DNA of 62,284 nucleotides, filler included, from 12 parts of 12 records of this genome joined end to end with filler, not necessarily neighbours in it; one strand, 5' to 3'. Shown: positions 1 through 62,284, counted from the first letter of the whole stretch. Numbers and translations are program-made. Notes: generated by a model not told the origin, from the sequence alone.

Positions 1-406
1 TCTTGCTGAAATCTCACTCATGATTCCTCAAGCTCAAACGTGTCATCGGTCAGTCAATGATGGCTTGTCAATGATTTGGTTCTTCTTGTTGCACACCTGC
101 AGGTGTGGGCCGACGGCTACTTGCGCGAACCGATCAACCGATCGACCGATAACCGTGCGTACTTACACAGGTCAGGTAAATCGCAGGCTAGTGTATATGC
201 TTGTTGCTGCTGGGGTGGTGGTGGAGAGATTCAGAGAGCGCAGACAGACAGGCACAATAATGCAACAACGATGTCGAACGTTCATTGCTCTCTGGGGACC
301 GACACGTGCGGGCACACACGTACGTGCCCCGTTTTTGACTCGAAGCCAACGCAACGCAGGCCAGCATTGATTGATTGATGCTACGTATACAATCTCGTTG
401 GCGTCG

Positions 407-3209
407 TCATGCGAGCACCCAGCCATCATCCTCGCACTCGCACGTCTCGGTGCATCCACCAGTGGCAACCCCGCTGGCCGCCTCCGAGCAGCCGGTGGAT
501 GCAGGGGGCTCTTCTCGCCCCATGATCTCCACACGGGCGCCGGCTGCACTCACTGCTGATAGCTCGAACACCACCGCGCTCGCACTCGCCCCCGCAGCAT
601 CGTCAGTATCGGCGGTGGCGCTGCCACCGCCGCCGGCGTCTCTGGCGGCAGTGCCTTGAGTGGACGCTGATGCATAGTTAATCCAGACAGCAGTGACACC
701 GTCATGCGGTACGATGCGCAGCGTTTTTCCATCCATAGGCTCCAGTGTCGCTGAGATGGCACGCCAAGCACCGGAGTGCCAGTAGACATGCGCATTTGAT
801 AGCACGGTGTCGTGCAGCAGCTTGATCACTTCAAAAGGTTCACCCGTTGTGTTCTCACGAATCTGCTGACCCGTAGGAATATCGAGCGACACACTGCCGG
901 CCACTTTCTCCTGTGCTGGGTTGCCAATCGTCGGATCAGGCGTCCAAAGGTAATAGCACATCCCTACAAGACATCGCCACTCCTTTCGTGAGTTTCAGAT
1001 ATATAAGTATAGAAAACAATTCTTTCCAAGACAAGCTCGAAATACACCCATCTCAATGTAGAACGATAATTGGATGTAAAGGTCGGTTTCCGCCGCACCG
1101 TTTGCCGCTGGCGAGATGAGTACAGACAGGCTCGCTGTGATGTTCGTCATGAACTTGTGAAGGTAGTACGTATCTTGAGTCGAGAGGTAGAGCTGGTAGT
1201 GCATCTGGCCCGTCCAGGAGGACCAGCCGTGTGGTGTGTTCAAGCAGTTGCTCCAGCCGATGCCATAGAAACTCTCCCAGAACCGCATGGAGGCGCCGTT
1301 GCATCGGCTATCCATCGTGCGGTACTCGAGACAGCGGTGGCCCTCCGCAATCTGCTTTGCTGCTGCGATGTAACGGGCGCTGTCGGTTGGCGCCGGAGAG
1401 CCGTGCCGTGCAAACTGTGCCAGCTGCAGTGCGGTGCAGGCAATGGCGCCGTCCTCGTAGGTGCTTTGCCCCTCGGTCCCAATGTTGTCGCCGCGGCTGA
1501 GAAGATCTGCCATGCACGCAGCGATGTGCGGCTGCAACGTCTTTGCGTCACCTTCACGCCCTGGAACGGCTGCTAAGCAGTCCGCCAGGTCCATCAGCGA
1601 CTTCGCAGGGTAGTACACCGAGGTGTAGAAGTTGCCACCGTCAAAGAGTCCGCCGCCTTCTGCCTGGTGTCGCAGCAGGATTTGCGCCAGGTCAAGCGCG
1701 TAGTTCAGAAACCGCTCTGCGTCTGCGGACGGTGGTGTCTGCGCCACGGCTGCAAGATATGTCAAGCGACAAATGTCCATGGCACAGCTCGTGTTCTGGA
1801 TTCTTCCAGGTGCCCCTAGTAGTTCATCCGCATTTGGCTGCTTGATCTTGCGCTTGTCAAACTGGATTGCCATGAGATCAGAGTCGACAAATCTGCCACG
1901 GCAACCGCTTGACCTGTCAGGTTGCTGGCCACGACTCAGACAGAGACATGTTATGGGAAGGGAGTGGAGGGGGGCAGAACAACGACAGAGAAATGCAGGA
2001 GGCAAGAGCTTACCCTTCCAAAAGAGCTTGCCGGCTCGCCGAGCGCCCACCGAAGCGCTGAGCCGTCGCTATTGCAAACGCACTCATGTACTGTTCGCAT
2101 GACTGGCCACACTTCGGCTGCACCCACTTCGCGACGAATGAAGATGCAACGTTCGCATACCAACTGAACTCCCACGGATAGACTGCACTACCGACCACTG
2201 CCGCCTTATCAATGCCCGCTGACTTATAAAACAGTGTCATCGTCAGCGGTGGGAGCGCTAGTGGCATCGGAGCCTTCAGCTTGACGCTGTACGTGGTTGC
2301 CAGGACCGTGGCAGAGGACAGCTTCCGGGTGGCACCCGCTACGAAAGTGAGGTTGGCGTTTCCGGCCATGCCATCGATCTGCTCCTGCGGGTCGGTGTAA
2401 ACCACCAAGTCGCGCTCATTGACGCCCGCCCACGACGTCCACGTGGCGGCTGGCTTGTGCAGAAGCCGCACGGACGCACAGCCAAACGTATCGTCCAGCA
2501 CCTGGTCGTACGCCAGGCCTCCAACCTCACGGGAAGGCAGAGGCACCACGAAAAAGTCCCAGCTACGGGTCTGACCAGCTGTGAAATCGGGCGACGTGTG
2601 GGTGAACCCTGGGTTCCGCGGATCTACGGCGTTGATGAGATCAAACGCGAGAGTGTTCACTCGGTGGCCGCCGTACACACCGTCAAAGAGAACTTGATAG
2701 CTATCGAGCGCCTGGGGTGACGCCCAGAGCAGTGCTTTGCCGTCAGGCGAGAGCATGATCGCAGTCGTCGCACAGCCACTGCCAGGGCCCAGCGAGCCGC
2801 CGCCTGCGACAGTACCACCGGGCATCATCTTCGTGTTGTAGGAAGGGTAGGTCGCCATGCTCATGTCAACGCCAGTCACCACCCGCAGCTGCGACAGTTT
2901 GCCGCCGCCAGGCCCGGCCTTGCAAGTGACGCGCAGCTTGACAGCAGTTCCGTCGTCCGACAGGCCCCAGCCTGCGGACAGTGTGAAGGCGCCACAGGTC
3001 CCGGCGAACAGATTCGCCGTGCCTGTTGCCTTCAGCAGCACTGTGGCGAGCTCGCCGGCCTTGAGCACGGTCTGCAGCGCGAATGCAGAGGGGTCTGCAG
3101 AGGGGTGATATGGATACGTGGTGCCAGCAGCGCTGAGACCCACGAGCTGCCCCACGGGCGAGAGCTTGAACACAGGTGCGCTATCGCTGCTGCTGTCCGT
3201 CGTGGCCAT
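407..3209 (-). CDS. Hypothetical protein with a C-terminal alpha/alpha-toroid (six-hairpin glycosidase-like) region resembling a Bacteroidetes conserved hypothetical family; 3 exons: 3209-2014, 1892-1099, 963-407
   Basis: Three ORFs join in phase through GT..AG introns 2013-1893 (EG|FVDSDL) and 1098-964 (ANG|MCYYLW). Motifs: YTSVYYPAKS, DNIGTEGQSTYEDGAIACTALQL, HRCLE, NGASMRFWESFY, NTPHGWSSW. Confidence 0.7.
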
Positions 3210-3510
3210 CGCGACGGGCTCGGAATGCCGCGGGAGTCAATCAGCAGCAGCGGCAGCGCGGCTGAGTAGTAGAGTGGTTAGCAGCAGCAGCAGCAGCAGC
3301 GCTACAGCAGCAGCGCGCGCTACAGCGCGCGGCTGCTGCGCGCGCGCGTATGGTATATTAGAGCTCTCATCTAAGTACCGTATGCCTATGCGTACGTACC
3401 GTAAATGATATACAGTATTGCATATTATTGTATCGTACCGGTACGTACCTCCTACGGTTACCCTGGTATTTTGGCCGGTATATGTTGCGCGTGGCGAGGT
3501 ACGGGGCAAA

Positions 3511-3598
3511 ACGAGCTCGTCACACGGGTGACGAGCTCGTCACACGCAGAGCGTGAAATTTCCGGTGGTGTGGTGAGCCCCGTCGTGTGACGAGCTCG
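3511..3598. repeat. Cluster of direct and inverted copies of ACGAGCTCGTCACACG
   Basis: Direct copies at 3511-3526 and 3531-3546, an inverted copy at 3584-3598, and a perfect 16-bp palindrome GTGACGAGCTCGTCAC at 3528-3543. Confidence 0.85.
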
Positions 3599-3959
3599 CG
3601 GCACCGAGCTACGGCCGTGTGGCGAGCTCCCTTGGAGCGAGACTATCTGCCAGGTGCGGAGCGTTTTATAGCCGTGCGGCGCCAGACGCTCTCAGAGAGC
3701 GTCTGGCGCCGTGACTCGTCGGCACACAATCTCTCGATAGAATGCGTTGGCCGCGGCCTCTGCCAGCGCCATCTCGTGGGCTGGCACATACCGAAACCAC
3801 CAAAACCAACTGCCACAAACTGATCGTGGCATTATTCGGAGGACGCTGTGACTCGGTCGTTTTACAGATTTCATTTCAACGCTTACTGCCTCCCCTCCCT
3901 TTCACAACCATGGCGCGCCATCAATGTATCCGGCCAAGCTTTTGCCACTACGCGCGGCC

Positions 3960-5582
3960 TCAAGGGCGGCGATTCTCGGGGCAGGCGGATCCGAGGTGCG
4001 CTCGGTATCCAAGGTGGGACTTCGGCTCTGGTATCGTAATTAGCGAATCGTTCATCGTAGTCGCCTGGCGCCATGGCATAGTGAAAGTCGATGTTGAGGT
4101 GTTTGGTGACTTCGTGATGGTAAAGCTGTCTCGTACACTATTGCCAGCGTCGCCATTGCGAACGTACTCCAGTCGCAGCTCGTGATCGCTCTTGACGTGT
4201 ATCCGCGCGTATCCGAAACTATCCTCTCTAAACGCGGACCAGTTTGGTGGAGCATCGGTCCATCCACCACAGCAAAAGCCGTCGCCTGCCATGCCAATTA
4301 CCACATGCACCGTGCCCTCAGGATTATGGTAAGACGCTCCAGTCGTAGCCAATGTCCCATTCACAATAGGGAAAGTCCTTTCGAAAGCGTGCAAGTGCCC
4401 CCACAGTGCCATGTCAACATGGTACTTCGCCATTAGCTGCTGTGGCACGTACGCCTCGCCACAGACCTCCAAGTGCGAGCACACGGGAGGCTTATGCCCA
4501 AAGAGTAACAACCATGGGCGCTTCTGGCGCGCACGAGGCGTGTCCGCTGCTGCGAGTTCTGCTTCGAGCCACTGGTACTGCGCACTGCCAGGATTGAGCG
4601 AGTGTTCCGTCGAGATCGAGATGAAGCGGATGTTTCGGTGCGAAAACGAGTAATAGTAGCGCTCCGGACCCGGCTGTGGTGTGTTGTTGAGCGCTGGCAA
4701 CAGTGGCGTGCGTGGTGGCATTCTGTACCGGCTGTTGTACCGAAGCGACTCGGGATCGCCGGTGGCCGCATGGTCTGGTGCTGGGCCGATCCGTGGAACC
4801 AGGTCGTGGTTCCCTGGGCATATCAGATACGGCTTAGAGCTTGCGAGGAACTCCGTCTCTTCACCAAACTTGTCCCACCACAGTACGTTGGTGGAGAGAT
4901 TGCAGCCATAGTCAGCGTATACGATATCACCGACATGCAGCACTAGCTCGTGCCGCAATCCTGGCCGCTGGCCATCCCACTCGCGCAGCTGCAGCTGCCG
5001 CAGCGTCACATCAGGGCAGCCAGGTGGGTCAGCATCCACCGTGGTGTTCGTCGTGCAATTGACGTCCTGCCCAAGCAGGGGCTCGTGGTCAGACGGAGCT
5101 GTGCCCAAGTCGCCGTAGGCCAGAAAGCTCCACGACGGTACTGGCTTTACGCCACTGGCAGGCGGTGTGGTCAGGTTGTGTACAATCGACCAAGATCCAT
5201 GGCTGCTGCTGCCGACACGAAAGAAGTACCTGGTGTCCGGCAACAGTCCTCGCAGGGTCACGAAGGGAAAGTTGGCGGAATCCATGCCCGGGTGCGCGGC
5301 ATATGACTCCGCACTGACAGTGTTTGTGAGGCTGTCAGACGCGAGACCGTACTGCACGGATGCGAGCCCGCCGCCTGACCGCCATGCGATGACCGGCGCC
5401 CAATCCGCGCCACCACCAGCAAACGGATCCACGGAGAGGTGAATCTGCGACGGCTGCTGCCAGTCGCTGCTCCTAGCAGCCTGAGTGGCGACGGACGCAA
5501 GCACGATTCTCAGCCCACACTGTAGCCCCACCGAGCTGCACAGGAGGCCCCAGCCCCGTACCTTTGCCTGACGCGTACCCAT
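3960..5582 (-). CDS. Purple acid phosphatase (FN3-like N-terminal domain + metallophosphoesterase + PAP C-terminal domain), probably secreted
   Basis: All five PAP metal-ligand blocks are present: GDLG, GDIVY, GNHD, FGHKP, GHLHAFER. N-terminal PSQIHLS...LRGLLPDTRYFFRVGS, C-terminal WSAFREDSFGY. First ATG at 5582, followed by a hydrophobic stretch. Confidence 0.93.
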   Translation of the reverse strand: MGTRQAKVRGWGLLCSSVGLQCGLRIVLASVATQAARSSDWQQPSQIHLSVDPFAGGGADWAPVIAWRSGGGLASVQYGLASDSLTNTVSAESYAAHPGMDSANFPFVTLRGLLPDTRYFFRVGSSSHGSWSIVHNLTTPPASGVKPVPSWSFLAYGDLGTAPSDHEPLLGQDVNCTTNTTVDADPPGCPDVTLRQLQLREWDGQRPGLRHELVLHVGDIVYADYGCNLSTNVLWWDKFGEETEFLASSKPYLICPGNHDLVPRIGPAPDHAATGDPESLRYNSRYRMPPRTPLLPALNNTPQPGPERYYYSFSHRNIRFISISTEHSLNPGSAQYQWLEAELAAADTPRARQKRPWLLLFGHKPPVCSHLEVCGEAYVPQQLMAKYHVDMALWGHLHAFERTFPIVNGTLATTGASYHNPEGTVHVVIGMAGDGFCCGGWTDAPPNWSAFREDSFGYARIHVKSDHELRLEYVRNGDAGNSVRDSFTITKSPNTSTSTFTMPWRQATTMNDSLITIPEPKSHLGYRAHLGSACPENRRP

Positions 5583-5968
5583 CGCCGGGGACCGCGACAG
5601 CGCCAGGACGTTGGCGTCGCGCCCGGGCAGCGCCGCGGTCGCGCCCACGCGAACGAAGTGTAGATGGCGCCCACTAACTGGCTGTCATGTGTACACGCCT
5701 TATAAAGACCTCCCCCTAGCTAGCTAGAGAGATCCATAGAAGCATGATGATGAGTGGAGACTCCGGCCCGTCGGAGCAGGCGGCGCGCGCGTGCGTGTAT
5801 ATACGTATACAGTATATCCATATTATATAATATGCATGCATGTGCATGCGCGCGCGGATGAGCGAGGCACGCCGCGCCGACAAGACTGGGCCGCGGGGGC
5901 CAGAAGCGCGCGCAGCGCGCGGCACGGCCCTGGCATTAGGTGGCTAATTCGATCGATGAGTCGGACTC

Positions 5969-6068
5969 NNNNNNNNNNNNNNNNNNNNNNNNNNNNNNNN
6001 NNNNNNNNNNNNTTAATTAATTAANNNNNNNNNNNNNNNNNNNNNNNNNNNNNNNNNNNNNNNNNNNN
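5969..6068. other. Artificial contig spacer 1 (N44-TTAATTAATTAA-N44)
   Basis: An identical 100-nt linker with six-frame stops occurs 11 times in the window. Confidence 0.99.
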
Positions 6069-8970
6069 TGCGGACCTGCTCGCAGACTGCTTGGCAGCCA
6101 GCCCCATCGTCGCGCTGTTCGAACTGCTTACCCACCTTGATCAGTGACTTCGAGTCTGTATTCACTTCAGTTTCGATGGCCTCAGCATCGAGATCGGTGA
6201 GTGGAGCGGTCAGCCACGTGTGGTGATGGTCGTGGAATTTTGAGGCGGTACTCCACATCTTGTTGAACGGCTCGAAGTCCTTGACAATCTTAGCAACGTT
6301 GCTGTAGTCGGTTTGTTCCAACCCGAAGATGGCTTCGTGCGTGTTGTAAGTCTTTGACCTTTGCTCCAAATCGTCGAGTCTCATCTTGTACTTTTTCGTG
6401 TCAGCAGCAATCTTCTCGAGCTGCGCAAGGTCTGTGTGCCCTCCGTAAGCTGCGACAACGTTGTTCAGCCCCACGATCTCCTGTTCGAACTGCTGCTGCT
6501 CTCCTACCATGATGTTCTGGAATTCCATCTCCGCGTCTACACAGCGCTCTACTCCCATTTCGATCTCCTTGTCCATCTTCATCGGCCACGTGTATGTAGT
6601 CCACTTGAGTTTGTCCATTTCGTCCGGCAATTCATACAAGAACTCGTCCAGCAGGTCGTAGTAGGCCGGAAGCTCGTTGATCAACGGCTGCAACGCCTCG
6701 ACATTTCCTTGGGTGTCCTTCATGTACTGCCGCAGCTCCTGCGCGTGCTCTGGGTTTTTCGCCGGCTTGCGCACCTGCGCACACATGTCGTTCATTTGCT
6801 CGACGATGTGGTTACACTTCTTTGCAGCACTTTCGACCACGAAATCCTGAAGGGCGGCCACGCACTCCTTGTGCTTGGTGGAAAGCTTCGCGCGAGCCGT
6901 TGCTGTGCTGATCTCGAACAGGCCAAGCGAGACTTTCTTGGGCAACTCTGCGATCACCTCGTCAGTGCGGCCCACGTGGTACATCAGTACGCTCTGGATC
7001 TGCTTCAGAGGCACATCCTCACCGCTCAACGCTTCGACGTGGCTCTGAACGGTAGACTTCACGAACTCCTCGTATTTGCTCCACTTCGACAGATACTCCT
7101 GTGCAATTGGAAGCCAGCTCCGCAGCGCGGCTTCGAATTCCCCGCGGCACTGCTGTGGGAGTTTCTCTCCAGCGCTCACGGTCTCAAGCATAGCTTTGTT
7201 GTTTTTCATCAGATGAGCCATGACCTGGTGCTCCACGCCTTCGATAGTGCCGGTCGCTATCAGAGCCTCGTCGTAAGCGTCGAGAGCAGCTTGAACGTAC
7301 TGCTCGGGGTCTAGGTTGTATGATAGGCCACCCTCTGGGCCGTCTTCGGCAACGACCTCCAGATAGAACAACGAGTGTTTCCGCGTGCTTTCTGAAGACA
7401 CGTCCTTAGCATCAGTGATGGTCACCGTGCCGGCTGCAGCCTTGGCAATAAACGTGTTGAACTTCAGGACGGTGTCTTCGATCATGAACCGCAGAGTATC
7501 CTCCATCATTTGCTTGATGGTGCGAATCAGACGCTTGAGCTTACTGAACTCGTAGATGTCGCGATTCTGCTCATTCAGGTTGAACCAGCCCTTGCCAACG
7601 TCACGCAGCGACGATAGGATAATGTTACGGATGGCAGGACTCCACTTGTCCTGCAGCTCTGTGGTAAGCGCCTGGGTCGCCTGCGACTGCATTTGCTTCC
7701 ACTCTGCGAGCTTAACGGTGCGGTTCACATTTGTCTTCAACGGGCTGCTCGCCAGCACCCAGTTGCATTCGTCGCGAATCTTAGCCATCATCGTAACCAC
7801 CTTGGGCTGCGTCAAGAATGAGGCAAACGTGAAGTCGGAAACCTTGTCAAGAAACCCCTCGTTCTCCACGCGCACGCACCCCTGCTGCGGTGCGGGCGGG
7901 CGGGCGGGTTGCTCGGACGGCGGGATGACTACGTGCTTGAACACTTCGTCGACGATGCCCTTCTCCGCACCTTCTTCCTCCGCAGCTTTTGCGGCGGCCA
8001 CGGCTGCATCGAGCACAAACTTGCTCTGCGCGCGCATGTAGTCGAGATTGACTTCATGCAGCAGCGGCGCGACATCTACTTCTTTGTCGCCCGGTGATTT
8101 CAAGTCCTTCGTGCTGAGAGCGCTGGTCAGCATTCGGCTGAGCTGGCCCTGGTCGAGGGGCGGCACGTCTTCCGTCGGCATCGAGTCGACGTACAGGTTA
8201 TACTGCAGCACCTCTTCCGCCTCGTGCCGACGTGCGAACGCATCGGCCACGCGGCGCGCGAAGTCGAACGGGTTCTCTGCCGCGAAGCACACTTCCAGGC
8301 GCGGCACCCACTTCTGAGCGCCGTCGACGATACGTGACACGAGGTAAGTGGTCGTGTCTGGATCGTAGTCCAGCATGAAGCCCTCCACCCACGAGCTGCC
8401 AGGAGCGTCCCCGTCGTTCGCCCACAGCACCTTGCTCGGCACGCCGCGCCCTTCCGCGGCGCCCATGGCTTTCCACTCCTCCGGGTTGCGGCAGTCGAAC
8501 TCGGTGTTGTCGAAGAGCTCCAGAGGCAGGTTGAGGGTCGAGCCGTAGGCCTCGCCGCCAGGGTCGCCGCCGTGCGAGAAGTCGATGCCCTCCTCGCGCA
8601 GCAGCGCGCCCAGGTTCTGCTCGCTGTAGAAGCGCTTCTCGCGCTCGAGCAGCACCTGGCGCGGCGGCTGGCCCGGCTCGGTCTTGTACGGCAGCTGCAG
8701 CTTGGGCTCCGCCGTGCGCGAGAGCTTCACGTCCAGCACCTGCTCCTGCGGGCTGGGCGCGCCCGGCACGCCGAGCGCTCGGATCTTGCTGTCCCAGCTC
8801 TCGCTCACGCGGCCCTTGTCGCTGTAGCGCGAGACGTCCGGCCCCTGCATCGCCTCCTGCCGCAGGCCGTCGCTCACATCGCCGAGGAACTCCGTGTAGA
8901 GCCCGCGCTGCTTGACCGGGGAGGACGGCGCGTCCGTCCCCATCCCACCCCCGCCCCCGCCGCGCCCCAT
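6069..8970 (-). CDS. DNAH1: Axonemal inner-arm dynein heavy chain, N-terminal tail (DNAH1-like), truncated at the contig end within the DHC_N2 region
   Basis: About 970 aa uninterrupted. DNAH1-type tail motifs: LPLELFDNTEFDCRNPEEW, WVPRLEVCFAAENPFDFARRV, YNLYVDSMP, SLRDVGKGWFNL, YNTHEAIFGLEQTDYS, FEPFNKMW. ATG at 8970 (alternative 8943). Confidence 0.88.
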
Positions 8971-9532
8971 CGCCGCCCTACAGGCCCTACCCGCTCGGCC
9001 CCACCCCCCGCAAGGGGGCCGCTGCCTCGCGCAAGCAAGCAAACAAGCAACACTCTTTCTGTTCTGTTCCACCTCAGTTACGCCGTTCCACCTCCTCCAC
9101 CTCCCCGTGCCCCCAAGCACACCCCGAAGCAAGGGAGGCTCCCCGGCCTTCCTCCGGCCTCCCCTGCTCACCCGAGTCGCCCTGCGGCCGGGCAAGCCTC
9201 CCCGGGGGGTAACGGGTAACGGGTAACGGCCCCGTAACGGCCCAGCGGCGACGGCAGGCCCTCAGCCCTCTCAGTTTCCAATGGTATCGGGGATTCGATA
9301 TATTATATATATTCTGCTGTTCAGTTCTCCAGGAAAATCGGTTTCTGCTGAATACACGGATCACGGTGGGTTGGATTCTTGTGGATTGTTGTGGAGGAGA
9401 TTGAACGCACTGATAAATGTGAGAGGCTCCGCGGACGACCACGAGATACTGGATGTTTTTCGCGTACCACTATTGATATTGGTATGCGGTTAAGGCACCA
9501 TCTGTGGATTGAATCCTGACCCAGCCGGTGAT

Positions 9533-9632
9533 NNNNNNNNNNNNNNNNNNNNNNNNNNNNNNNNNNNNNNNNNNNNTTAATTAATTAANNNNNNNNNNNN
9601 NNNNNNNNNNNNNNNNNNNNNNNNNNNNNNNN
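9533..9632. other. Artificial contig spacer 2
   Basis: N44-TTAATTAATTAA-N44. Confidence 0.99.
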
Positions 9633-10627
9633 CACAGCCCGGTTCGAGGCACTGGGAAGAGCCGTGATCCGCTGATCCCCGGCCGATCCAAAAACCGATG
9701 AACATCGAAGCACGGACCCATCCACTGCCCGCCCCCAATTCAGCCCCGGAATCCCACCTTTTTCCACAACTACCCGCCCCCAGAACGATGATTGAGCGAA
9801 CAAATATGAATATGACTGTGAATATCAATATGACTGTGAATGAGAAACAACAAACTCACTGAGAAATCGAGTCGCCGCGTGCTGACCACCTTGTGGACCC
9901 CTCCGACTCGCTGCATTAGAACGGGAATTGTCAACAAAATTGAGTCGATATCCAGTCGACATCGCGTGCTCTGACGTGTAAATGCCAATTCTGTAGAATA
10001 TCGCGAGTGAAATCTGTGGGAAATCTGTGGGATTTCCACTGATCTTTAGGCTAAAACCACGGTATAGGACGCTGAGTGTCCGCGAGCCACCGTTTTCTTC
10101 ACGGGAGAAGGTGGGAGAAGGGTAAGCGTGAGGGTGGGAGTGAGGGTGGGCGTGAGGGTGGGAGAGGAGGAGGCGTCGATTTTGGGGGTTGTGGAGGGAA
10201 AGAAACGGCGGCGGCGTCGTCACGCTGTATTGGTCCGTCCCATGCGCATGGGAGGATGGCGATGTCTTCTCTGGCGGTGACGGCGAGCCGCCTGACGGCT
10301 CCGTCGGTGGATCGCGGCGTGTCGTGACGGGTGTGCGTGGTTGGGAAGGTTGAGGGTGGGGGTGAGGGATCGGAAACCAAAACGAGAGGCGGAAAATAAG
10401 AGGCTGGAGCGCTGCGCCGGTCCGTCAGGCCGGGGCAGCGTCAGGACCTCGCCGCCCGATCCGCTCGCTGTCCCTGTCCCTGTCCCTGTCCCGCCCTAGC
10501 ACAAGCATCTCTCTCGCGCGCGCGCTCGCTGCCCTGAGTCGCAGTAGATCATGTCGGGCTTTGGCGGGAGCGTAAGTATGGCGTGCGGATGACGGGTTTC
10601 CGGTAGCGCTGCACCGCTGCGAGAGCG

Positions 10628-13600
10628 ATGCACGCGGCTGTGGCGACACAGGCTGCGCGGAGCCATCGGCGGTCTAGCATGGAGCGGAATTCGCAATCTA
10701 GCCTTCCAGGGACGGTGGAACAGGCCTCGGGTGGCTCGCTGTCCCTGCAGCCGAAGCCGCCGTCGGCACAGTCCGGCGCGCCAGGGCCGCGCTCGCGCAC
10801 CCTCGCTAAGGAGAGCGACGCGCTGCCCGGCGAGTTGGCGGACACGCCAACCGGCCAGGCTGGCGCGGACAAAGCGGAGGGTGCCGCAGAACCCACCAAG
10901 ACCGTAGGCGTGCTCGCTTCGTGGGGCCGGGCGAGAAAGAAGACCAAAGCTCACTCGCTTCTATCGAAGGGGCTGGAGTCCGCCAGGGAGATGAACCGCG
11001 TGATGGACTACGACAACAATCCTGTCGAGACGCACGGCCGCAGTTCCTGGGGGAAGTCGGACGAGAAGTGGGTCGTGCTGCCCGACTCGCGGTTCCGTAG
11101 GATATGGGACGTCTTTCAAGTCGTCTTTCTGTTTTATGTTGCCATCATGACGCCGCTTCGGATCGGCTTCAACATCGAGGTGGACGGGCCGGGGCCGGAC
11201 TCGACTGCCAGCGTGACTTGGTGTTTCGAGCTTGTGGTCGATCTGTACTTCATTACGGACATCTTCATCAACTTTCGTACGGCGTTCGAAGCGAGTGATC
11301 GCTTTGTTGAGCGGAGGGTGGATGCGATTAAGTGGCACTACATCAAGTCGTGGTTCTTCATCGACCTTGTCGCGTGTTTACCGATCAACTACGTGTGGCT
11401 GATCGTCAAAGCGTCGCAAGGCAGCACAGGCGGTGCCGACGGAAATGCTAATCTCAAGGTCATCAAGATTATACGCTTGCTCCGATTGGCGAAGCTGCTG
11501 CGACTGGCGCGGCTCAAGCGGATTTTGAAGGTGTATGAGGAAGAATTTCACGGCATTATCAGCTCGTGCAAGTTGCTGTCTCTGTTTCTGTTCATGGTTT
11601 ACGTGTCGCACGCCATTGCGTGCTTTTGGTACATGTTCGGCGCGGAGAATCAGACCAACAGTTGCTACGTACCCGAAACTGAGGGCCAGGCCTGCAGCGG
11701 AGTGGTCAAAGGCTGGGTAGATGCAGAGTTCGCTGACAGCTCCATCGGACAGACGGCGGAAATGGTGCCGCTGTCGCGGCGCTATCTGAAGTCCTTCTAC
11801 TGGGCCATCACAACGCTGTCAACAGTGGGCTATGGCGATATCACCCCCAATACGGACGCTGAAATGGGATATGCGTGTTTTGCAGAGCTGTTGGGTAGCA
11901 TGATTTTCGGGATCATGATCGGATCTTTGAGCACTATGCTCATGTCCGGTAAGGCTCTCGAAGAGAAGATTGATAACCAGCTGGCGGAGTTGCAGGAGTT
12001 CATGACCTCAAAGAATATTCCATCAAAGCTGCGCTCGAAAGTTCGTAGGTACATGGAGCTGTACTATGAAAAGAAGTCCAGCTACGACGAGAAGGCTGTC
12101 TTGAATTCGCTGCCCCCAGTGTTGGCACAAGAGTTGATGGAGGCCATGTACAAGGACATTGTCGACACTGTACCGCTCTTCGCTGGGCTTGACACCGAAA
12201 TCATTTCGAAGCTCTGCGTGACGCTGCGCCCGTATCAGGCGTTAGCGGATGAATATGTGTACAAGCAAGGGGAAATTGGCAAGGAGCTCTACATCATTTT
12301 GCATGGGAGAGTTGAGATGTCTCGAGATCTGCACCGGCTGGGAGTTCTCGGGGCGGGATCGTTCTTCGGGGACGAAGTTGTACGTCGAGATAAATCTATG
12401 GGGACTGGCGCTGAAACACGGCCAATAAAACGGGAGCGAAGCGCCAAGGCGATTGAAAATTGTGACCTCGCTTTCTTGACGAAACAAGACGTGGCCGTTG
12501 TCGCGCGGGACTACCCAACGATGGAGGTGCGACTGCGGAATCTGGCGAACCGAAGAGCCCAAAAGGATGCCATTTTGCTCAAGCGGATGGTGGCAGACAA
12601 GCAGGCCAAGGACGAGGCAGAGGCAAACGAGCGCTTCGACAAAATTTCCACCGTTTCTGCACTGTTTGCGAGGCCACTGGACGGTGTGATAGACCCACAC
12701 AGAATGGAGCAATATCAAGCTGCGCTAACGATTCAGAAGCATGTGAGAGGGCACCAAGCGCGTGCAGGAGGCGGTGGAATTATGCGCAAGAAGCTAATTA
12801 ATTCTGTGCTGACTGTCGACTCGATGAATGCGGGGCTGCCGGCTGTGTGTTGCAAACTGATGCCGGGTGATGGCAAACTAGTCGACCGCCAAGCAGGCGC
12901 TGTTAAGGTGCTTTCGGAGGAGGTAGGCGGAGGCTTGGATCACACGGTGATTGGTTGGTTCCCTGACGACGGCACTGAGCCGACCCTCGTAAAACTAGGG
13001 GACTTGAGAGCCATCACGTTTGGTTATGGCAGTCGAGCGTTCAAGGCGATGATCGAGTCGAGCGAAGCTGAAGGTCTCTCGCACAAGCTACAGCCAGAAT
13101 GGCGCTGCTTTTCGCTTTTGTACGATGGTGCTTTGACGAACAAAATGGCGTCGCTGAGTGACGAACATCGAGCATCTTCGCCTGTGGTCAACCCAATCAA
13201 TCTAGGCAATGTTGAGAACATAGTGGGACAGAGCGCTGATGATGTGGGGAGGCCAACTGAGTTTGCAATGTCCTTTGAGATTCGCCAGGAGGAAGAGGAC
13301 GCGATTGGCATGGATTCACTGTCGGTAGAGTGGCTCACTGCTCTCGACCGCATGGCAACGGAGCAGCTGACTGGAAGTGGTCACCAACTCTACCGGGGCA
13401 TTGATGCGCTAAAGCCTAAGTCGGCAGCAGACAAGGCATCCGAGATCGATGCCGCGTTCAATGCCGTAGATACAAATGGTGACGGCATGTTAGATGAGTC
13501 AGAGCTTCGGCTGCTTCTCAGCTCACTTGACGAGCCAGCTACCGATGAGGCGATCGCATCCTTGATAAATGCTATATCGGGTGAGAATGGAAACATAGGG

Positions 13601-14129
13601 AAACACGAGTTCCAGCAGTGGATGGCTGCGAGATCGGTGCGCAAGGCCACAGAACAAGCAACCATTGCTGTTCAATTCGTAGATATCACTTCTGACCATC
13701 CGCTCCTCCAATATTGGTGAGTCAGTCTCTCATTCTTCGCTTGGCTGGCTATCTTTGCAGGCGGTAGATCCAGCAAACGTACGCAGCTACCTGCTACTGT
13801 GTCGCCAGCGTTGGAAGATACAAGGGTTTGCAACAAAGCGCAGACAGGAAGAAGCGGAGCAACTACGTTTGTTAGAACAGGAAGACGCCATGAACGGCGG
13901 TGGTGCTTCACCAGGCAGAGGATCATACGGTGGTTGGAGCCCCCGCTCTGGCGGCGCGGGGGGTGAGCAGGTGAACGCAGACGTCATGCAGCTTCTAGAG
14001 TCGCGTGAAAAGCGCATTAATGATGCCATCGGGCAGCTGAATGACGCGGTCACTAAGCTCCAGGCAAGCCAAGCATCAACGAACGTGGAGATTCTGCAGC
14101 GGCTCAGGGACCTCGACAGCAAACTTTAA
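10628..14129 (+). CDS. Six-TM K+-selective channel of the cyclic-nucleotide-binding-domain (EAG/HCN/CNG-like) family with C-terminal IQ, PH-like, EF-hand and coiled-coil regions; probable exons 10628-13636, 13761-14129
   Basis: S4 segment IKIIRLLRLAKLLRLARLKR, pore TTLSTVGYGDITP, C-linker plus cNMP domain (VYKQGEIGKELYIILHG...FFGDE...RSAKA), IQ motif TIQKHVRGHQAR, EF-hand DTNGDGMLDESE. A phase-0 intron GTGCGC..TTTGCAG joins the last ORF. Confidence 0.92.
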
Positions 14130-14688
14130 CAATGAAGTCTCCGTGTACTTCCCTGACGACTCCTTCCTTGCAATCCCCGATCGATCGCAACAACAACGCT
14201 ATGGGCGCGCAATCAGTGTTGTGTCTCTTCTCCTTTCGAAAACAGTCCAGCAGAGTCCAAAACGAACGTCACATGTTCATAGTGCGAGAGTGCGGTGTCA
14301 CAAAGCGTGTCGCCCCCCAGAAGTTCAGCCGGGCTATTGTCTCAAATCATTGGGAAACGCGAAACTCTCGGCGGCGCGAAGTGGGAAAGTTGTGACGTAA
14401 AACTATTCCACCCGTGAAGCCACAACTGCCTTATGTCCCTAGACAAGCGCGTCTCCCCGGGACGGGACAGAACGCAGAGGCAGTGTGAGGGGCCAGCCTC
14501 ATTTTGCTCACTCGCGCGAAGCGCTAGACGACAAACTCGCCGCGCTAGGAATCTCAGCCACACCCCTCTCAGCAAGTAGTGGCTGCCTAAATGAAAACTG
14601 GGCTCTATCTGTACAACAATACCGAATAATGTCACCGGGATTGTGATCAATAATGGTCGGAGGGATACACCGATCTGTCGGCGTAATC

Positions 14689-14788
14689 NNNNNNNNNNNN
14701 NNNNNNNNNNNNNNNNNNNNNNNNNNNNNNNNTTAATTAATTAANNNNNNNNNNNNNNNNNNNNNNNNNNNNNNNNNNNNNNNNNNNN
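14689..14788. other. Artificial contig spacer 3
   Basis: N44-TTAATTAATTAA-N44. Confidence 0.99.
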
Positions 14789-15081
14789 TTCGTAATAATA
14801 ACTGTAATTAGTACTATAATCACTGAAATTAGTACTAGTACTATAATAGTATGTTGATCAGTTCACATCGGATTGATGGCATCGAAGGTCCGCGGGCGGC
14901 TCCGCGCGCCACACACGCGCGCGCGCGACCGCGCGTGGGCGACGGACGGATCGGACTGCGACTGGCGCGCGGGCGCGCGTGACCCCGCGGCCGCGGCGGA
15001 CGCGCCTCGACGCGCGCGCGTCCTGCGCGTGAGTGGAGCTGGGGTACTCGGGGTGTCTTTCTGTGTTCCCAGAGTGGCGAG

Positions 15082-18000
15082 ATGCGCGTCAGCTTCGGGT
15101 GCTGGGTGGTGGTGCGGCTTGGGATGGAGCTCTTGCACCTACCTGATGCTGTGTGGGCGCAGCAGCCCACTGATGGCCTGGCGCAGCAGCAGTGCCTCTC
15201 CTGCTTGGATCCGCATCACGACTGCCTCTCCACTGTGTGCACCGTACCTAGTCCGCTCAATCTCTAAGTCGCGCTCGTGTGCACTGGACGTCAGTGTTGT
15301 CTTGGACAAACTGTTGTGACTGAGTCAAGGTTGTGATCTTGTTGGCTCGACGGCCTGGAGCAGGGTGGCGTCACAGTAGTCGACGACAAGCTGTACATCG
15401 GTGGGCTTTTCGCGTCAACACAGGGTGACCTCGATGGGGGGGTCGAGAACCTCGAGCACTTTAAGCTGGCCGTTGAAATGATCAACGACCACAACGATGG
15501 GTAGCCAGCTCTGCCCCTCCCTGCGCCTTCCCAGGCGTCAGATCGCCCGCGCCCACCAGCCTCGCGCCACGTGGCTCTCGTCTTTTTCACACACGCGCTG
15601 CATGTCCTGGCGTGCGCATGGGGCAGGTGGTACGATGATCTACTCCCGAACACTGTGGTTGTGGCTTCAGATGCAGACTCAGCGTGCAGTGCCCTGCCCA
15701 AACCTGCACCGCACCGCTCGCAGGGTGCCCCGGGGGCACTATGGGAGCTTCTAATGCACCACAAATCCACGTACGGCCACAATATGGATGCCGTGGTGGG
15801 ACCCGCTTGCTCGGGCGCCTCCAACGCTGCGGCGTACTTTGCCGACGAGTTTCAGGTCCCGATGGTTTCCTACAGCGCTACTTCCAAGTCCCTGAGTGGA
15901 CGCAGCCCGTTCTACTTCCGGCTGAGCGTGCCAGACAGCACCAAGAGCGTTCGTATTTTAGACTTTCTACAGCTTGCGGGGTGGAAGTGCGTAGCTTCCT
16001 GCTTGTTTTGCGAGATTCCTTGAGCGCCCCTTTTTTTGACTCCTACTGTGACAGCAGGCCTCCCTTGGCTGAACATCAAGCGTTGCATGACTGCAGATAC
16101 GTAGGAATTATTAGTACTGACACCGAGTACGGCAAAGATATGGCAACGAGTATCAAGGAGGGCTGGCTCAACATGAATCCCGAGCACAGGCAAGAATATT
16201 ACCAAATCGTTGACGTAGATGCCGACGAAACAAGGGGAGAGAAGCCACTTGAGACATCTATAGCGGAAGCGATGAACATTCTTGACCAAGGGACCTCGCA
16301 GGCGGTCACACGCGTTGTGGTCGTCACAGGACACACGGACCAAGTTGCGGAAATGCTTGTAGCCATCGCCAAAGAAAACCACGGCGGCACGGTAGACAAA
16401 ACTGTCTATGTCTCGACAACCGATTCCGTCCCGATCCCTGCTGCTGGCTGGCCTGAGAACATGAGGTCTGGGATTTTCTGCATCATTGTTGCTGCGCCAG
16501 ACCTCTCGAGGCAGCCGGAGTCGTACGATTATCTGCAGGTGTGGAAGAATCGTGCCCGACGCTATCTAGGGTATCAGCCGCACGACAGTGACGGCAACCG
16601 CGACACTATTCACACGTACAGCTGGAACACGCACGATGCTGTGATTACGATTGCATCAGCATACCATCAAATCAAGGAACAAGGAGTGAGTGGTACGTTA
16701 CGAGACTGGATTGAGCAAACCAGCCCATCATTCTACGGTGGACCGACGTGGAGTAGTCAAGGTAAAGTTGGAGTCTCTGGCCCAGTCGAGATGGATAGAG
16801 AATCACACGATCGCCGGAACGCTAACTTTGCGCTCATGAACCTGCAGAACGGTACGCTGCTATCATACGCGAAACACAGCCTCCTTCCAAACCAACACTG
16901 TTCCGCAAACACCGAAGTCTGAGTCTATATGCACTCGGACGGAGCAGGCCAATGGGTGCAAGTTGCAGATCTGAACACAGGGCAGATGGAAGACGCAGGT
17001 TTTCCTGTGATGGTCCTTCCAGGCGGGGCAACGCTAGAATCTTTTGTGGGGCACGAGAGTCCACCACTGGCTGGCTGGGTATTGCCCATCATCATCATTC
17101 TCTGTGTTCTGATGGTGAGCGGCTTGGTATTCACCTGGTGGTATCGCCGGAGGAACAAGCGAAGGGCAGAAAAGAGAAGACAGGATGCACTAGCAAAAGC
17201 TGCGTATGAAAAGGAGCACGCAGTTGAGATCGCTGAGAAGCAGCACGAAGAGGCGCTGAAGGCCCAGAAGAGAGCATTGGAGCTCAAGAAAAAAGATCTG
17301 AAATATCCTGATACCTGGAAGATGATTCGGAAGAGTCCGGCACTCCCTCCGATGCCAGACGAGGGGAACAACTCGCTCATTGATGTCGAACCGCACACAG
17401 AAGAATATTGGAATGTCTACGATCTTCTTACTAAGAAGCCGGACGCTTCTTGCGCGACAGCAGGCTCCGATCGGAATGGTCTTCACGATGCTTGGATTAC
17501 TAAGCTACAACGTATTCAGAACACCTCACTCTTCGTCTACAACGACTTTCAAAGATCTCGGCTGGCGGGACAAGCCAACATCAAAAAAGACCAAGTCAAA
17601 TCAGTCCAAGGTTGGCACGGCACCGGCAACTTCGACGCCGTCAACATCTACAATGACCAACAAGATGGTGCGCTGCAACATCGTATTTCGGATAGTCTGA
17701 GACGCAGTCTGTCTGACCCCATGTGCGTTGCCCAGGTTTCATGATGCAGTTTGCTTCGGCTGGGCAATGGGGGCGTGGCCTGTACTTTGCAGAGGAGGCG
17801 GCATACAGCGACTTGTATGCATCCAAGGCCGCGCAAATGCCGGACGGTGGGAGGTCTAAGGGTATGCAGCCTGACGAGTCTGAGTTTATGCTTGCGAACA
17901 TTTTGCTCGGCAAAGAGATTGAAATGGACCGCGACACAAGTCGAGGTCCGACAACAAGACTAGACTAGAGGACACCCCTGCTAGTTTGCGTTTGTGTTTG

Positions 18001-19180
18001 TGCTGAAAATCTGATCGTGTGCCTGTTGTGTTCTGCAGAAATGGAACGAACCTGTCGCAAGCTCACTGCACCACCAGCTATCAAAGCCTGCCAACGAACA
18101 TCGCGGACGCGCGATGGTGTTGATGCATGCACTGCGCCACCGAGTGATCAAAACGAAGGTGACAAGTACAATACGGTCCGTGGTTATACGCAGACTGATC
18201 TCAACACCAGAAGTGGGTGGATCAAAAACCCTGATTGCCCACGTTCACGAGTCTGGAGTAAGCACAGCACACTTTGTGAATTTCTCCAGAAATAAGCTGC
18301 TATATCTCGTCCGAAGTCTAGACTTGACACAGCTATTGATATAGCGCAGCTGTATGTCCATGCACGTGTGACCATTGTCTGCCGGACCATACCACATGTT
18401 TCTGTAAGGTGACCACTGCTGTCATGTTTGAACAGTCGTCTATGAAAACGGCCGAGCGTGTAAGCTGTTGTGATACAGAACCCTCTACCCGTTTTCTGGC
18501 CACGTTCGCTTATCTCTCTGTCTTTGACACAGTTCCGCCGCAACTGAATGTTCTGCTTTTTGTTGGCATCAGATCCGGAGTACCTGATTCGATACTATCG
18601 TGGGGAGTACGATCAAGGCCGTGTGCCTTACAAAACTCGGGCACAAGCCCTAGGTTCAGCGGAGGGTCGCCTGCGTGCCCGTGCCGTACCAGCACTGGGC
18701 TCGGCGCTACGGCAACGATCGTCTGCCGATGCTGCACCAATGAAAAACTATTCCCCGCCGCCGCCTCTACCCAATATGCCGTCGAACCGAGGCCCAAAGT
18801 ATTGCCATGTGGCTCCCGATGGCCAGCGGCAACCTTTCTCAGACGCTGACAACGCACTCATTAACGGTGCTCTCCAACGGTAAAAAACCGCACGATGTTA
18901 TTAGCCTACCGTCTTGCGCATTGCTCTGAATGCGATACTGCGAATTCATTACCACCTTGCTTGCACTGACTGGCCGGCTCTCATGGCACTCTGCAGTCAT
19001 GAGGCCGCGGTCCAATTGAATGACGTACGAACGCCGAATGGGCAGGTCTTGCACTTTCAGGTCCGCCTTGGATCCAGCGCCACCTCACGCAAGATGCCAG
19101 TGCCACCAGAATCGAAGATGATTCAAGTCAACCTCGCGAACGACAACACGCGCGTCGTTGAGGTTTTCGGTCGGCCGTGA
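15082..19180 (+). CDS. Single-pass membrane receptor: Venus-flytrap/ANF-receptor ligand-binding domain - TM - coiled coil - PARP catalytic (ART) domain - WWE-like domain; exons 15082-15243, 15364-15500, 15627-15986, 16097-16851, 16948-17667, 17736-17945, 18039-18257, 18436-18459, 18573-18879, 18997-19180
   Basis: All 9 introns are GT..AG and phase-compatible. VFT motifs: LYIGGLF, FKLAVEMIN, AVVGPACSGAS, VPMVSYSATSKSLS, YFRLSVPDS, YSWNTHDAV. TM: WVLPIIIILCVLMVSGLVFTWWY followed by RRRNKRR. PARP motifs: KLQRIQN, GWHGT, GQWGRGLYFA, MLANILLG, YNTVRG, VWIVYENGRAYPEYLIRY. WWE-like: QPFSDADNALINGALQR...MIQVNLANDNTRVV. Confidence 0.88.
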
Positions 19181-19848
19181 TGGCACGCTGACCACATGTC
19201 TAGAGACAGCCCCATACAACGAAGTGTCCAAGTATTCATTTCCATATCATTGTACTGCACATGTTCGGTACTGTTATGAATACGGGCCTGCAAGCAAAAA
19301 TTCAGCTCGCTGAAGCCTTCGATCGGGTATCCAAGGACGAAACCGGAACCGCAGCCTGTGAGGTAAACAATAAGTCAATGAACAAGGTCTTCAAAAATGT
19401 CAACCTAGACGAGGACTAGCTCTCTCTTGTCTCTACAACCTTACACCTCCTACCTTCAACCACCAGGCACCCCCAGCGCCACACTACACAAACAGCCATA
19501 GTTGCCTCGATGGCGATAAGACCAAGAAAACATCCATTGAGTGGATTGGCTGATAATGGGAACGCTGACCTCCATAACTTGCGCACTGCGGTGTCGTAGG
19601 GAGGGTATCCCTTAGTGAGTACGCCTGCGGAGAAAAGCTGATGAGTTACCATAAATGCAGATACACTTGACTTGACACCAAGCTTGCAGGCAAGCATCAC
19701 GGCTTTGCGTGCAGTGAGGCTGCTGCAGCACACTAAGAGCAATACTCTACAGGAGAGATAGTGAAACCAGTTACGTGCGGAACGGAATCAAGCCTAGCGC
19801 GTTAATCAATCTGCGTGGTATTCAATCTCACAGAGTAGTGCTACCATA

Positions 19849-22800
19849 TCAAAGTCTTTGCGTAGAGACTGAATAACTTTCGCCCGCCTTTGTTTGGAAG
19901 TTCCAGCGTGGCCCTCCTTGATCTCGCGTCACTGCTACTGCCACACCACCCCGCGTTGCCACTACCACGGTGTCCGTCGCTTGCTGTGAGGGCGGCAGCT
20001 CCAGTGAGCAACGCCCACCAACCTCACTCTCGACCGTGATCGGTCCACCCAGCCGCTGCGCAGCAGCATTCCAGACCGCCGACACCACAAAAGCCCCCTT
20101 GCCGCGCAAGCGAACGAAGCTCAAATCAGAGAAGCTTAGATTCCTCAATGGGAACAACGCCAGGTAATGCTCCCCTGAGATCCCTGGCACCGTGACTGAT
20201 TGCAGCATCAGATCCGCTATCACCTGCAGCGCACCAGCAACCTCCATGCCACCACCGCCCTGATAGACGATCATGTTCGTGAGAGCGTCCTTTTCAATTA
20301 TGCTACGAAACTCCGGGAGCCACAGCTCAAGTGGCATGCGCACTCTCGTAGCCTGCGAAAAGATAGAGCAGAACGAGTTCCCTGTCTCGCCAACACAACC
20401 GCCGCTATTTTCAATGTGCCCTATGAATCAGGGGCGATTTGCAATTGTTTTCATATTATTTTGCGTATATATTTTTTGTTTCTCTCACCCTGCCGCCACT
20501 CCGCAGAGAGTTGCAGCGTGTCACGAACGGTCTGTTGCAAGCTCTCAGGGGAAGCTAGCCCAATCACCTCGCCGGGCCAGACAGGCCACCCTGTTAAATG
20601 TACATGACCATATCGCAATGACAATGTAATGTGTGCGCAGAGCAAATCATCGACAGGGCGGAGACGGTCAGGTGATCAAGGGGCAGGCAGCTAGCATGCA
20701 AGCACGAACACGAAGGTGGTCAGTGTGATTGTGGTTGATGCACGCACCCATCACATCCATCATCCCATCCCCAGCAACCTGCGCCGGGCACGACCTGCCG
20801 CAGGCACGTGATCCACATGTCACCCCACATGCTGCTGGGGCAGTGGTATTGGTGATATTGGTGTAGTTCCCTGCCAAGACGATGATCTGCCTTCGTGGCT
20901 CGTACGGCAAGGCGCTTGTCCCATTCGTCTCGATGGTCGGGAGTGGGTCGAGTCTGAGTGCAATCTCTGCCCATTGTGGATCGACGGCTTCGCCCAGATG
21001 TTTGGCCATCGATGGTAGAGCACTGGCGACGCGTCTTGCGAAACCGTTGCTGAAAGCAGGCAGGCAGGCGGGCAGGCATTGATTGTCGCACGGTACAGAT
21101 CTACATTTACTAGATGAGTCACAATCATGAGGTGGAATAACTGCACGCACCTGAAGACGGTATTGTTTTGGTAGCATGAATCGAAGACACCAGCCAGGGT
21201 TCCATCGGAAGTGCATTCGTTTGCCTGATCATTCTCATTGACCCAAGAACTGTCGGCTCGCCGTCGCATCCAGCTCTGGTAAAATAAAAGGGTGTCACGG
21301 CAGAAAGGAAATGCCACTGTGCGTAAGAAGGACGTATTGCGGCTGTATTCCCATTCCTGAATCATGTTCAGAGAAGCAAATAGCCCGTTGCTGTGATCGG
21401 CCATGGAAGCCCAAGGTTCACCAGCGAGTGTTGCATCGAAGCCGAATGGTGCAATATGTCCTGGAAAGTGCAGCCCTGGACACGGGCCACTGCTGCCTTT
21501 TTTGCACAGAGGCGCATTGCCACATCGCACAGCACCATCGGGACAACATCCACCGCCGCCGCGGCCGCTGCAGGTGTAAAATGCTGCCTGCGCCTGCGCT
21601 TTTGGTAGAAATGCCAGCAGCGGAGCGTACTGCGGTTGCGCCTGCGATACGCGGTTGTTCGCGTACAAGCCCCAATGATTCGCCTCATGATTCTGTGGGA
21701 GATTGAGCATACAGTCGTAGTGTCAGGTTCAGATTTAGATTCAAGTTCAGATACCGAAGTGGGCACAACAGCTCATCAAAGGGTGGTGGACACGGAACGT
21801 AGATGCGAGTGACTGACGTAATCTAGAGTAAAGTCTCCTCCCCATGCAGGAGAGTCATTGTGCACCCAGGGGCCCCACAGCCCCGCAGCAACCCGTCCCA
21901 CACGTGAGGCCGCGCCGATAAGATAGGAGTGGGCGTAGTAGAACCGCTCGAGCGTTGCGTCACCTGGAATCGCAACGGACGTGGCTTTCCAATAATCGAA
22001 CCACCAAGCACTGTTGGCGCGCACGATGGCGGCCGACGAGACGCTTGCTGCTCGTGCGATACTGGCATTCACCGGATCCACGGTGCAGGTGGCGGTTGGA
22101 CTGCCAGGGCGGTCATGGCCGGGGCAGAGGTCAAGGTTGCTGAGGATCGAGGTTGCGATCTGGAGCCCACCCGCTCCGACCTGGTATGTACAAGCTGCAG
22201 CTGAAGTGCTGACCAGCTCGCATTGCAATGGCTTTGCCCGACCTTGCTGCTGCGCATGCTGCTGCACGACGGTACTCGCCATGGCGATGGCGATAGGTTT
22301 AGTGGACGAAGCACCGAGTGGCTGCCGTTTCGACCAGAAGACTGAACCGTCACGCCCAGCGCCAATACCAGCGCCGACAGACCCGTCGAGACAGCCTGGT
22401 ACCCTCGGGTCTGCACTCGGTGTGCACGGCTGCTTGAGATTGATGTCGAGTGGCAAAGCCCAGCTTGTGACTGTCACCGCCATTGGAGGCTCCGCAGTCA
22501 CAGTGGTGAGGGCGACGTTCTCGTCAGGTGCCAGAATCACATGCAGCCGCACAGATGCGCCAGTGGTGGTCGAGGTCAGGGCCGCCCGCACCTCCGCGGT
22601 GGCAATATGCATCTCGGCTGAGAAGCTCGCTCCTACCAGCGCAGAGTGATTGCTGGGCGAAACCGTGAGGCCGCCGAGCCCGAGCCGCCGAGGGAAGGTG
22701 GCGTCTCTGTCAAACTGGATGCAGCCAGGCTTGTTCAAGCTGCTGTTGCTCTGAAATCTGCAGTGGTTGTACTCGCGCAGACCCCACATCTGGTTCGCGC

Positions 22801-23566
22801 CGAAGTTGAGCGTCAGTGCCCCAGCTGCAGTGGCGGATGGGAGGATGGGCGACGGTGGTGGTGCCGAATACGAGTGGACTGTCATGCACTGGCCCGTGAG
22901 GCCGGGGCACTGCCACGTCGGCACCGCGGGCTGTGGGCACTGGGGTTTAAGCAGGCCGGCGCCAGTCGAGCCGACGGGCACGTAAGTGTATTGCTCGCAC
23001 TTCGGACCACATGCACCAAGCTCAACCCAGCCCGGTTGATTGGGCTTGGTCGTCGTAGAGTGCGAGTCGGCGTTCAGGCAGCGACCAGCATTGGTGCTAG
23101 TCGGTGCCGCGGCCAGAATGAGCGTGCTGGCGTTGTAGACCCACATCGTGTCACCGTCACCGCAGGTACGCATGGTGAGCGGCCGTAGGTCAAACGTCGA
23201 GAGGCACTGGCCGACTGCTGCGCCACGGTTGGTGATCGCGGACACGATGCCCCCTCCAGCGGTGCCGAGAGCCTTGCCAGCCCAGAGCTGCCGCGCATCT
23301 GATGCGTTGCACGGCGCGTGGCTCACTGCGAACTGGCCGCCCGGTGGCGGCTGTGGCTGTGGCTTGCCAGGGAGGCGGCCACCAACAGAGACGCCGAGGT
23401 CGCCGTTCCCGAGGAGTGGTGCCCCCGAGAGCCGGCCCGCTCCTATGCCACTGGGCGGAGAGGTCCAGTTCGCGACGTACCTCGTGGCGATCTGCGGCCC
23501 CGTGGCGATGGCTTGGCTGCTGCAGCTGCAGCCAAGCAGTCCGCAGCCAAGTAGCACTACTAGCAT
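19849..23566 (-). CDS. Secreted GH95-like (alpha-L-fucosidase/galactosidase-like) glycoside hydrolase with an inserted ricin-B (CBM13-like) module; multi-exon
   Basis: Signal peptide MLVVLLGCGLLGCSCSSQA. GH95-type motifs: PLLGNGDLG, GLWGPW..DSPAWGGDFTLDY(N), GMEVAGALQVIADLMLQS, SFVRLRGKGAFVVSAVW. QxW/Cys ricin-like repeats (CNASDARQLW, GQCLS, AGRCLNA). Internal exon boundaries were only partly resolved. Confidence 0.75.
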
Positions 23567-23981
23567 TTCAGCGCCCCACGCGATCCGGTGAGCATCCCCC
23601 CCCTCAGCAGCAGCACCACGCAGCAGCACTACCCAGTAGTAGCACTATCCAGTAGCACCACCCAGCAGCAGCAGCCCCGCCGGCGGCGGGCATGCAGTGC
23701 AGAGGGCCGCGCGCGCGCCGGCGGAGATCTCTAGCTAGAGCTAGAATATACAAGCGCCGGAGTACATTTTCATATCCGCCCGTTGTGAGATCGGGGTCTG
23801 AAGGGGAAATTCCCGGCATTTTGTCAAGGACCCGAGGTGGGAGGGTCCATTCTGTCACACCCGGCAGGGAAGGATTCAATCCACACGCGGTGCCAGATCC
23901 AGTCTAACATGATGAGAGGGCAAACCCATGCTTGCAACCTTTAGCAAGTATCAAGTATGGTAAGCTAGACGCTTGAAATCC

Positions 23982-24081
23982 NNNNNNNNNNNNNNNNNNN
24001 NNNNNNNNNNNNNNNNNNNNNNNNNTTAATTAATTAANNNNNNNNNNNNNNNNNNNNNNNNNNNNNNNNNNNNNNNNNNNN
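23982..24081. other. Artificial contig spacer 4
   Basis: N44-TTAATTAATTAA-N44. Confidence 0.99.
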
Positions 24082-24198
24082 TTTTATAATAAACCTACGG
24101 ACTTACACACATTGCGCAATGCTAGACCGATGGTGTGTTTACGTGCAAGTTTTTCGCCGATGAGCATACACGCCATCGTCTCGATCGACCAGTGCTGC

Positions 24199-27100
24199 CT
24201 ACGAGCGCAGGATCGCCTCCGCGTCCAGCCCACCACCCAGCAGCTTCGTCAGCTCCGCAGGTGGCCCCTTCATCTCCTTCAGCACCCCCTTCAGCCGCCT
24301 AATACCCTCCTCCCCGCGCCCATCGTTGTCGAGGACGTGCTTCTTGAGGTCGCGCAGCGTGAACATTTCGAATAGCCGCAGGCCTGTGCGGTGCGAGATC
24401 TCGATTGACCGTTCAAATGCTGCTTCCGCCTCCTCTTGCTTCCCATGTGTCGCCAACATGCGGCCTCTCAGAGCGTGCCCTCGCGCATGAGTCGTCGGCC
24501 GCACGTCGGTATCAGGGTCGTTGTCGTCAACACGCATGGCCTTGGCAACGTAAAGCAGCGCATCGTCAGGGCGCTCCAGCTTCTCGCAGACCTCGGCAGC
24601 CATCAGCAGAAGGTTGTGGACAAAAAGTGATTTCGGTTGAGATCGTCGGGAGTTCTTGGTGACGCCAGTGACGTACGAATCCAGCACGTCCGGGCTGGGC
24701 AGTGCCGCAACGACGTCAGCCGGCGGGACTTCGCGCCAAGAAGTACAGAGAACGTAGCTAAGTTTGCAGGTCCAGGCCACTTCCTCGGCGGTTGTCATGG
24801 TGTTCCCACCATCATCCACCTTAGTCCCACGCTCTCGGACACGGTGGCTTGTTACTGCGAGCGCGTCTACTCGCACATCTGCCGTCGCCCACGTGATGCC
24901 GATTTCCGTCATGAGTTTCGCTGCGTCTTCTTGCCGACCAAGAATCCAGAGTACGTACCCCATGTGCCTGGCCACTCGGTACTCGAGCCGTTCACGAACG
25001 ATAACCTCATGAGGCCCACTCAGTTCCGACATCCAGTGCTGACATTGAGCGAGGCTGAAATCGAAGCAGGTGTTTGTGGTTGAAATGTCGCCACGCAGGC
25101 CCCACAGAAACGGCGTGGGGAGCGACGGCGCTACCCCTTCGTCCGTATATGCGTCCAGCTCGTGGTCGTAGCTGCACCAAGCGCGAGCGAGATTCAGGCC
25201 ATCCAATACTTTCCAGTCCCACTCAGGCAGGCGAAGCCACTCCATCATAAATCCTACACTCGCCGCACCATTTATGTCGAGTGCCGCCAGCAGCCTGGAC
25301 TCGCCACCAGCAGCTCTGTCCTCCAGCTCCTTGAATGACCGCGTCATCTCCATCAAATGAAATTTATCAAAATCTCCCTCTCTTATTAAGCGCTGGCGCT
25401 CCTCGGTCTCCCGGAGCTTAGCAGCATCCAACGGGTGTGCGCGTCCAGCCTCGGTGGTCTCCAGCAGGTGGAGGGCTCTCTCAGCGAATCTCTTGACGTC
25501 GTCGGCGGTATAGAACGTGAAGACTTGCAAGAACTCGTCGTCGCTCATATGAAATAAAATACCTCTGACATGACGGTGTGCAACGCACATGTGCACAGCC
25601 CAGTGCTCGAATGCCACGACCTCGAGCATCGCTGGGCGCTGGCCGTCCAGCGCCAGCCGCCTGAGCGCTGGCATTGCTAGCGCAAACGTGTCGTTGTGCT
25701 TGCCGGACCAGACTTCCGCCCGTCCCACTTCGCGAATCTTATCGACCCTCCACGCTTCACATAGGCAGCAGGTGAGCCAGTCGTTGTTCGCGTCTGCGGC
25801 CGCGGTCTTCAACATCGTGAGCAGCCGCGGAGTGCCGACCACCCGAATGGCACTGGCAATGAGATCGTCTCTTGCCCCGTTGTGCTCAGAAGGATGGTGC
25901 ATCAACCACTGCTCCACACAGGTCGGCAGCTGCTCCGTCTCCGAGTCGAGCCCGGCACGGATATGGTACTCGATGTTGTTCTTGACGTACAGAGAGCACT
26001 CATCGCCCCTCAGCGGCTGCCAGATTCGCAGTCCAACCATCGCAGTGTCGGCACAGACAGGCCGGTGCGCTGCAAATGCGTCTACCACCTTCCGCTGCAA
26101 CTGCTGCAGCTCTTCCGGTGAGAACTGTGCGATTGAATACTCCCTAACGATATCGTGCCTGCAAATCGGACAGCACAAACGCGTGAGTGGACCGTAGATC
26201 TACAATGGGAGTGCAGATCAGGCGGACGGCTTGCCAGCAGCAGGGCAGGGGCTCACAGCGATGGTCGCTCCCACGAGCCGAGAACGATCGATCGGTTGAT
26301 CAGGATTTGGAGCCATTTTCGAAGCTGGAGCTGCGGCACGAGTTCTGCTTCGCCAGTCACCGCCGACAAGATGATCTGAAATGCCGATAGAGGCACGTAC
26401 GTATCCTCGGCGACGAGTGCGAAGACAGAAAACACCTTGCGACAGTCTTCCCGATCGCGCAGTGGGACAGCCTGCAGGCTTGCAGCCAAGATGCGGTACT
26501 CGAGCGTAGTCTCGTCACCGCCTGCACTGGATTGCATCTCCTGTTGCAGCAGCCTCGGGATACCCGTCCAGTCTTCGCCACTCACGCCCAGGTCGCGAAG
26601 CATTGAACCCGCAATATCCAACGCCAACGGAAGACGTCCGCATAGCTTGACCACCTCCTGTGCCTCGGTAGGCACCGGTTTGAGGTGTGCCAAGCCAGCA
26701 GCGGCCATGAGGAGCTTCACCGACTCCTCTTCGGAGGGCACACCCAGCTCCACCTGCTCCGTCCCACCCAGGCCGCGAATGCGCGTCGTCACGAGCGTTC
26801 TGGACGCAGTGGAAGTATCGATGAAGTTCAGCGCCGCCTCATGGCTCGGCTCCCACACGTCGTCAATGATCACGAGGACTGTGCGCCCCCGAAGCTGCGT
26901 GGTAATGAGCTCCTTCGCCTGCTCGGGGCTGGTCTCTGATGAGAGCTCTTCTCCGGAGGCCTGCAGGTAGATCAGTGCTCTCATGCGGTCCATTGCCGGC
27001 GTCTGTCCCAGAGTGACCCCTGCAATCGAGCAGGACAACACAAACGCGTGAGTAGACCGACACGATCCGGAGTCCGGGGCTTGCTGGCAACAAGACTGGG

Positions 27101-30033
27101 ACTTACAGATGACGGCCTCGAAGTGAGCCCGAATGTCAGCGTCACGCGCCAACCAGGCAGCAGTCACTGTCTTGCCTATGCCGCCCATGCCCATCGCGCT
27201 CAACTTCGACTTTTCCGATGTCACCGCCATGGTTTTGCTATCTGTAGAGTCAGCTGAGAGAAGCATGCGCTTCAGCCTCTCCATGTCAGACGTGGGCCGT
27301 ATGCTGACCGAGAGCTGCGGCACTTCTGCTGGCACAGGAGCCAGTAGCTGCTTCTTCGCAACTGCGGATGACGTCGAGGACGAATCTCTGGCAGCATCCT
27401 GCTGCTGCGAGTATGTGACTGCCTTTGCGAGGTCTTGGCGGAGGCTGTCGAGCTCACTGCGCAGAGCTAGCACCTCCTCTGACTCACCACTGCCGCCGGT
27501 AGATGGTGTGCGTGACAACAACGCTGCGCGTGGGCTCTGCTTGTCGCCTGCCACTGCGACAGTCTGCACAGCTCCCTTCACCTGCTCTAGAAGACCTGGT
27601 AGATTCTGCTGCATCGCTGTCTGGTCGTGCATCGGAGTGTACAGAAGCCCGGCAGTGACGGCACCGAGCCACTCTGTCGCGCTCCAACCATTCGACTGCA
27701 TCTTCACTGGTACAAATGGCTGTGTACAGACATTATGGACAACACACGTCTGAAAAGTAGCTCCAGAAATACGGAACAACTCAAGTTGGAATGACTGGTG
27801 TGAAACTCACAACTTTGTTCTGCTTCGCCAGCGTCAACTCGAGCTTGCAGTTGTCTGAATCCTACGCCAGAGGTGGTGCAGCGGTGGTCAGCTGGAGCAT
27901 GACCATCGGACAGGAGGGGGTGGTGGATCTTACCTGGTACCGTTGCGATATGAACGCAATAACCACCGCAGCCTTACTGACACCCTGAGCCATCGAGTCA
28001 TAAATATTGACCTGCCGTAGTGGCACAATGGTGCATCAATAGTCACACAAGCACGCATATCATCGTAGGCGAGCCTTCTTAAAGCACAGAAAAAGCTACA
28101 GAAAACATTGATCACAGACATACTTTCATCCCGCCGTCAATGTCCATCCAGGTTGGCACTCCTAGTGACTGAAAGTGCTCACGCACGCGCACCACTACGC
28201 TCTGATCATCCCAGTTGTAGCTGAACATCGCGTGCTTGCCGCCCTCAAACGAGAAGCCACCACCGCCTGCCTCCACAGCAGCCGCACCAGAGCTGCGCGA
28301 TACCGTAGGCACACCATGATGGGGTGTCTCCGTAATGAAAGCGGACACAAACTTAGCGTGGTCAAACTTCAACATCCCTAGCTGCTGCACATCGGATTCA
28401 TTCATATGCTCAAGGTCTTCCACGCGTTTGACGCCCAGCTCAAGCAGCTTTTCGAATTGGGCCTCCAGCTGGTGGGCCTCGAGCGCCCTGAACAAAGGAT
28501 GGTCACCGGCAGGAACGTTGCTGAACGAGTGCATCAGGGCCGCACCATCGGGTGCAGTCTGTGGCTCCGCCACAGGCTGCGTAGCTGCATAGCGTTCGAG
28601 GGCTTCCACGAGGGCACAAATCTTTGGGATGTCCGCGCCTGACACGCTGTCGCTGTGAATTGGGTTCACAGCTGCTGCAGTCTTTGCAAGAGCTTCGAGC
28701 GCATCTGAGGGTTCCTGGCAAAGCAGCTGCACGATGGTCGCTGTTGCGTCGAGGATGCTCTCCAGCCGATCTGCAAGGGAGGCTCTGGTCCTCCGCGGAG
28801 TGCCAGCAATGCGGGCGTCCGTGAGCTCAAGCGCATGCTCTACTACCGCCTGTAGCACTTGCTCAGCCGCATCGCCACCGGCCTGAAGTGTTCGGCTCAT
28901 CTGCACCTCAGGCTGTATCATGGCTTCGAGCACCGCAGCGAGCTCATCAAACTTGTTCACATCGGTCTTGGAGGCCTTCCCGGCCTGGACAGAGCAAATC
29001 TCCTCACAAAGAGAAACGACTTGCGAGCCTTGTCCCTCTCCCTCCAGCTGCACCACCGCATGCTCGGTGTCCTCCTCGATTAGTTCCAAGGCCGTCTCGA
29101 GCCGCTCTGCCACGTCGAACTTCATCCTGCGGGGAGTGCCGATGGTCTTGCCTTCGCAGAGCTCAACCGCGTGCTCGAGAGTATTCCGGACCTGTTGCAA
29201 CCGGCCAGCACCTGCTGCTGCCTCAGATTCAGATGCGCTTGATATCACCCCGCCAGTGGTATCTCCCGCTTGTTTTAACTCGCGGTTCAGTACGAGCTCG
29301 GGCTCAGGTTGAGGATGGTTGGGCGGCACAGACTCGACCGTGTACTGTTCCAAAGCATTGACCAGAGCGGTAATTGTTGCAACGTCTGAGCTCGTTGCAT
29401 TGTCGGGATCCGTTTCGTTCACCGCCACAAGCTGTTCAGCGAGTTCGGCTAGTACACCGGCCTCTGCCTCGCAAACTTTCGGCCTGACTTTGCTTGGAAT
29501 CGACTGCACAAGCGCCTCTAGACGGTCCGCCAACACCGCTCGAGTTCTGCGTGGTGTTTCACTAATTCGTGTGTCCGTGATCTCGAGCGCATGCTCAAGA
29601 GCGTGTTGCAAGGCGAGGTCGGCGTCATCTCCACCACTTTGCAGCACTCTACCCACATGCACCGCTGGCTGCAGCATGGCTTCAAGCGAGCTTGCAAGCA
29701 CATCAAGCGTGCCTAGGTCTGACTTGATCGCTTTTCCCACCTCCATAGATGTAGCCTATCTGACAAAGAGCCATGATCTCCATATACTTTCCCTGAACGT
29801 TCGCTCCCTGGAGCCGAGCTGCTGCCTTGTCGTCTTCCAAGAGCTCCATTAGCGCCTCAAGTCGCTCAGCCATCTCAAATTTTAGTCGGCGCGGCATCCC
29901 CGTGGTTTTGTCTTCGCAGATTGCCACAGCATGCTCAAGCGTCTCTTTGATTCGGCTGAGTGAGCTAACGCTAGGATTGGCTGATATCGCTGTGTGTAGT
30001 TCTGCACGGAGCGCCGCGTGGGACTCTCGCGGG
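24199..30033 (-). CDS. STAND/NLR-like protein: tandem helical repeats - SAM - TIR - coiled coil - NB-ARC (APAF-1-like) - helical/TPR-like C-terminus; 5'-truncated, multi-exon, one apparent frameshift near 29756
   Basis: SAM: LFRALEAHQLEAQFEKLLELGVKRVEDLEHM..DVQQLGM. TIR after splicing: HAMFSYNWDDQ...WMDIDGGMK|VNIYDSMAQGVSKAAVVIAFISQRYQ|DSDNCKLELTLA. Walker A GMGGIGKT, Walker B VLVIIDDVWE, TLVTTR, CGRLPLAL, MHD-equivalent L|HDIVREY. TPR-like helices near the C-terminus. Confidence 0.87.
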
Positions 30034-30133
30034 NNNNNNNNNNNNNNNNNNNNNNNNNNNNNNNNNNNNNNNNNNNNTTAATTAATTAANNNNNNNNNNN
30101 NNNNNNNNNNNNNNNNNNNNNNNNNNNNNNNNN
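30034..30133. other. Artificial contig spacer 5
   Basis: N44-TTAATTAATTAA-N44. Confidence 0.99.
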
Positions 30134-30287
30134 GGCTCGAGAGCTCCTCGGGCGTAACACATGGATCGAACGGTACTCTGGCGCTGGCGCACTGGCGGTA
30201 GGTCTCCAGTCGATTCGGTGCGGAACCTCACGACCGGCCGGCACGCACGGAGTTGGGGGCCCTGGGCGCCAAGCAGCCTAGAGCCAT

Positions 30288-31855
30288 ATGGTGCTGGTGG
30301 CGCAGAGCTACACGTACAGCGTGCCGAGGATGTGTGCGCCGCAGAAGCTGCCGGAGCTCTGCCACTTGAACGGCAGCGCCAGCCCCGGCTTGCAAGGCAG
30401 CGGCAAGGCTGAGGCGGGCAGCTCACCGGTGTTCAGCTTCGAAGATGACCCGAGCGGCATGCCGATGAAGATCCAGAATCGAGCGCTTGCTGGCCGCACG
30501 AGCGGCGCAGCGCCCAAAGCAAAACGTACCCTTATGCCAGTCGCTAGTATCACGCTAGCCTCCAGCAGCAGTGACCAACAATCTGCAGTGGAGCAGCCGG
30601 AGGATGCCTGGGCGCTCGCCAAGCTACGTGTGGAAGAACGCGAGGACAGGTGGCACCAGCTGCAGGCTGTCGAACGCCTGCAGAAGCATGTTCGCGCATG
30701 GGCGGCGCGGAAGCGCGTCGCTATCATGCGCAAAGAGAGGGACGAACGATTGCGTGCCGCAGAACGAGAAGTTGCCGCAGCATTGGAGCGTGCCGAGCGG
30801 GACCGTGTGGCTGCACAGCAGGCCGAGGCACAAAGACTGCAGCAGGAGTCAGCGGCGATGGAAGCCGCTCGGGTTGTGAAGCAAAGGCGAGATGAAGCGC
30901 TGCAGGCGCGCGTGGAGAGTCAACGGCAGCGACGAAAACAACGATTAGAGCTGAACAGAGCGGCGACCGCCGCTGCCCGCGACGCTCTGCCGCCAGATGC
31001 ATCCGCTCGTGAAGTCTCGGTGAGTCTCCAACTGATCCCGCACGCACCTGTGAGCATGGCTAACCTGAGCCTTGTGGTCATGGCCTGAACGCAGGTTCTC
31101 GCGGCAAAGTTGCTTCCAGCTATTGAGCGTAGCGTCATTGACACCTGTTGCCGCAGTAGAGCTGAGACGGCGCCACCAGGAGATCACGAACAACCTGTGT
31201 CTCTCGGTGAAGAAGATTGGGCTGAATTCGCGGGTCTGTTCGCGTCAGGATTCGACATGGACAACAACAGAACCCAACACAAGGACATATCCAGAGTATT
31301 CAGCGCTGATGTTGTCTATAGTTGTTCTGTGGCTGAACAGTCCACCGGCCTCCCTGCACAGGCAGGCAAGCAAAGGATACACGTGGCCCCGCCTCGGCCG
31401 TACGACGAGTGGCTGCAGAGCTGCGGCGCCGATGGCTCTACTCACCGTCCGTGGCGGCAGCAAAAGGGTTCACATAATCGGAGCGAGTCGATGACTGCGC
31501 CACCAATGCTGGGCAAACTTGGAAAACTTGTCCTTCCTCCTGTGTCGACCGAGACCACCGTCACTCGCTCTACCGTAGCAGCCGGAGTGTTAGCCGCTAA
31601 GCAAGTTGGGCAGTCGTGGAATTTCAAGAGTGGGGCTCGTCCTACGGCAGTGCGTAATCTTCCTGTGAATTCAAGCCCATTACGCATGTCTTACGACAAA
31701 GCACTTGACGTAAGGATTGTTGGAATACCTGAATTGCTGACTGTTCTATGTCTGTCTTACCGTTTCTGCAGTCCCTGCGTGTGCTGAGCGCAAAGCGACG
31801 GATTTCTGCGGGCATGCGAGAGCTGCAGTCTGAGCTGATGCGACATGACCGGTGA
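30288..31855 (+). CDS. IQ-motif coiled-coil protein of unknown function; probable exons ~30288-31019, 31095-31709, 31772-31855 (start uncertain)
   Basis: IQ-like RLQKHVRAWAARKR and a charged coiled coil. Donors GTGAGT and GTAAGG, with CAG acceptors in phase. Confidence 0.6.
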
Positions 31856-32323
31856 GCCTATTGCCTACTCCCATGCACATTGATATCGAATACGTAGTGA
31901 AAGGCAATAGATGAAACCAGCAGCGACTCAAGCACGTATCGCGTGGCTGCTCGTAGTACTGCTGTGATCCGCGAGCAGCTAGCAAATTTGGCCTTCAAGC
32001 CTCAAAATACTACTCCTACAGCGATCATGGCAAAGTGACCCCTCGCAACTGGATTACAAAAACTTATAGTGTGCTGCACCAAAATTATTGCTCCGACTTC
32101 TATGCTATCTGAGTCGTTGCTACGCCATATCATTGTGGGTCCGAAATGGAGAAACCACCAGATGGGCAACAGTTAGTCCTGTAGGGCTGTTCATTACGTT
32201 TTTAAAACGTTCATTCATCACGTTAAAGTTGGTCTCAAATGTGTGGACCGGATTGAGCCTTGCTCAGCTTGCAGCTGCACTCCCCGTCACAGTCGGCGCG
32301 TCATCTAGGCCTTATGCACGTGC

Positions 32324-33693
32324 TCATGGAGCAACAGTGACTGGTTGAGTAGAATTGGCAGGCAGGAACGTACCAGTGTAGCTCTCACAATCAAACAGAA
32401 CCGTCAGCTTGCTCCATCGGCGTTCGAACGCACCCGTCCGCACTTCACGCGCGTGAACTTCGAGCGGTACGCCTGGATCCAGCGACAGTGATGGAAACGC
32501 TGACGCATTATGATAGTCGAGGCTCGGAGCTGGCGGCTGCATAACCACCTGAAAGAGAGCGGCAGGACCTCTCGCGACAAGAAACGCTGCCACTTCAGGT
32601 GCTGGATCTCGTGTTGAGTTGACAACGCAATTCTGTGACCACCATGGGGAATGACAGCGAAATGTCGCGACTGCAAGGGGGTCGTGGGGATGATGCCGGG
32701 TTGTGATGAAGAGTGTTTGGTTGGACCAGCCGGAACGGGAGACGAGCAACCGCATCGTCGTGGCACATGCAGCAGCACCAGAGAGCAAGAGCTGCTGGGG
32801 CCCCGCGCAGCTGCCTGGTGGGCAGTGATTGGGCTGCTGCTCCGTTTTGACGCGTGGTGCAGCGTACCCACCTAGCCACTTGTGAGGCTTGCGAGCACGC
32901 CATGTAGACACTGCCTTTGCGAGTGCCTGCCGCTGTGCATCTTTGAACGCTGCTACATCGCTCCCGCTATCGAAGTTCTCGTCATAAAAGCGATCGTCAG
33001 GGTCGGCCCCATCCAGATAGCATCCGTCTATCAACGGCTCTCGCAGTGCCTGAGCAATTGGACCCTGGTCAATCCACCAGTCTACAGCAGCTGAAGCAGA
33101 GAAATTGTACCATGGCTGCTCGAAAAGACCACCCCACTTATTGTCGAGCCAGAGTGAGCCCTGTGGCAGCAATTATCCATGGCAAACGTCAGCTCGTCCG
33201 ATATGGTAGACGCAGGAGAGCGCAGCAGCCTTACATTTGGACGGGTCATGAAGACTTGGCTTGCTAGAGTATGATTGCGCAGCAGTGCGCGAGTGGCGCT
33301 CCACTGAGAGAACGTGCAGTCCAACTCCGCCGAAACGAACACTTTCGTGTCTGGCGCGAGCAGTTTGAGCGATTTCGCCGCAGCTCGCTGACGTGCTTCC
33401 AGACCGCCGGCGACTGCCCAGTTGGAGCCATTTCGTAGCCCAAGCTGCCAGCCCAGGCCTACCACACCGAGCGAGGCTTCGCGTAGACTCTCACCGGGCC
33501 CGTTTGGCCCACTCGTGTTGCCAAGGAAGAATCCCGCCGTAGAACTGCGCAGACTCCACGTGCTCCAGGGCAGTGGCGGGAATGCTCCACCTGGCCACGG
33601 TGGATCGGCGATCGCAGGATCAATCGACAGCGAGCTGAGAGTCTGCAGCCGCAGCACCAACGACAGCAGCAGCACTGGCAGCCTCGAGCCCAT
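32324..33693 (-). CDS. Secreted putative glycoside hydrolase-like (TIM-barrel, GHL15-like) protein; exons 33693-33235, 33160-32324
   Basis: Signal peptide MGSRLPVLLLSLVLRLQTLSS. Motifs WYNFSASAAVDWW, IDGCYLDG, AAFLVARG, LDPGVP, FERRWSKLTVLFDC. Phase-0 intron GTAAGG..CACAG. Confidence 0.6.
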
Positions 33694-34189
33694 TCGTTCC
33701 GGTTCGTTCGCCGGCGACGGAGCCGACGGAGCGAGGGCCGACCCCGCAATATGATTTAGAAACGATATGGCCCAGCAGTGCAGCGCACGTACCGTAGTAC
33801 CCGCGGCCGGCAACGGTACATGTGCGCGCCCGCGGATACCCACGCGTACACGCAGGCGGGGGTAACCATACCGCGTAGCGCTCCGTACTTGCGTACTATT
33901 CGATAGATCTGCATGTACTGTAGATTTGTAGTAATTCCTACCGCTCACGCTACAGTCAGTATCGAGGGAAGCGAAGAATCCGAAATGATAGTAAATCCGT
34001 GATGCGTGAATACATGTAGTAGGCCGGACGCGCGGACGGTGCGGACTGCGGTGCGGTGCCGGCGATTCCAGATCCCTGCTCGCTGGCCGCTGGCGAGCGC
34101 GCCGCGGCGCAGCGAGGAGCTTCGTTGTGGCGCTGGTTGTGGCGGCGCTCTCTCCCGTGTTTACGCAGAGAGTAGTCCATCCGCCCGAT

Positions 34190-34738
34190 ATGCCGGCCTC
34201 AGCGGGCCGCGTGCGCATGCCGGCGTCGAACCGGATCCACAGCAGCGCTGCGCTGCAGACGCACGGGATCTGGTCGCAGCACATCGGAGATTCCTATGCG
34301 CCGGAGAGCGGCGGCGGCGGGGGTGATGCTGGCGGTGGGAGCGAAGGGAACATGTTTGCTGTGCAGCAGGGGCTGATGAATCTGGCAAAGGCCAACTCGG
34401 TACAGAACGAAGCGAGCGAGCGCGGCTCGTGCAAGAACTGCGGCGGCGTTGGACACTTTTCCTGGCAATGCCGCAACCACCTCGATGCCGGGCTCACCTC
34501 GATAGACGACATTGACAGCACATCCTCAGAGAGCAGCGAAAGCGACGATGAGAGCGACGACGGCAGCGGCGTAGCAGCAGCAGCGAACGACAGGGCGGCG
34601 GCACTCGAAGCCAAGTTGGGTGGCGGTGGGGATGAGGCAAAGCGGAGACGTGACGACGGCGATGGGCACGAGCAGGAGCGCGACAGCAAGAAGCGTAAAA
34701 AGCACAAAAAGGAGAAGAAGCACAAGAAGGAGAAGAAG
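34190..34738 (+). CDS. CXIP4: CAX-interacting protein 4-like / SREK1IP1-type CCHC zinc-knuckle protein (3'-truncated)
   Basis: The N-terminus MPASAGRVRMPASNRIHSSAALQTHGIW matches the characteristic plant CXIP4 N-terminus. Zn knuckle CKNCGGVGHFSWQCRN, then an acidic Ser-rich tract and a Lys-rich tail. Confidence 0.88.
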
Positions 34739-34838
34739 NNNNNNNNNNNNNNNNNNNNNNNNNNNNNNNNNNNNNNNNNNNNTTAATTAATTAANNNNNN
34801 NNNNNNNNNNNNNNNNNNNNNNNNNNNNNNNNNNNNNN
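34739..34838. other. Artificial contig spacer 6
   Basis: N44-TTAATTAATTAA-N44. Confidence 0.99.
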
Positions 34839-35267
34839 AGCATAATTTCCATTTCCATCGGCATCTGGCGGGAGACCCAAACGAGCTGGTGTTTGCACGG
34901 ATGGACGAGAGTATCCACGGCGAGACTACGGGGAATAAAACCATTTCTGGAAAAGACGCTAGAACCTGGACGTGGAACCAACCGACCGCGATGTGCAGCT
35001 ACCTGGAGGCCGCTACTCCAACATGACGATGTGCTGCAAGTGTCTAAAGCCACCGTATCACAAGCTTTAGGGTTTTATGGAAAACAAAATCATTGAGACT
35101 GTATAGGCCTAGCCCACGGTCCGGCTGCAGTCTTTGGTGGTCGCAGCTGTGTTTTTGAGAACCCAGAGGTTGTACTGATCATGCATGGCCCATCGAACCT
35201 TGCAGTTTGTGCCCTGCAGCCATGATGACTGCATTGGTGCATGACCACAGCCTTTATCAAGAAGAAG

Positions 35268-38200
35268 CTAATCACCATTGTAGTCGCTGTCGCTATCAGA
35301 CTCGTCGTCGTCGCCACTACTCTCCTCGTACTTTTCAGGGTGAGCCTTCCTGTCTGCATACCCACGCCACACCTTGTGCCAGTCTTTCCTGAACTCCTCA
35401 CTCTCGGCCCACTCGTGTATTCTGTGACCCCACTTCTCACGGACCTCCCTCTCGAAAGCGTCGTCCGCCCAGGCCTTGAGCTGCTCGTCACCAACCGGTT
35501 GAGTGGTGGTCTGAAAGGTCAGAAGCGAATTTGCGTTGCAACCAATTTGCTGCTCTTGATCAGCAGCCTGTGTGAGCAACGCCTTAGCTTTGCCTGGGTC
35601 ATCGTCGTTGTAGCATGCCATGACACTGTAGACTTGCAACCCAGTCACATTGCGTTGCGCAAGCGAGCGCACCAACCCGAAATCTTCTCCATAAGAGCCC
35701 GCCTGCACCAGCAAGTTGAACGTCTGCTGCTCTGCTTGTTTACTAACCCTTGCGGATGGTAGTGGGTCGTCGCCAAACGATGCACCTGCCTTTTTGGGGG
35801 CGATCTCGTGGATTTTACAGGCCATCTTGAAATACTTCTGCTCTGCCTTGCTCATCCCGAGGCCACCTTCTGCCAGAGGCTTTTTGTAGGAGAACAGGTC
35901 GCGGTCGGCCATCGGATGAACACCCTTGACCGCGTCCAGATTGAATAGTACAACCTGAGCATCATGCAATATCGAGGCAATGGACGAGGTGAGCAGTACT
36001 GGCCATGACCGATTCACGAGTGGTAGTATATGCAAACAGCAACCTCACACTGTCTCGGGCGGTCGAAAGTTTGTAAGTTGTCGGCACAATCTGCTCTAGT
36101 CTGAGCGCATTAACGACAAAACTGCCGTTAGTACCACAGCAACAGTGTTGTTTCACGCCAGATGGCACAACACACCTTCTCTTGTTTTCCTGTTGTGTGC
36201 CGCTGGCAGCACGCATCATCGCCACCTGGCCTATTTGGTCGCTGTATGCGGTGTAGGGGCGCGCATGCAGTGCGCCCATGAAGAAATCGATGGCTGCAGT
36301 CGACAAGCGCGATTATTGGGTAAGCAGCAGTACAACTGGACCGGTGTACATGCATGCGAGGTCTCACCGTCGCCCGTCTTGCGTTCGTTTCCTGCTTCTA
36401 CGCAAGCCATTGACAACTCTGCAATGAATTCGGTAGGATCCCTGGCAATTTTTTCCCGCGTTTCCCTATCGGCAAGGCGATCACGGACTTTGTCAACGAA
36501 GGCATCAGCATCGCTGTCCAACTGCGTTTGCTCTTGCTCTCTGTCTTTCTCTTGTTCGTTGAACATTTTGAGTTCGTTTGGAAAGACATCTTGGACATAC
36601 TTCATATACTGCGCCTCTCCCAAGCGCGCAAGATTCAGTTCTGGCTTTGGCCCCAGCGGTGGTAGCTGACGCGTCGCAAGTTCCTTGAGCTTCTTCCTGA
36701 AGTCGCTAGTTTTAAGCTTCTCTAGCTCCATCGCACGAATTTTGACCAGGTTGACCTCGAAAAACGCGTCCATGCTTTCATCGTCTTCGCGTGGCACCTT
36801 TCTCAGGATTGCAGGCTCGAACTCACGCGATCGCAGCTCCGGGTGATCATCTGGATCGATGTCGGCTGTTGCCGGGTAGACTTGCCGCCGTAGTACCATT
36901 TGTAGATTGATCAAGCCGCGTGAGAGCTTCGAAGGCACAATCTCTTTGACACCCCTGGTAAAGTCGTACTCTACAATCTCTTTCCCAATTTTGAGGTCGT
37001 CATCGAGCTGAAAGTATCGCATCAGACCCCAGTGCTCGGCTAGCAGCATGATTATCTTTCGAATCCTGCCGATCCCGAGCAAGCGCTCGTGAGGCTCGCC
37101 AGGAATCGTGATGAACTGCATCCTCTTCTTGCACGTGTCCTTGCACACTTCGGTACAATTGCGTTCCTCCCAGCCCATGTTCCGGTGAGTTTTGTACATA
37201 CCCAGTTCTTGCTTCTCGACAACAACAAATGCGAAGTACTGCAGTTTGTTCTTCTCGTCCTCTTTGAAAAGACTTTCAACTGCCATGTTGCACTGCTGAT
37301 GCCCTGGAAACACGTACTTGTCTTCTTCTCCAAGGCCAAGCGTGACAGACCTGTCCTTGGACGGAATGAACATAGGATATATGCCTCGCATCGTCGGCTC
37401 TGAAGCTGCCGTGATGCATTCTTTCACAGCTGCTTTGATCTTGTCTTTCGTGAACTGCGTATACTTCAGAGTCACGGTACCTCCGCAGTCGTGTGCGTCG
37501 TCGGCACTGAGTATTATATCCACTGGGTCATCAATATCTCCGTCACCTAGTGTCGGTTCAATGATTTCCTCTTGAAGCGAGAGTTTGGAGATCTTTCCAC
37601 AATATTTGGCAAGCGCCGAGGCTGCCGGCGACTCTCTTTTTTTGTTCTTCACTTGTCCCGACTTCGCGAGAAGCTTCTTGTTGAAGCACTGCTGCAGATC
37701 AAACGTCTCGTCGTCATCTGACAGTCGTGCGCGGCCCTCTGGAAACTGTAGAGATTGTCTATGGATAAACAGCCTGTGCGTGTTGTCCACCTTCGCTATT
37801 TCTTGTGGCTCTGCGCTTAGCCCTGGATGTGCTGTATGCGCACTGCCATCCAGTTTTGGTGCCGCCTTCGCAGTCTTAAGCAGATCGACCAGTGCCGGCG
37901 TCTTCAAAAATCCGGCAAGCTTGGAGAGAGTCTGCCTAGATTTCCACTTCTGCTTTTTAGCTGGGGTCTTTTTACACTTTTTGGCCCCGCCTTGCGTATC
38001 GTCCTCTAAATCTGAATCTTCTTCGTCTTCTGCGATCCCGAACGGGATGTCCATCGGGTCCAACTGATCGCAGGTCATCTTGAACGCATTTGTGATGCCA
38101 TCGATCAGTGTGTTCAGGTCCTGTGGAAGCTGGTCGTGGATGATGTACTGGTGCACGAAATGGTGGCCGTAGGTCTGCATCTGACGAATGCATTTCATCT

Positions 38201-40439
38201 GCGCTGGCAAGAGTTTCATGTTACCCGCTGGCAGAAGCGTGTAGTCGTTGAACCGTGGAGTCCCGTCACGATCTTCCATTAGAAAGGAGATGTTCCTGAT
38301 GTAGTCTGTCATTATCTCTGCCGCTCGTTGCAACTGGTCCGGGTCCTCCGCCTGTCTGCTCTTTTTGATGAACGCTTGGAAGACTTTCTTCTGGTCGAGC
38401 GATCGACAGCAGACCTCGAGTTTCAGCACGGCGAAGTTGTTCCAGTACTCCTGAACTCGACGGTTGACAGCTGCAACGGATGCATCAATCACGGGCTTGT
38501 GGAGAAGCTTGAGGACTTCATCAGTCTTGTTCTCGCTATCTCTGCTGGCCTTACTCGCCAAGTCGAATTCGCCCTCAAGGTCCTCAACCAGTTTTCGAGC
38601 CAACTTCTCCTTCAACTCGTCAGACTTCAGACCCACTAATATGTCCATAGGCAGTGCCCTGTAGCCTACGACCTTTTGCTTCTCTCTGAGCCACGGTATG
38701 ATTTCTCTGGTCTTGTCGCAGCGTAGTCCAACTGGATGAAACCGCTCATCGGAGTGCCTGTTGCCAGGGTTTTCCTGATACTTGTCCTTTGGATGAAGGA
38801 ATCCAAACTTCATGGCTTGTTTTTTTTTGTAGGAGCCATCAGTGTATTTTTGCAATTCCTCTGTAGCGTTCTTCATGGCTACCTGTTCGTTTTTCTGGAC
38901 CCCCTGGTCTGTACTCAGAATTCGGTTTGTTACCCCTGAACGCACCGTCTCAGCGGACTGAGCCCAATCTCGCTGACGAAGCTCGAGTAGGTAATCTTGT
39001 TTTTCTTGAACCATTCGTGCGAAGCCAGCCAACACAGAATCCCAATGCTTGGTGTCGAACACGAATGTGTCAATGGTGCGCAGCATGTGCTCAGAAATCT
39101 CTTTGGGTGTCAACTTCCACTCTGCTGTCTTTGTGGCAATCTGATCCATGGCTACACGGTCGATTTTGTCCTTGTCCAGCTTTACTTCACCGGATCCTGT
39201 GCGCGGATCCTCGAGTATCACATTCAGCCCCTTCGAGAATACCTCGTAAGCATTGGATAGCGGCGATTCCCCGACTCCAGAACTGTCTTTCGATAGCAAC
39301 GTGTAGGCTTCAAAGGCTTGTGTTTCATCACCCTTTGGATTTGCGCAGAAGACGAGGCTCGGGAGCTCCTCCTCCTTCTCCACCGTACCAAGCCACGCGG
39401 ACTCACGCAACGGTTCCAGAAAATTCTCTTTCAAGAGCAATCTTGAATCAATCGGTAGACCGACCAGAATGATGTCAACGAAGCTAAGTGCTAGACGCAG
39501 TCGGTCCCAGACTTTCGGGTCGCTGGATGTTTCCATGCCTGGCACCTCGATGAACGAAAACTGCGCCGGGTTGTGCTCTCCGCCCATCTCTCGTTTTGTG
39601 CGGTCATCGTCGACTGTTCCGTCGCGTTTACGGCACGTGAACGTTTCGAAGTCGTTGGTATGCATTGCGGCAACGGCATCGATTTGGAGCCGTTTGAAGG
39701 GGAAGCGCACAACGTACATGCCCACCTCCACCTCTTCCAACTCCTTCGTGGTCAGCGCGACGATGTGCTTGCATACCTTCTTTTCCGAGGCCTTGCTGTC
39801 TAGAGCTTCGTAGAACTGCTTGTTGTCCACAAGAGTTCCGTCTATCGCGATCGCATAAACGCCGATTTCGTTGGGGATTTTCAGTCCTGGTCTTACCTTG
39901 ACGTCAACAAGCTCGGCCTGATCAGACAAGAAAGCGACTGGAATGGTGGTCACACCCGAACCCAACTTGTTTGAGTGTCCACACGGGCCGGAATCCTGGT
40001 CCCCAGCGAGAAGCATATTGCCCAGAAATGACTTGCCGTAGCCAGGGTCACACAAGAAACCGACGGTTGGCACCGGTGGCGTCCGGTCCTCTAGCTCTTT
40101 GATCAATTCGCGAAGGTCCCGCATCCACTGCGGCTCGGCGTCTTTGTTCTTGTTTTTCAAGAGGTCCAGGGCCTGTTTCGACTCCTTGATGACACGGTCA
40201 ATGCATTCTCGCAGGTCTGTGTCACCGCTGGTGTATTTGGGGGTAGTGACTGCCTCCGCGCCCACACCGTCGCTAGCGGTGATGGAGGTAGACCTCGGGG
40301 TGACAGCGGCAGCAGCGGCGGCGGCGCTCGGGCTATCGGGTTTCTTGCGCTTCAAGTTCGCAGCGTCGGTGGTACCTCTTTGCTTCTTCGGCGCGGCAGC
40401 AGCTGCCTCAGAACGACCCCTCTTTTGTTTGTTCGGCAT
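35268..40439 (-). CDS. Large (~1670 aa) probably nuclear protein: degenerate dynamin-like P-loop GTPase + helical region + GREB1/TAGT-like GT-A glycosyltransferase; exons 40439-36368, 36293-36049, 35954-35268
   Basis: NLS-like KQKRGR, PKKQR and KRKK. P-loop VGFLCDPGYGKS, G2-like GVTTIP, G3-like IEVPG. GT motifs YPMFIPSKDR, FVVVEKQELGMY, GIGRIRKII, FQLDDDL, VVLFNLD, GEDFGL. Two phase-compatible GT..AG introns. Confidence 0.68.
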
Positions 40440-40743
40440 GGAGCCTGATGTGCCAGCACGCGACTCAGGTCGTCAGTCTCAGAGCTGCTAAGCCCCGCGC
40501 CGCCTGCATGGGTGGAGCGTGCAAGCTGGGTAAGTAACAGATAAGATGCACGGAGCAAATTGAGCACAGATCGTAGGACGTTGGTGGCACCTGCTCGTAG
40601 CTTCCGTCTGGTGGCCTTACGTATGCCGTTCAGTACGTGCGCCCACCCGCCCGCGGCGCCGGGTGCGCGGGACTGAGCAACACACGCGCCAGCATCGCAC
40701 CCGCCGTGCGCGCGCGGCACTGAGCAACACCGGGACGCAGGCA

Positions 40744-40947
40744 GGAAGCAGGAAGCAGGAACGTCTACAAGTTATACAGCTGTACATCCATTAACCCCGG
40801 ATACTATCACGTATCAGTCTGTACCAGTACAGCTGTACTATACGGTACTGGTACTCAGAGATCTAGTACAGTACCTGGTACAGTACTAGCTAGTAGAGAA
40901 CCTGCCGGGAAGCCAGCTCGACGAGGAAATTCCTGCTTCCTGCTTCC
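40744..40947. repeat. 18-bp perfect inverted repeat (GGAAGCAGGAAGCAGGAA / TTCCTGCTTCCTGCTTCC) bracketing a ~170-bp GTAC/CTAG-rich core
   Basis: Arms at 40744-40761 and 40930-40947. Confidence 0.8.
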
Positions 40948-41058
40948 GCGCTCGCGCATCGCACGCACATTCATTACGGTACTGTACTATGAATAGTATG
41001 GAATTTCCTCAGCCTGAATTCATTGTTATCTATTAAACCCAAACAGTCACTACGCCCC

Positions 41059-41158
41059 NNNNNNNNNNNNNNNNNNNNNNNNNNNNNNNNNNNNNNNNNN
41101 NNTTAATTAATTAANNNNNNNNNNNNNNNNNNNNNNNNNNNNNNNNNNNNNNNNNNNN
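41059..41158. other. Artificial contig spacer 7
   Basis: N44-TTAATTAATTAA-N44. Confidence 0.99.
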
Positions 41159-41662
41159 ACAGTAAAACTCGTGTTCATTTCTCTGTATTTGTACTACGGG
41201 CGTCCCGGCCATGTTTCAAGACATGTTGTAATTATGAGTTTGTACTCTTTGATCTCTCTCACGCAGAATTCGGCATAAATTGAATTTGAATACGTAATCA
41301 ATCAATCTGCACATCCCATGTTGTACGAGTACTAGTCGGATCCTACTCGCTACTGTGCTCTCTAGTACTGTCTAGAGTGAACGTGAATGTATCTAGAGCG
41401 TTAATGTCTCTGGCGGTGGCTGTGATATTGGGACGCAATCGAAGGCTGAGCAATCGTGTGGTCATCGCAATAAAGTTAGGAGACTGCACGCAAGCCTGGA
41501 ATGAACGCGTTTGCAATCGCACGAAGTTGGCAAGCTGCTTCACTCGCCTACTCGTACTCTCAGCGCACGATTGCATCGAAATGCTAGTTGTAGTAGCGTT
41601 TGTTGCCAAAGTATGTCATTCTTCTGATTACGACCAGGCATGCTCTTCTGAGCATATAGCTT

Positions 41663-44600
41663 TTATGCAGTGCCAATGGTCGCCGAGTAAGGATTGCCGG
41701 AGTTGGCGCTGACCGGAAGATCGAGCAGCTCTCGGGCCCACATGATAATCTCGTCATCAGATGGCAACTCGTGCGCAGCTGAACCTGTGTCGATCCCCTG
41801 GGCCTGGCGCTGTTTGAGTGTCTGCCCGCAGGTAGAGGGGAATTCACCACCCTGCAGACGATCCACAAGCCGTATTGTCGATAGTTCTGTGAGGATTGTA
41901 TGTGATGTGGACTACAAACAGAACGACACAAGACCAATGCAGCAACCACAATGAACATTACCTGGACATAGATTTGGTTGTCGTGCATCTCTGGGCATGT
42001 GCCGGTAGTGTTGCACTTGCAGTCATAATTGGCGTAATGGCCCTCGCCGAGCAGCACAATCTTGTTCGAGAAGAACTTGTCCGCGTGGCCCGGAAGAGCA
42101 CCACAAATGCCCATTCCACTACCGATATACCCGTATAAATTGTGATGATGGTGATTGTCGTGTCCGTTGAAGTCGTTCTTCCCACAACAGGCACAATGCT
42201 ATTAGGATTGGTGCATCGCGCTCCTGCACTTTTGCTCTTACGGCATGGGTCACTTACCTTCATTCCAGTTCCCGCGTATGCAAAGTAATTATGGTGAGTA
42301 TTGTAGTAGGCGCTGCCATCATCGTTGTCGACAGCTGAATAGTAAAGAAGCAATATAGGCACAGTGCAATCAGGCCCGGTGCAGCACGCCCCTACGAGCT
42401 CTCATGGCACCGACGCTTACCTTCTTGGCCGTAGTAGTTTCCAATCTGCAATGCGAGTGCAACGGATGTCATGGACCATAATAGTAGCTGTTCCAGCTGA
42501 CCAAACGATACATTGGCAATGCTATGGCGTCCGCACGAAGAAGTTGCCCTTGATCTCATCGTACTTTTTGATGATGGTCTTGGTTGGCACACCAGACGAG
42601 TCATCCATCCATTCCCAGACCTGGCGGTCCCATGACTGTCATGTTGTATTGTGAGCACAGACGAGTAGGAGTCAGTGGCGGTCAATAAGTACAGCTACAG
42701 CACTTTCACCCGTGTTGCAACTTCGCTTGCGTGGGGCGTGTAAGGGAATGACGACGTGTGGGCGTGTACGTTGAATGGACCATGATCACCTGCGATCAAT
42801 CACGCCCATAAGCGCACTGGCCCAAGATGTTTGCGCATGGTGGAGAAGGCAGTAGAGAGGCGCACCAGACTCCATCACTGTCGCAACCATAAAGTTTCCT
42901 TCTACAGTCGATCCCCCTCCAAAACCATCCTGCCGCAGCAGACACGAGTCGTGACGTGTTTGAAGTCGGACGAAGCAACCAAAACATAAACAGCAAAGTA
43001 TTTTGTAGCCGGAGCGTTTAGAGAGGAAGGAAGATAATGAAGTTCGAAACATTTCCCGTATTTTACGTTGAAATTCACTGAATTCATCGGCCACATGAGA
43101 CCACACTGGGTATCAGATTCACAGACGTTGATATTCGAATGTTCGAAAGGGTGAAAGCTTACTGCCGGCCCTCGGACCATGGAAGAAAATGTTGTCTTTG
43201 ATCGTGTTGCTGTGGCTTTTTGCTTGAAAGTAGAACGACGACTGCTTCTCGAAAAGCCCGCAGCGGTAGGCGAAGTTCGACTTGATGATCGTGCCGACAG
43301 GCTGGTTGCCTGCCGTACCATCGGGACCCATACCCCAAGCAACATCTCCCGCGCCGGTCGTCTCGCCAAGCTGCGCAATGATATTATCGCCAATCTCGTG
43401 AAAGTTGGAGTTTTGAATAGTGGTGCCACGAGCGTACCCGTTGATCATGATCGCGTTGCCGTCCAGTCTCTGGAAGGCGCAGCTGTCGATCACCGTACCG
43501 ACAGCTCCCTTGATAAAGACTGCAGCGATTCGTCCCAAGCCCCTGCGAACACATGAACCGACCCATCAGCACTGCAACTGGTGTGCTGATAAAGGGTGCG
43601 CACCAGTCGCCTCCGCTGGGCATCGAATGAGCGTCGAGGTAGCTGATAGCAGTGTCGCGCATGCCGATGCCGAGCAACCGCACGTTGCGCACCGGCTCCT
43701 CCTGTGTGCCAACGACCGAGAGGAAGGTTTTGTGCAAAGTCATCTCGACATCGCCCACTGGCGCGCCGGAGGACGAGTAGTAGTAGAGTGTGTTGGTGCT
43801 CTCGTCGAAGAAAAATTCGTTGTCCTGCGCAACACCCGGACAGCTGTCAGTCAAAACGCCGTTGCCTGCCACCACCTAGCTCATGCTTGAACCTTACCGC
43901 GTCAAGTTCTTCAAAAATGTTCTCTACAAAAAAAGAATCAGCCATGCGCCCAGTGCTTGCAGGCGTGCCAGAGTTCCCGTAGCTCCCACGGGCACCTTGA
44001 AAGCCACCCTTACCAAAAGCAATGGTAGTCTTCCCATCAGTGGTCGCCTTGTCGTTTTTCTCGACGAAATCGAACATCCAGCTCGCCCAGTGGCCTGGGT
44101 GCCATACCTGGGCGATGCCTGTCAAAGGGTTCTTGTAGGGGGAGTTGGGCAGGATTGTTTCATTGAAGAGAAATCCGCGTGGCCAGCGTGCAATGCAGCC
44201 AGGTGGCTTCGGTGCACCACCCATGCAGCCATTCCCGCACCAGTACCCAGCGGGTGGCGTGAACCCGACTCCACCGTTCATCGGATCGTTGCCACAGCTT
44301 CCACCGATACCCAGTTGGAACGTTTGAAAGCTCTCACCCGTTTTCCGCGAAGGCTCGGGCGGGTTGACCTCGGTCCAGTTTTTCTGGTGCATAGTTGGCG
44401 CCGTTGGCTTGATCCAACCCTGCGTGTCGGTCGAGTCGTCTGAGAGCACCAAGTTCGAACCAAACCCATCATTCGGGTCGACAACCTTGGACCCATTCTG
44501 AAAACCCTGGCACAGGTAGTTGGACGGAAGTGGCTTGCACGAATCTCCCGAGCAAGGTGTGCAACCGTTTGGGTACCGGGCGCGGACTGCGCGTGCCTGA

Positions 44601-45298
44601 CCGATGCGGAGCCCCTCAATCTTCGTGACGCCTTGACCAGAGAGGTCAGCTTTCCACACCGATTTCGCATCGAAGCCAACCTGCCCGAAGCGTGGGTGAT
44701 CAGCGCCACCTGCAGTCCATTGTGTCTTCAGCTTTTTTGCCCCGGAAAGCCATGCCTGTTCGCCGTTGTAGTTCTGGATTGTGAGGCCCGAGTCAGCCGT
44801 GGTAAGGTTCAGGGCGTCCTCGCCGTAGTACACACCCTTGCGAAGAACGATGCTTTTGCCACTGCCCTTTGCCTTGCGCGTGGCTGCCAGGGCTGCGCCG
44901 ATGGTTTCGAACGGCGCTGCCAGCGTCCCAGGGTTGCTGTCCTTTCCGTTCAGTGAGTCCGCGTAGAACACGGCGCCGCCCGTTGCGATCGGGAACATGG
45001 GTGCGAAGACCTGGTCTGGCCCGTCATAGGTCACGTTGAAGCATTGCGCGGGTCCACCTGGGGTGCCGCCGTGCATGTCGAGCACCTCTGCCAGGTACCG
45101 GAAGTCGGCAGCTGAGCGAAACGGCTGGATCTTGCGCGCGTACTCCAAGGCCAGGTGGCGCGTCTTGCAGTCGAACCCGGCGGGTGCGAGCGTGGGGTTG
45201 CCGCCAGGCTTCAAGTTGCCCACGTGGCCGGCAGCGTGAGCGGCACACAGGGTCGAGAGGAGCGAGATGGCCAGCGAAACATGGGCTTGTAGCAGCAT
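41663..45298 (-). CDS. Secreted right-handed parallel beta-helix protein (GH141-like / pectin-lyase fold), many short introns including micro-exons
   Basis: Signal peptide MLLQAHVSLAISLLSTLCAAHA. Motifs NGKDSNPGTLAAPFETI, IVLRKGVYY, RAVRARYPN, FGKGGFQGARG, FVENIFEELD, HGPRAG-MNFN-DGFGGG, GDHGPFN-SWDRQ, VDNDDGSAYY. Confidence 0.8.
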
Positions 45299-45460
45299 CG
45301 TTGGCGCGAGGACCGTAGTGCGTACCGACAGCGGCTGGTACGTACCAGGAGGCGGGTCCGGAGCTGAAGCACACGCGCGACTGGTGTGCAGTCGCGGCGC
45401 AGACCGTACCCGCCGCCAGGGCGCCCCAGAAACGATCCGGCCTACGCATGCATGTACCCA

Positions 45461-45560
45461 NNNNNNNNNNNNNNNNNNNNNNNNNNNNNNNNNNNNNNNN
45501 NNNNTTAATTAATTAANNNNNNNNNNNNNNNNNNNNNNNNNNNNNNNNNNNNNNNNNNNN
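45461..45560. other. Artificial contig spacer 8
   Basis: N44-TTAATTAATTAA-N44. Confidence 0.99.
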
Positions 45561-46235
45561 GCAGGGGTAGGGGCTGCGCACGGAGAGGCCTGATTTGCCT
45601 CTGTAGAGGCAGAATCTGACCAGGTGACCTTTATTTATAAACGGTACCTTGCGTTGCGCAGAGCCTGTATCACGTAATTCTCAATTAGTCCACGTCCGGA
45701 GCGACATCGCACATGGTCAATCTGACATTGCAAAATTGGTCTAAACACCCAGTCGTCTAAACGGTTGGGAAGTGTGGCGGCGTCCTACACAGGCTACGCT
45801 AATTGAGCGAACGACTCTGGAGCAACTAGGCGAAGGTCCGTTCCCCATTCCCCAGAGTCCCCCTCGGTAGCGCGCAGATCGCGGCGCTGAGTGTCTGCAG
45901 AGCTGGGCCTTCGGTGGCAATCGGTGTGGTGTCTTCACAGTGATCATGAAGCGAACTCGCGATAAAGGGCAATTGCCCCTTGAAAATGCGAAGGTCCTGC
46001 TTGACTCGACGCGGGGACGCTGCAGGAAGTCCTTTGTTTGAGTGCGCGCGCGTTACGATGCTTAAAACACAGGGAGCTCCATTTTTATAGTCTCAATTCC
46101 GCGCACAGCAGGCCTAGGTCCTGCCCCCCACCCACCCTGCCAACGCCGGCTGGCCCTTGGCGTGCCATCTGGGCGTATGGCTTTTTCATCATCGCGCCTT
46201 GTTCGTTCGCCCTTTTGCTTCTCGATCGACTACGA

Positions 46236-49200
46236 CTAGGCGCCTAGACGACGGCCGGGTCGGGCCATGCCTGCCGCGGCCACCCGCGGCTGCAGCTGCT
46301 CAATCAGTGCCACCAGCAACTCCCGCGGGTTGTCGCTGTCGCGCGCCTCCTCGATTGCATCCTCTGTCGCGCCGTTGGCCGCCGCGAGCTCTCGCAACTC
46401 CCGCACCGTCTTCGCGCTGAGAGCAATCGGGTCGAGTATCGGTGCATCCAACGGATCGTTTGCTGGAGGAGCAGCCACCGGCGCCGCCGGCGGTGCGTAC
46501 GGTGGACGTTTCGCTTCTACGGCATCGTCCGAGCTTTGTGCTTGGCCAGCCACAGCAGTGGCAATCAGTGCCTCCGGCTCGGGTTCCACCGCGGTGATGA
46601 CGCTGGCCGTAGCTACGGGCAACGCGACTGACACCGGCGGTGGCGGGTTGACCAGCTCGACGACATCTGACCTGGACGTGGTGGATTCGTCAGAGTGGGC
46701 GTACACCCGATTCTTGTCATTGCGTTGCTTCTTGGTGCACAACATCACGACGCAGCATACCACTACCAGCGAGCCCGCGCCGGCTGCAATGATGCTAAGC
46801 GACCCTGGTTTCTCGGTGAGATCTTCGCCGTTGCAATCGATCGGATCACTGCCCGGAGGGCAGAGCCCGGATGGTTCATCGCAGAAGCCATCTGCCAGGT
46901 ATGTGCATATGCTACTTGGCTCGCACCGCACATGCACTGTCTCGCTGGCATCACAGTTGTCGGTGTATGGTGCGCCGTCATACATGAAATCGCACTCGGA
47001 AAGGCTGGAGGCACCGTCACCACAGTGCAGGTCGTCGGCTGCAAAGGAGTCGGAGTTCCCTGTCACAGTGTGCCACGTGTAGGGACCTGCCGAGAACCCA
47101 AGCGTCTCGCATATCACACGCAGTTCTGCGGCACCGAAGCCGTCGTCGCAGACGTTGCCCCATTCCTGACCGTCAAATCTCATCTGCAACGTGCCCACGG
47201 AGTTGTAGTCGGTCGGTGAAATGCGCACCTCCACTCTCGATGCTGAGAATGCTGACATAGTGCTGGCCGGCTGAGGAGCAGAGACTGCTGGCGGAGCCAT
47301 GGTGCTTGTTTTTGCTGATAGAACTACGTCGTTCACAACAATCTCGATCGTGTTGTCGCTCTGGGTCATTGCTTGGACGGCATTCGACGCAAGCTGCTGG
47401 ACAGACGCCGGTGCGATCACATGAAAGTCAACGATGATGCTCCCAGCTCGTACTGCGTCAATGATGATTCTGTCAGCAGAAAATCCGCCCCCAAGCGATG
47501 AGGCCATCTGCTGCGCAAACGCAGACAAGAACTCTACTCGCTGGGGCGTTCCTGGTGCAATTGCTGAAATATCAGCGTCGAACGTCAACGATGTGTGTAT
47601 CTCAATAATCTCTGCCGTATCTGGAGCAGACTCTACCGCAGCAAACGCGGAGGCGATTTCATCCACCTCTGCTGGCGAAGGAGCCGACGCGTTCGAAACT
47701 GGCAGCGGTGTCAGGGTCAGCGTAGGTGTCGGGGCTGGCGCCGGCGTTGTGGCTGCAGATGTAGGTGCAGGTGCAGGTGTAGGTGCAGGAGCTGGTGCTC
47801 GTCGGCGAGATGACACTGTGGTCTGCTCCCATGGATGCCTGCAATTGATTGCAGACGCCGCCCCGGCGTTTGTACTCTGTCCCTCCGGACAATCAATACA
47901 CAATGACCTGCTTGGAGTACCATGTTTTCCTGCTTCACATCGAGTGCATCCTTGAGAAGCACCAGCGGGCGCGCTGTATTTCCCAGCATCGCACAGTGTA
48001 CACGATGATGATGCTGGAGCTGTGGCGTACTGCCCGGAAGCACAGTCGATGCAGGAGGTTTGCGTGTGGCCTCCAGCCGGCTGGTATCGCCCAGCAATGC
48101 AGTTCAGACATCTCGTGCCGTCAAGTCGTTGGCCAGCTGCACATACCAACGTAGCAGATGCACTGACACATGAGAATGATGCGTCGAATCCTGTCCGTAG
48201 AATACTACCGTCAGATGTTAGCTGAACGAGAAGGTTATTCGTACTGCTAACAACATCGGCCGGCACCGACGAGCCTGTTGCGCGTAGCAACGTCGGTGCT
48301 GATACCTCTGCGCCATCGAACAACTCCAAAAAGTCAAAATTTTGTTCCGTCGAAAAAGAACCAAAGCTGAGCTGCACCACATCACCAGACTGACAGCTGA
48401 GCATCCATCGGCAATCAGCATAGTTGCCATACAAGCCTGACTGAAATGTACTTTCAGTGCCCGAGCCAGAGAGACTTTGACTGCCAGAGCACGCTGTGGT
48501 CGATGACGATGGCGGCGGCGGCGAAGGCGGCGGTGAGGTCGACGTGCATGAATACGACGCAGAAAAGCCGTCCCCAGCGACACTCCCATCAGCTGTAAGA
48601 TGAACGCGCATCTGGTTCCCACGTGCTTCAGTTGCGGGCGGTACAGTATTGCCACTGTAGCGTCCTAGCTCTATAAAGGTGGCTCCTGGGACGGCGTCGT
48701 ACACCGTAATATAGTCATAGCTGTTCTCGAGATCGAACGTGTCGAACTCCAGAAGTACCGTCGCTCCGGTCGGGCATGAAAGGTACCATGTGCAGTCTGC
48801 GCTGTCGTCGTATCCGGACGCGAATGATTGGGCGTAGTACAGATCAGCAGGAGCCGCAGTTGGAGGACAGGTTGCTGTGCGTACAGCTGGCGCTGGCGGT
48901 GGTGGTGGTGGCGGTGGCGGCGGAGAAGCTCCTGGTGAAGCAGAGATCGAAGCCGATAGAACAGCGCATTGTTGCTCTGTGGCACAATTATGCGTCCACA
49001 CTTCTCCAACCACGACGTCTAGGCTTTCGAAGTCACCGGTAGGGCAGCAAAGCGTGACTCCATCCGAGAGGATAGCATTCGCCACACCCGTGCAGACAGA
49101 CCCGGAACACGGCACAAAGCCAGTAACCCGGTCTACGACATCTTCAACAAGGCTTTCGGGAGTTTGCACTTCCGCGCTCACTGCACTACAGATGCCGTAG

Positions 49201-50827
49201 GTGATTGATTCGTCGTCCTCCGATCGGTCCAAGATATCGTCGAATATGGACTCACACCAGTTCATGTCGTCTGTGGGTGACACCGCCATCCCGTTCTCAT
49301 CTACCGCTGGTGCCGCGATGCAAATCACGATGAAAATTGCATCGCAAACAAGACTAGGGATCCCCAGCTGCGTTGAGATCATCTTGCATGCGTCGCTCGG
49401 GCTGCAACGATCCCCAGCTGCATCCATAACGATATCACGGAACATGTCCAAGATGCCGACACACAGGTTTCTGAGCGAGAATTCCAATTCCATGATGCTC
49501 TCAAAGTTATCTTGATCAAATCCATCTTCTGCCAGCTCCGCCATTCCTTCTCCAGTAGCGATGCTTGCTAGCGTTTCAAACACTTCGCCAAATGCGGCTA
49601 CGGCACCGAAGAAGTCGACCTGACTGATTACGCAGTGCATCACGCGAGTACTGAGGCTACCAGCATAGCAGACGCTAGACCCAGCGCGGGAGGTTTGGCC
49701 CTGAGGACATGGTAGGCACACCTCCAGTCGATGATCATCATCGGGTGAATAGGTGCCGGCCTGACACTCGATGCACGTCGATACGCTAGAGCTTGATGTG
49801 CTTCGTTTCCCTGCCGGGCAGGCACTGCAGTCATGGCCATGGTGTACTGTATCTTCACACCACAACATTGTCATCCCGCAGCTATTGCTGTCCTTGCAGT
49901 AATCGCAGCGTGCCGCGGATCCGCTCAAAGTCGCGAGCATCTGCTCCACGTCCCCTCGCGAATCGGATTCGTGCGTCACACAGCTACTACACTGGTCGAT
50001 GCCGCCACCACTGAAGGTGTCGCATCCACCACCGTGACAGTCGCTAGAATCGGATGATCCGCTGTAGGAGCTCGGAGCGTCTGACGGGCAGTCTCGGCAC
50101 TCGGTCTGCCCGCGGTATGGCTGGTACTTCCCCCGTTGACAATCGTCGCAGCTGTCCTGGCCAGCGTCTGGTTGATACTTTCCAGCGCTGCAGTCTTTGC
50201 ATCTAGATGTAGATCCATCGTCGTCTTGATATTGTCCTGGGTCACAGCTGATGCACGCCCTTTGCGTTCCTGCCGTGGGCTGGTACTGGCCTGCGGAGCA
50301 CAGCTCGCAGGCTACGTCATTCGCGCCGGAGTTATACTTTCCAGCGACACAGTTGTCACAACTTGTCCCGTGCGGTACCTCGTCGTCGCATCCTGCTTGC
50401 AACGGTCCACACACACCAGTAGTGCGACAAAAGTCGCAGTCAGACTGGCCAGCGTCAAAGCCGATGTCGGCAACAATATTTCCGAGCGCCTCCCAAGCGT
50501 TCTCCAGCTCAAACGCGACTTCGGACGTGTGAGCTACACACTGCGCGCAATTACTGGAACCAGAGTAGACACTACAGGCACCGGCCACGCAATCCGAGCT
50601 CTCATCTGAGCCTGCGCTCGATGACCTCCCTGAAGGACAGTCCTTACAAGACGTTGCACCACGGATGTCTTGGTACTTGCCTGCGTTGCAGTCGAAGCAT
50701 CGTGCGCTGGCGGAGTTGGTCGAAAACTGGCCAGCATGGCAGTTGGTGCACGACGTCTCCCCTGTATCGTCTGCATATTGGCCGGCTGCGCATTCTTGGC
50801 AAGACGTCACTTCGCCACCCGTGCTGT
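46236..50827 (-). CDS. Large type-I cell-surface protein (5'-truncated): GCC2/GCC3 (ephrin-receptor-like Cys) repeats, PSI-like units, saposin-like helical region, 2x CUB, SEA-like, SRCR, TM, cytoplasmic tail
   Basis: Many CxxCxAGxY repeats. CUB motifs YDDSADCTWYL..FDTFDLENSYDYITVYD and YADCRWML..FSTEQNFDFLELFDG. SRCR motif EWGNVCDDGF..VICETLGF..DDLHC. TM IIAAGAGSLVVVCCVVMLC followed by TKKQR. Confidence 0.85.
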
Positions 50828-50927
50828 NNNNNNNNNNNNNNNNNNNNNNNNNNNNNNNNNNNNNNNNNNNNTTAATTAATTAANNNNNNNNNNNNNNNNN
50901 NNNNNNNNNNNNNNNNNNNNNNNNNNN
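50828..50927. other. Artificial contig spacer 9
   Basis: N44-TTAATTAATTAA-N44. Confidence 0.99.
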
Positions 50928-51111
50928 CGGCGGCAACGACTATGATGACCCCGGTGGTTGGGTGAGTTTGATTGCTGATGCGATTGAACGTAACGAAGTT
51001 GTCTGCGAGGACCATTTGTCTACCCAAGTTCATGGGTTGGAAATTGGTGCTACGCCGGTTGCAGCAAAACCGAAGACAAAAGTGAGTTTTTTCATCACCG
51101 ACGTGCTCATA

Positions 51112-51204
51112 AGAAAATGCGAAACTACACCACCACCATCACACCACACTACTTTGCTAGCTACCAATTCATGTGTGGGGGGTGTTTTAGTTTCGTTCTT
51201 TTCT
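51112..51204. mobile_element. Possible short MITE-like element with imperfect terminal inverted repeats
   Basis: Left arm AGAAAATGCGAAACTACACC (51112-51131). Reverse complement of the right arm (51181-51204) is AGAAAAGAACGAAACTAAAACACC. No clear target-site duplication was identified. Confidence 0.4.
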
Positions 51205-51543
51205 AAGGGGTCGCCCGCATTTAGAACCGTTTTATCCTGGGACAGGACAGATTGGGGGTGGGGGCCGGGCATAAGGCCTTATGATCCACATGTACTTTGG
51301 CGACTCGCTACTTGTCGTGGGCGGCGTGTGAGAATATGTCCACTAGACGGAACAAAGGGCTGCGCTTTCGTGAATATATGTAAAACAACACATACAAATT
51401 GAGTGTAAACATATATGGTGTCAGGATGCGGCCTTACAATGGAAATCTTGGATGCTTCTGGCCATGGAATGTCACACACACGGACTTAGAGAACGCCGCC
51501 TCGGGCGGAATAGGTGCATTCTCGAAGTTATTGCGGCCAGCCC

Positions 51544-54500
51544 TCATGCGTCCCGACCTGCCGCCACCGCCTGAGCCTTAGCTTCGCGCTGCGGCTCGAG
51601 CCGTTCAATCAGTGTTTCGGCTGCCCTTTGTCCTAGATGTAGGCAAGTTGATTTCAATTCATCGTGGCAGGCCTGAAAAGTGGGCCATGTTTCAGGAGCG
51701 TCAAACTTTTTAGGCCATGTTTCAGGAGCGGTAAAGCGCACCAACGCCGCGCGTGCCGATTTTACGCCACCATGCTGCTTGATGGTCGCCCGTGTATCCG
51801 CGTACATCGCGAAGATCGACAGCGCTTGGCAGGCCTCTACCTGCACTATGATCTGATCAGGGTGAGCGCGCATTGCCTCTTCCACGGCCTGCAAGCCGAT
51901 CGCCCGCTTGTCGGAGCTGTGGGATGTCAAACGTCCTAGCGCTAAGCAGCCGCCTGACTGCACATGTGCATCGTTGCGGTGATCACGCATTGCATTAAGC
52001 ACCAATTGCACGCTTTCCGCTGCAGTCTTTCCTAGATGCGCGAATGTTTCACAGCACGCAGCTTGCGCTTCGGCAACCTTGTGGTGACTGCGCATCGCCG
52101 CTTCCACCACCTGCACGATATCGGCTGGCAACGGTTTTCCATCGTTATAGTCCTTACCAAATTGGGCTTCCAAATTATGTGCTTGAAGTGTCAATTGCAG
52201 TTGACGGCAGCCTTCCATTACCACAATTGCGTCGCCCGGATAGCGCTTGATCAGTTCCACATAATGATCCACAGTCTTATCAAGCCTTCCCCCGTCTGTT
52301 ACCCCTGCACCTTTTCGGGCATCCTCCAACTGAGTGCGGGCGTCCTCCGACTCGACGACCTCAGTACTCAACGCCGGGTCCACGACAGCTAATATTCTTA
52401 GGACTTTCTTTTTCAACCTTTCGCGTTTGTCGTGCAACTCCTCGTCAAAATATGCGCGTCTCTGTCCCAAAAGTAACCTTTTTGACAAATAAATCGTGTC
52501 TGGGAAGCTCGCCAGGGCAGCTCTGGCCAGCTCGCCACCCTTGTGCTCCTTGATGGCCGCCCGCACTGCATCATCGCCATTTTCGGCGAACATGTGAAGC
52601 GCGTTTACGCCCTCCCGTTGCACATCCTCGTCATCGCGGTTGCCGAGCATCGCCTCTGCCACGGCGTGTAAGACGCCTCTAGACAGAATCTCCGATGAGA
52701 TTTCTGGCGGAAATCGGCCTTTATGCACTCTCTTCAAAAGACCGACCAGCACTTTGCAGCCATGCGCTTGCACAGACGCGTAACACTGAAAGCTTCTCAT
52801 CAACGCTGCGATTTTCTGCGGCTGGGGATTTTCACGGGAACCGAATTTATCTAGTTTGTCTATCAGCCTGCGTCGAATGCTTTCTTCCGGCCGCCTCCGA
52901 ATCGTTATTTGCAGCTCCGGGTATGCCTGGTCGGGGTGGAACGAAATATACTGCCGGCCAAACGTGGCGCCCTCCACCTTCAGACGTGGACCTGCCCAGT
53001 GCAAGTCTCCTTCTGTCCCAGTCACCGAATTGTAGAGCTCGTTCGGACCTGCCTTGGGGCGTGGCGGGGGGCGATGGAACGCAGAGTCTCTGTTTCGACC
53101 GGCCTCGGGCCAGTCGTCTTTCAGGCCACGTGCCACACCAGCAGCGTCCGCCGCGTGATCACCCAGGTGGCTCCTGCAGCGGGCTCCGAAGTCTTTGCAG
53201 TGACCAAGCGCGACCTTGGCCCAGAGAAGGGTGCACTCGGGCGTGTCACGTCCATCGCCGTCCGTTAACCATCCGTTGCCGTACGCGACGGCATATATAG
53301 CGTGCTGTGCAAAATAGGCACCGGCACCATACTCGCCACCCCCGAGTCGCGGATCAAATCCAACGCTGCTTGAGTCAAGGAGCTTATCCACAACTTTTGC
53401 AGGTGCGTAGTGAAAGAGCTCCTTCTCGTTCAAGGCGTCCTCTGCTTCGGCTTCCGGCTCTACTTCGGCTTCCGGTTCGGCCTCTGCTTCTGCTTCGGGC
53501 TCGGCCACCGCTTCCGGCTCGATGTCCGGCTGCCCCTCCGGCCCAGCCTCGGGCGCCGCTTCCGGCTCAGCCTCAGCCTCAGCCACGCCGTCCGCGCCGT
53601 GGGCCCTGACCAATTCTTCTCGGTAGCTCTCGTACTTCTTCCACAGAGAGCAGTTCTGAACCCGACGGATGCCGACGAGCTTGAAATCCGGCAAGCTTTC
53701 GTCGATTCGGTCGCCTATCTTGGCGTAGAGTGCCGGGTCAGCTTCTTTCGCAATATCGACCAGTACAAAGTTATTGCGACATTGGGGGCGACATCGGCAA
53801 AGTTCGGACATTGGCTCCCAGTCAACGGGCCATTGCGCAGCAGCGTCCAACTCGGCGGACATTGTGTCTGCCGAATCGAAACGATCTGCCGCATCCTTGT
53901 GCAAAGCTTTTTCTATGATGACAGAGACAGGTCCCGACACCACCCCCGCAGGCACCAGCGTCCGGATAGAAGGAACGGCATCGTTCGTGACTGCATAGGT
54001 TATTTTGTGGTACTCTTCTTCTTCTGGAGCAAAAGGGTACCGCCCGCTGATCGCTGTGAACATCACTACGCCGAGACTCCACAGATCTGTCACTTCTGTC
54101 ACGGCAACGCCAGATTTGAACTGCTCAGGCGACATGAAGTGTGGAGTGCCAACCAGTGCCTCCAGGCCTGTTTTTGTTGAATGCCCGAGGGTTTTACCCA
54201 CGGACGGTTTCGTTTCCATGCGGATCGCCGCGATCGAGAAATCCACGAGCTTGTATTCCAGATCCCCGTTTGGCAATTCCTTCATCATGATGTTGTCTGG
54301 CTTGAGGTCTCGGTGGATCACCCCCTTGCTGCCATGCATGTGTGAAAGGGCGCGGAGCACATCACGTGCCATCTGAACCACCTCTTGCCACGGAACCCGG
54401 TGATTTGGCGCTGCGTACATTTGCGCGGATAGGGTACGATCGAGAAGCTCCAGAACCATTACGCCCCGGGGTGAATCGAGGTGCTCGTGCAGAATGCAAA

Positions 54501-54784
54501 TGTTTGCGTGAGCAACCCGCTGCAACATCGCTGCTTCCCGCGTCACCTCGCGAGAACTCACGCCGCCCCGGAAGAACTTGATGGCAACGTTTCCCAGGCG
54601 TGTGTCGGTGCCTTGCACCACAACTCCATTTTGGCCGCCGCCGAGATCCCGATCTCCAACGATCCAGCGACCCGGTTGCCATCCGTCAACGACAGACTGA
54701 AGAGCGAGTTTTCGCTCTGGTCCGGGCGGGAGGGGCCAGTCATCCGGGTCTGGCGCAGGGGCAGGGGCAGGGGCAGGGGCAGCA
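51544..54784 (-). CDS. Ser/Thr protein kinase - PARP catalytic domain - armadillo-repeat fusion protein (5'-truncated, frame open to the contig edge)
   Basis: Kinase motifs: LGGGQNGVV, VAIK, HRDLKPDN, DFS (for DFG), GTPHFMSPE, DLWSLG. PARP motifs: IRRVQNCSLW, NEKELFHYAP, GFDPRLGGGEYGAGAYFA, LLWAKVALG, YNSVTG, QYISFHPDQAYPE. ARM-like repeats (VQxxGCxAL, AMRxH). Confidence 0.88.
53440..53590. repeat. Coding low-complexity (EPEAEA)n repeat inside the PARP domain
   Basis: Translation AEAEAEPEAAPEAGPEGQPDIEPEAVAEPEAEAEAEPEAEVEPEAEAED. Confidence 0.85.
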
Positions 54785-54884
54785 NNNNNNNNNNNNNNNN
54801 NNNNNNNNNNNNNNNNNNNNNNNNNNNNTTAATTAATTAANNNNNNNNNNNNNNNNNNNNNNNNNNNNNNNNNNNNNNNNNNNN
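54785..54884. other. Artificial contig spacer 10
   Basis: N44-TTAATTAATTAA-N44. Confidence 0.99.
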
Positions 54885-55036
54885 CCGCCGACCCAGGAAT
54901 CACATTGTGGTGGCGCGGATGGCTCGGGTCGCTGCGTGGGGACCGGCGTATGTAGCCGGGGCTCCAGCGTGCCGGGCCATCGTGCAGGGATCCATCGCGC
55001 TCTATAGAGCGCTGGCGGTAAGGGTGCCTGAATACT

Positions 55037-57626
55037 ATGTGGCACCCTGTGGATGTGGGCGGGCTGCTTCTGGCACTGCTTGTTCAGCACATGGCGTTGG
55101 CGGACGCAACCTGCGATAACATGACAGTCCATCAGGATACGCGTTGTCCTACGCCGGCGTACATGTGGACGAACGCTAGCTCCTGGGAAGAGTGCTCGGC
55201 AGATTGCTGCGAAACCAACGCGTGCCTCGCCTTCGCCTACGATCGAACTAGTAGCGACGACACGCCCCGCGGTCCATGCCACCTGAAGCACTACGTAACC
55301 GCGTTGGAGCCAGAGGTGGCGGGAATCGTGTGTGGCGTGCTGCCGAACGGTTTGCGGCCACAGCCTCCAGGACCGGCGCCACCACCGTCGCCGGGTCCTG
55401 CGCCCCAGTGTCCAGCGCAGCGTCCGCGCCCGGGTCCACGTCCGGCACCAGCACCACCCAGCAGCACCCCAAAGCCGCACATCTTCATGTTCTTGCAGGA
55501 TGACTTAGGCCACGATGACGTGGCCTTCAACGGCAACGAGGTAAACATCGATGTCACTGGGAACATTACCGCTGTTGCGCGCGCCGGAATCATCCTGAAG
55601 CGACATTATGTTCATTGGCATTGTTCGCCCACTAGACGAAGTTTCCTCACGTAAGATCAGAGCTACTCGTATGTCGAGCTCAGCCCGAGTATGTGCGACT
55701 GCTGACATGATGCTTGCAATAATCGGATGCGTGCTCATATACATGTAGGGGACGTCTACCGTTGCACCATTCAGAGTTCCTCTCGTCCGTATCAGACGGT
55801 GACGATATAGACCTTCGTTGGACGACGATCGCAGAGAGTGCGTACAACTTGTATGACACTAGGCATCTCTGCCAGCGCTGACTTCTTTCTGACTACGTGC
55901 AGAGTTGAAGCCAGCGGGATACATGGCTTACTGGTTCGGCAAGGGTCACACGGGCTACAAGTCCTTCAACCATTTACCACTACAGCTTGGTTTCGATCAG
56001 TTCGCTGGATTTCTTAGCGGTGCGCAGAGCCACTTCGGATCTGCGCGATGGGAAGGCAACTGCCCATGGGGAAACGCAAGCTACTCTGCTGAGATATATG
56101 GCGACTTGGCTCAAGCCACGCTCAACACCTACAAACCAGCTGGAACAGCGCAGCCTCTCTTCTTCTACCTGCCGTGGCAAAACGTGCACTCGCCCTATCA
56201 GGCACCTAAAGACTGGGACGGAGATGTACTTCGAGGCATGCTAGCCTCGACAGACGCAGCACTCGGCGGGGTTGTGGATACGCTGAAGTCCAAGGGCATG
56301 TGGGAGCACAGCGTGATTTTCTGTAAGATCAACCCGTCTTGACAGACGTTCCCAACGTGCGAGAAATGTAAACGACCATGCCTTGATGCGCTGCAAAAAG
56401 TCACTTTGATCGGCTGTGATCGGATGTTCCAGATTCCGCAGACAACGGTGGCACAGACAGAGGATCAAACTGGCCACTAAGGTAAGTATAAATAGTTACA
56501 CTAAGATGCAACTGCCAACTTGTACTTACGTGGTGGTGGTGGTGGTGGTGGTGTGAAAACAGAGGAGCAAAGCATTCGAATTGGGAAGGTCAGTGTAGCT
56601 TATACTCTGTCTCAAGTCACCATCTTCGACAGCTTCGTGACGATTAGTTCTGAATGATCCATTTGCGACGGAGCAGGTGGCATGCGAGTAGCTGCATTTG
56701 TGTCCGGTGGTCGCATTCCTACTGCCTTGCGTGGCTCAACTACTCATGTCGTAAGTCGTGTGTGGCCCGAGTGTGCGAGTGCCAGCGGGAGATGAACGGT
56801 CTTGTCCTTTAGTCTGCGTCTGGTACTGTCGCATTCTTGTCTCCCACCTTAGATTGAGGCCCCCGCTGCTAATTTGGAACAGGTAACCCACATTGTCGAT
56901 TTCTACGCCACCATCTGCGTGCTTGCTGGGGTCTCTCCAACGGATGATTCTCCAGTCGCACCGTTGCCGGTCGATCCGTCCGATCCAAAGAAAGACATCT
57001 ACAGCAATGGAGCCTGGCCATCGGTAGACGGGCGGGACCTGTGGCCGGCGCTCGTGACACATCCAGTTGTCGAGGACTACACCGCAGTGCACGCGCAGCT
57101 TTGGCTTTCTTCGGAGGTGCTGATCCAAGGGCAGTACAAACTTGTGGTAGCGCAGCAAGAGCCAATCAAGACAAACCAAGGGCCTGAAAATGGCTGGCGG
57201 TGTGGAGGTACTGGCCACCCAAGATGCGATACGTACAACTCTACGAGCTGCGGTGGCCAAATGGGGTGCGACCTGTGGGTGAAGCCAACGCCGTCCCAGT
57301 GCGCGTGCGGCTGCGCTTACGAAGACCGGAGCCATTTTGTGCCATGCCTCTTTGACGTTGAAGCCGACGTGTCGGAATTTCACGACCTTAGCACGAGCGA
57401 GCCAACCCTCAAGGCAAACATGTGGAGCGCCCTGAACCGTTCCAACCTTGAGCAGTACATGCAAGGCATTCCAGGCAAGAAACAAGCTCACGGACGAACA
57501 CCAGCGGCGCTCCTTGGCACCTGCAATAGTGCCTGCGCTGCAAAGTATTGGAATCGTTACGGGGTAGCCGGCGATCCGGGGCCGGAGTGTGGTGTGCCTG
57601 GTTGTGCCCCCGGCCATGGGTTGTAA
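55037..57626 (+). CDS. Secreted family-S1 sulfatase (arylsulfatase B-like) with an N-terminal PAN/apple-like domain and Pro-rich linker; multi-exon
   Basis: Signal peptide, then ECSADCCETNACLAFAY..CHLK. Sulfatase motifs PHIFMFLQDDLG, formylglycine motif CSPTRRSFLT|GR, GKGH, QNVHSP, SADNGG, HIVDFYAT, DGRDLW, CLFDVEAD. Confidence 0.9.
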
Positions 57627-58080
57627 AATGACTAGATTAACGGAGAAAATGCTACAAAGCTTTGCAATTGACCACGCAGCGCGTGCAATAGCGTTGAGTC
57701 TCGATGCGCTAGGTTCATTACTGCTGGTCACATGGCAGCCGCGATGTCTGTCCCACTGTCCCATCGACATGGAGATAGCCCGGGGGTTAGCCAAGTGTGT
57801 AGAGAAGGCTGCGACGGGAGGGTGGGCGGGAAGTGCTAGCAAGCGCTGCCGCTCCCACGAGTACGATCGGGATTGCTGCTAATGTCTCACGGGCACAAGG
57901 TGATAGATAGACTACGAACACACTAGATCTAGCTCTAGTAGCTCAGGTCTACACGCAATAGGCGGACAGATAGACTTTGTATCACTGGTAGACTGCTGGG
58001 GAGCAACGACAGTGGGGCGCAGCTCTAGGCGGCCGGTGCAGACTTGGTGGTGGGAAGGGATGGAAGCACGTGTAAGATGG

Positions 58081-58180
58081 NNNNNNNNNNNNNNNNNNNN
58101 NNNNNNNNNNNNNNNNNNNNNNNNTTAATTAATTAANNNNNNNNNNNNNNNNNNNNNNNNNNNNNNNNNNNNNNNNNNNN
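58081..58180. other. Artificial contig spacer 11
   Basis: N44-TTAATTAATTAA-N44. Confidence 0.99.
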
Positions 58181-58382
58181 CGCCAAATCACGTTGGGCAG
58201 TATCGCTGTGCGCGGAAAACCGCGCGCATCGCGTGCATGCGTCGTCGCGCGCGAGCGCGCGCGGCCGCGGAATGGGGAATGCCGCGGTGTGCGGCGTGCG
58301 CATGCGCGCGCGTCGTCGCGGCGCCGCCGGCACCGCGAGCTCTACCGCGGAGTCGATCGTACTCTGGAGCCGCTGGTGCAGC

Positions 58383-60212
58383 ATGGGCGCGGCGGCATCT
58401 CTATGGCTGCTAGATCTAGTCTTATTGCTGGCATACTCCACCACCGTCTCCACTGCCGGAATCGACGCCGCCAAGCCGTCCATTGTCTTTTTTCTGACCG
58501 ACGTAAGCTACCAGCAGCAACTGCCATGGATCGTGTACACCTAGCACACCAAGCTTACCTGCTGTCTGCCATGGTTGTAGGATCAGGACTATATTATCGG
58601 TGGTTTCGACAAAATGCAGAAGACCAAGCGCCTGATTGGGGATCGGGGGGCAACTTTCAGCAATGCGCTGGTCCACTCGCCTATCTGCGCCATATCGCGC
58701 TCAGAGCTGCAGAGCGGCCGCTATCTCTACAACATCAAGAGCAACAACCTTCCGACGCCAGTCAAGAAGGGTATGGCTAGCGCAGGGAACGGCGGCCAGC
58801 ACCACGTAAACTACACTGGCCTCGTTGCTCAGAATAACTTCGGCAAGTTTCTACACGACCAGGCAGGCTACACGTGCGGGATGTTTGGAAAATGGATGAA
58901 TGAGTACAACACAGAGGTTGCGCCCGGTTGGGATCGCTGGTTCGCTGGCATGGGTTACGGCAACCTTAGCTACGTTGACTCCGAATCACCCACGGGGACA
59001 TATATCGCCTGCCCGTACGAACTGGGTTCCTGTGAGAATGCCCCACATATGGGATACACGACATCTCTAATCGGCAACAAGTCGCTCGAGTGGCTACGCA
59101 AAGTCGCCCCGCAATCAGCCACGGTGCCCTTCTTTGCGTACGTCGCAGTAACTGCGCCACACCTGCCTGATGTTCCTCCACCATGGTACGGGTGTGGAAA
59201 TGCCAGTTGCCCGTCCGTGTGGCCAACAGTTCATCCACACAAGCACCCTCCGGCCTGGTATGCCGATTGCGCAGGCGTAAAGTCACCCCGACTGCCGAAC
59301 TTCAACATGGACGGCACAGGCTTCCACGAGCAGATAGCGTCGCAGCTCCCGTTTGACGATGAAGCAATCCGGTACGTCGACAAGGTGGCAGTGATGCGAT
59401 GCTTAACGTTGCTAGCAGTGGACGACACTGTGGCAGAGCTCGCTGGCGCCCTCGACGAGCTCCAAGTTTCAAATCACACCTACTTCGTTTACAGCAGTGA
59501 TCGTAAGAGTCGCCATGCTGCAAAACGAATCTTCGTTCGCCTCGAATCCTCATATCTACTATACTTGCGCACAGATGGCTATAATCTCGGGCACCATCGT
59601 CTCCCAGACAACAAGTTCAATTCCTATCTACACGACCTCAGAATCCCCTTGCTCATCCGCGGCCCTGGTATCCAACCTGGTTTGCGACCAACTGAAATCG
59701 TTACCCAGGTCGACTATGCGCCGACATTTCTGGGACTCGCCGGCATTGTGGGGCCAACGATGGACGGGCGTTCGCTCGTTCAGAAGATTCTGATCCCAAA
59801 CGTTGACGATATTCGTGCACCAACGATTCCTGCCTCGGTTGTTTCGCATTGGGAGATGGAGGCTGTTCGTCGACCGGAGCCATGGCGTACTTTTGGGCTG
59901 TGTGCATGGTACATGTGCGGGTTCTCCATGTTGAACCATTCAGAAGACGATGCATCTAACACATTCTTAGCTCTGTATGTCAACGACAGCGCGCACGGAC
60001 TCTGGAAGTACGCTGAGTTCGACCCGACAGGAAAGCAGACGAACTTTGGTTCCCCAAATTTCTACGAGCTCTTTGATCTGACAATTGATCCACACGAGAC
60101 AGTAAATGTCTACTACAATAGTTCATATCCGCGCGTGACTCCGGAACTGAAAGACTTTCTGCACAAGACTGTGCATGCCACGTACACGTGTCAGGGTCCG
60201 GCTTGCCCTTAA
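58383..60212 (+). CDS. Secreted family-S1 sulfatase, N-acetylglucosamine-6-sulfatase-like; exons 58383-58502, 58581-59502, 59575-60212
   Basis: Signal peptide. KPSIVFFLTD|DQD, PICAISRSELQSGRY, GKWMN, TAPHLP, SSD|HGY (restored by removing a 72-nt intron), DLRIPLLIRGPGI, DYAPTFL, ELFDL..DPHE. Confidence 0.92.
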
Positions 60213-60495
60213 TGACAATAGCGACACTTTATGTTAGGGCCGCATCTCGCCGGCCGCATCGAACTCGATACATCAGCCCTTTCGCACTGCCCGAAGCAAT
60301 CCAGTAAGAGTGACCACTCAACCGGAAACAGTGTTGGCCGCTTCAACCATCAGCTGCGCGTAGTACTATCAGGACTCCGAACAGGGCTCCACATTACTGA
60401 AGAACGATCACAGCGTCGCGACTTGCATTCTACCTGTAAGTATCAAAAACAGATGCTGTGATCCGATTTTGCAGTAGCCGATGCCAACGTCCGTA

Positions 60496-62042
60496 TCATA
60501 TCGCCCAGGATGTCCACATATCGTTTTGTGGCGATAAATCCTCGACAAACGTTACGGTGTCCTATGGACACATGAACAGAGGTCATCATGAGGATGGTAC
60601 GTCGGTGGCACCCATCCAGGTTGCCACACGCGTCTATTCGATGCAGCAAGCGACTTGCCAGATTGATTATCAACTTTGGGGTGTGGCTTACCTTGTGCCA
60701 CTCCATTCCAAATTGCTTCACCATCTCAGGCGGGGTGTCGTCGGGATAGGCTCTGTGGCCTCCAGCGGCGTGCCCAGCAGGCCACTGCTGTGATGGTGAG
60801 ACGATCGTCGGTCGGTCTTGCTGAAAGTCTACGGGGACTGCAAAACGGATTGACGAGCCTCGATGAATTCCCGCGGAGTGCAACATACGCCCGTGCCCTG
60901 CGTAGAGTGGGCGAGACGGGCAACACGCCAACTCTTTGAGGCAACTCTGCACCCATACTCTGACAATCTGGCGTTTAGACAGGGATCAACAAATTGCTGC
61001 CTCGTACAGAAGATCACGTCACCTGCCTCCCCATGGATCTCGACGGGCTCGATGTCAGCTACAGCTTTGTCAAAGATCTGTTTGTAGCGCAACTGTCTAC
61101 CGTTGAGGCTGTCTCCAGTCATATTGCGTGTTTCCAGCGCGCTCGAGCCGGGGCCGCCGTTGCTCTCGTACTCAAAAGCGTAATACATGCGCTTGTGAGA
61201 TCCAGGCCAAAACGTCGTCCCACCCGAGCGAGGAGCCACGTCCGCGATGTATGCCATGGCATTAAGCTGCGTACGAATTCGAATGGGAGCCATTGCTCGG
61301 TATCAAGAGATGTGTATGTTGGTATGAACTCTAAACAAGCGTGTGGCTGTGAGGACTTCGTGCTTACCTGGCAAACCTGGCCGTCGTTGTGCGGACCAAG
61401 CAGGTCCGCAGAGATCCCAGGCTGCCCGATGTGATCATCTGGGTCTGCTCCTGGCTTCGCGCCGTGTTTTAAATGCTCGCTGGACGAAGGAAATATTGGG
61501 TATACTCCACGAACACGACGATTTTCCCGTAGTGGACCGAGCATCGCCGTCGCAATTGCACGCACATTGGTGTCGTACGGAACCAGTTCTCGCATCCAGT
61601 CAAGATGACCAAGCGACCGCAATCCACCACTATGGTGACCGTCGTGATTCACGGACGCTCCAACCCAGCTTGCTGGGTGTGAACGACTGATGCCCGGCGA
61701 AACTGAGTGCTGGTGCCTCGCCACTGAAATCCCGGGCACCGCTGCCAACGTCCTTCCTTCAAGCACATCCCACACCCTCGACATCGCCTCTGCGACTTTC
61801 ACGGGATCCAATAGCCTTTTCTTGATTAGAAAACCATGCTCTTTGAAGAACGCAATGTCGTCCGGCTCTAGTGTCCTCACGTACGTGGAAGCTGTCAGAT
61901 CTTCCTGATCGCAGAGGCGAGATGACCACCCCGCAGTCCTCTTACCCTTGTCCTGCGCTTTCCCTGCTGGGCTCATTCGTGCTTGATCTACCGATGCGAC
62001 GTGGTGGTACACGAGCTGCAGCCGTTCGTACGGTCGCGCCAT
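60496..62042 (-). CDS. Phytanoyl-CoA dioxygenase (PhyH) family Fe(II)/2-oxoglutarate oxygenase; multi-exon, PTS2-like N-terminus
   Basis: DIAFFKEHGFLI, GPHND (HxD), GGTTFWPGSH, GEAGDVIF, HGRMLHSAG (distal His). The last exon reads DTVTFVEDLSPQNDMWTSWAI*. Confidence 0.85.
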
Positions 62043-62284
62043 CGCGTGGCACACACGTACGTGCGACGGCGCACAAGTACGCCTATGTCCACTTCAAGCG
62101 CTCGCAAGCCAGGCTCCCCCAGCGATCGGGTGGAGCCACACACGCCTACCGACTGCTACATAGCGCTTGCTGTGCGAGCTCGTGCGTGCCGGCGGCGCTA
62201 ATCTGATGCATGCATACACTGTAGAGCCCGGAGGTTCGCCGGCGCGCGACCGCTCGCGGGCCCGCGCGGAGCATCCAACCTGGG

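Follow-up and report, generated by a model that had tools for sequence, protein, structure and literature searches.

A candidate receptor PARP in which a Venus flytrap ectodomain is joined by one membrane helix to a predicted mono-ADP-ribosyltransferase

We found that a 62,284-nucleotide stretch of DNA (the window) holds an intact gene of ten exons, from a marine protist, at positions 15082-19180 on the + strand, whose exons, when spliced conceptually, join in frame to encode a Venus flytrap domain, a single transmembrane (TM) helix, a PARP domain, and, at the C terminus, a module that appears WWE-like (Table 1). The best overall explanation of this architecture, and one that we consider probable, is a flytrap-TM-PARP receptor, in which a cytosolic mono-ADP-ribosyltransferase would be under ligand control. 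An earlier reading of the same DNA, made from the sequence alone (the sequence-only reading), had proposed such a receptor; its structural observation was partly confirmed, and its interpretation is plausible.

Table 1. Coordinates of the receptor-PARP gene and of its encoded features, counted from the first letter of the window
Feature	Position	Strand	Remarks
Exon 1	15082..15243	+	First ATG, weakly hydrophobic N terminus, short Cys-rich stretch; 3' junction uncertain
Exon 2	15364..15500	+	Flytrap (ANF receptor) domain begins; in-frame junctions; family-profile alignment from position 19
Exon 3	15627..15986	+	Flytrap lobe 1; Pfam ANF_receptor
Exon 4	16097..16851	+	Remainder of flytrap domain; Pfam ANF_receptor
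Exon 5	16948..17667 (alternative start 16924)	+	End of ectodomain, TM helix, linker helix, N-terminal part of PARP domain with WHGT
Single TM helix	17076..17144	+	Kyte-Doolittle 19-residue mean 2.83
Basic stretch after TM helix	17145-17180	+	12 residues, eight Arg/Lys
Charged juxtamembrane linker	17145..17303	+	Conserved; ends at invariant YP.TW motif
PARP catalytic core	17304..18604	+	Split over exons 5 to 9
Catalytic-triad His (in WHGT)	17616..17618	+	His in 72/72 aligned relatives
Exon 6	17736..17945	+	Carries triad Tyr at 17783-17785
Exon 7	18039..18257	+	Val at third triad position, 18251-18253
Exon 8	18436..18459	+	24-nt micro-exon, encodes VYENGRA
Exon 9	18573..18879	+	End of PARP core, low-complexity linker, start of C-terminal module (from 18797)
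Exon 10	18997..19180	+	Rest of C-terminal WWE-like module and stop codon

The reading frame runs from an ATG at 15082 to a stop codon at 19178-19180, and all ten exons are free of internal stops. Every exon border has a GT donor or a CAG acceptor, and the nine introns measure 68-178 nt each. The sequence-only reading had described ten exons in phase, forming one chain of about 1090 aa. The phase and the single chain hold: a profile built from 48 ANF+PARP+WWE proteins scored 427 bits against the spliced product, over an alignment that spans the junctions from exon 2 to exon 9. The length was overestimated, the spliced product being 1025-1033 aa. At the tandem acceptor between exons 4 and 5, 16947/16948 was favored over 16923/16924, and in one relative (P0003) the sequence continues across this junction without a break, matching the form that the 16947 acceptor gives. 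Intronless relatives read through the exon 5/6 junction with the same residues, and an intron at this position is common to three loci (L001, L002, and L007). Exon 8, despite its size, is required to restore the VYENGRA strand, which is nearly invariant in the family, and locus L002 has an intron on each side of this exon, at matching positions. Locus L007 has no intron at the exon 9/10 junction and has the same ending as this gene. For the product of exon 5, a 98% identical ORF fragment is present in the protein library.

Contigs from two metatranscriptome runs (X15 and X18) are collinear with the DNA at this locus across introns 2, 3, 4, 7, and 8, and no spliced joints were seen in the contigs of these two runs on the locus. 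Since these contigs keep introns, no junction is confirmed by RNA; they may represent DNA carry-over or unspliced RNA, and splicing is neither supported nor contradicted by them. Intron-containing contigs with no spliced RNA among them would be in keeping with a fusion created by the gene model, the flytrap-TM and PARP parts being separate genes, or with a decaying pseudogene, but we regard either as very improbable. Exon 5 alone carries, in one open frame, the end of the flytrap, the sole strong hydrophobic helix, the basic stretch, a helix-type linker of about 53 residues, and the beginning of the PARP domain with its WHGT motif. The exons are open and separated by canonical introns throughout, and all five variants found in exons 3-9 in other sequencing runs are synonymous; one synonymous variant lies at 18844 (exon 9). 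Moreover, the same fusion is present in relatives: two complete MMETSP transcripts from diatoms pass the Pfam cut-offs for ANF, PARP, and WWE, as does one uninterrupted ORF of 865 codons. The earlier argument that the flytrap and PARP parts are not separate genes, because the membrane helix and the PARP start share an exon, is joined by the evidence of the relatives.

For the ectodomain, Pfam ANF_receptor (PF01094; cut-off, 25.4 bits) matched exon 3 over profile positions 50-119 (54.8 bits, E = 1e-14) and exon 4 over profile positions 122-351 (31.1 bits, E = 1.6e-7). Both matches exceed the cut-off and occupy consecutive profile positions, in agreement with the ANF-receptor domain that had been proposed. 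The best solved relatives of exon 3 were plant GLR3.4 (E = 1.3e-6) and mGluR8, and a search of solved structures with the family profile matched the ectodomain to mGluR7 (E = 4.9e-28). Fold comparisons were made with a structure model of P0014, the closest full-length relative, in place of this protein. The modelled P0014 ectodomain (residues 69-528, modest pLDDT) aligned with the amino-terminal domain of GluK3 (Z = 24.0, rmsd 4.0, 343 residues aligned), with LivK (Z = 23.5), and with NPR-C (Z = 18.1). The Cys-rich stretch ahead of the flytrap domain is also found in relatives. We conclude that the predicted ectodomain belongs with the Venus flytrap (ANF receptor) domains of the class C GPCR and glutamate receptor type.

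The single membrane helix that the sequence-only reading had placed at about 17068-17145, together with a basic stop-transfer segment, was recovered. The next-best internal hydrophobic segment has a mean hydropathy of only 1.33, versus 2.83 for this helix, and a hydrophobic segment lies at the equivalent place in 47 of the 48 relatives with the full architecture. From the basic stretch that follows the helix, we predict that the PARP domain is cytosolic, with access to NAD+, and that the flytrap is on the outside; the protein is a predicted type-I-like single-pass membrane protein. In the linker, P128 and W131, in the region of the YP.TW motif, are invariant (alignment A2). In the P0014 model, residues 582-646 are a single unbroken helix, made up of the TM helix and the linker, which leads into the PARP domain. 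A two-copy dimer prediction on residues 46-135 encoded by exon 5, which comprise the helix and linker, was run without controls and scored 0.01 against a mark of 0.32, which speaks neither for nor against a coiled-coil dimer.

At the N terminus, the 19-residue mean hydropathy is only 1.26 and the segment is broken by Arg and Glu. The contig piece starts at 14789, only 293 nt 5' of the ATG, and a GTGAGT at 15029 followed by a CAG at 15070-15072 leaves room for an extra 5' exon. Given this weak signal peptide and the nearness of the contig end to the ATG, the N terminus, and hence the topology, is provisional. These features bear on where the protein resides. CUB, EGF, and 5'-nucleotidase domains are typical extracellular modules, and PARP16 is located in the ER. 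It is conceivable, but in our view unlikely, that this protein resides, with a lumenal flytrap, in the membrane of the ER, Golgi, or vacuole and, much as PARP16 does, acts on proteins close to that membrane when the cell responds to stress or stores nutrients. A weak leader and a perhaps incomplete N terminus would suit such a location, whereas the ectodomain has its solved relatives among cell-surface receptors and periplasmic binding proteins, and sister proteins carry CUB, EGF, or 5'-nucleotidase ectodomains in place of the flytrap. The internal location also has a precedent in PARP16, described as the membrane-spanning human PARP in the accessible sections of Perina et al. (2014).

A 215-position PARP-core profile built from relatives matched the spliced product at 235.8 bits over positions 2-215, which bears out the PARP catalytic domain of the sequence-only reading. 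When the exon pieces were scanned separately against Pfam PARP (PF00644), exon 6 alone reached 20.5 bits, below the cut-off of 26.7, and no match was found in the remaining pieces; relatives scored 64.9, 59.0, 52.1, and 54.7 bits, all above the cut-off. Against solved structures, the family profile matched PARP15 (E = 3.9e-31), PARP12 (E = 5e-28), and PARP14 (E = 1e-26); searches of solved structures with short pieces or with a single relative returned only ZAP, at E = 0.32. The modelled PARP domain of P0014 aligned with PARP15 over 190 residues (Z = 19.7, rmsd 2.8). Compared with the diatom type, PARP domains of the type found in the window have extra loops.

Like the His, the Tyr of the catalytic triad is present in all 72 aligned relatives, while the third triad column holds Val in 57, Ile in 14, and a gap in 1. 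In the alignment with PARP15, the Val of this protein corresponds to a Leu of the matching strand. An H-Y-hydrophobic triad is the pattern of active mono-ADP-ribosyltransferases, e.g., PARP10, PARP12, PARP14, and PARP15, and inactive PARPs typically lack the His. Since a hydrophobic Val occupies the third site, mono- rather than poly-ADP-ribosylation is expected, and the triad predicts a mono-ADP-ribosyltransferase and not a polymerase. The missing catalytic Glu could also be taken to mean that, within the same architecture, the PARP domain binds or scaffolds without catalysis, which has been reported for PARP13 and plant RCD1; the part it plays in a receptor or adhesion protein would then be no more than the binding of NAD+ or ADP-ribose-like ligands. 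We assign this reading a low probability. The extra loops are compatible with it, but the invariance of the NAD+-site His and Tyr argues for catalysis, as does the triad pattern shared with active mono-transferases; the closest solved relatives are PARP12, PARP14, and PARP15. The plant SRO proteins, which have a PARP fold and seem inactive according to the accessible sections of Perina et al. (2014), lend the noncatalytic reading some weight.

The C-terminal module is conserved and lies where relatives have a WWE domain, that is, after the PARP domain. An intron splits this module, and its two exon pieces gave no match to Pfam WWE (PF02825) at E values up to 1. Plain profile searches separated it poorly from shuffled sequences. 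The family WWE profile scored 4.8 bits on the spliced module (1 of 500 shuffles as high) and -0.1 bits on the L007 module (142 of 500 shuffles as high), and an earlier profile of 10 WWE sequences gave 3.1 bits (2 of 1,000 shuffles higher). Of the 80 residues aligned between the window and L007 modules, 30 are shared. When the two were aligned by hhalign to 51 family WWE domains, the probability was 52% (score 24.9, 61 columns), and none of 200 column shuffles reached this score (maximum, 17.4); a second alignment gave a probability of 45%. In the hhalign register, the signature W, W, and E are absent, with Tyr, a non-aromatic residue, and Asn in their places; Gln-x-Asn and one Arg near the end of the module are retained. 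The modelled C-terminal module of P0014, a clade-mate (pLDDT 88.3; the input alignment was composed of diatom WWE domains), has a WWE fold: the first 21 matches listed (ranks 1 to 24) are all WWE entries, and the comparison with TRIP12 gave E = 8.7e-4 and TM = 0.76. The WWE-like module of the sequence-only reading therefore stands in part, with the hhalign result and the true WWE domains of relatives on its side and the absence of a Pfam match and of the signature residues against it. These sequence comparisons moderately support a WWE reading, and we describe the module of this protein as WWE-like.

The architecture is not peculiar to this window; dozens of such proteins are already in public collections. 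Among 96 relatives of a diatom homologue, 50 combine ANF, PARP, and WWE, and 14 more combine ANF and PARP. Orthologues occur in the cultured diatoms Fragilaria crotonensis, Seminavis robusta, and Helicotheca tamesis, and a UniRef entry of the same architecture from the last of these is automatically named 'Poly [ADP-ribose] polymerase'. The family is widespread; it is common in diatoms, is also found in other marine protists, and is apparently unstudied. Other searches returned nothing: a word-index protein search found no longer proteins matching exon 5, a first metagenome scan with exon 5 and a comparison with viral contigs gave no match, and the ESM Atlas gave no usable match to exon 10 or exon 5. 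An axonemal dynein gene lies nearby; its relatives of 73-88% identity carry no taxonomic name, and its named relatives are at most 31% identical, which assigns no lineage. Full-text searching found no description of the architecture in the literature, in accordance with the earlier statement that no characterised single-pass receptor with a PARP effector was known. The architecture is not mentioned in the accessible text of two surveys of PARP evolution (Perina et al. 2014; Citarelli et al. 2010), and the accessible part of the earlier one reports that diatoms have no PARPs at all (Citarelli et al. 2010). The family is an uncharacterised variant of clade-3-like PARPs, unrecognised although it is already in public databases.

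The human clade-3 PARPs (PARP15, PARP14, PARP12, PARP11, and PARP7) have the closest catalytic domain, with the same His and Tyr and a hydrophobic residue in place of Glu, and they share with the receptor-PARP family the coupling of PARP and WWE. They are soluble, whereas the receptor PARP spans the membrane and has a flytrap ectodomain, and their WWE precedes the catalytic domain, whereas the WWE or WWE-like module of receptor PARPs follows it. The natriuretic-peptide receptor guanylyl cyclases are built on the same plan, namely, an ANF-receptor ectodomain, one TM helix, a helical linker, and a cytosolic enzyme, but their effector is a cyclase and not a PARP domain. Pfam scans of the window pieces and of relatives revealed no kinase-homology or guanylyl cyclase domain; the receptor PARP at most works like a receptor guanylyl cyclase and is not a member of that group. 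Although the ectodomain finds its best matches of solved structure in class C GPCRs and the amino-terminal domains of glutamate receptors (mGluR, GABA-B, GluK, and plant GLR3.4), the receptor PARP has a single TM helix, where those proteins have seven or a channel, and its effector is an enzyme. ADP-ribosylation at the cell surface is carried out by the ecto-ADP-ribosyltransferases (ARTC family), whose catalytic domain is extracellular and of the R-S-E clan; the domain described here is of the H-Y-E clan and predicted to be cytosolic, and no ARTC match arose in any of the searches run. A PARP domain tethered by one membrane helix is likewise found in PARP16 and in a sponge TM-PARP, as described in the accessible sections of Perina et al. 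(2014). PARP16 has a C-terminal anchor and lacks a ligand-binding ectodomain, flytrap, or WWE, and in the sponge protein an N-terminal TM segment is followed directly by PARP, with neither flytrap nor WWE.

Control of ADP-ribosylation by a ligand is what we infer and not what we observed; the dependence on dimerisation and the reading of the mark by the WWE domain, both put forward in the sequence-only reading, are equally conjectural. In the mechanism that we favor, binding of a small ligand, perhaps an amino acid, would close the flytrap, and closure would be transmitted through the rigid helix to change PARP activity, as in receptor guanylyl cyclases. The enzyme would modify itself or nearby proteins with single ADP-ribose units, and the C-terminal module would recognise, in cis or in trans, a ligand of the ADP-ribose type. 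We tentatively suggest, as a proposal somewhat less likely to be right than wrong, that these proteins form a new class of enzyme-linked cell-surface receptors, the receptor PARPs, whose output, mono-ADP-ribosylation on the inner side of the plasma membrane, would be under ligand control. Such receptors would combine an exchangeable outside module, the flytrap here and CUB+EGF or a 5'-nucleotidase domain in sister proteins, with a common TM-helix-PARP cassette, to which a WWE or WW reader is usually appended, and would allow diatoms and other marine protists to perceive pathogen cues or small molecules such as dissolved amino acids. The enzyme-linked receptors that we know of signal through kinases, phosphatases, or cyclases, and, to our knowledge, ADP-ribosylation has so far been a modification with no direct receptor control. 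If the proposal is true, ADP-ribosylation would join the outputs that are directly driven by cell-surface sensors, in a family that abounds in diatoms, a group of major primary producers in the sea.

The window is divided into twelve pieces by eleven identical spacers, each made of 44 N, the twelve bases TTAATTAATTAA, and another 44 N. It is thus a string of contigs, probably drawn from a single genome, either binned or single-cell, and genes on separate pieces are therefore not shown to be neighbors; genes at piece ends may be cut there. The receptor-PARP gene lies wholly inside the piece at 14789-23981, with its ATG 293 nt from the piece edge. Public runs with the locus (19 rows, 13 studies) are metagenomes of marine or seawater origin.

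The sequence-only reading had proposed ten exons, and we found ten, joined by nine introns of 68 to 178 nt that link stop-to-stop frames on the plus strand between 15082 and 19180; all nine start with GT and finish with CAG. The spliced product has 1033 residues, or 1025 if the second acceptor of the tandem pair at exon 5 is used, so the earlier figure of about 1090 was somewhat high. We prefer the 1025-residue form, since a related protein, P0003, reads straight through the exon 4/5 joint in that form.

Features of the receptor-PARP gene and spacers of the window (positions along the whole stretch)
Feature	Position	Strand	Remark
Exon 1	15082-15243	+	
Exon 2	15364-15500	+	
Exon 3	15627-15986	+	
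Exon 4	16097-16851	+	
Exon 5	16924 or 16948 to 17667	+	tandem acceptor pair
Exon 6	17736-17945	+	
Exon 7	18039-18257	+	
Exon 8	18436-18459	+	24 nt
Exon 9	18573-18879	+	
Exon 10	18997-19180	+	
TM helix	17076-17144	+	sole strong hydrophobic segment; 19-residue Kyte-Doolittle mean 2.83
Catalytic His (WHGT)	17616-17618	+	invariant in 72/72 aligned relatives
Catalytic Tyr	17783-17785	+	invariant in 72/72 aligned relatives
Third catalytic position, Val	18251-18253	+	relatives: Val 57/72, Ile 14/72, gap 1/72
C-terminal module	18797-18879 + 18997-19177	+	last 89 residues
Spacers	5969-6068, 9533-9632, 14689-14788 and eight more		identical

Several lines of evidence, namely, profile continuity, relatives, shared introns, and synonymous variants, support the predicted junctions. 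The Pfam ANF_receptor profile continues across the exon 3/4 junction: exon 3 ends at profile position 119, and exon 4 begins at position 122. A profile built from 48 full-architecture relatives (47 of the 50 ANF+PARP+WWE proteins, three short ones of 522 to 595 aa being omitted, plus P0076) matched the spliced product over positions 19-764, junctions E2 to E9, with 427 bits. After the Gln-Asp-Gly of exon 5, the intron-free relatives P0008, P0014, P0019, and P0043 continue exactly like the spliced window, and the metagenome loci L001, L002, and L007 have an intron at the same E5/E6 place. The 24-nt exon 8 puts back a strand that is almost invariant among relatives, and in L002 it is likewise flanked by introns on both sides; the E9/E10 junction is read through without an intron in L007. 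Contigs from other runs revealed eight variant positions: five in exons 3 to 9, all synonymous, one in an intron, and two in exon 10, both of which come from one divergent contig and change residues. Contigs of two metatranscriptome runs on the locus followed the DNA collinearly through the introns, and no spliced joints were reported.

The ATG at 15082 is a putative start codon, and the exon 1/2 junction is also putative. Shortly before this ATG come a GTGAGT (15029) and, at 15070-15072, a pyrimidine-rich CAG; an upstream frame that contains an ATG would join the gene in phase. It is conceivable that 15029-15072 is a 44-nt intron preceded by an extra 5' exon, in which case the N terminus would change.

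The flytrap domain noted earlier was borne out by exons 3 and 4, which scored 54.8 and 31.1 bits, respectively, both above the Pfam ANF_receptor cutoff of 25.4 bits. Searched alone against solved structures, exon 3 matched GLR3.4 (E = 1.3e-6), a glutamate-receptor-like channel of plants, and also mGluR8. A single TM helix with a basic flank had been placed at about 17068-17145, in agreement with the segment located by hydropathy; the next best internal segment of the spliced product has a 19-residue Kyte-Doolittle mean of 1.33. Of the 12 residues directly after the helix, 8 are Arg or Lys. Behind this basic stretch is a charged linker of about 53 residues that closes with YP.TW, the Pro and Trp of which are invariant in relatives.

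The PARP domain is divided among exons 5 to 9, and the Pfam scan was made on exon pieces: exon 6 alone reached 20.5 bits against a cutoff of 26.7, and the remaining pieces, scanned separately, gave no score. The claim of a PARP catalytic domain was upheld by the spliced product, which scored 235.8 bits over positions 2 to 215 of a 215-position PARP-core profile made from relatives. When compared to solved structures, the family profile matched PARP15 (E = 3.9e-31), PARP12 (5e-28), PARP14 (1e-26), and tankyrase-2 (3e-19). PARP polymerases have Glu at the third catalytic position, inactive members typically lack the His, and active mono-ADP-ribosyltransferases display a His-Tyr-hydrophobic pattern. 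The Val found at the third position here is aligned with a Leu of the corresponding PARP15 strand.

The C-terminal module is conserved with L007 (30 of 80 aligned positions are identical, as are the last three residues before the stop), so it is coding and under constraint. Pfam WWE had no match in either exon piece of the module, and family WWE profiles gave it 3.1 to 6.1 bits, barely over shuffles. A profile-profile comparison of the window and L007 modules with 51 family WWE domains was collinear over 61 columns at a probability of 45 to 52%; of 200 column shuffles, none equaled the score of this match. In this register, the Trp, Trp, and Glu that give WWE its name are all substituted in the window module, with Gln-x-Asn and one Arg close to the end retained. 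The WWE-like identity claimed earlier for the module is therefore plausible but unproven. The corresponding module of P0014, the closest full-length relative, was missed by Pfam as well. The fold of that module (pLDDT 88.3) was predicted from an input alignment of diatom WWE domains, and the first 21 matches listed were all WWE, including those of TRIP12, HUWE1, PARP11, ZAP, DTX1, RNF146, Deltex, and PARP14.

The AlphaFold model of whole P0014 (mean pLDDT 64.6, with low values for the ectodomain and high ones for the cytosolic part) was compared with about 48,000 solved chains. Residues 69-528 matched the GluK3 amino-terminal domain (Z 24.0, rmsd 4.0, 343 aligned) and LivK (Z 23.5), as well as GLR3.4, GABA-B, mGlu, and NPR-C (Z 18.1). 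Residues 582-646, comprising the membrane segment and linker, form one continuous helix that directly enters the PARP domain, and residues 649-924 matched PARP15 (Z 19.7, rmsd 2.8, 190 aligned) and PARP10 (Z 18.0).

An exhaustive HMMER search with exons 4 and 5, read across the 72-nt intron, whose single stop codon was given as X, returned 85 proteins at E values up to 0.001, many of them ORF fragments of genes with introns. One such fragment shows 98% identity, and its cluster has a member listed under NCBI and EukProt. A Pfam scan of ten long matches identified four with ANF_receptor, PARP, and WWE, all over the cutoff; among these is P0052, a UniRef entry from the diatom Helicotheca tamesis, automatically named poly(ADP-ribose) polymerase. 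By Pfam, P0014 combines PARP and WW with a related binding-protein domain, and P0043 has ANF and WW, its PARP score of 25.1 bits being slightly below the cutoff.

Domains were counted from precomputed Pfam for 96 proteins found with the cytosolic half of P0052: 50 had ANF, PARP, and WWE; 14 had ANF and PARP; 19, mostly truncated, had ANF only; 11 had PARP and WWE with no ANF; 1 had PARP with UBA-like and WW domains; and 1 had no domain. Every named source is a diatom: Fragilaria crotonensis with five proteins, Seminavis robusta with two, Conticribra weissflogii with one, a Pseudo-nitzschia model, and MMETSP transcriptomes. Two MMETSP transcripts marked complete passed all three Pfam cutoffs, as did an 865-codon ORF that runs uninterrupted on metagenome contig L006. 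Relatives thus transcribe the fusion into a single message, and it is present independently of gene modeling. A hydrophobic segment lies between the halves in 47 of the 48 full-architecture proteins. The TM-helix-PARP cassette also occurs behind CUB+EGF or a 5'-nucleotidase C-terminal domain, and one member of the CUB+EGF cluster comes from a single-cell genome of Picozoa. A soluble clade-mate joins PARP to UBA-like and WW domains; the relatives with these other arrangements are P0117/P0114, P0080, and P0199.

In a quick PARP-core tree of 77 of 80 rows (three matching fewer than 170 positions were excluded), the window clustered with P0008, P0019, P0014, P0043, and P0199 (SH-aLRT 100), separate from the diatom proteins; its highest identity, 61%, is to P0008. 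Loci L004 and L005 have an intron within the His-Gly-Thr motif region, a place unused in the window. Intron positions of the receptor-PARP family differ by lineage. The gene is less singular than first thought, given the many copies that public collections already contain.

Full-text literature searches, the sole basis of this statement, returned no paper describing the flytrap-TM-PARP architecture, in line with the earlier remark that no characterized single-pass receptor with a PARP effector was known. According to Citarelli et al. 2010, diatoms seemingly have no PARPs; Perina et al. 2014 reported at least two in Thalassiosira oceanica and a sponge protein with an N-terminal TM segment ahead of PARP, and the words "ANF" and "periplasmic" are absent from the latter text.

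Elsewhere in the window, one long open frame at 51547-54783 (minus strand) encodes Pkinase (Pfam E = 4.5e-36), a divergent PARP-like catalytic domain, and then ARM-like repeats. Its PARP-like part matched PARP12 among solved structures at E = 3.4e-6 and retains the His and Tyr motifs; the Pfam PARP profile had no match on this frame at E values up to 1e-4. The frame, which belongs to the same bin, is a kinase-PARP fusion with a second PARP-like domain in the window. Neighboring open frames at 24199-27806 (minus strand) contain NB-ARC (E = 4.8e-18) and a TPR repeat and have a STAND/NLR-type look; the open frame at 28112-29755, upstream of them, had no Pfam match. At 10607-13717 (plus strand), a single long open frame codes for an ion channel that has a cyclic-nucleotide-binding domain plus EF hands at its C terminus. 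An axonemal dynein heavy chain, truncated by a spacer, is represented by its N-terminal part at 6070-9261 (minus strand); its closest relatives in the collection searched are metagenome proteins with 73 to 88% identity, named ones having 31% or less. Judging from this gene, the organism is flagellated.

The basic flank after the TM helix would make the PARP domain cytosolic, with the flytrap outside, and the enzyme is a predicted mono-ADP-ribosyltransferase. A ligand could induce closure or rearrangement of the flytrap, which would be relayed via the rigid helix to the catalytic domain, in a way comparable to signaling by receptor guanylyl cyclases and by class C receptors. As for the C-terminal module, it is a putative binder of an ADP-ribose-like group. 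We consider this proposed mechanism reasonable. The observation made in the sequence-only reading was largely confirmed: the architecture is genuine, is part of a sizeable, unrecognized family, and represents an uncharacterized way to wire a PARP domain.
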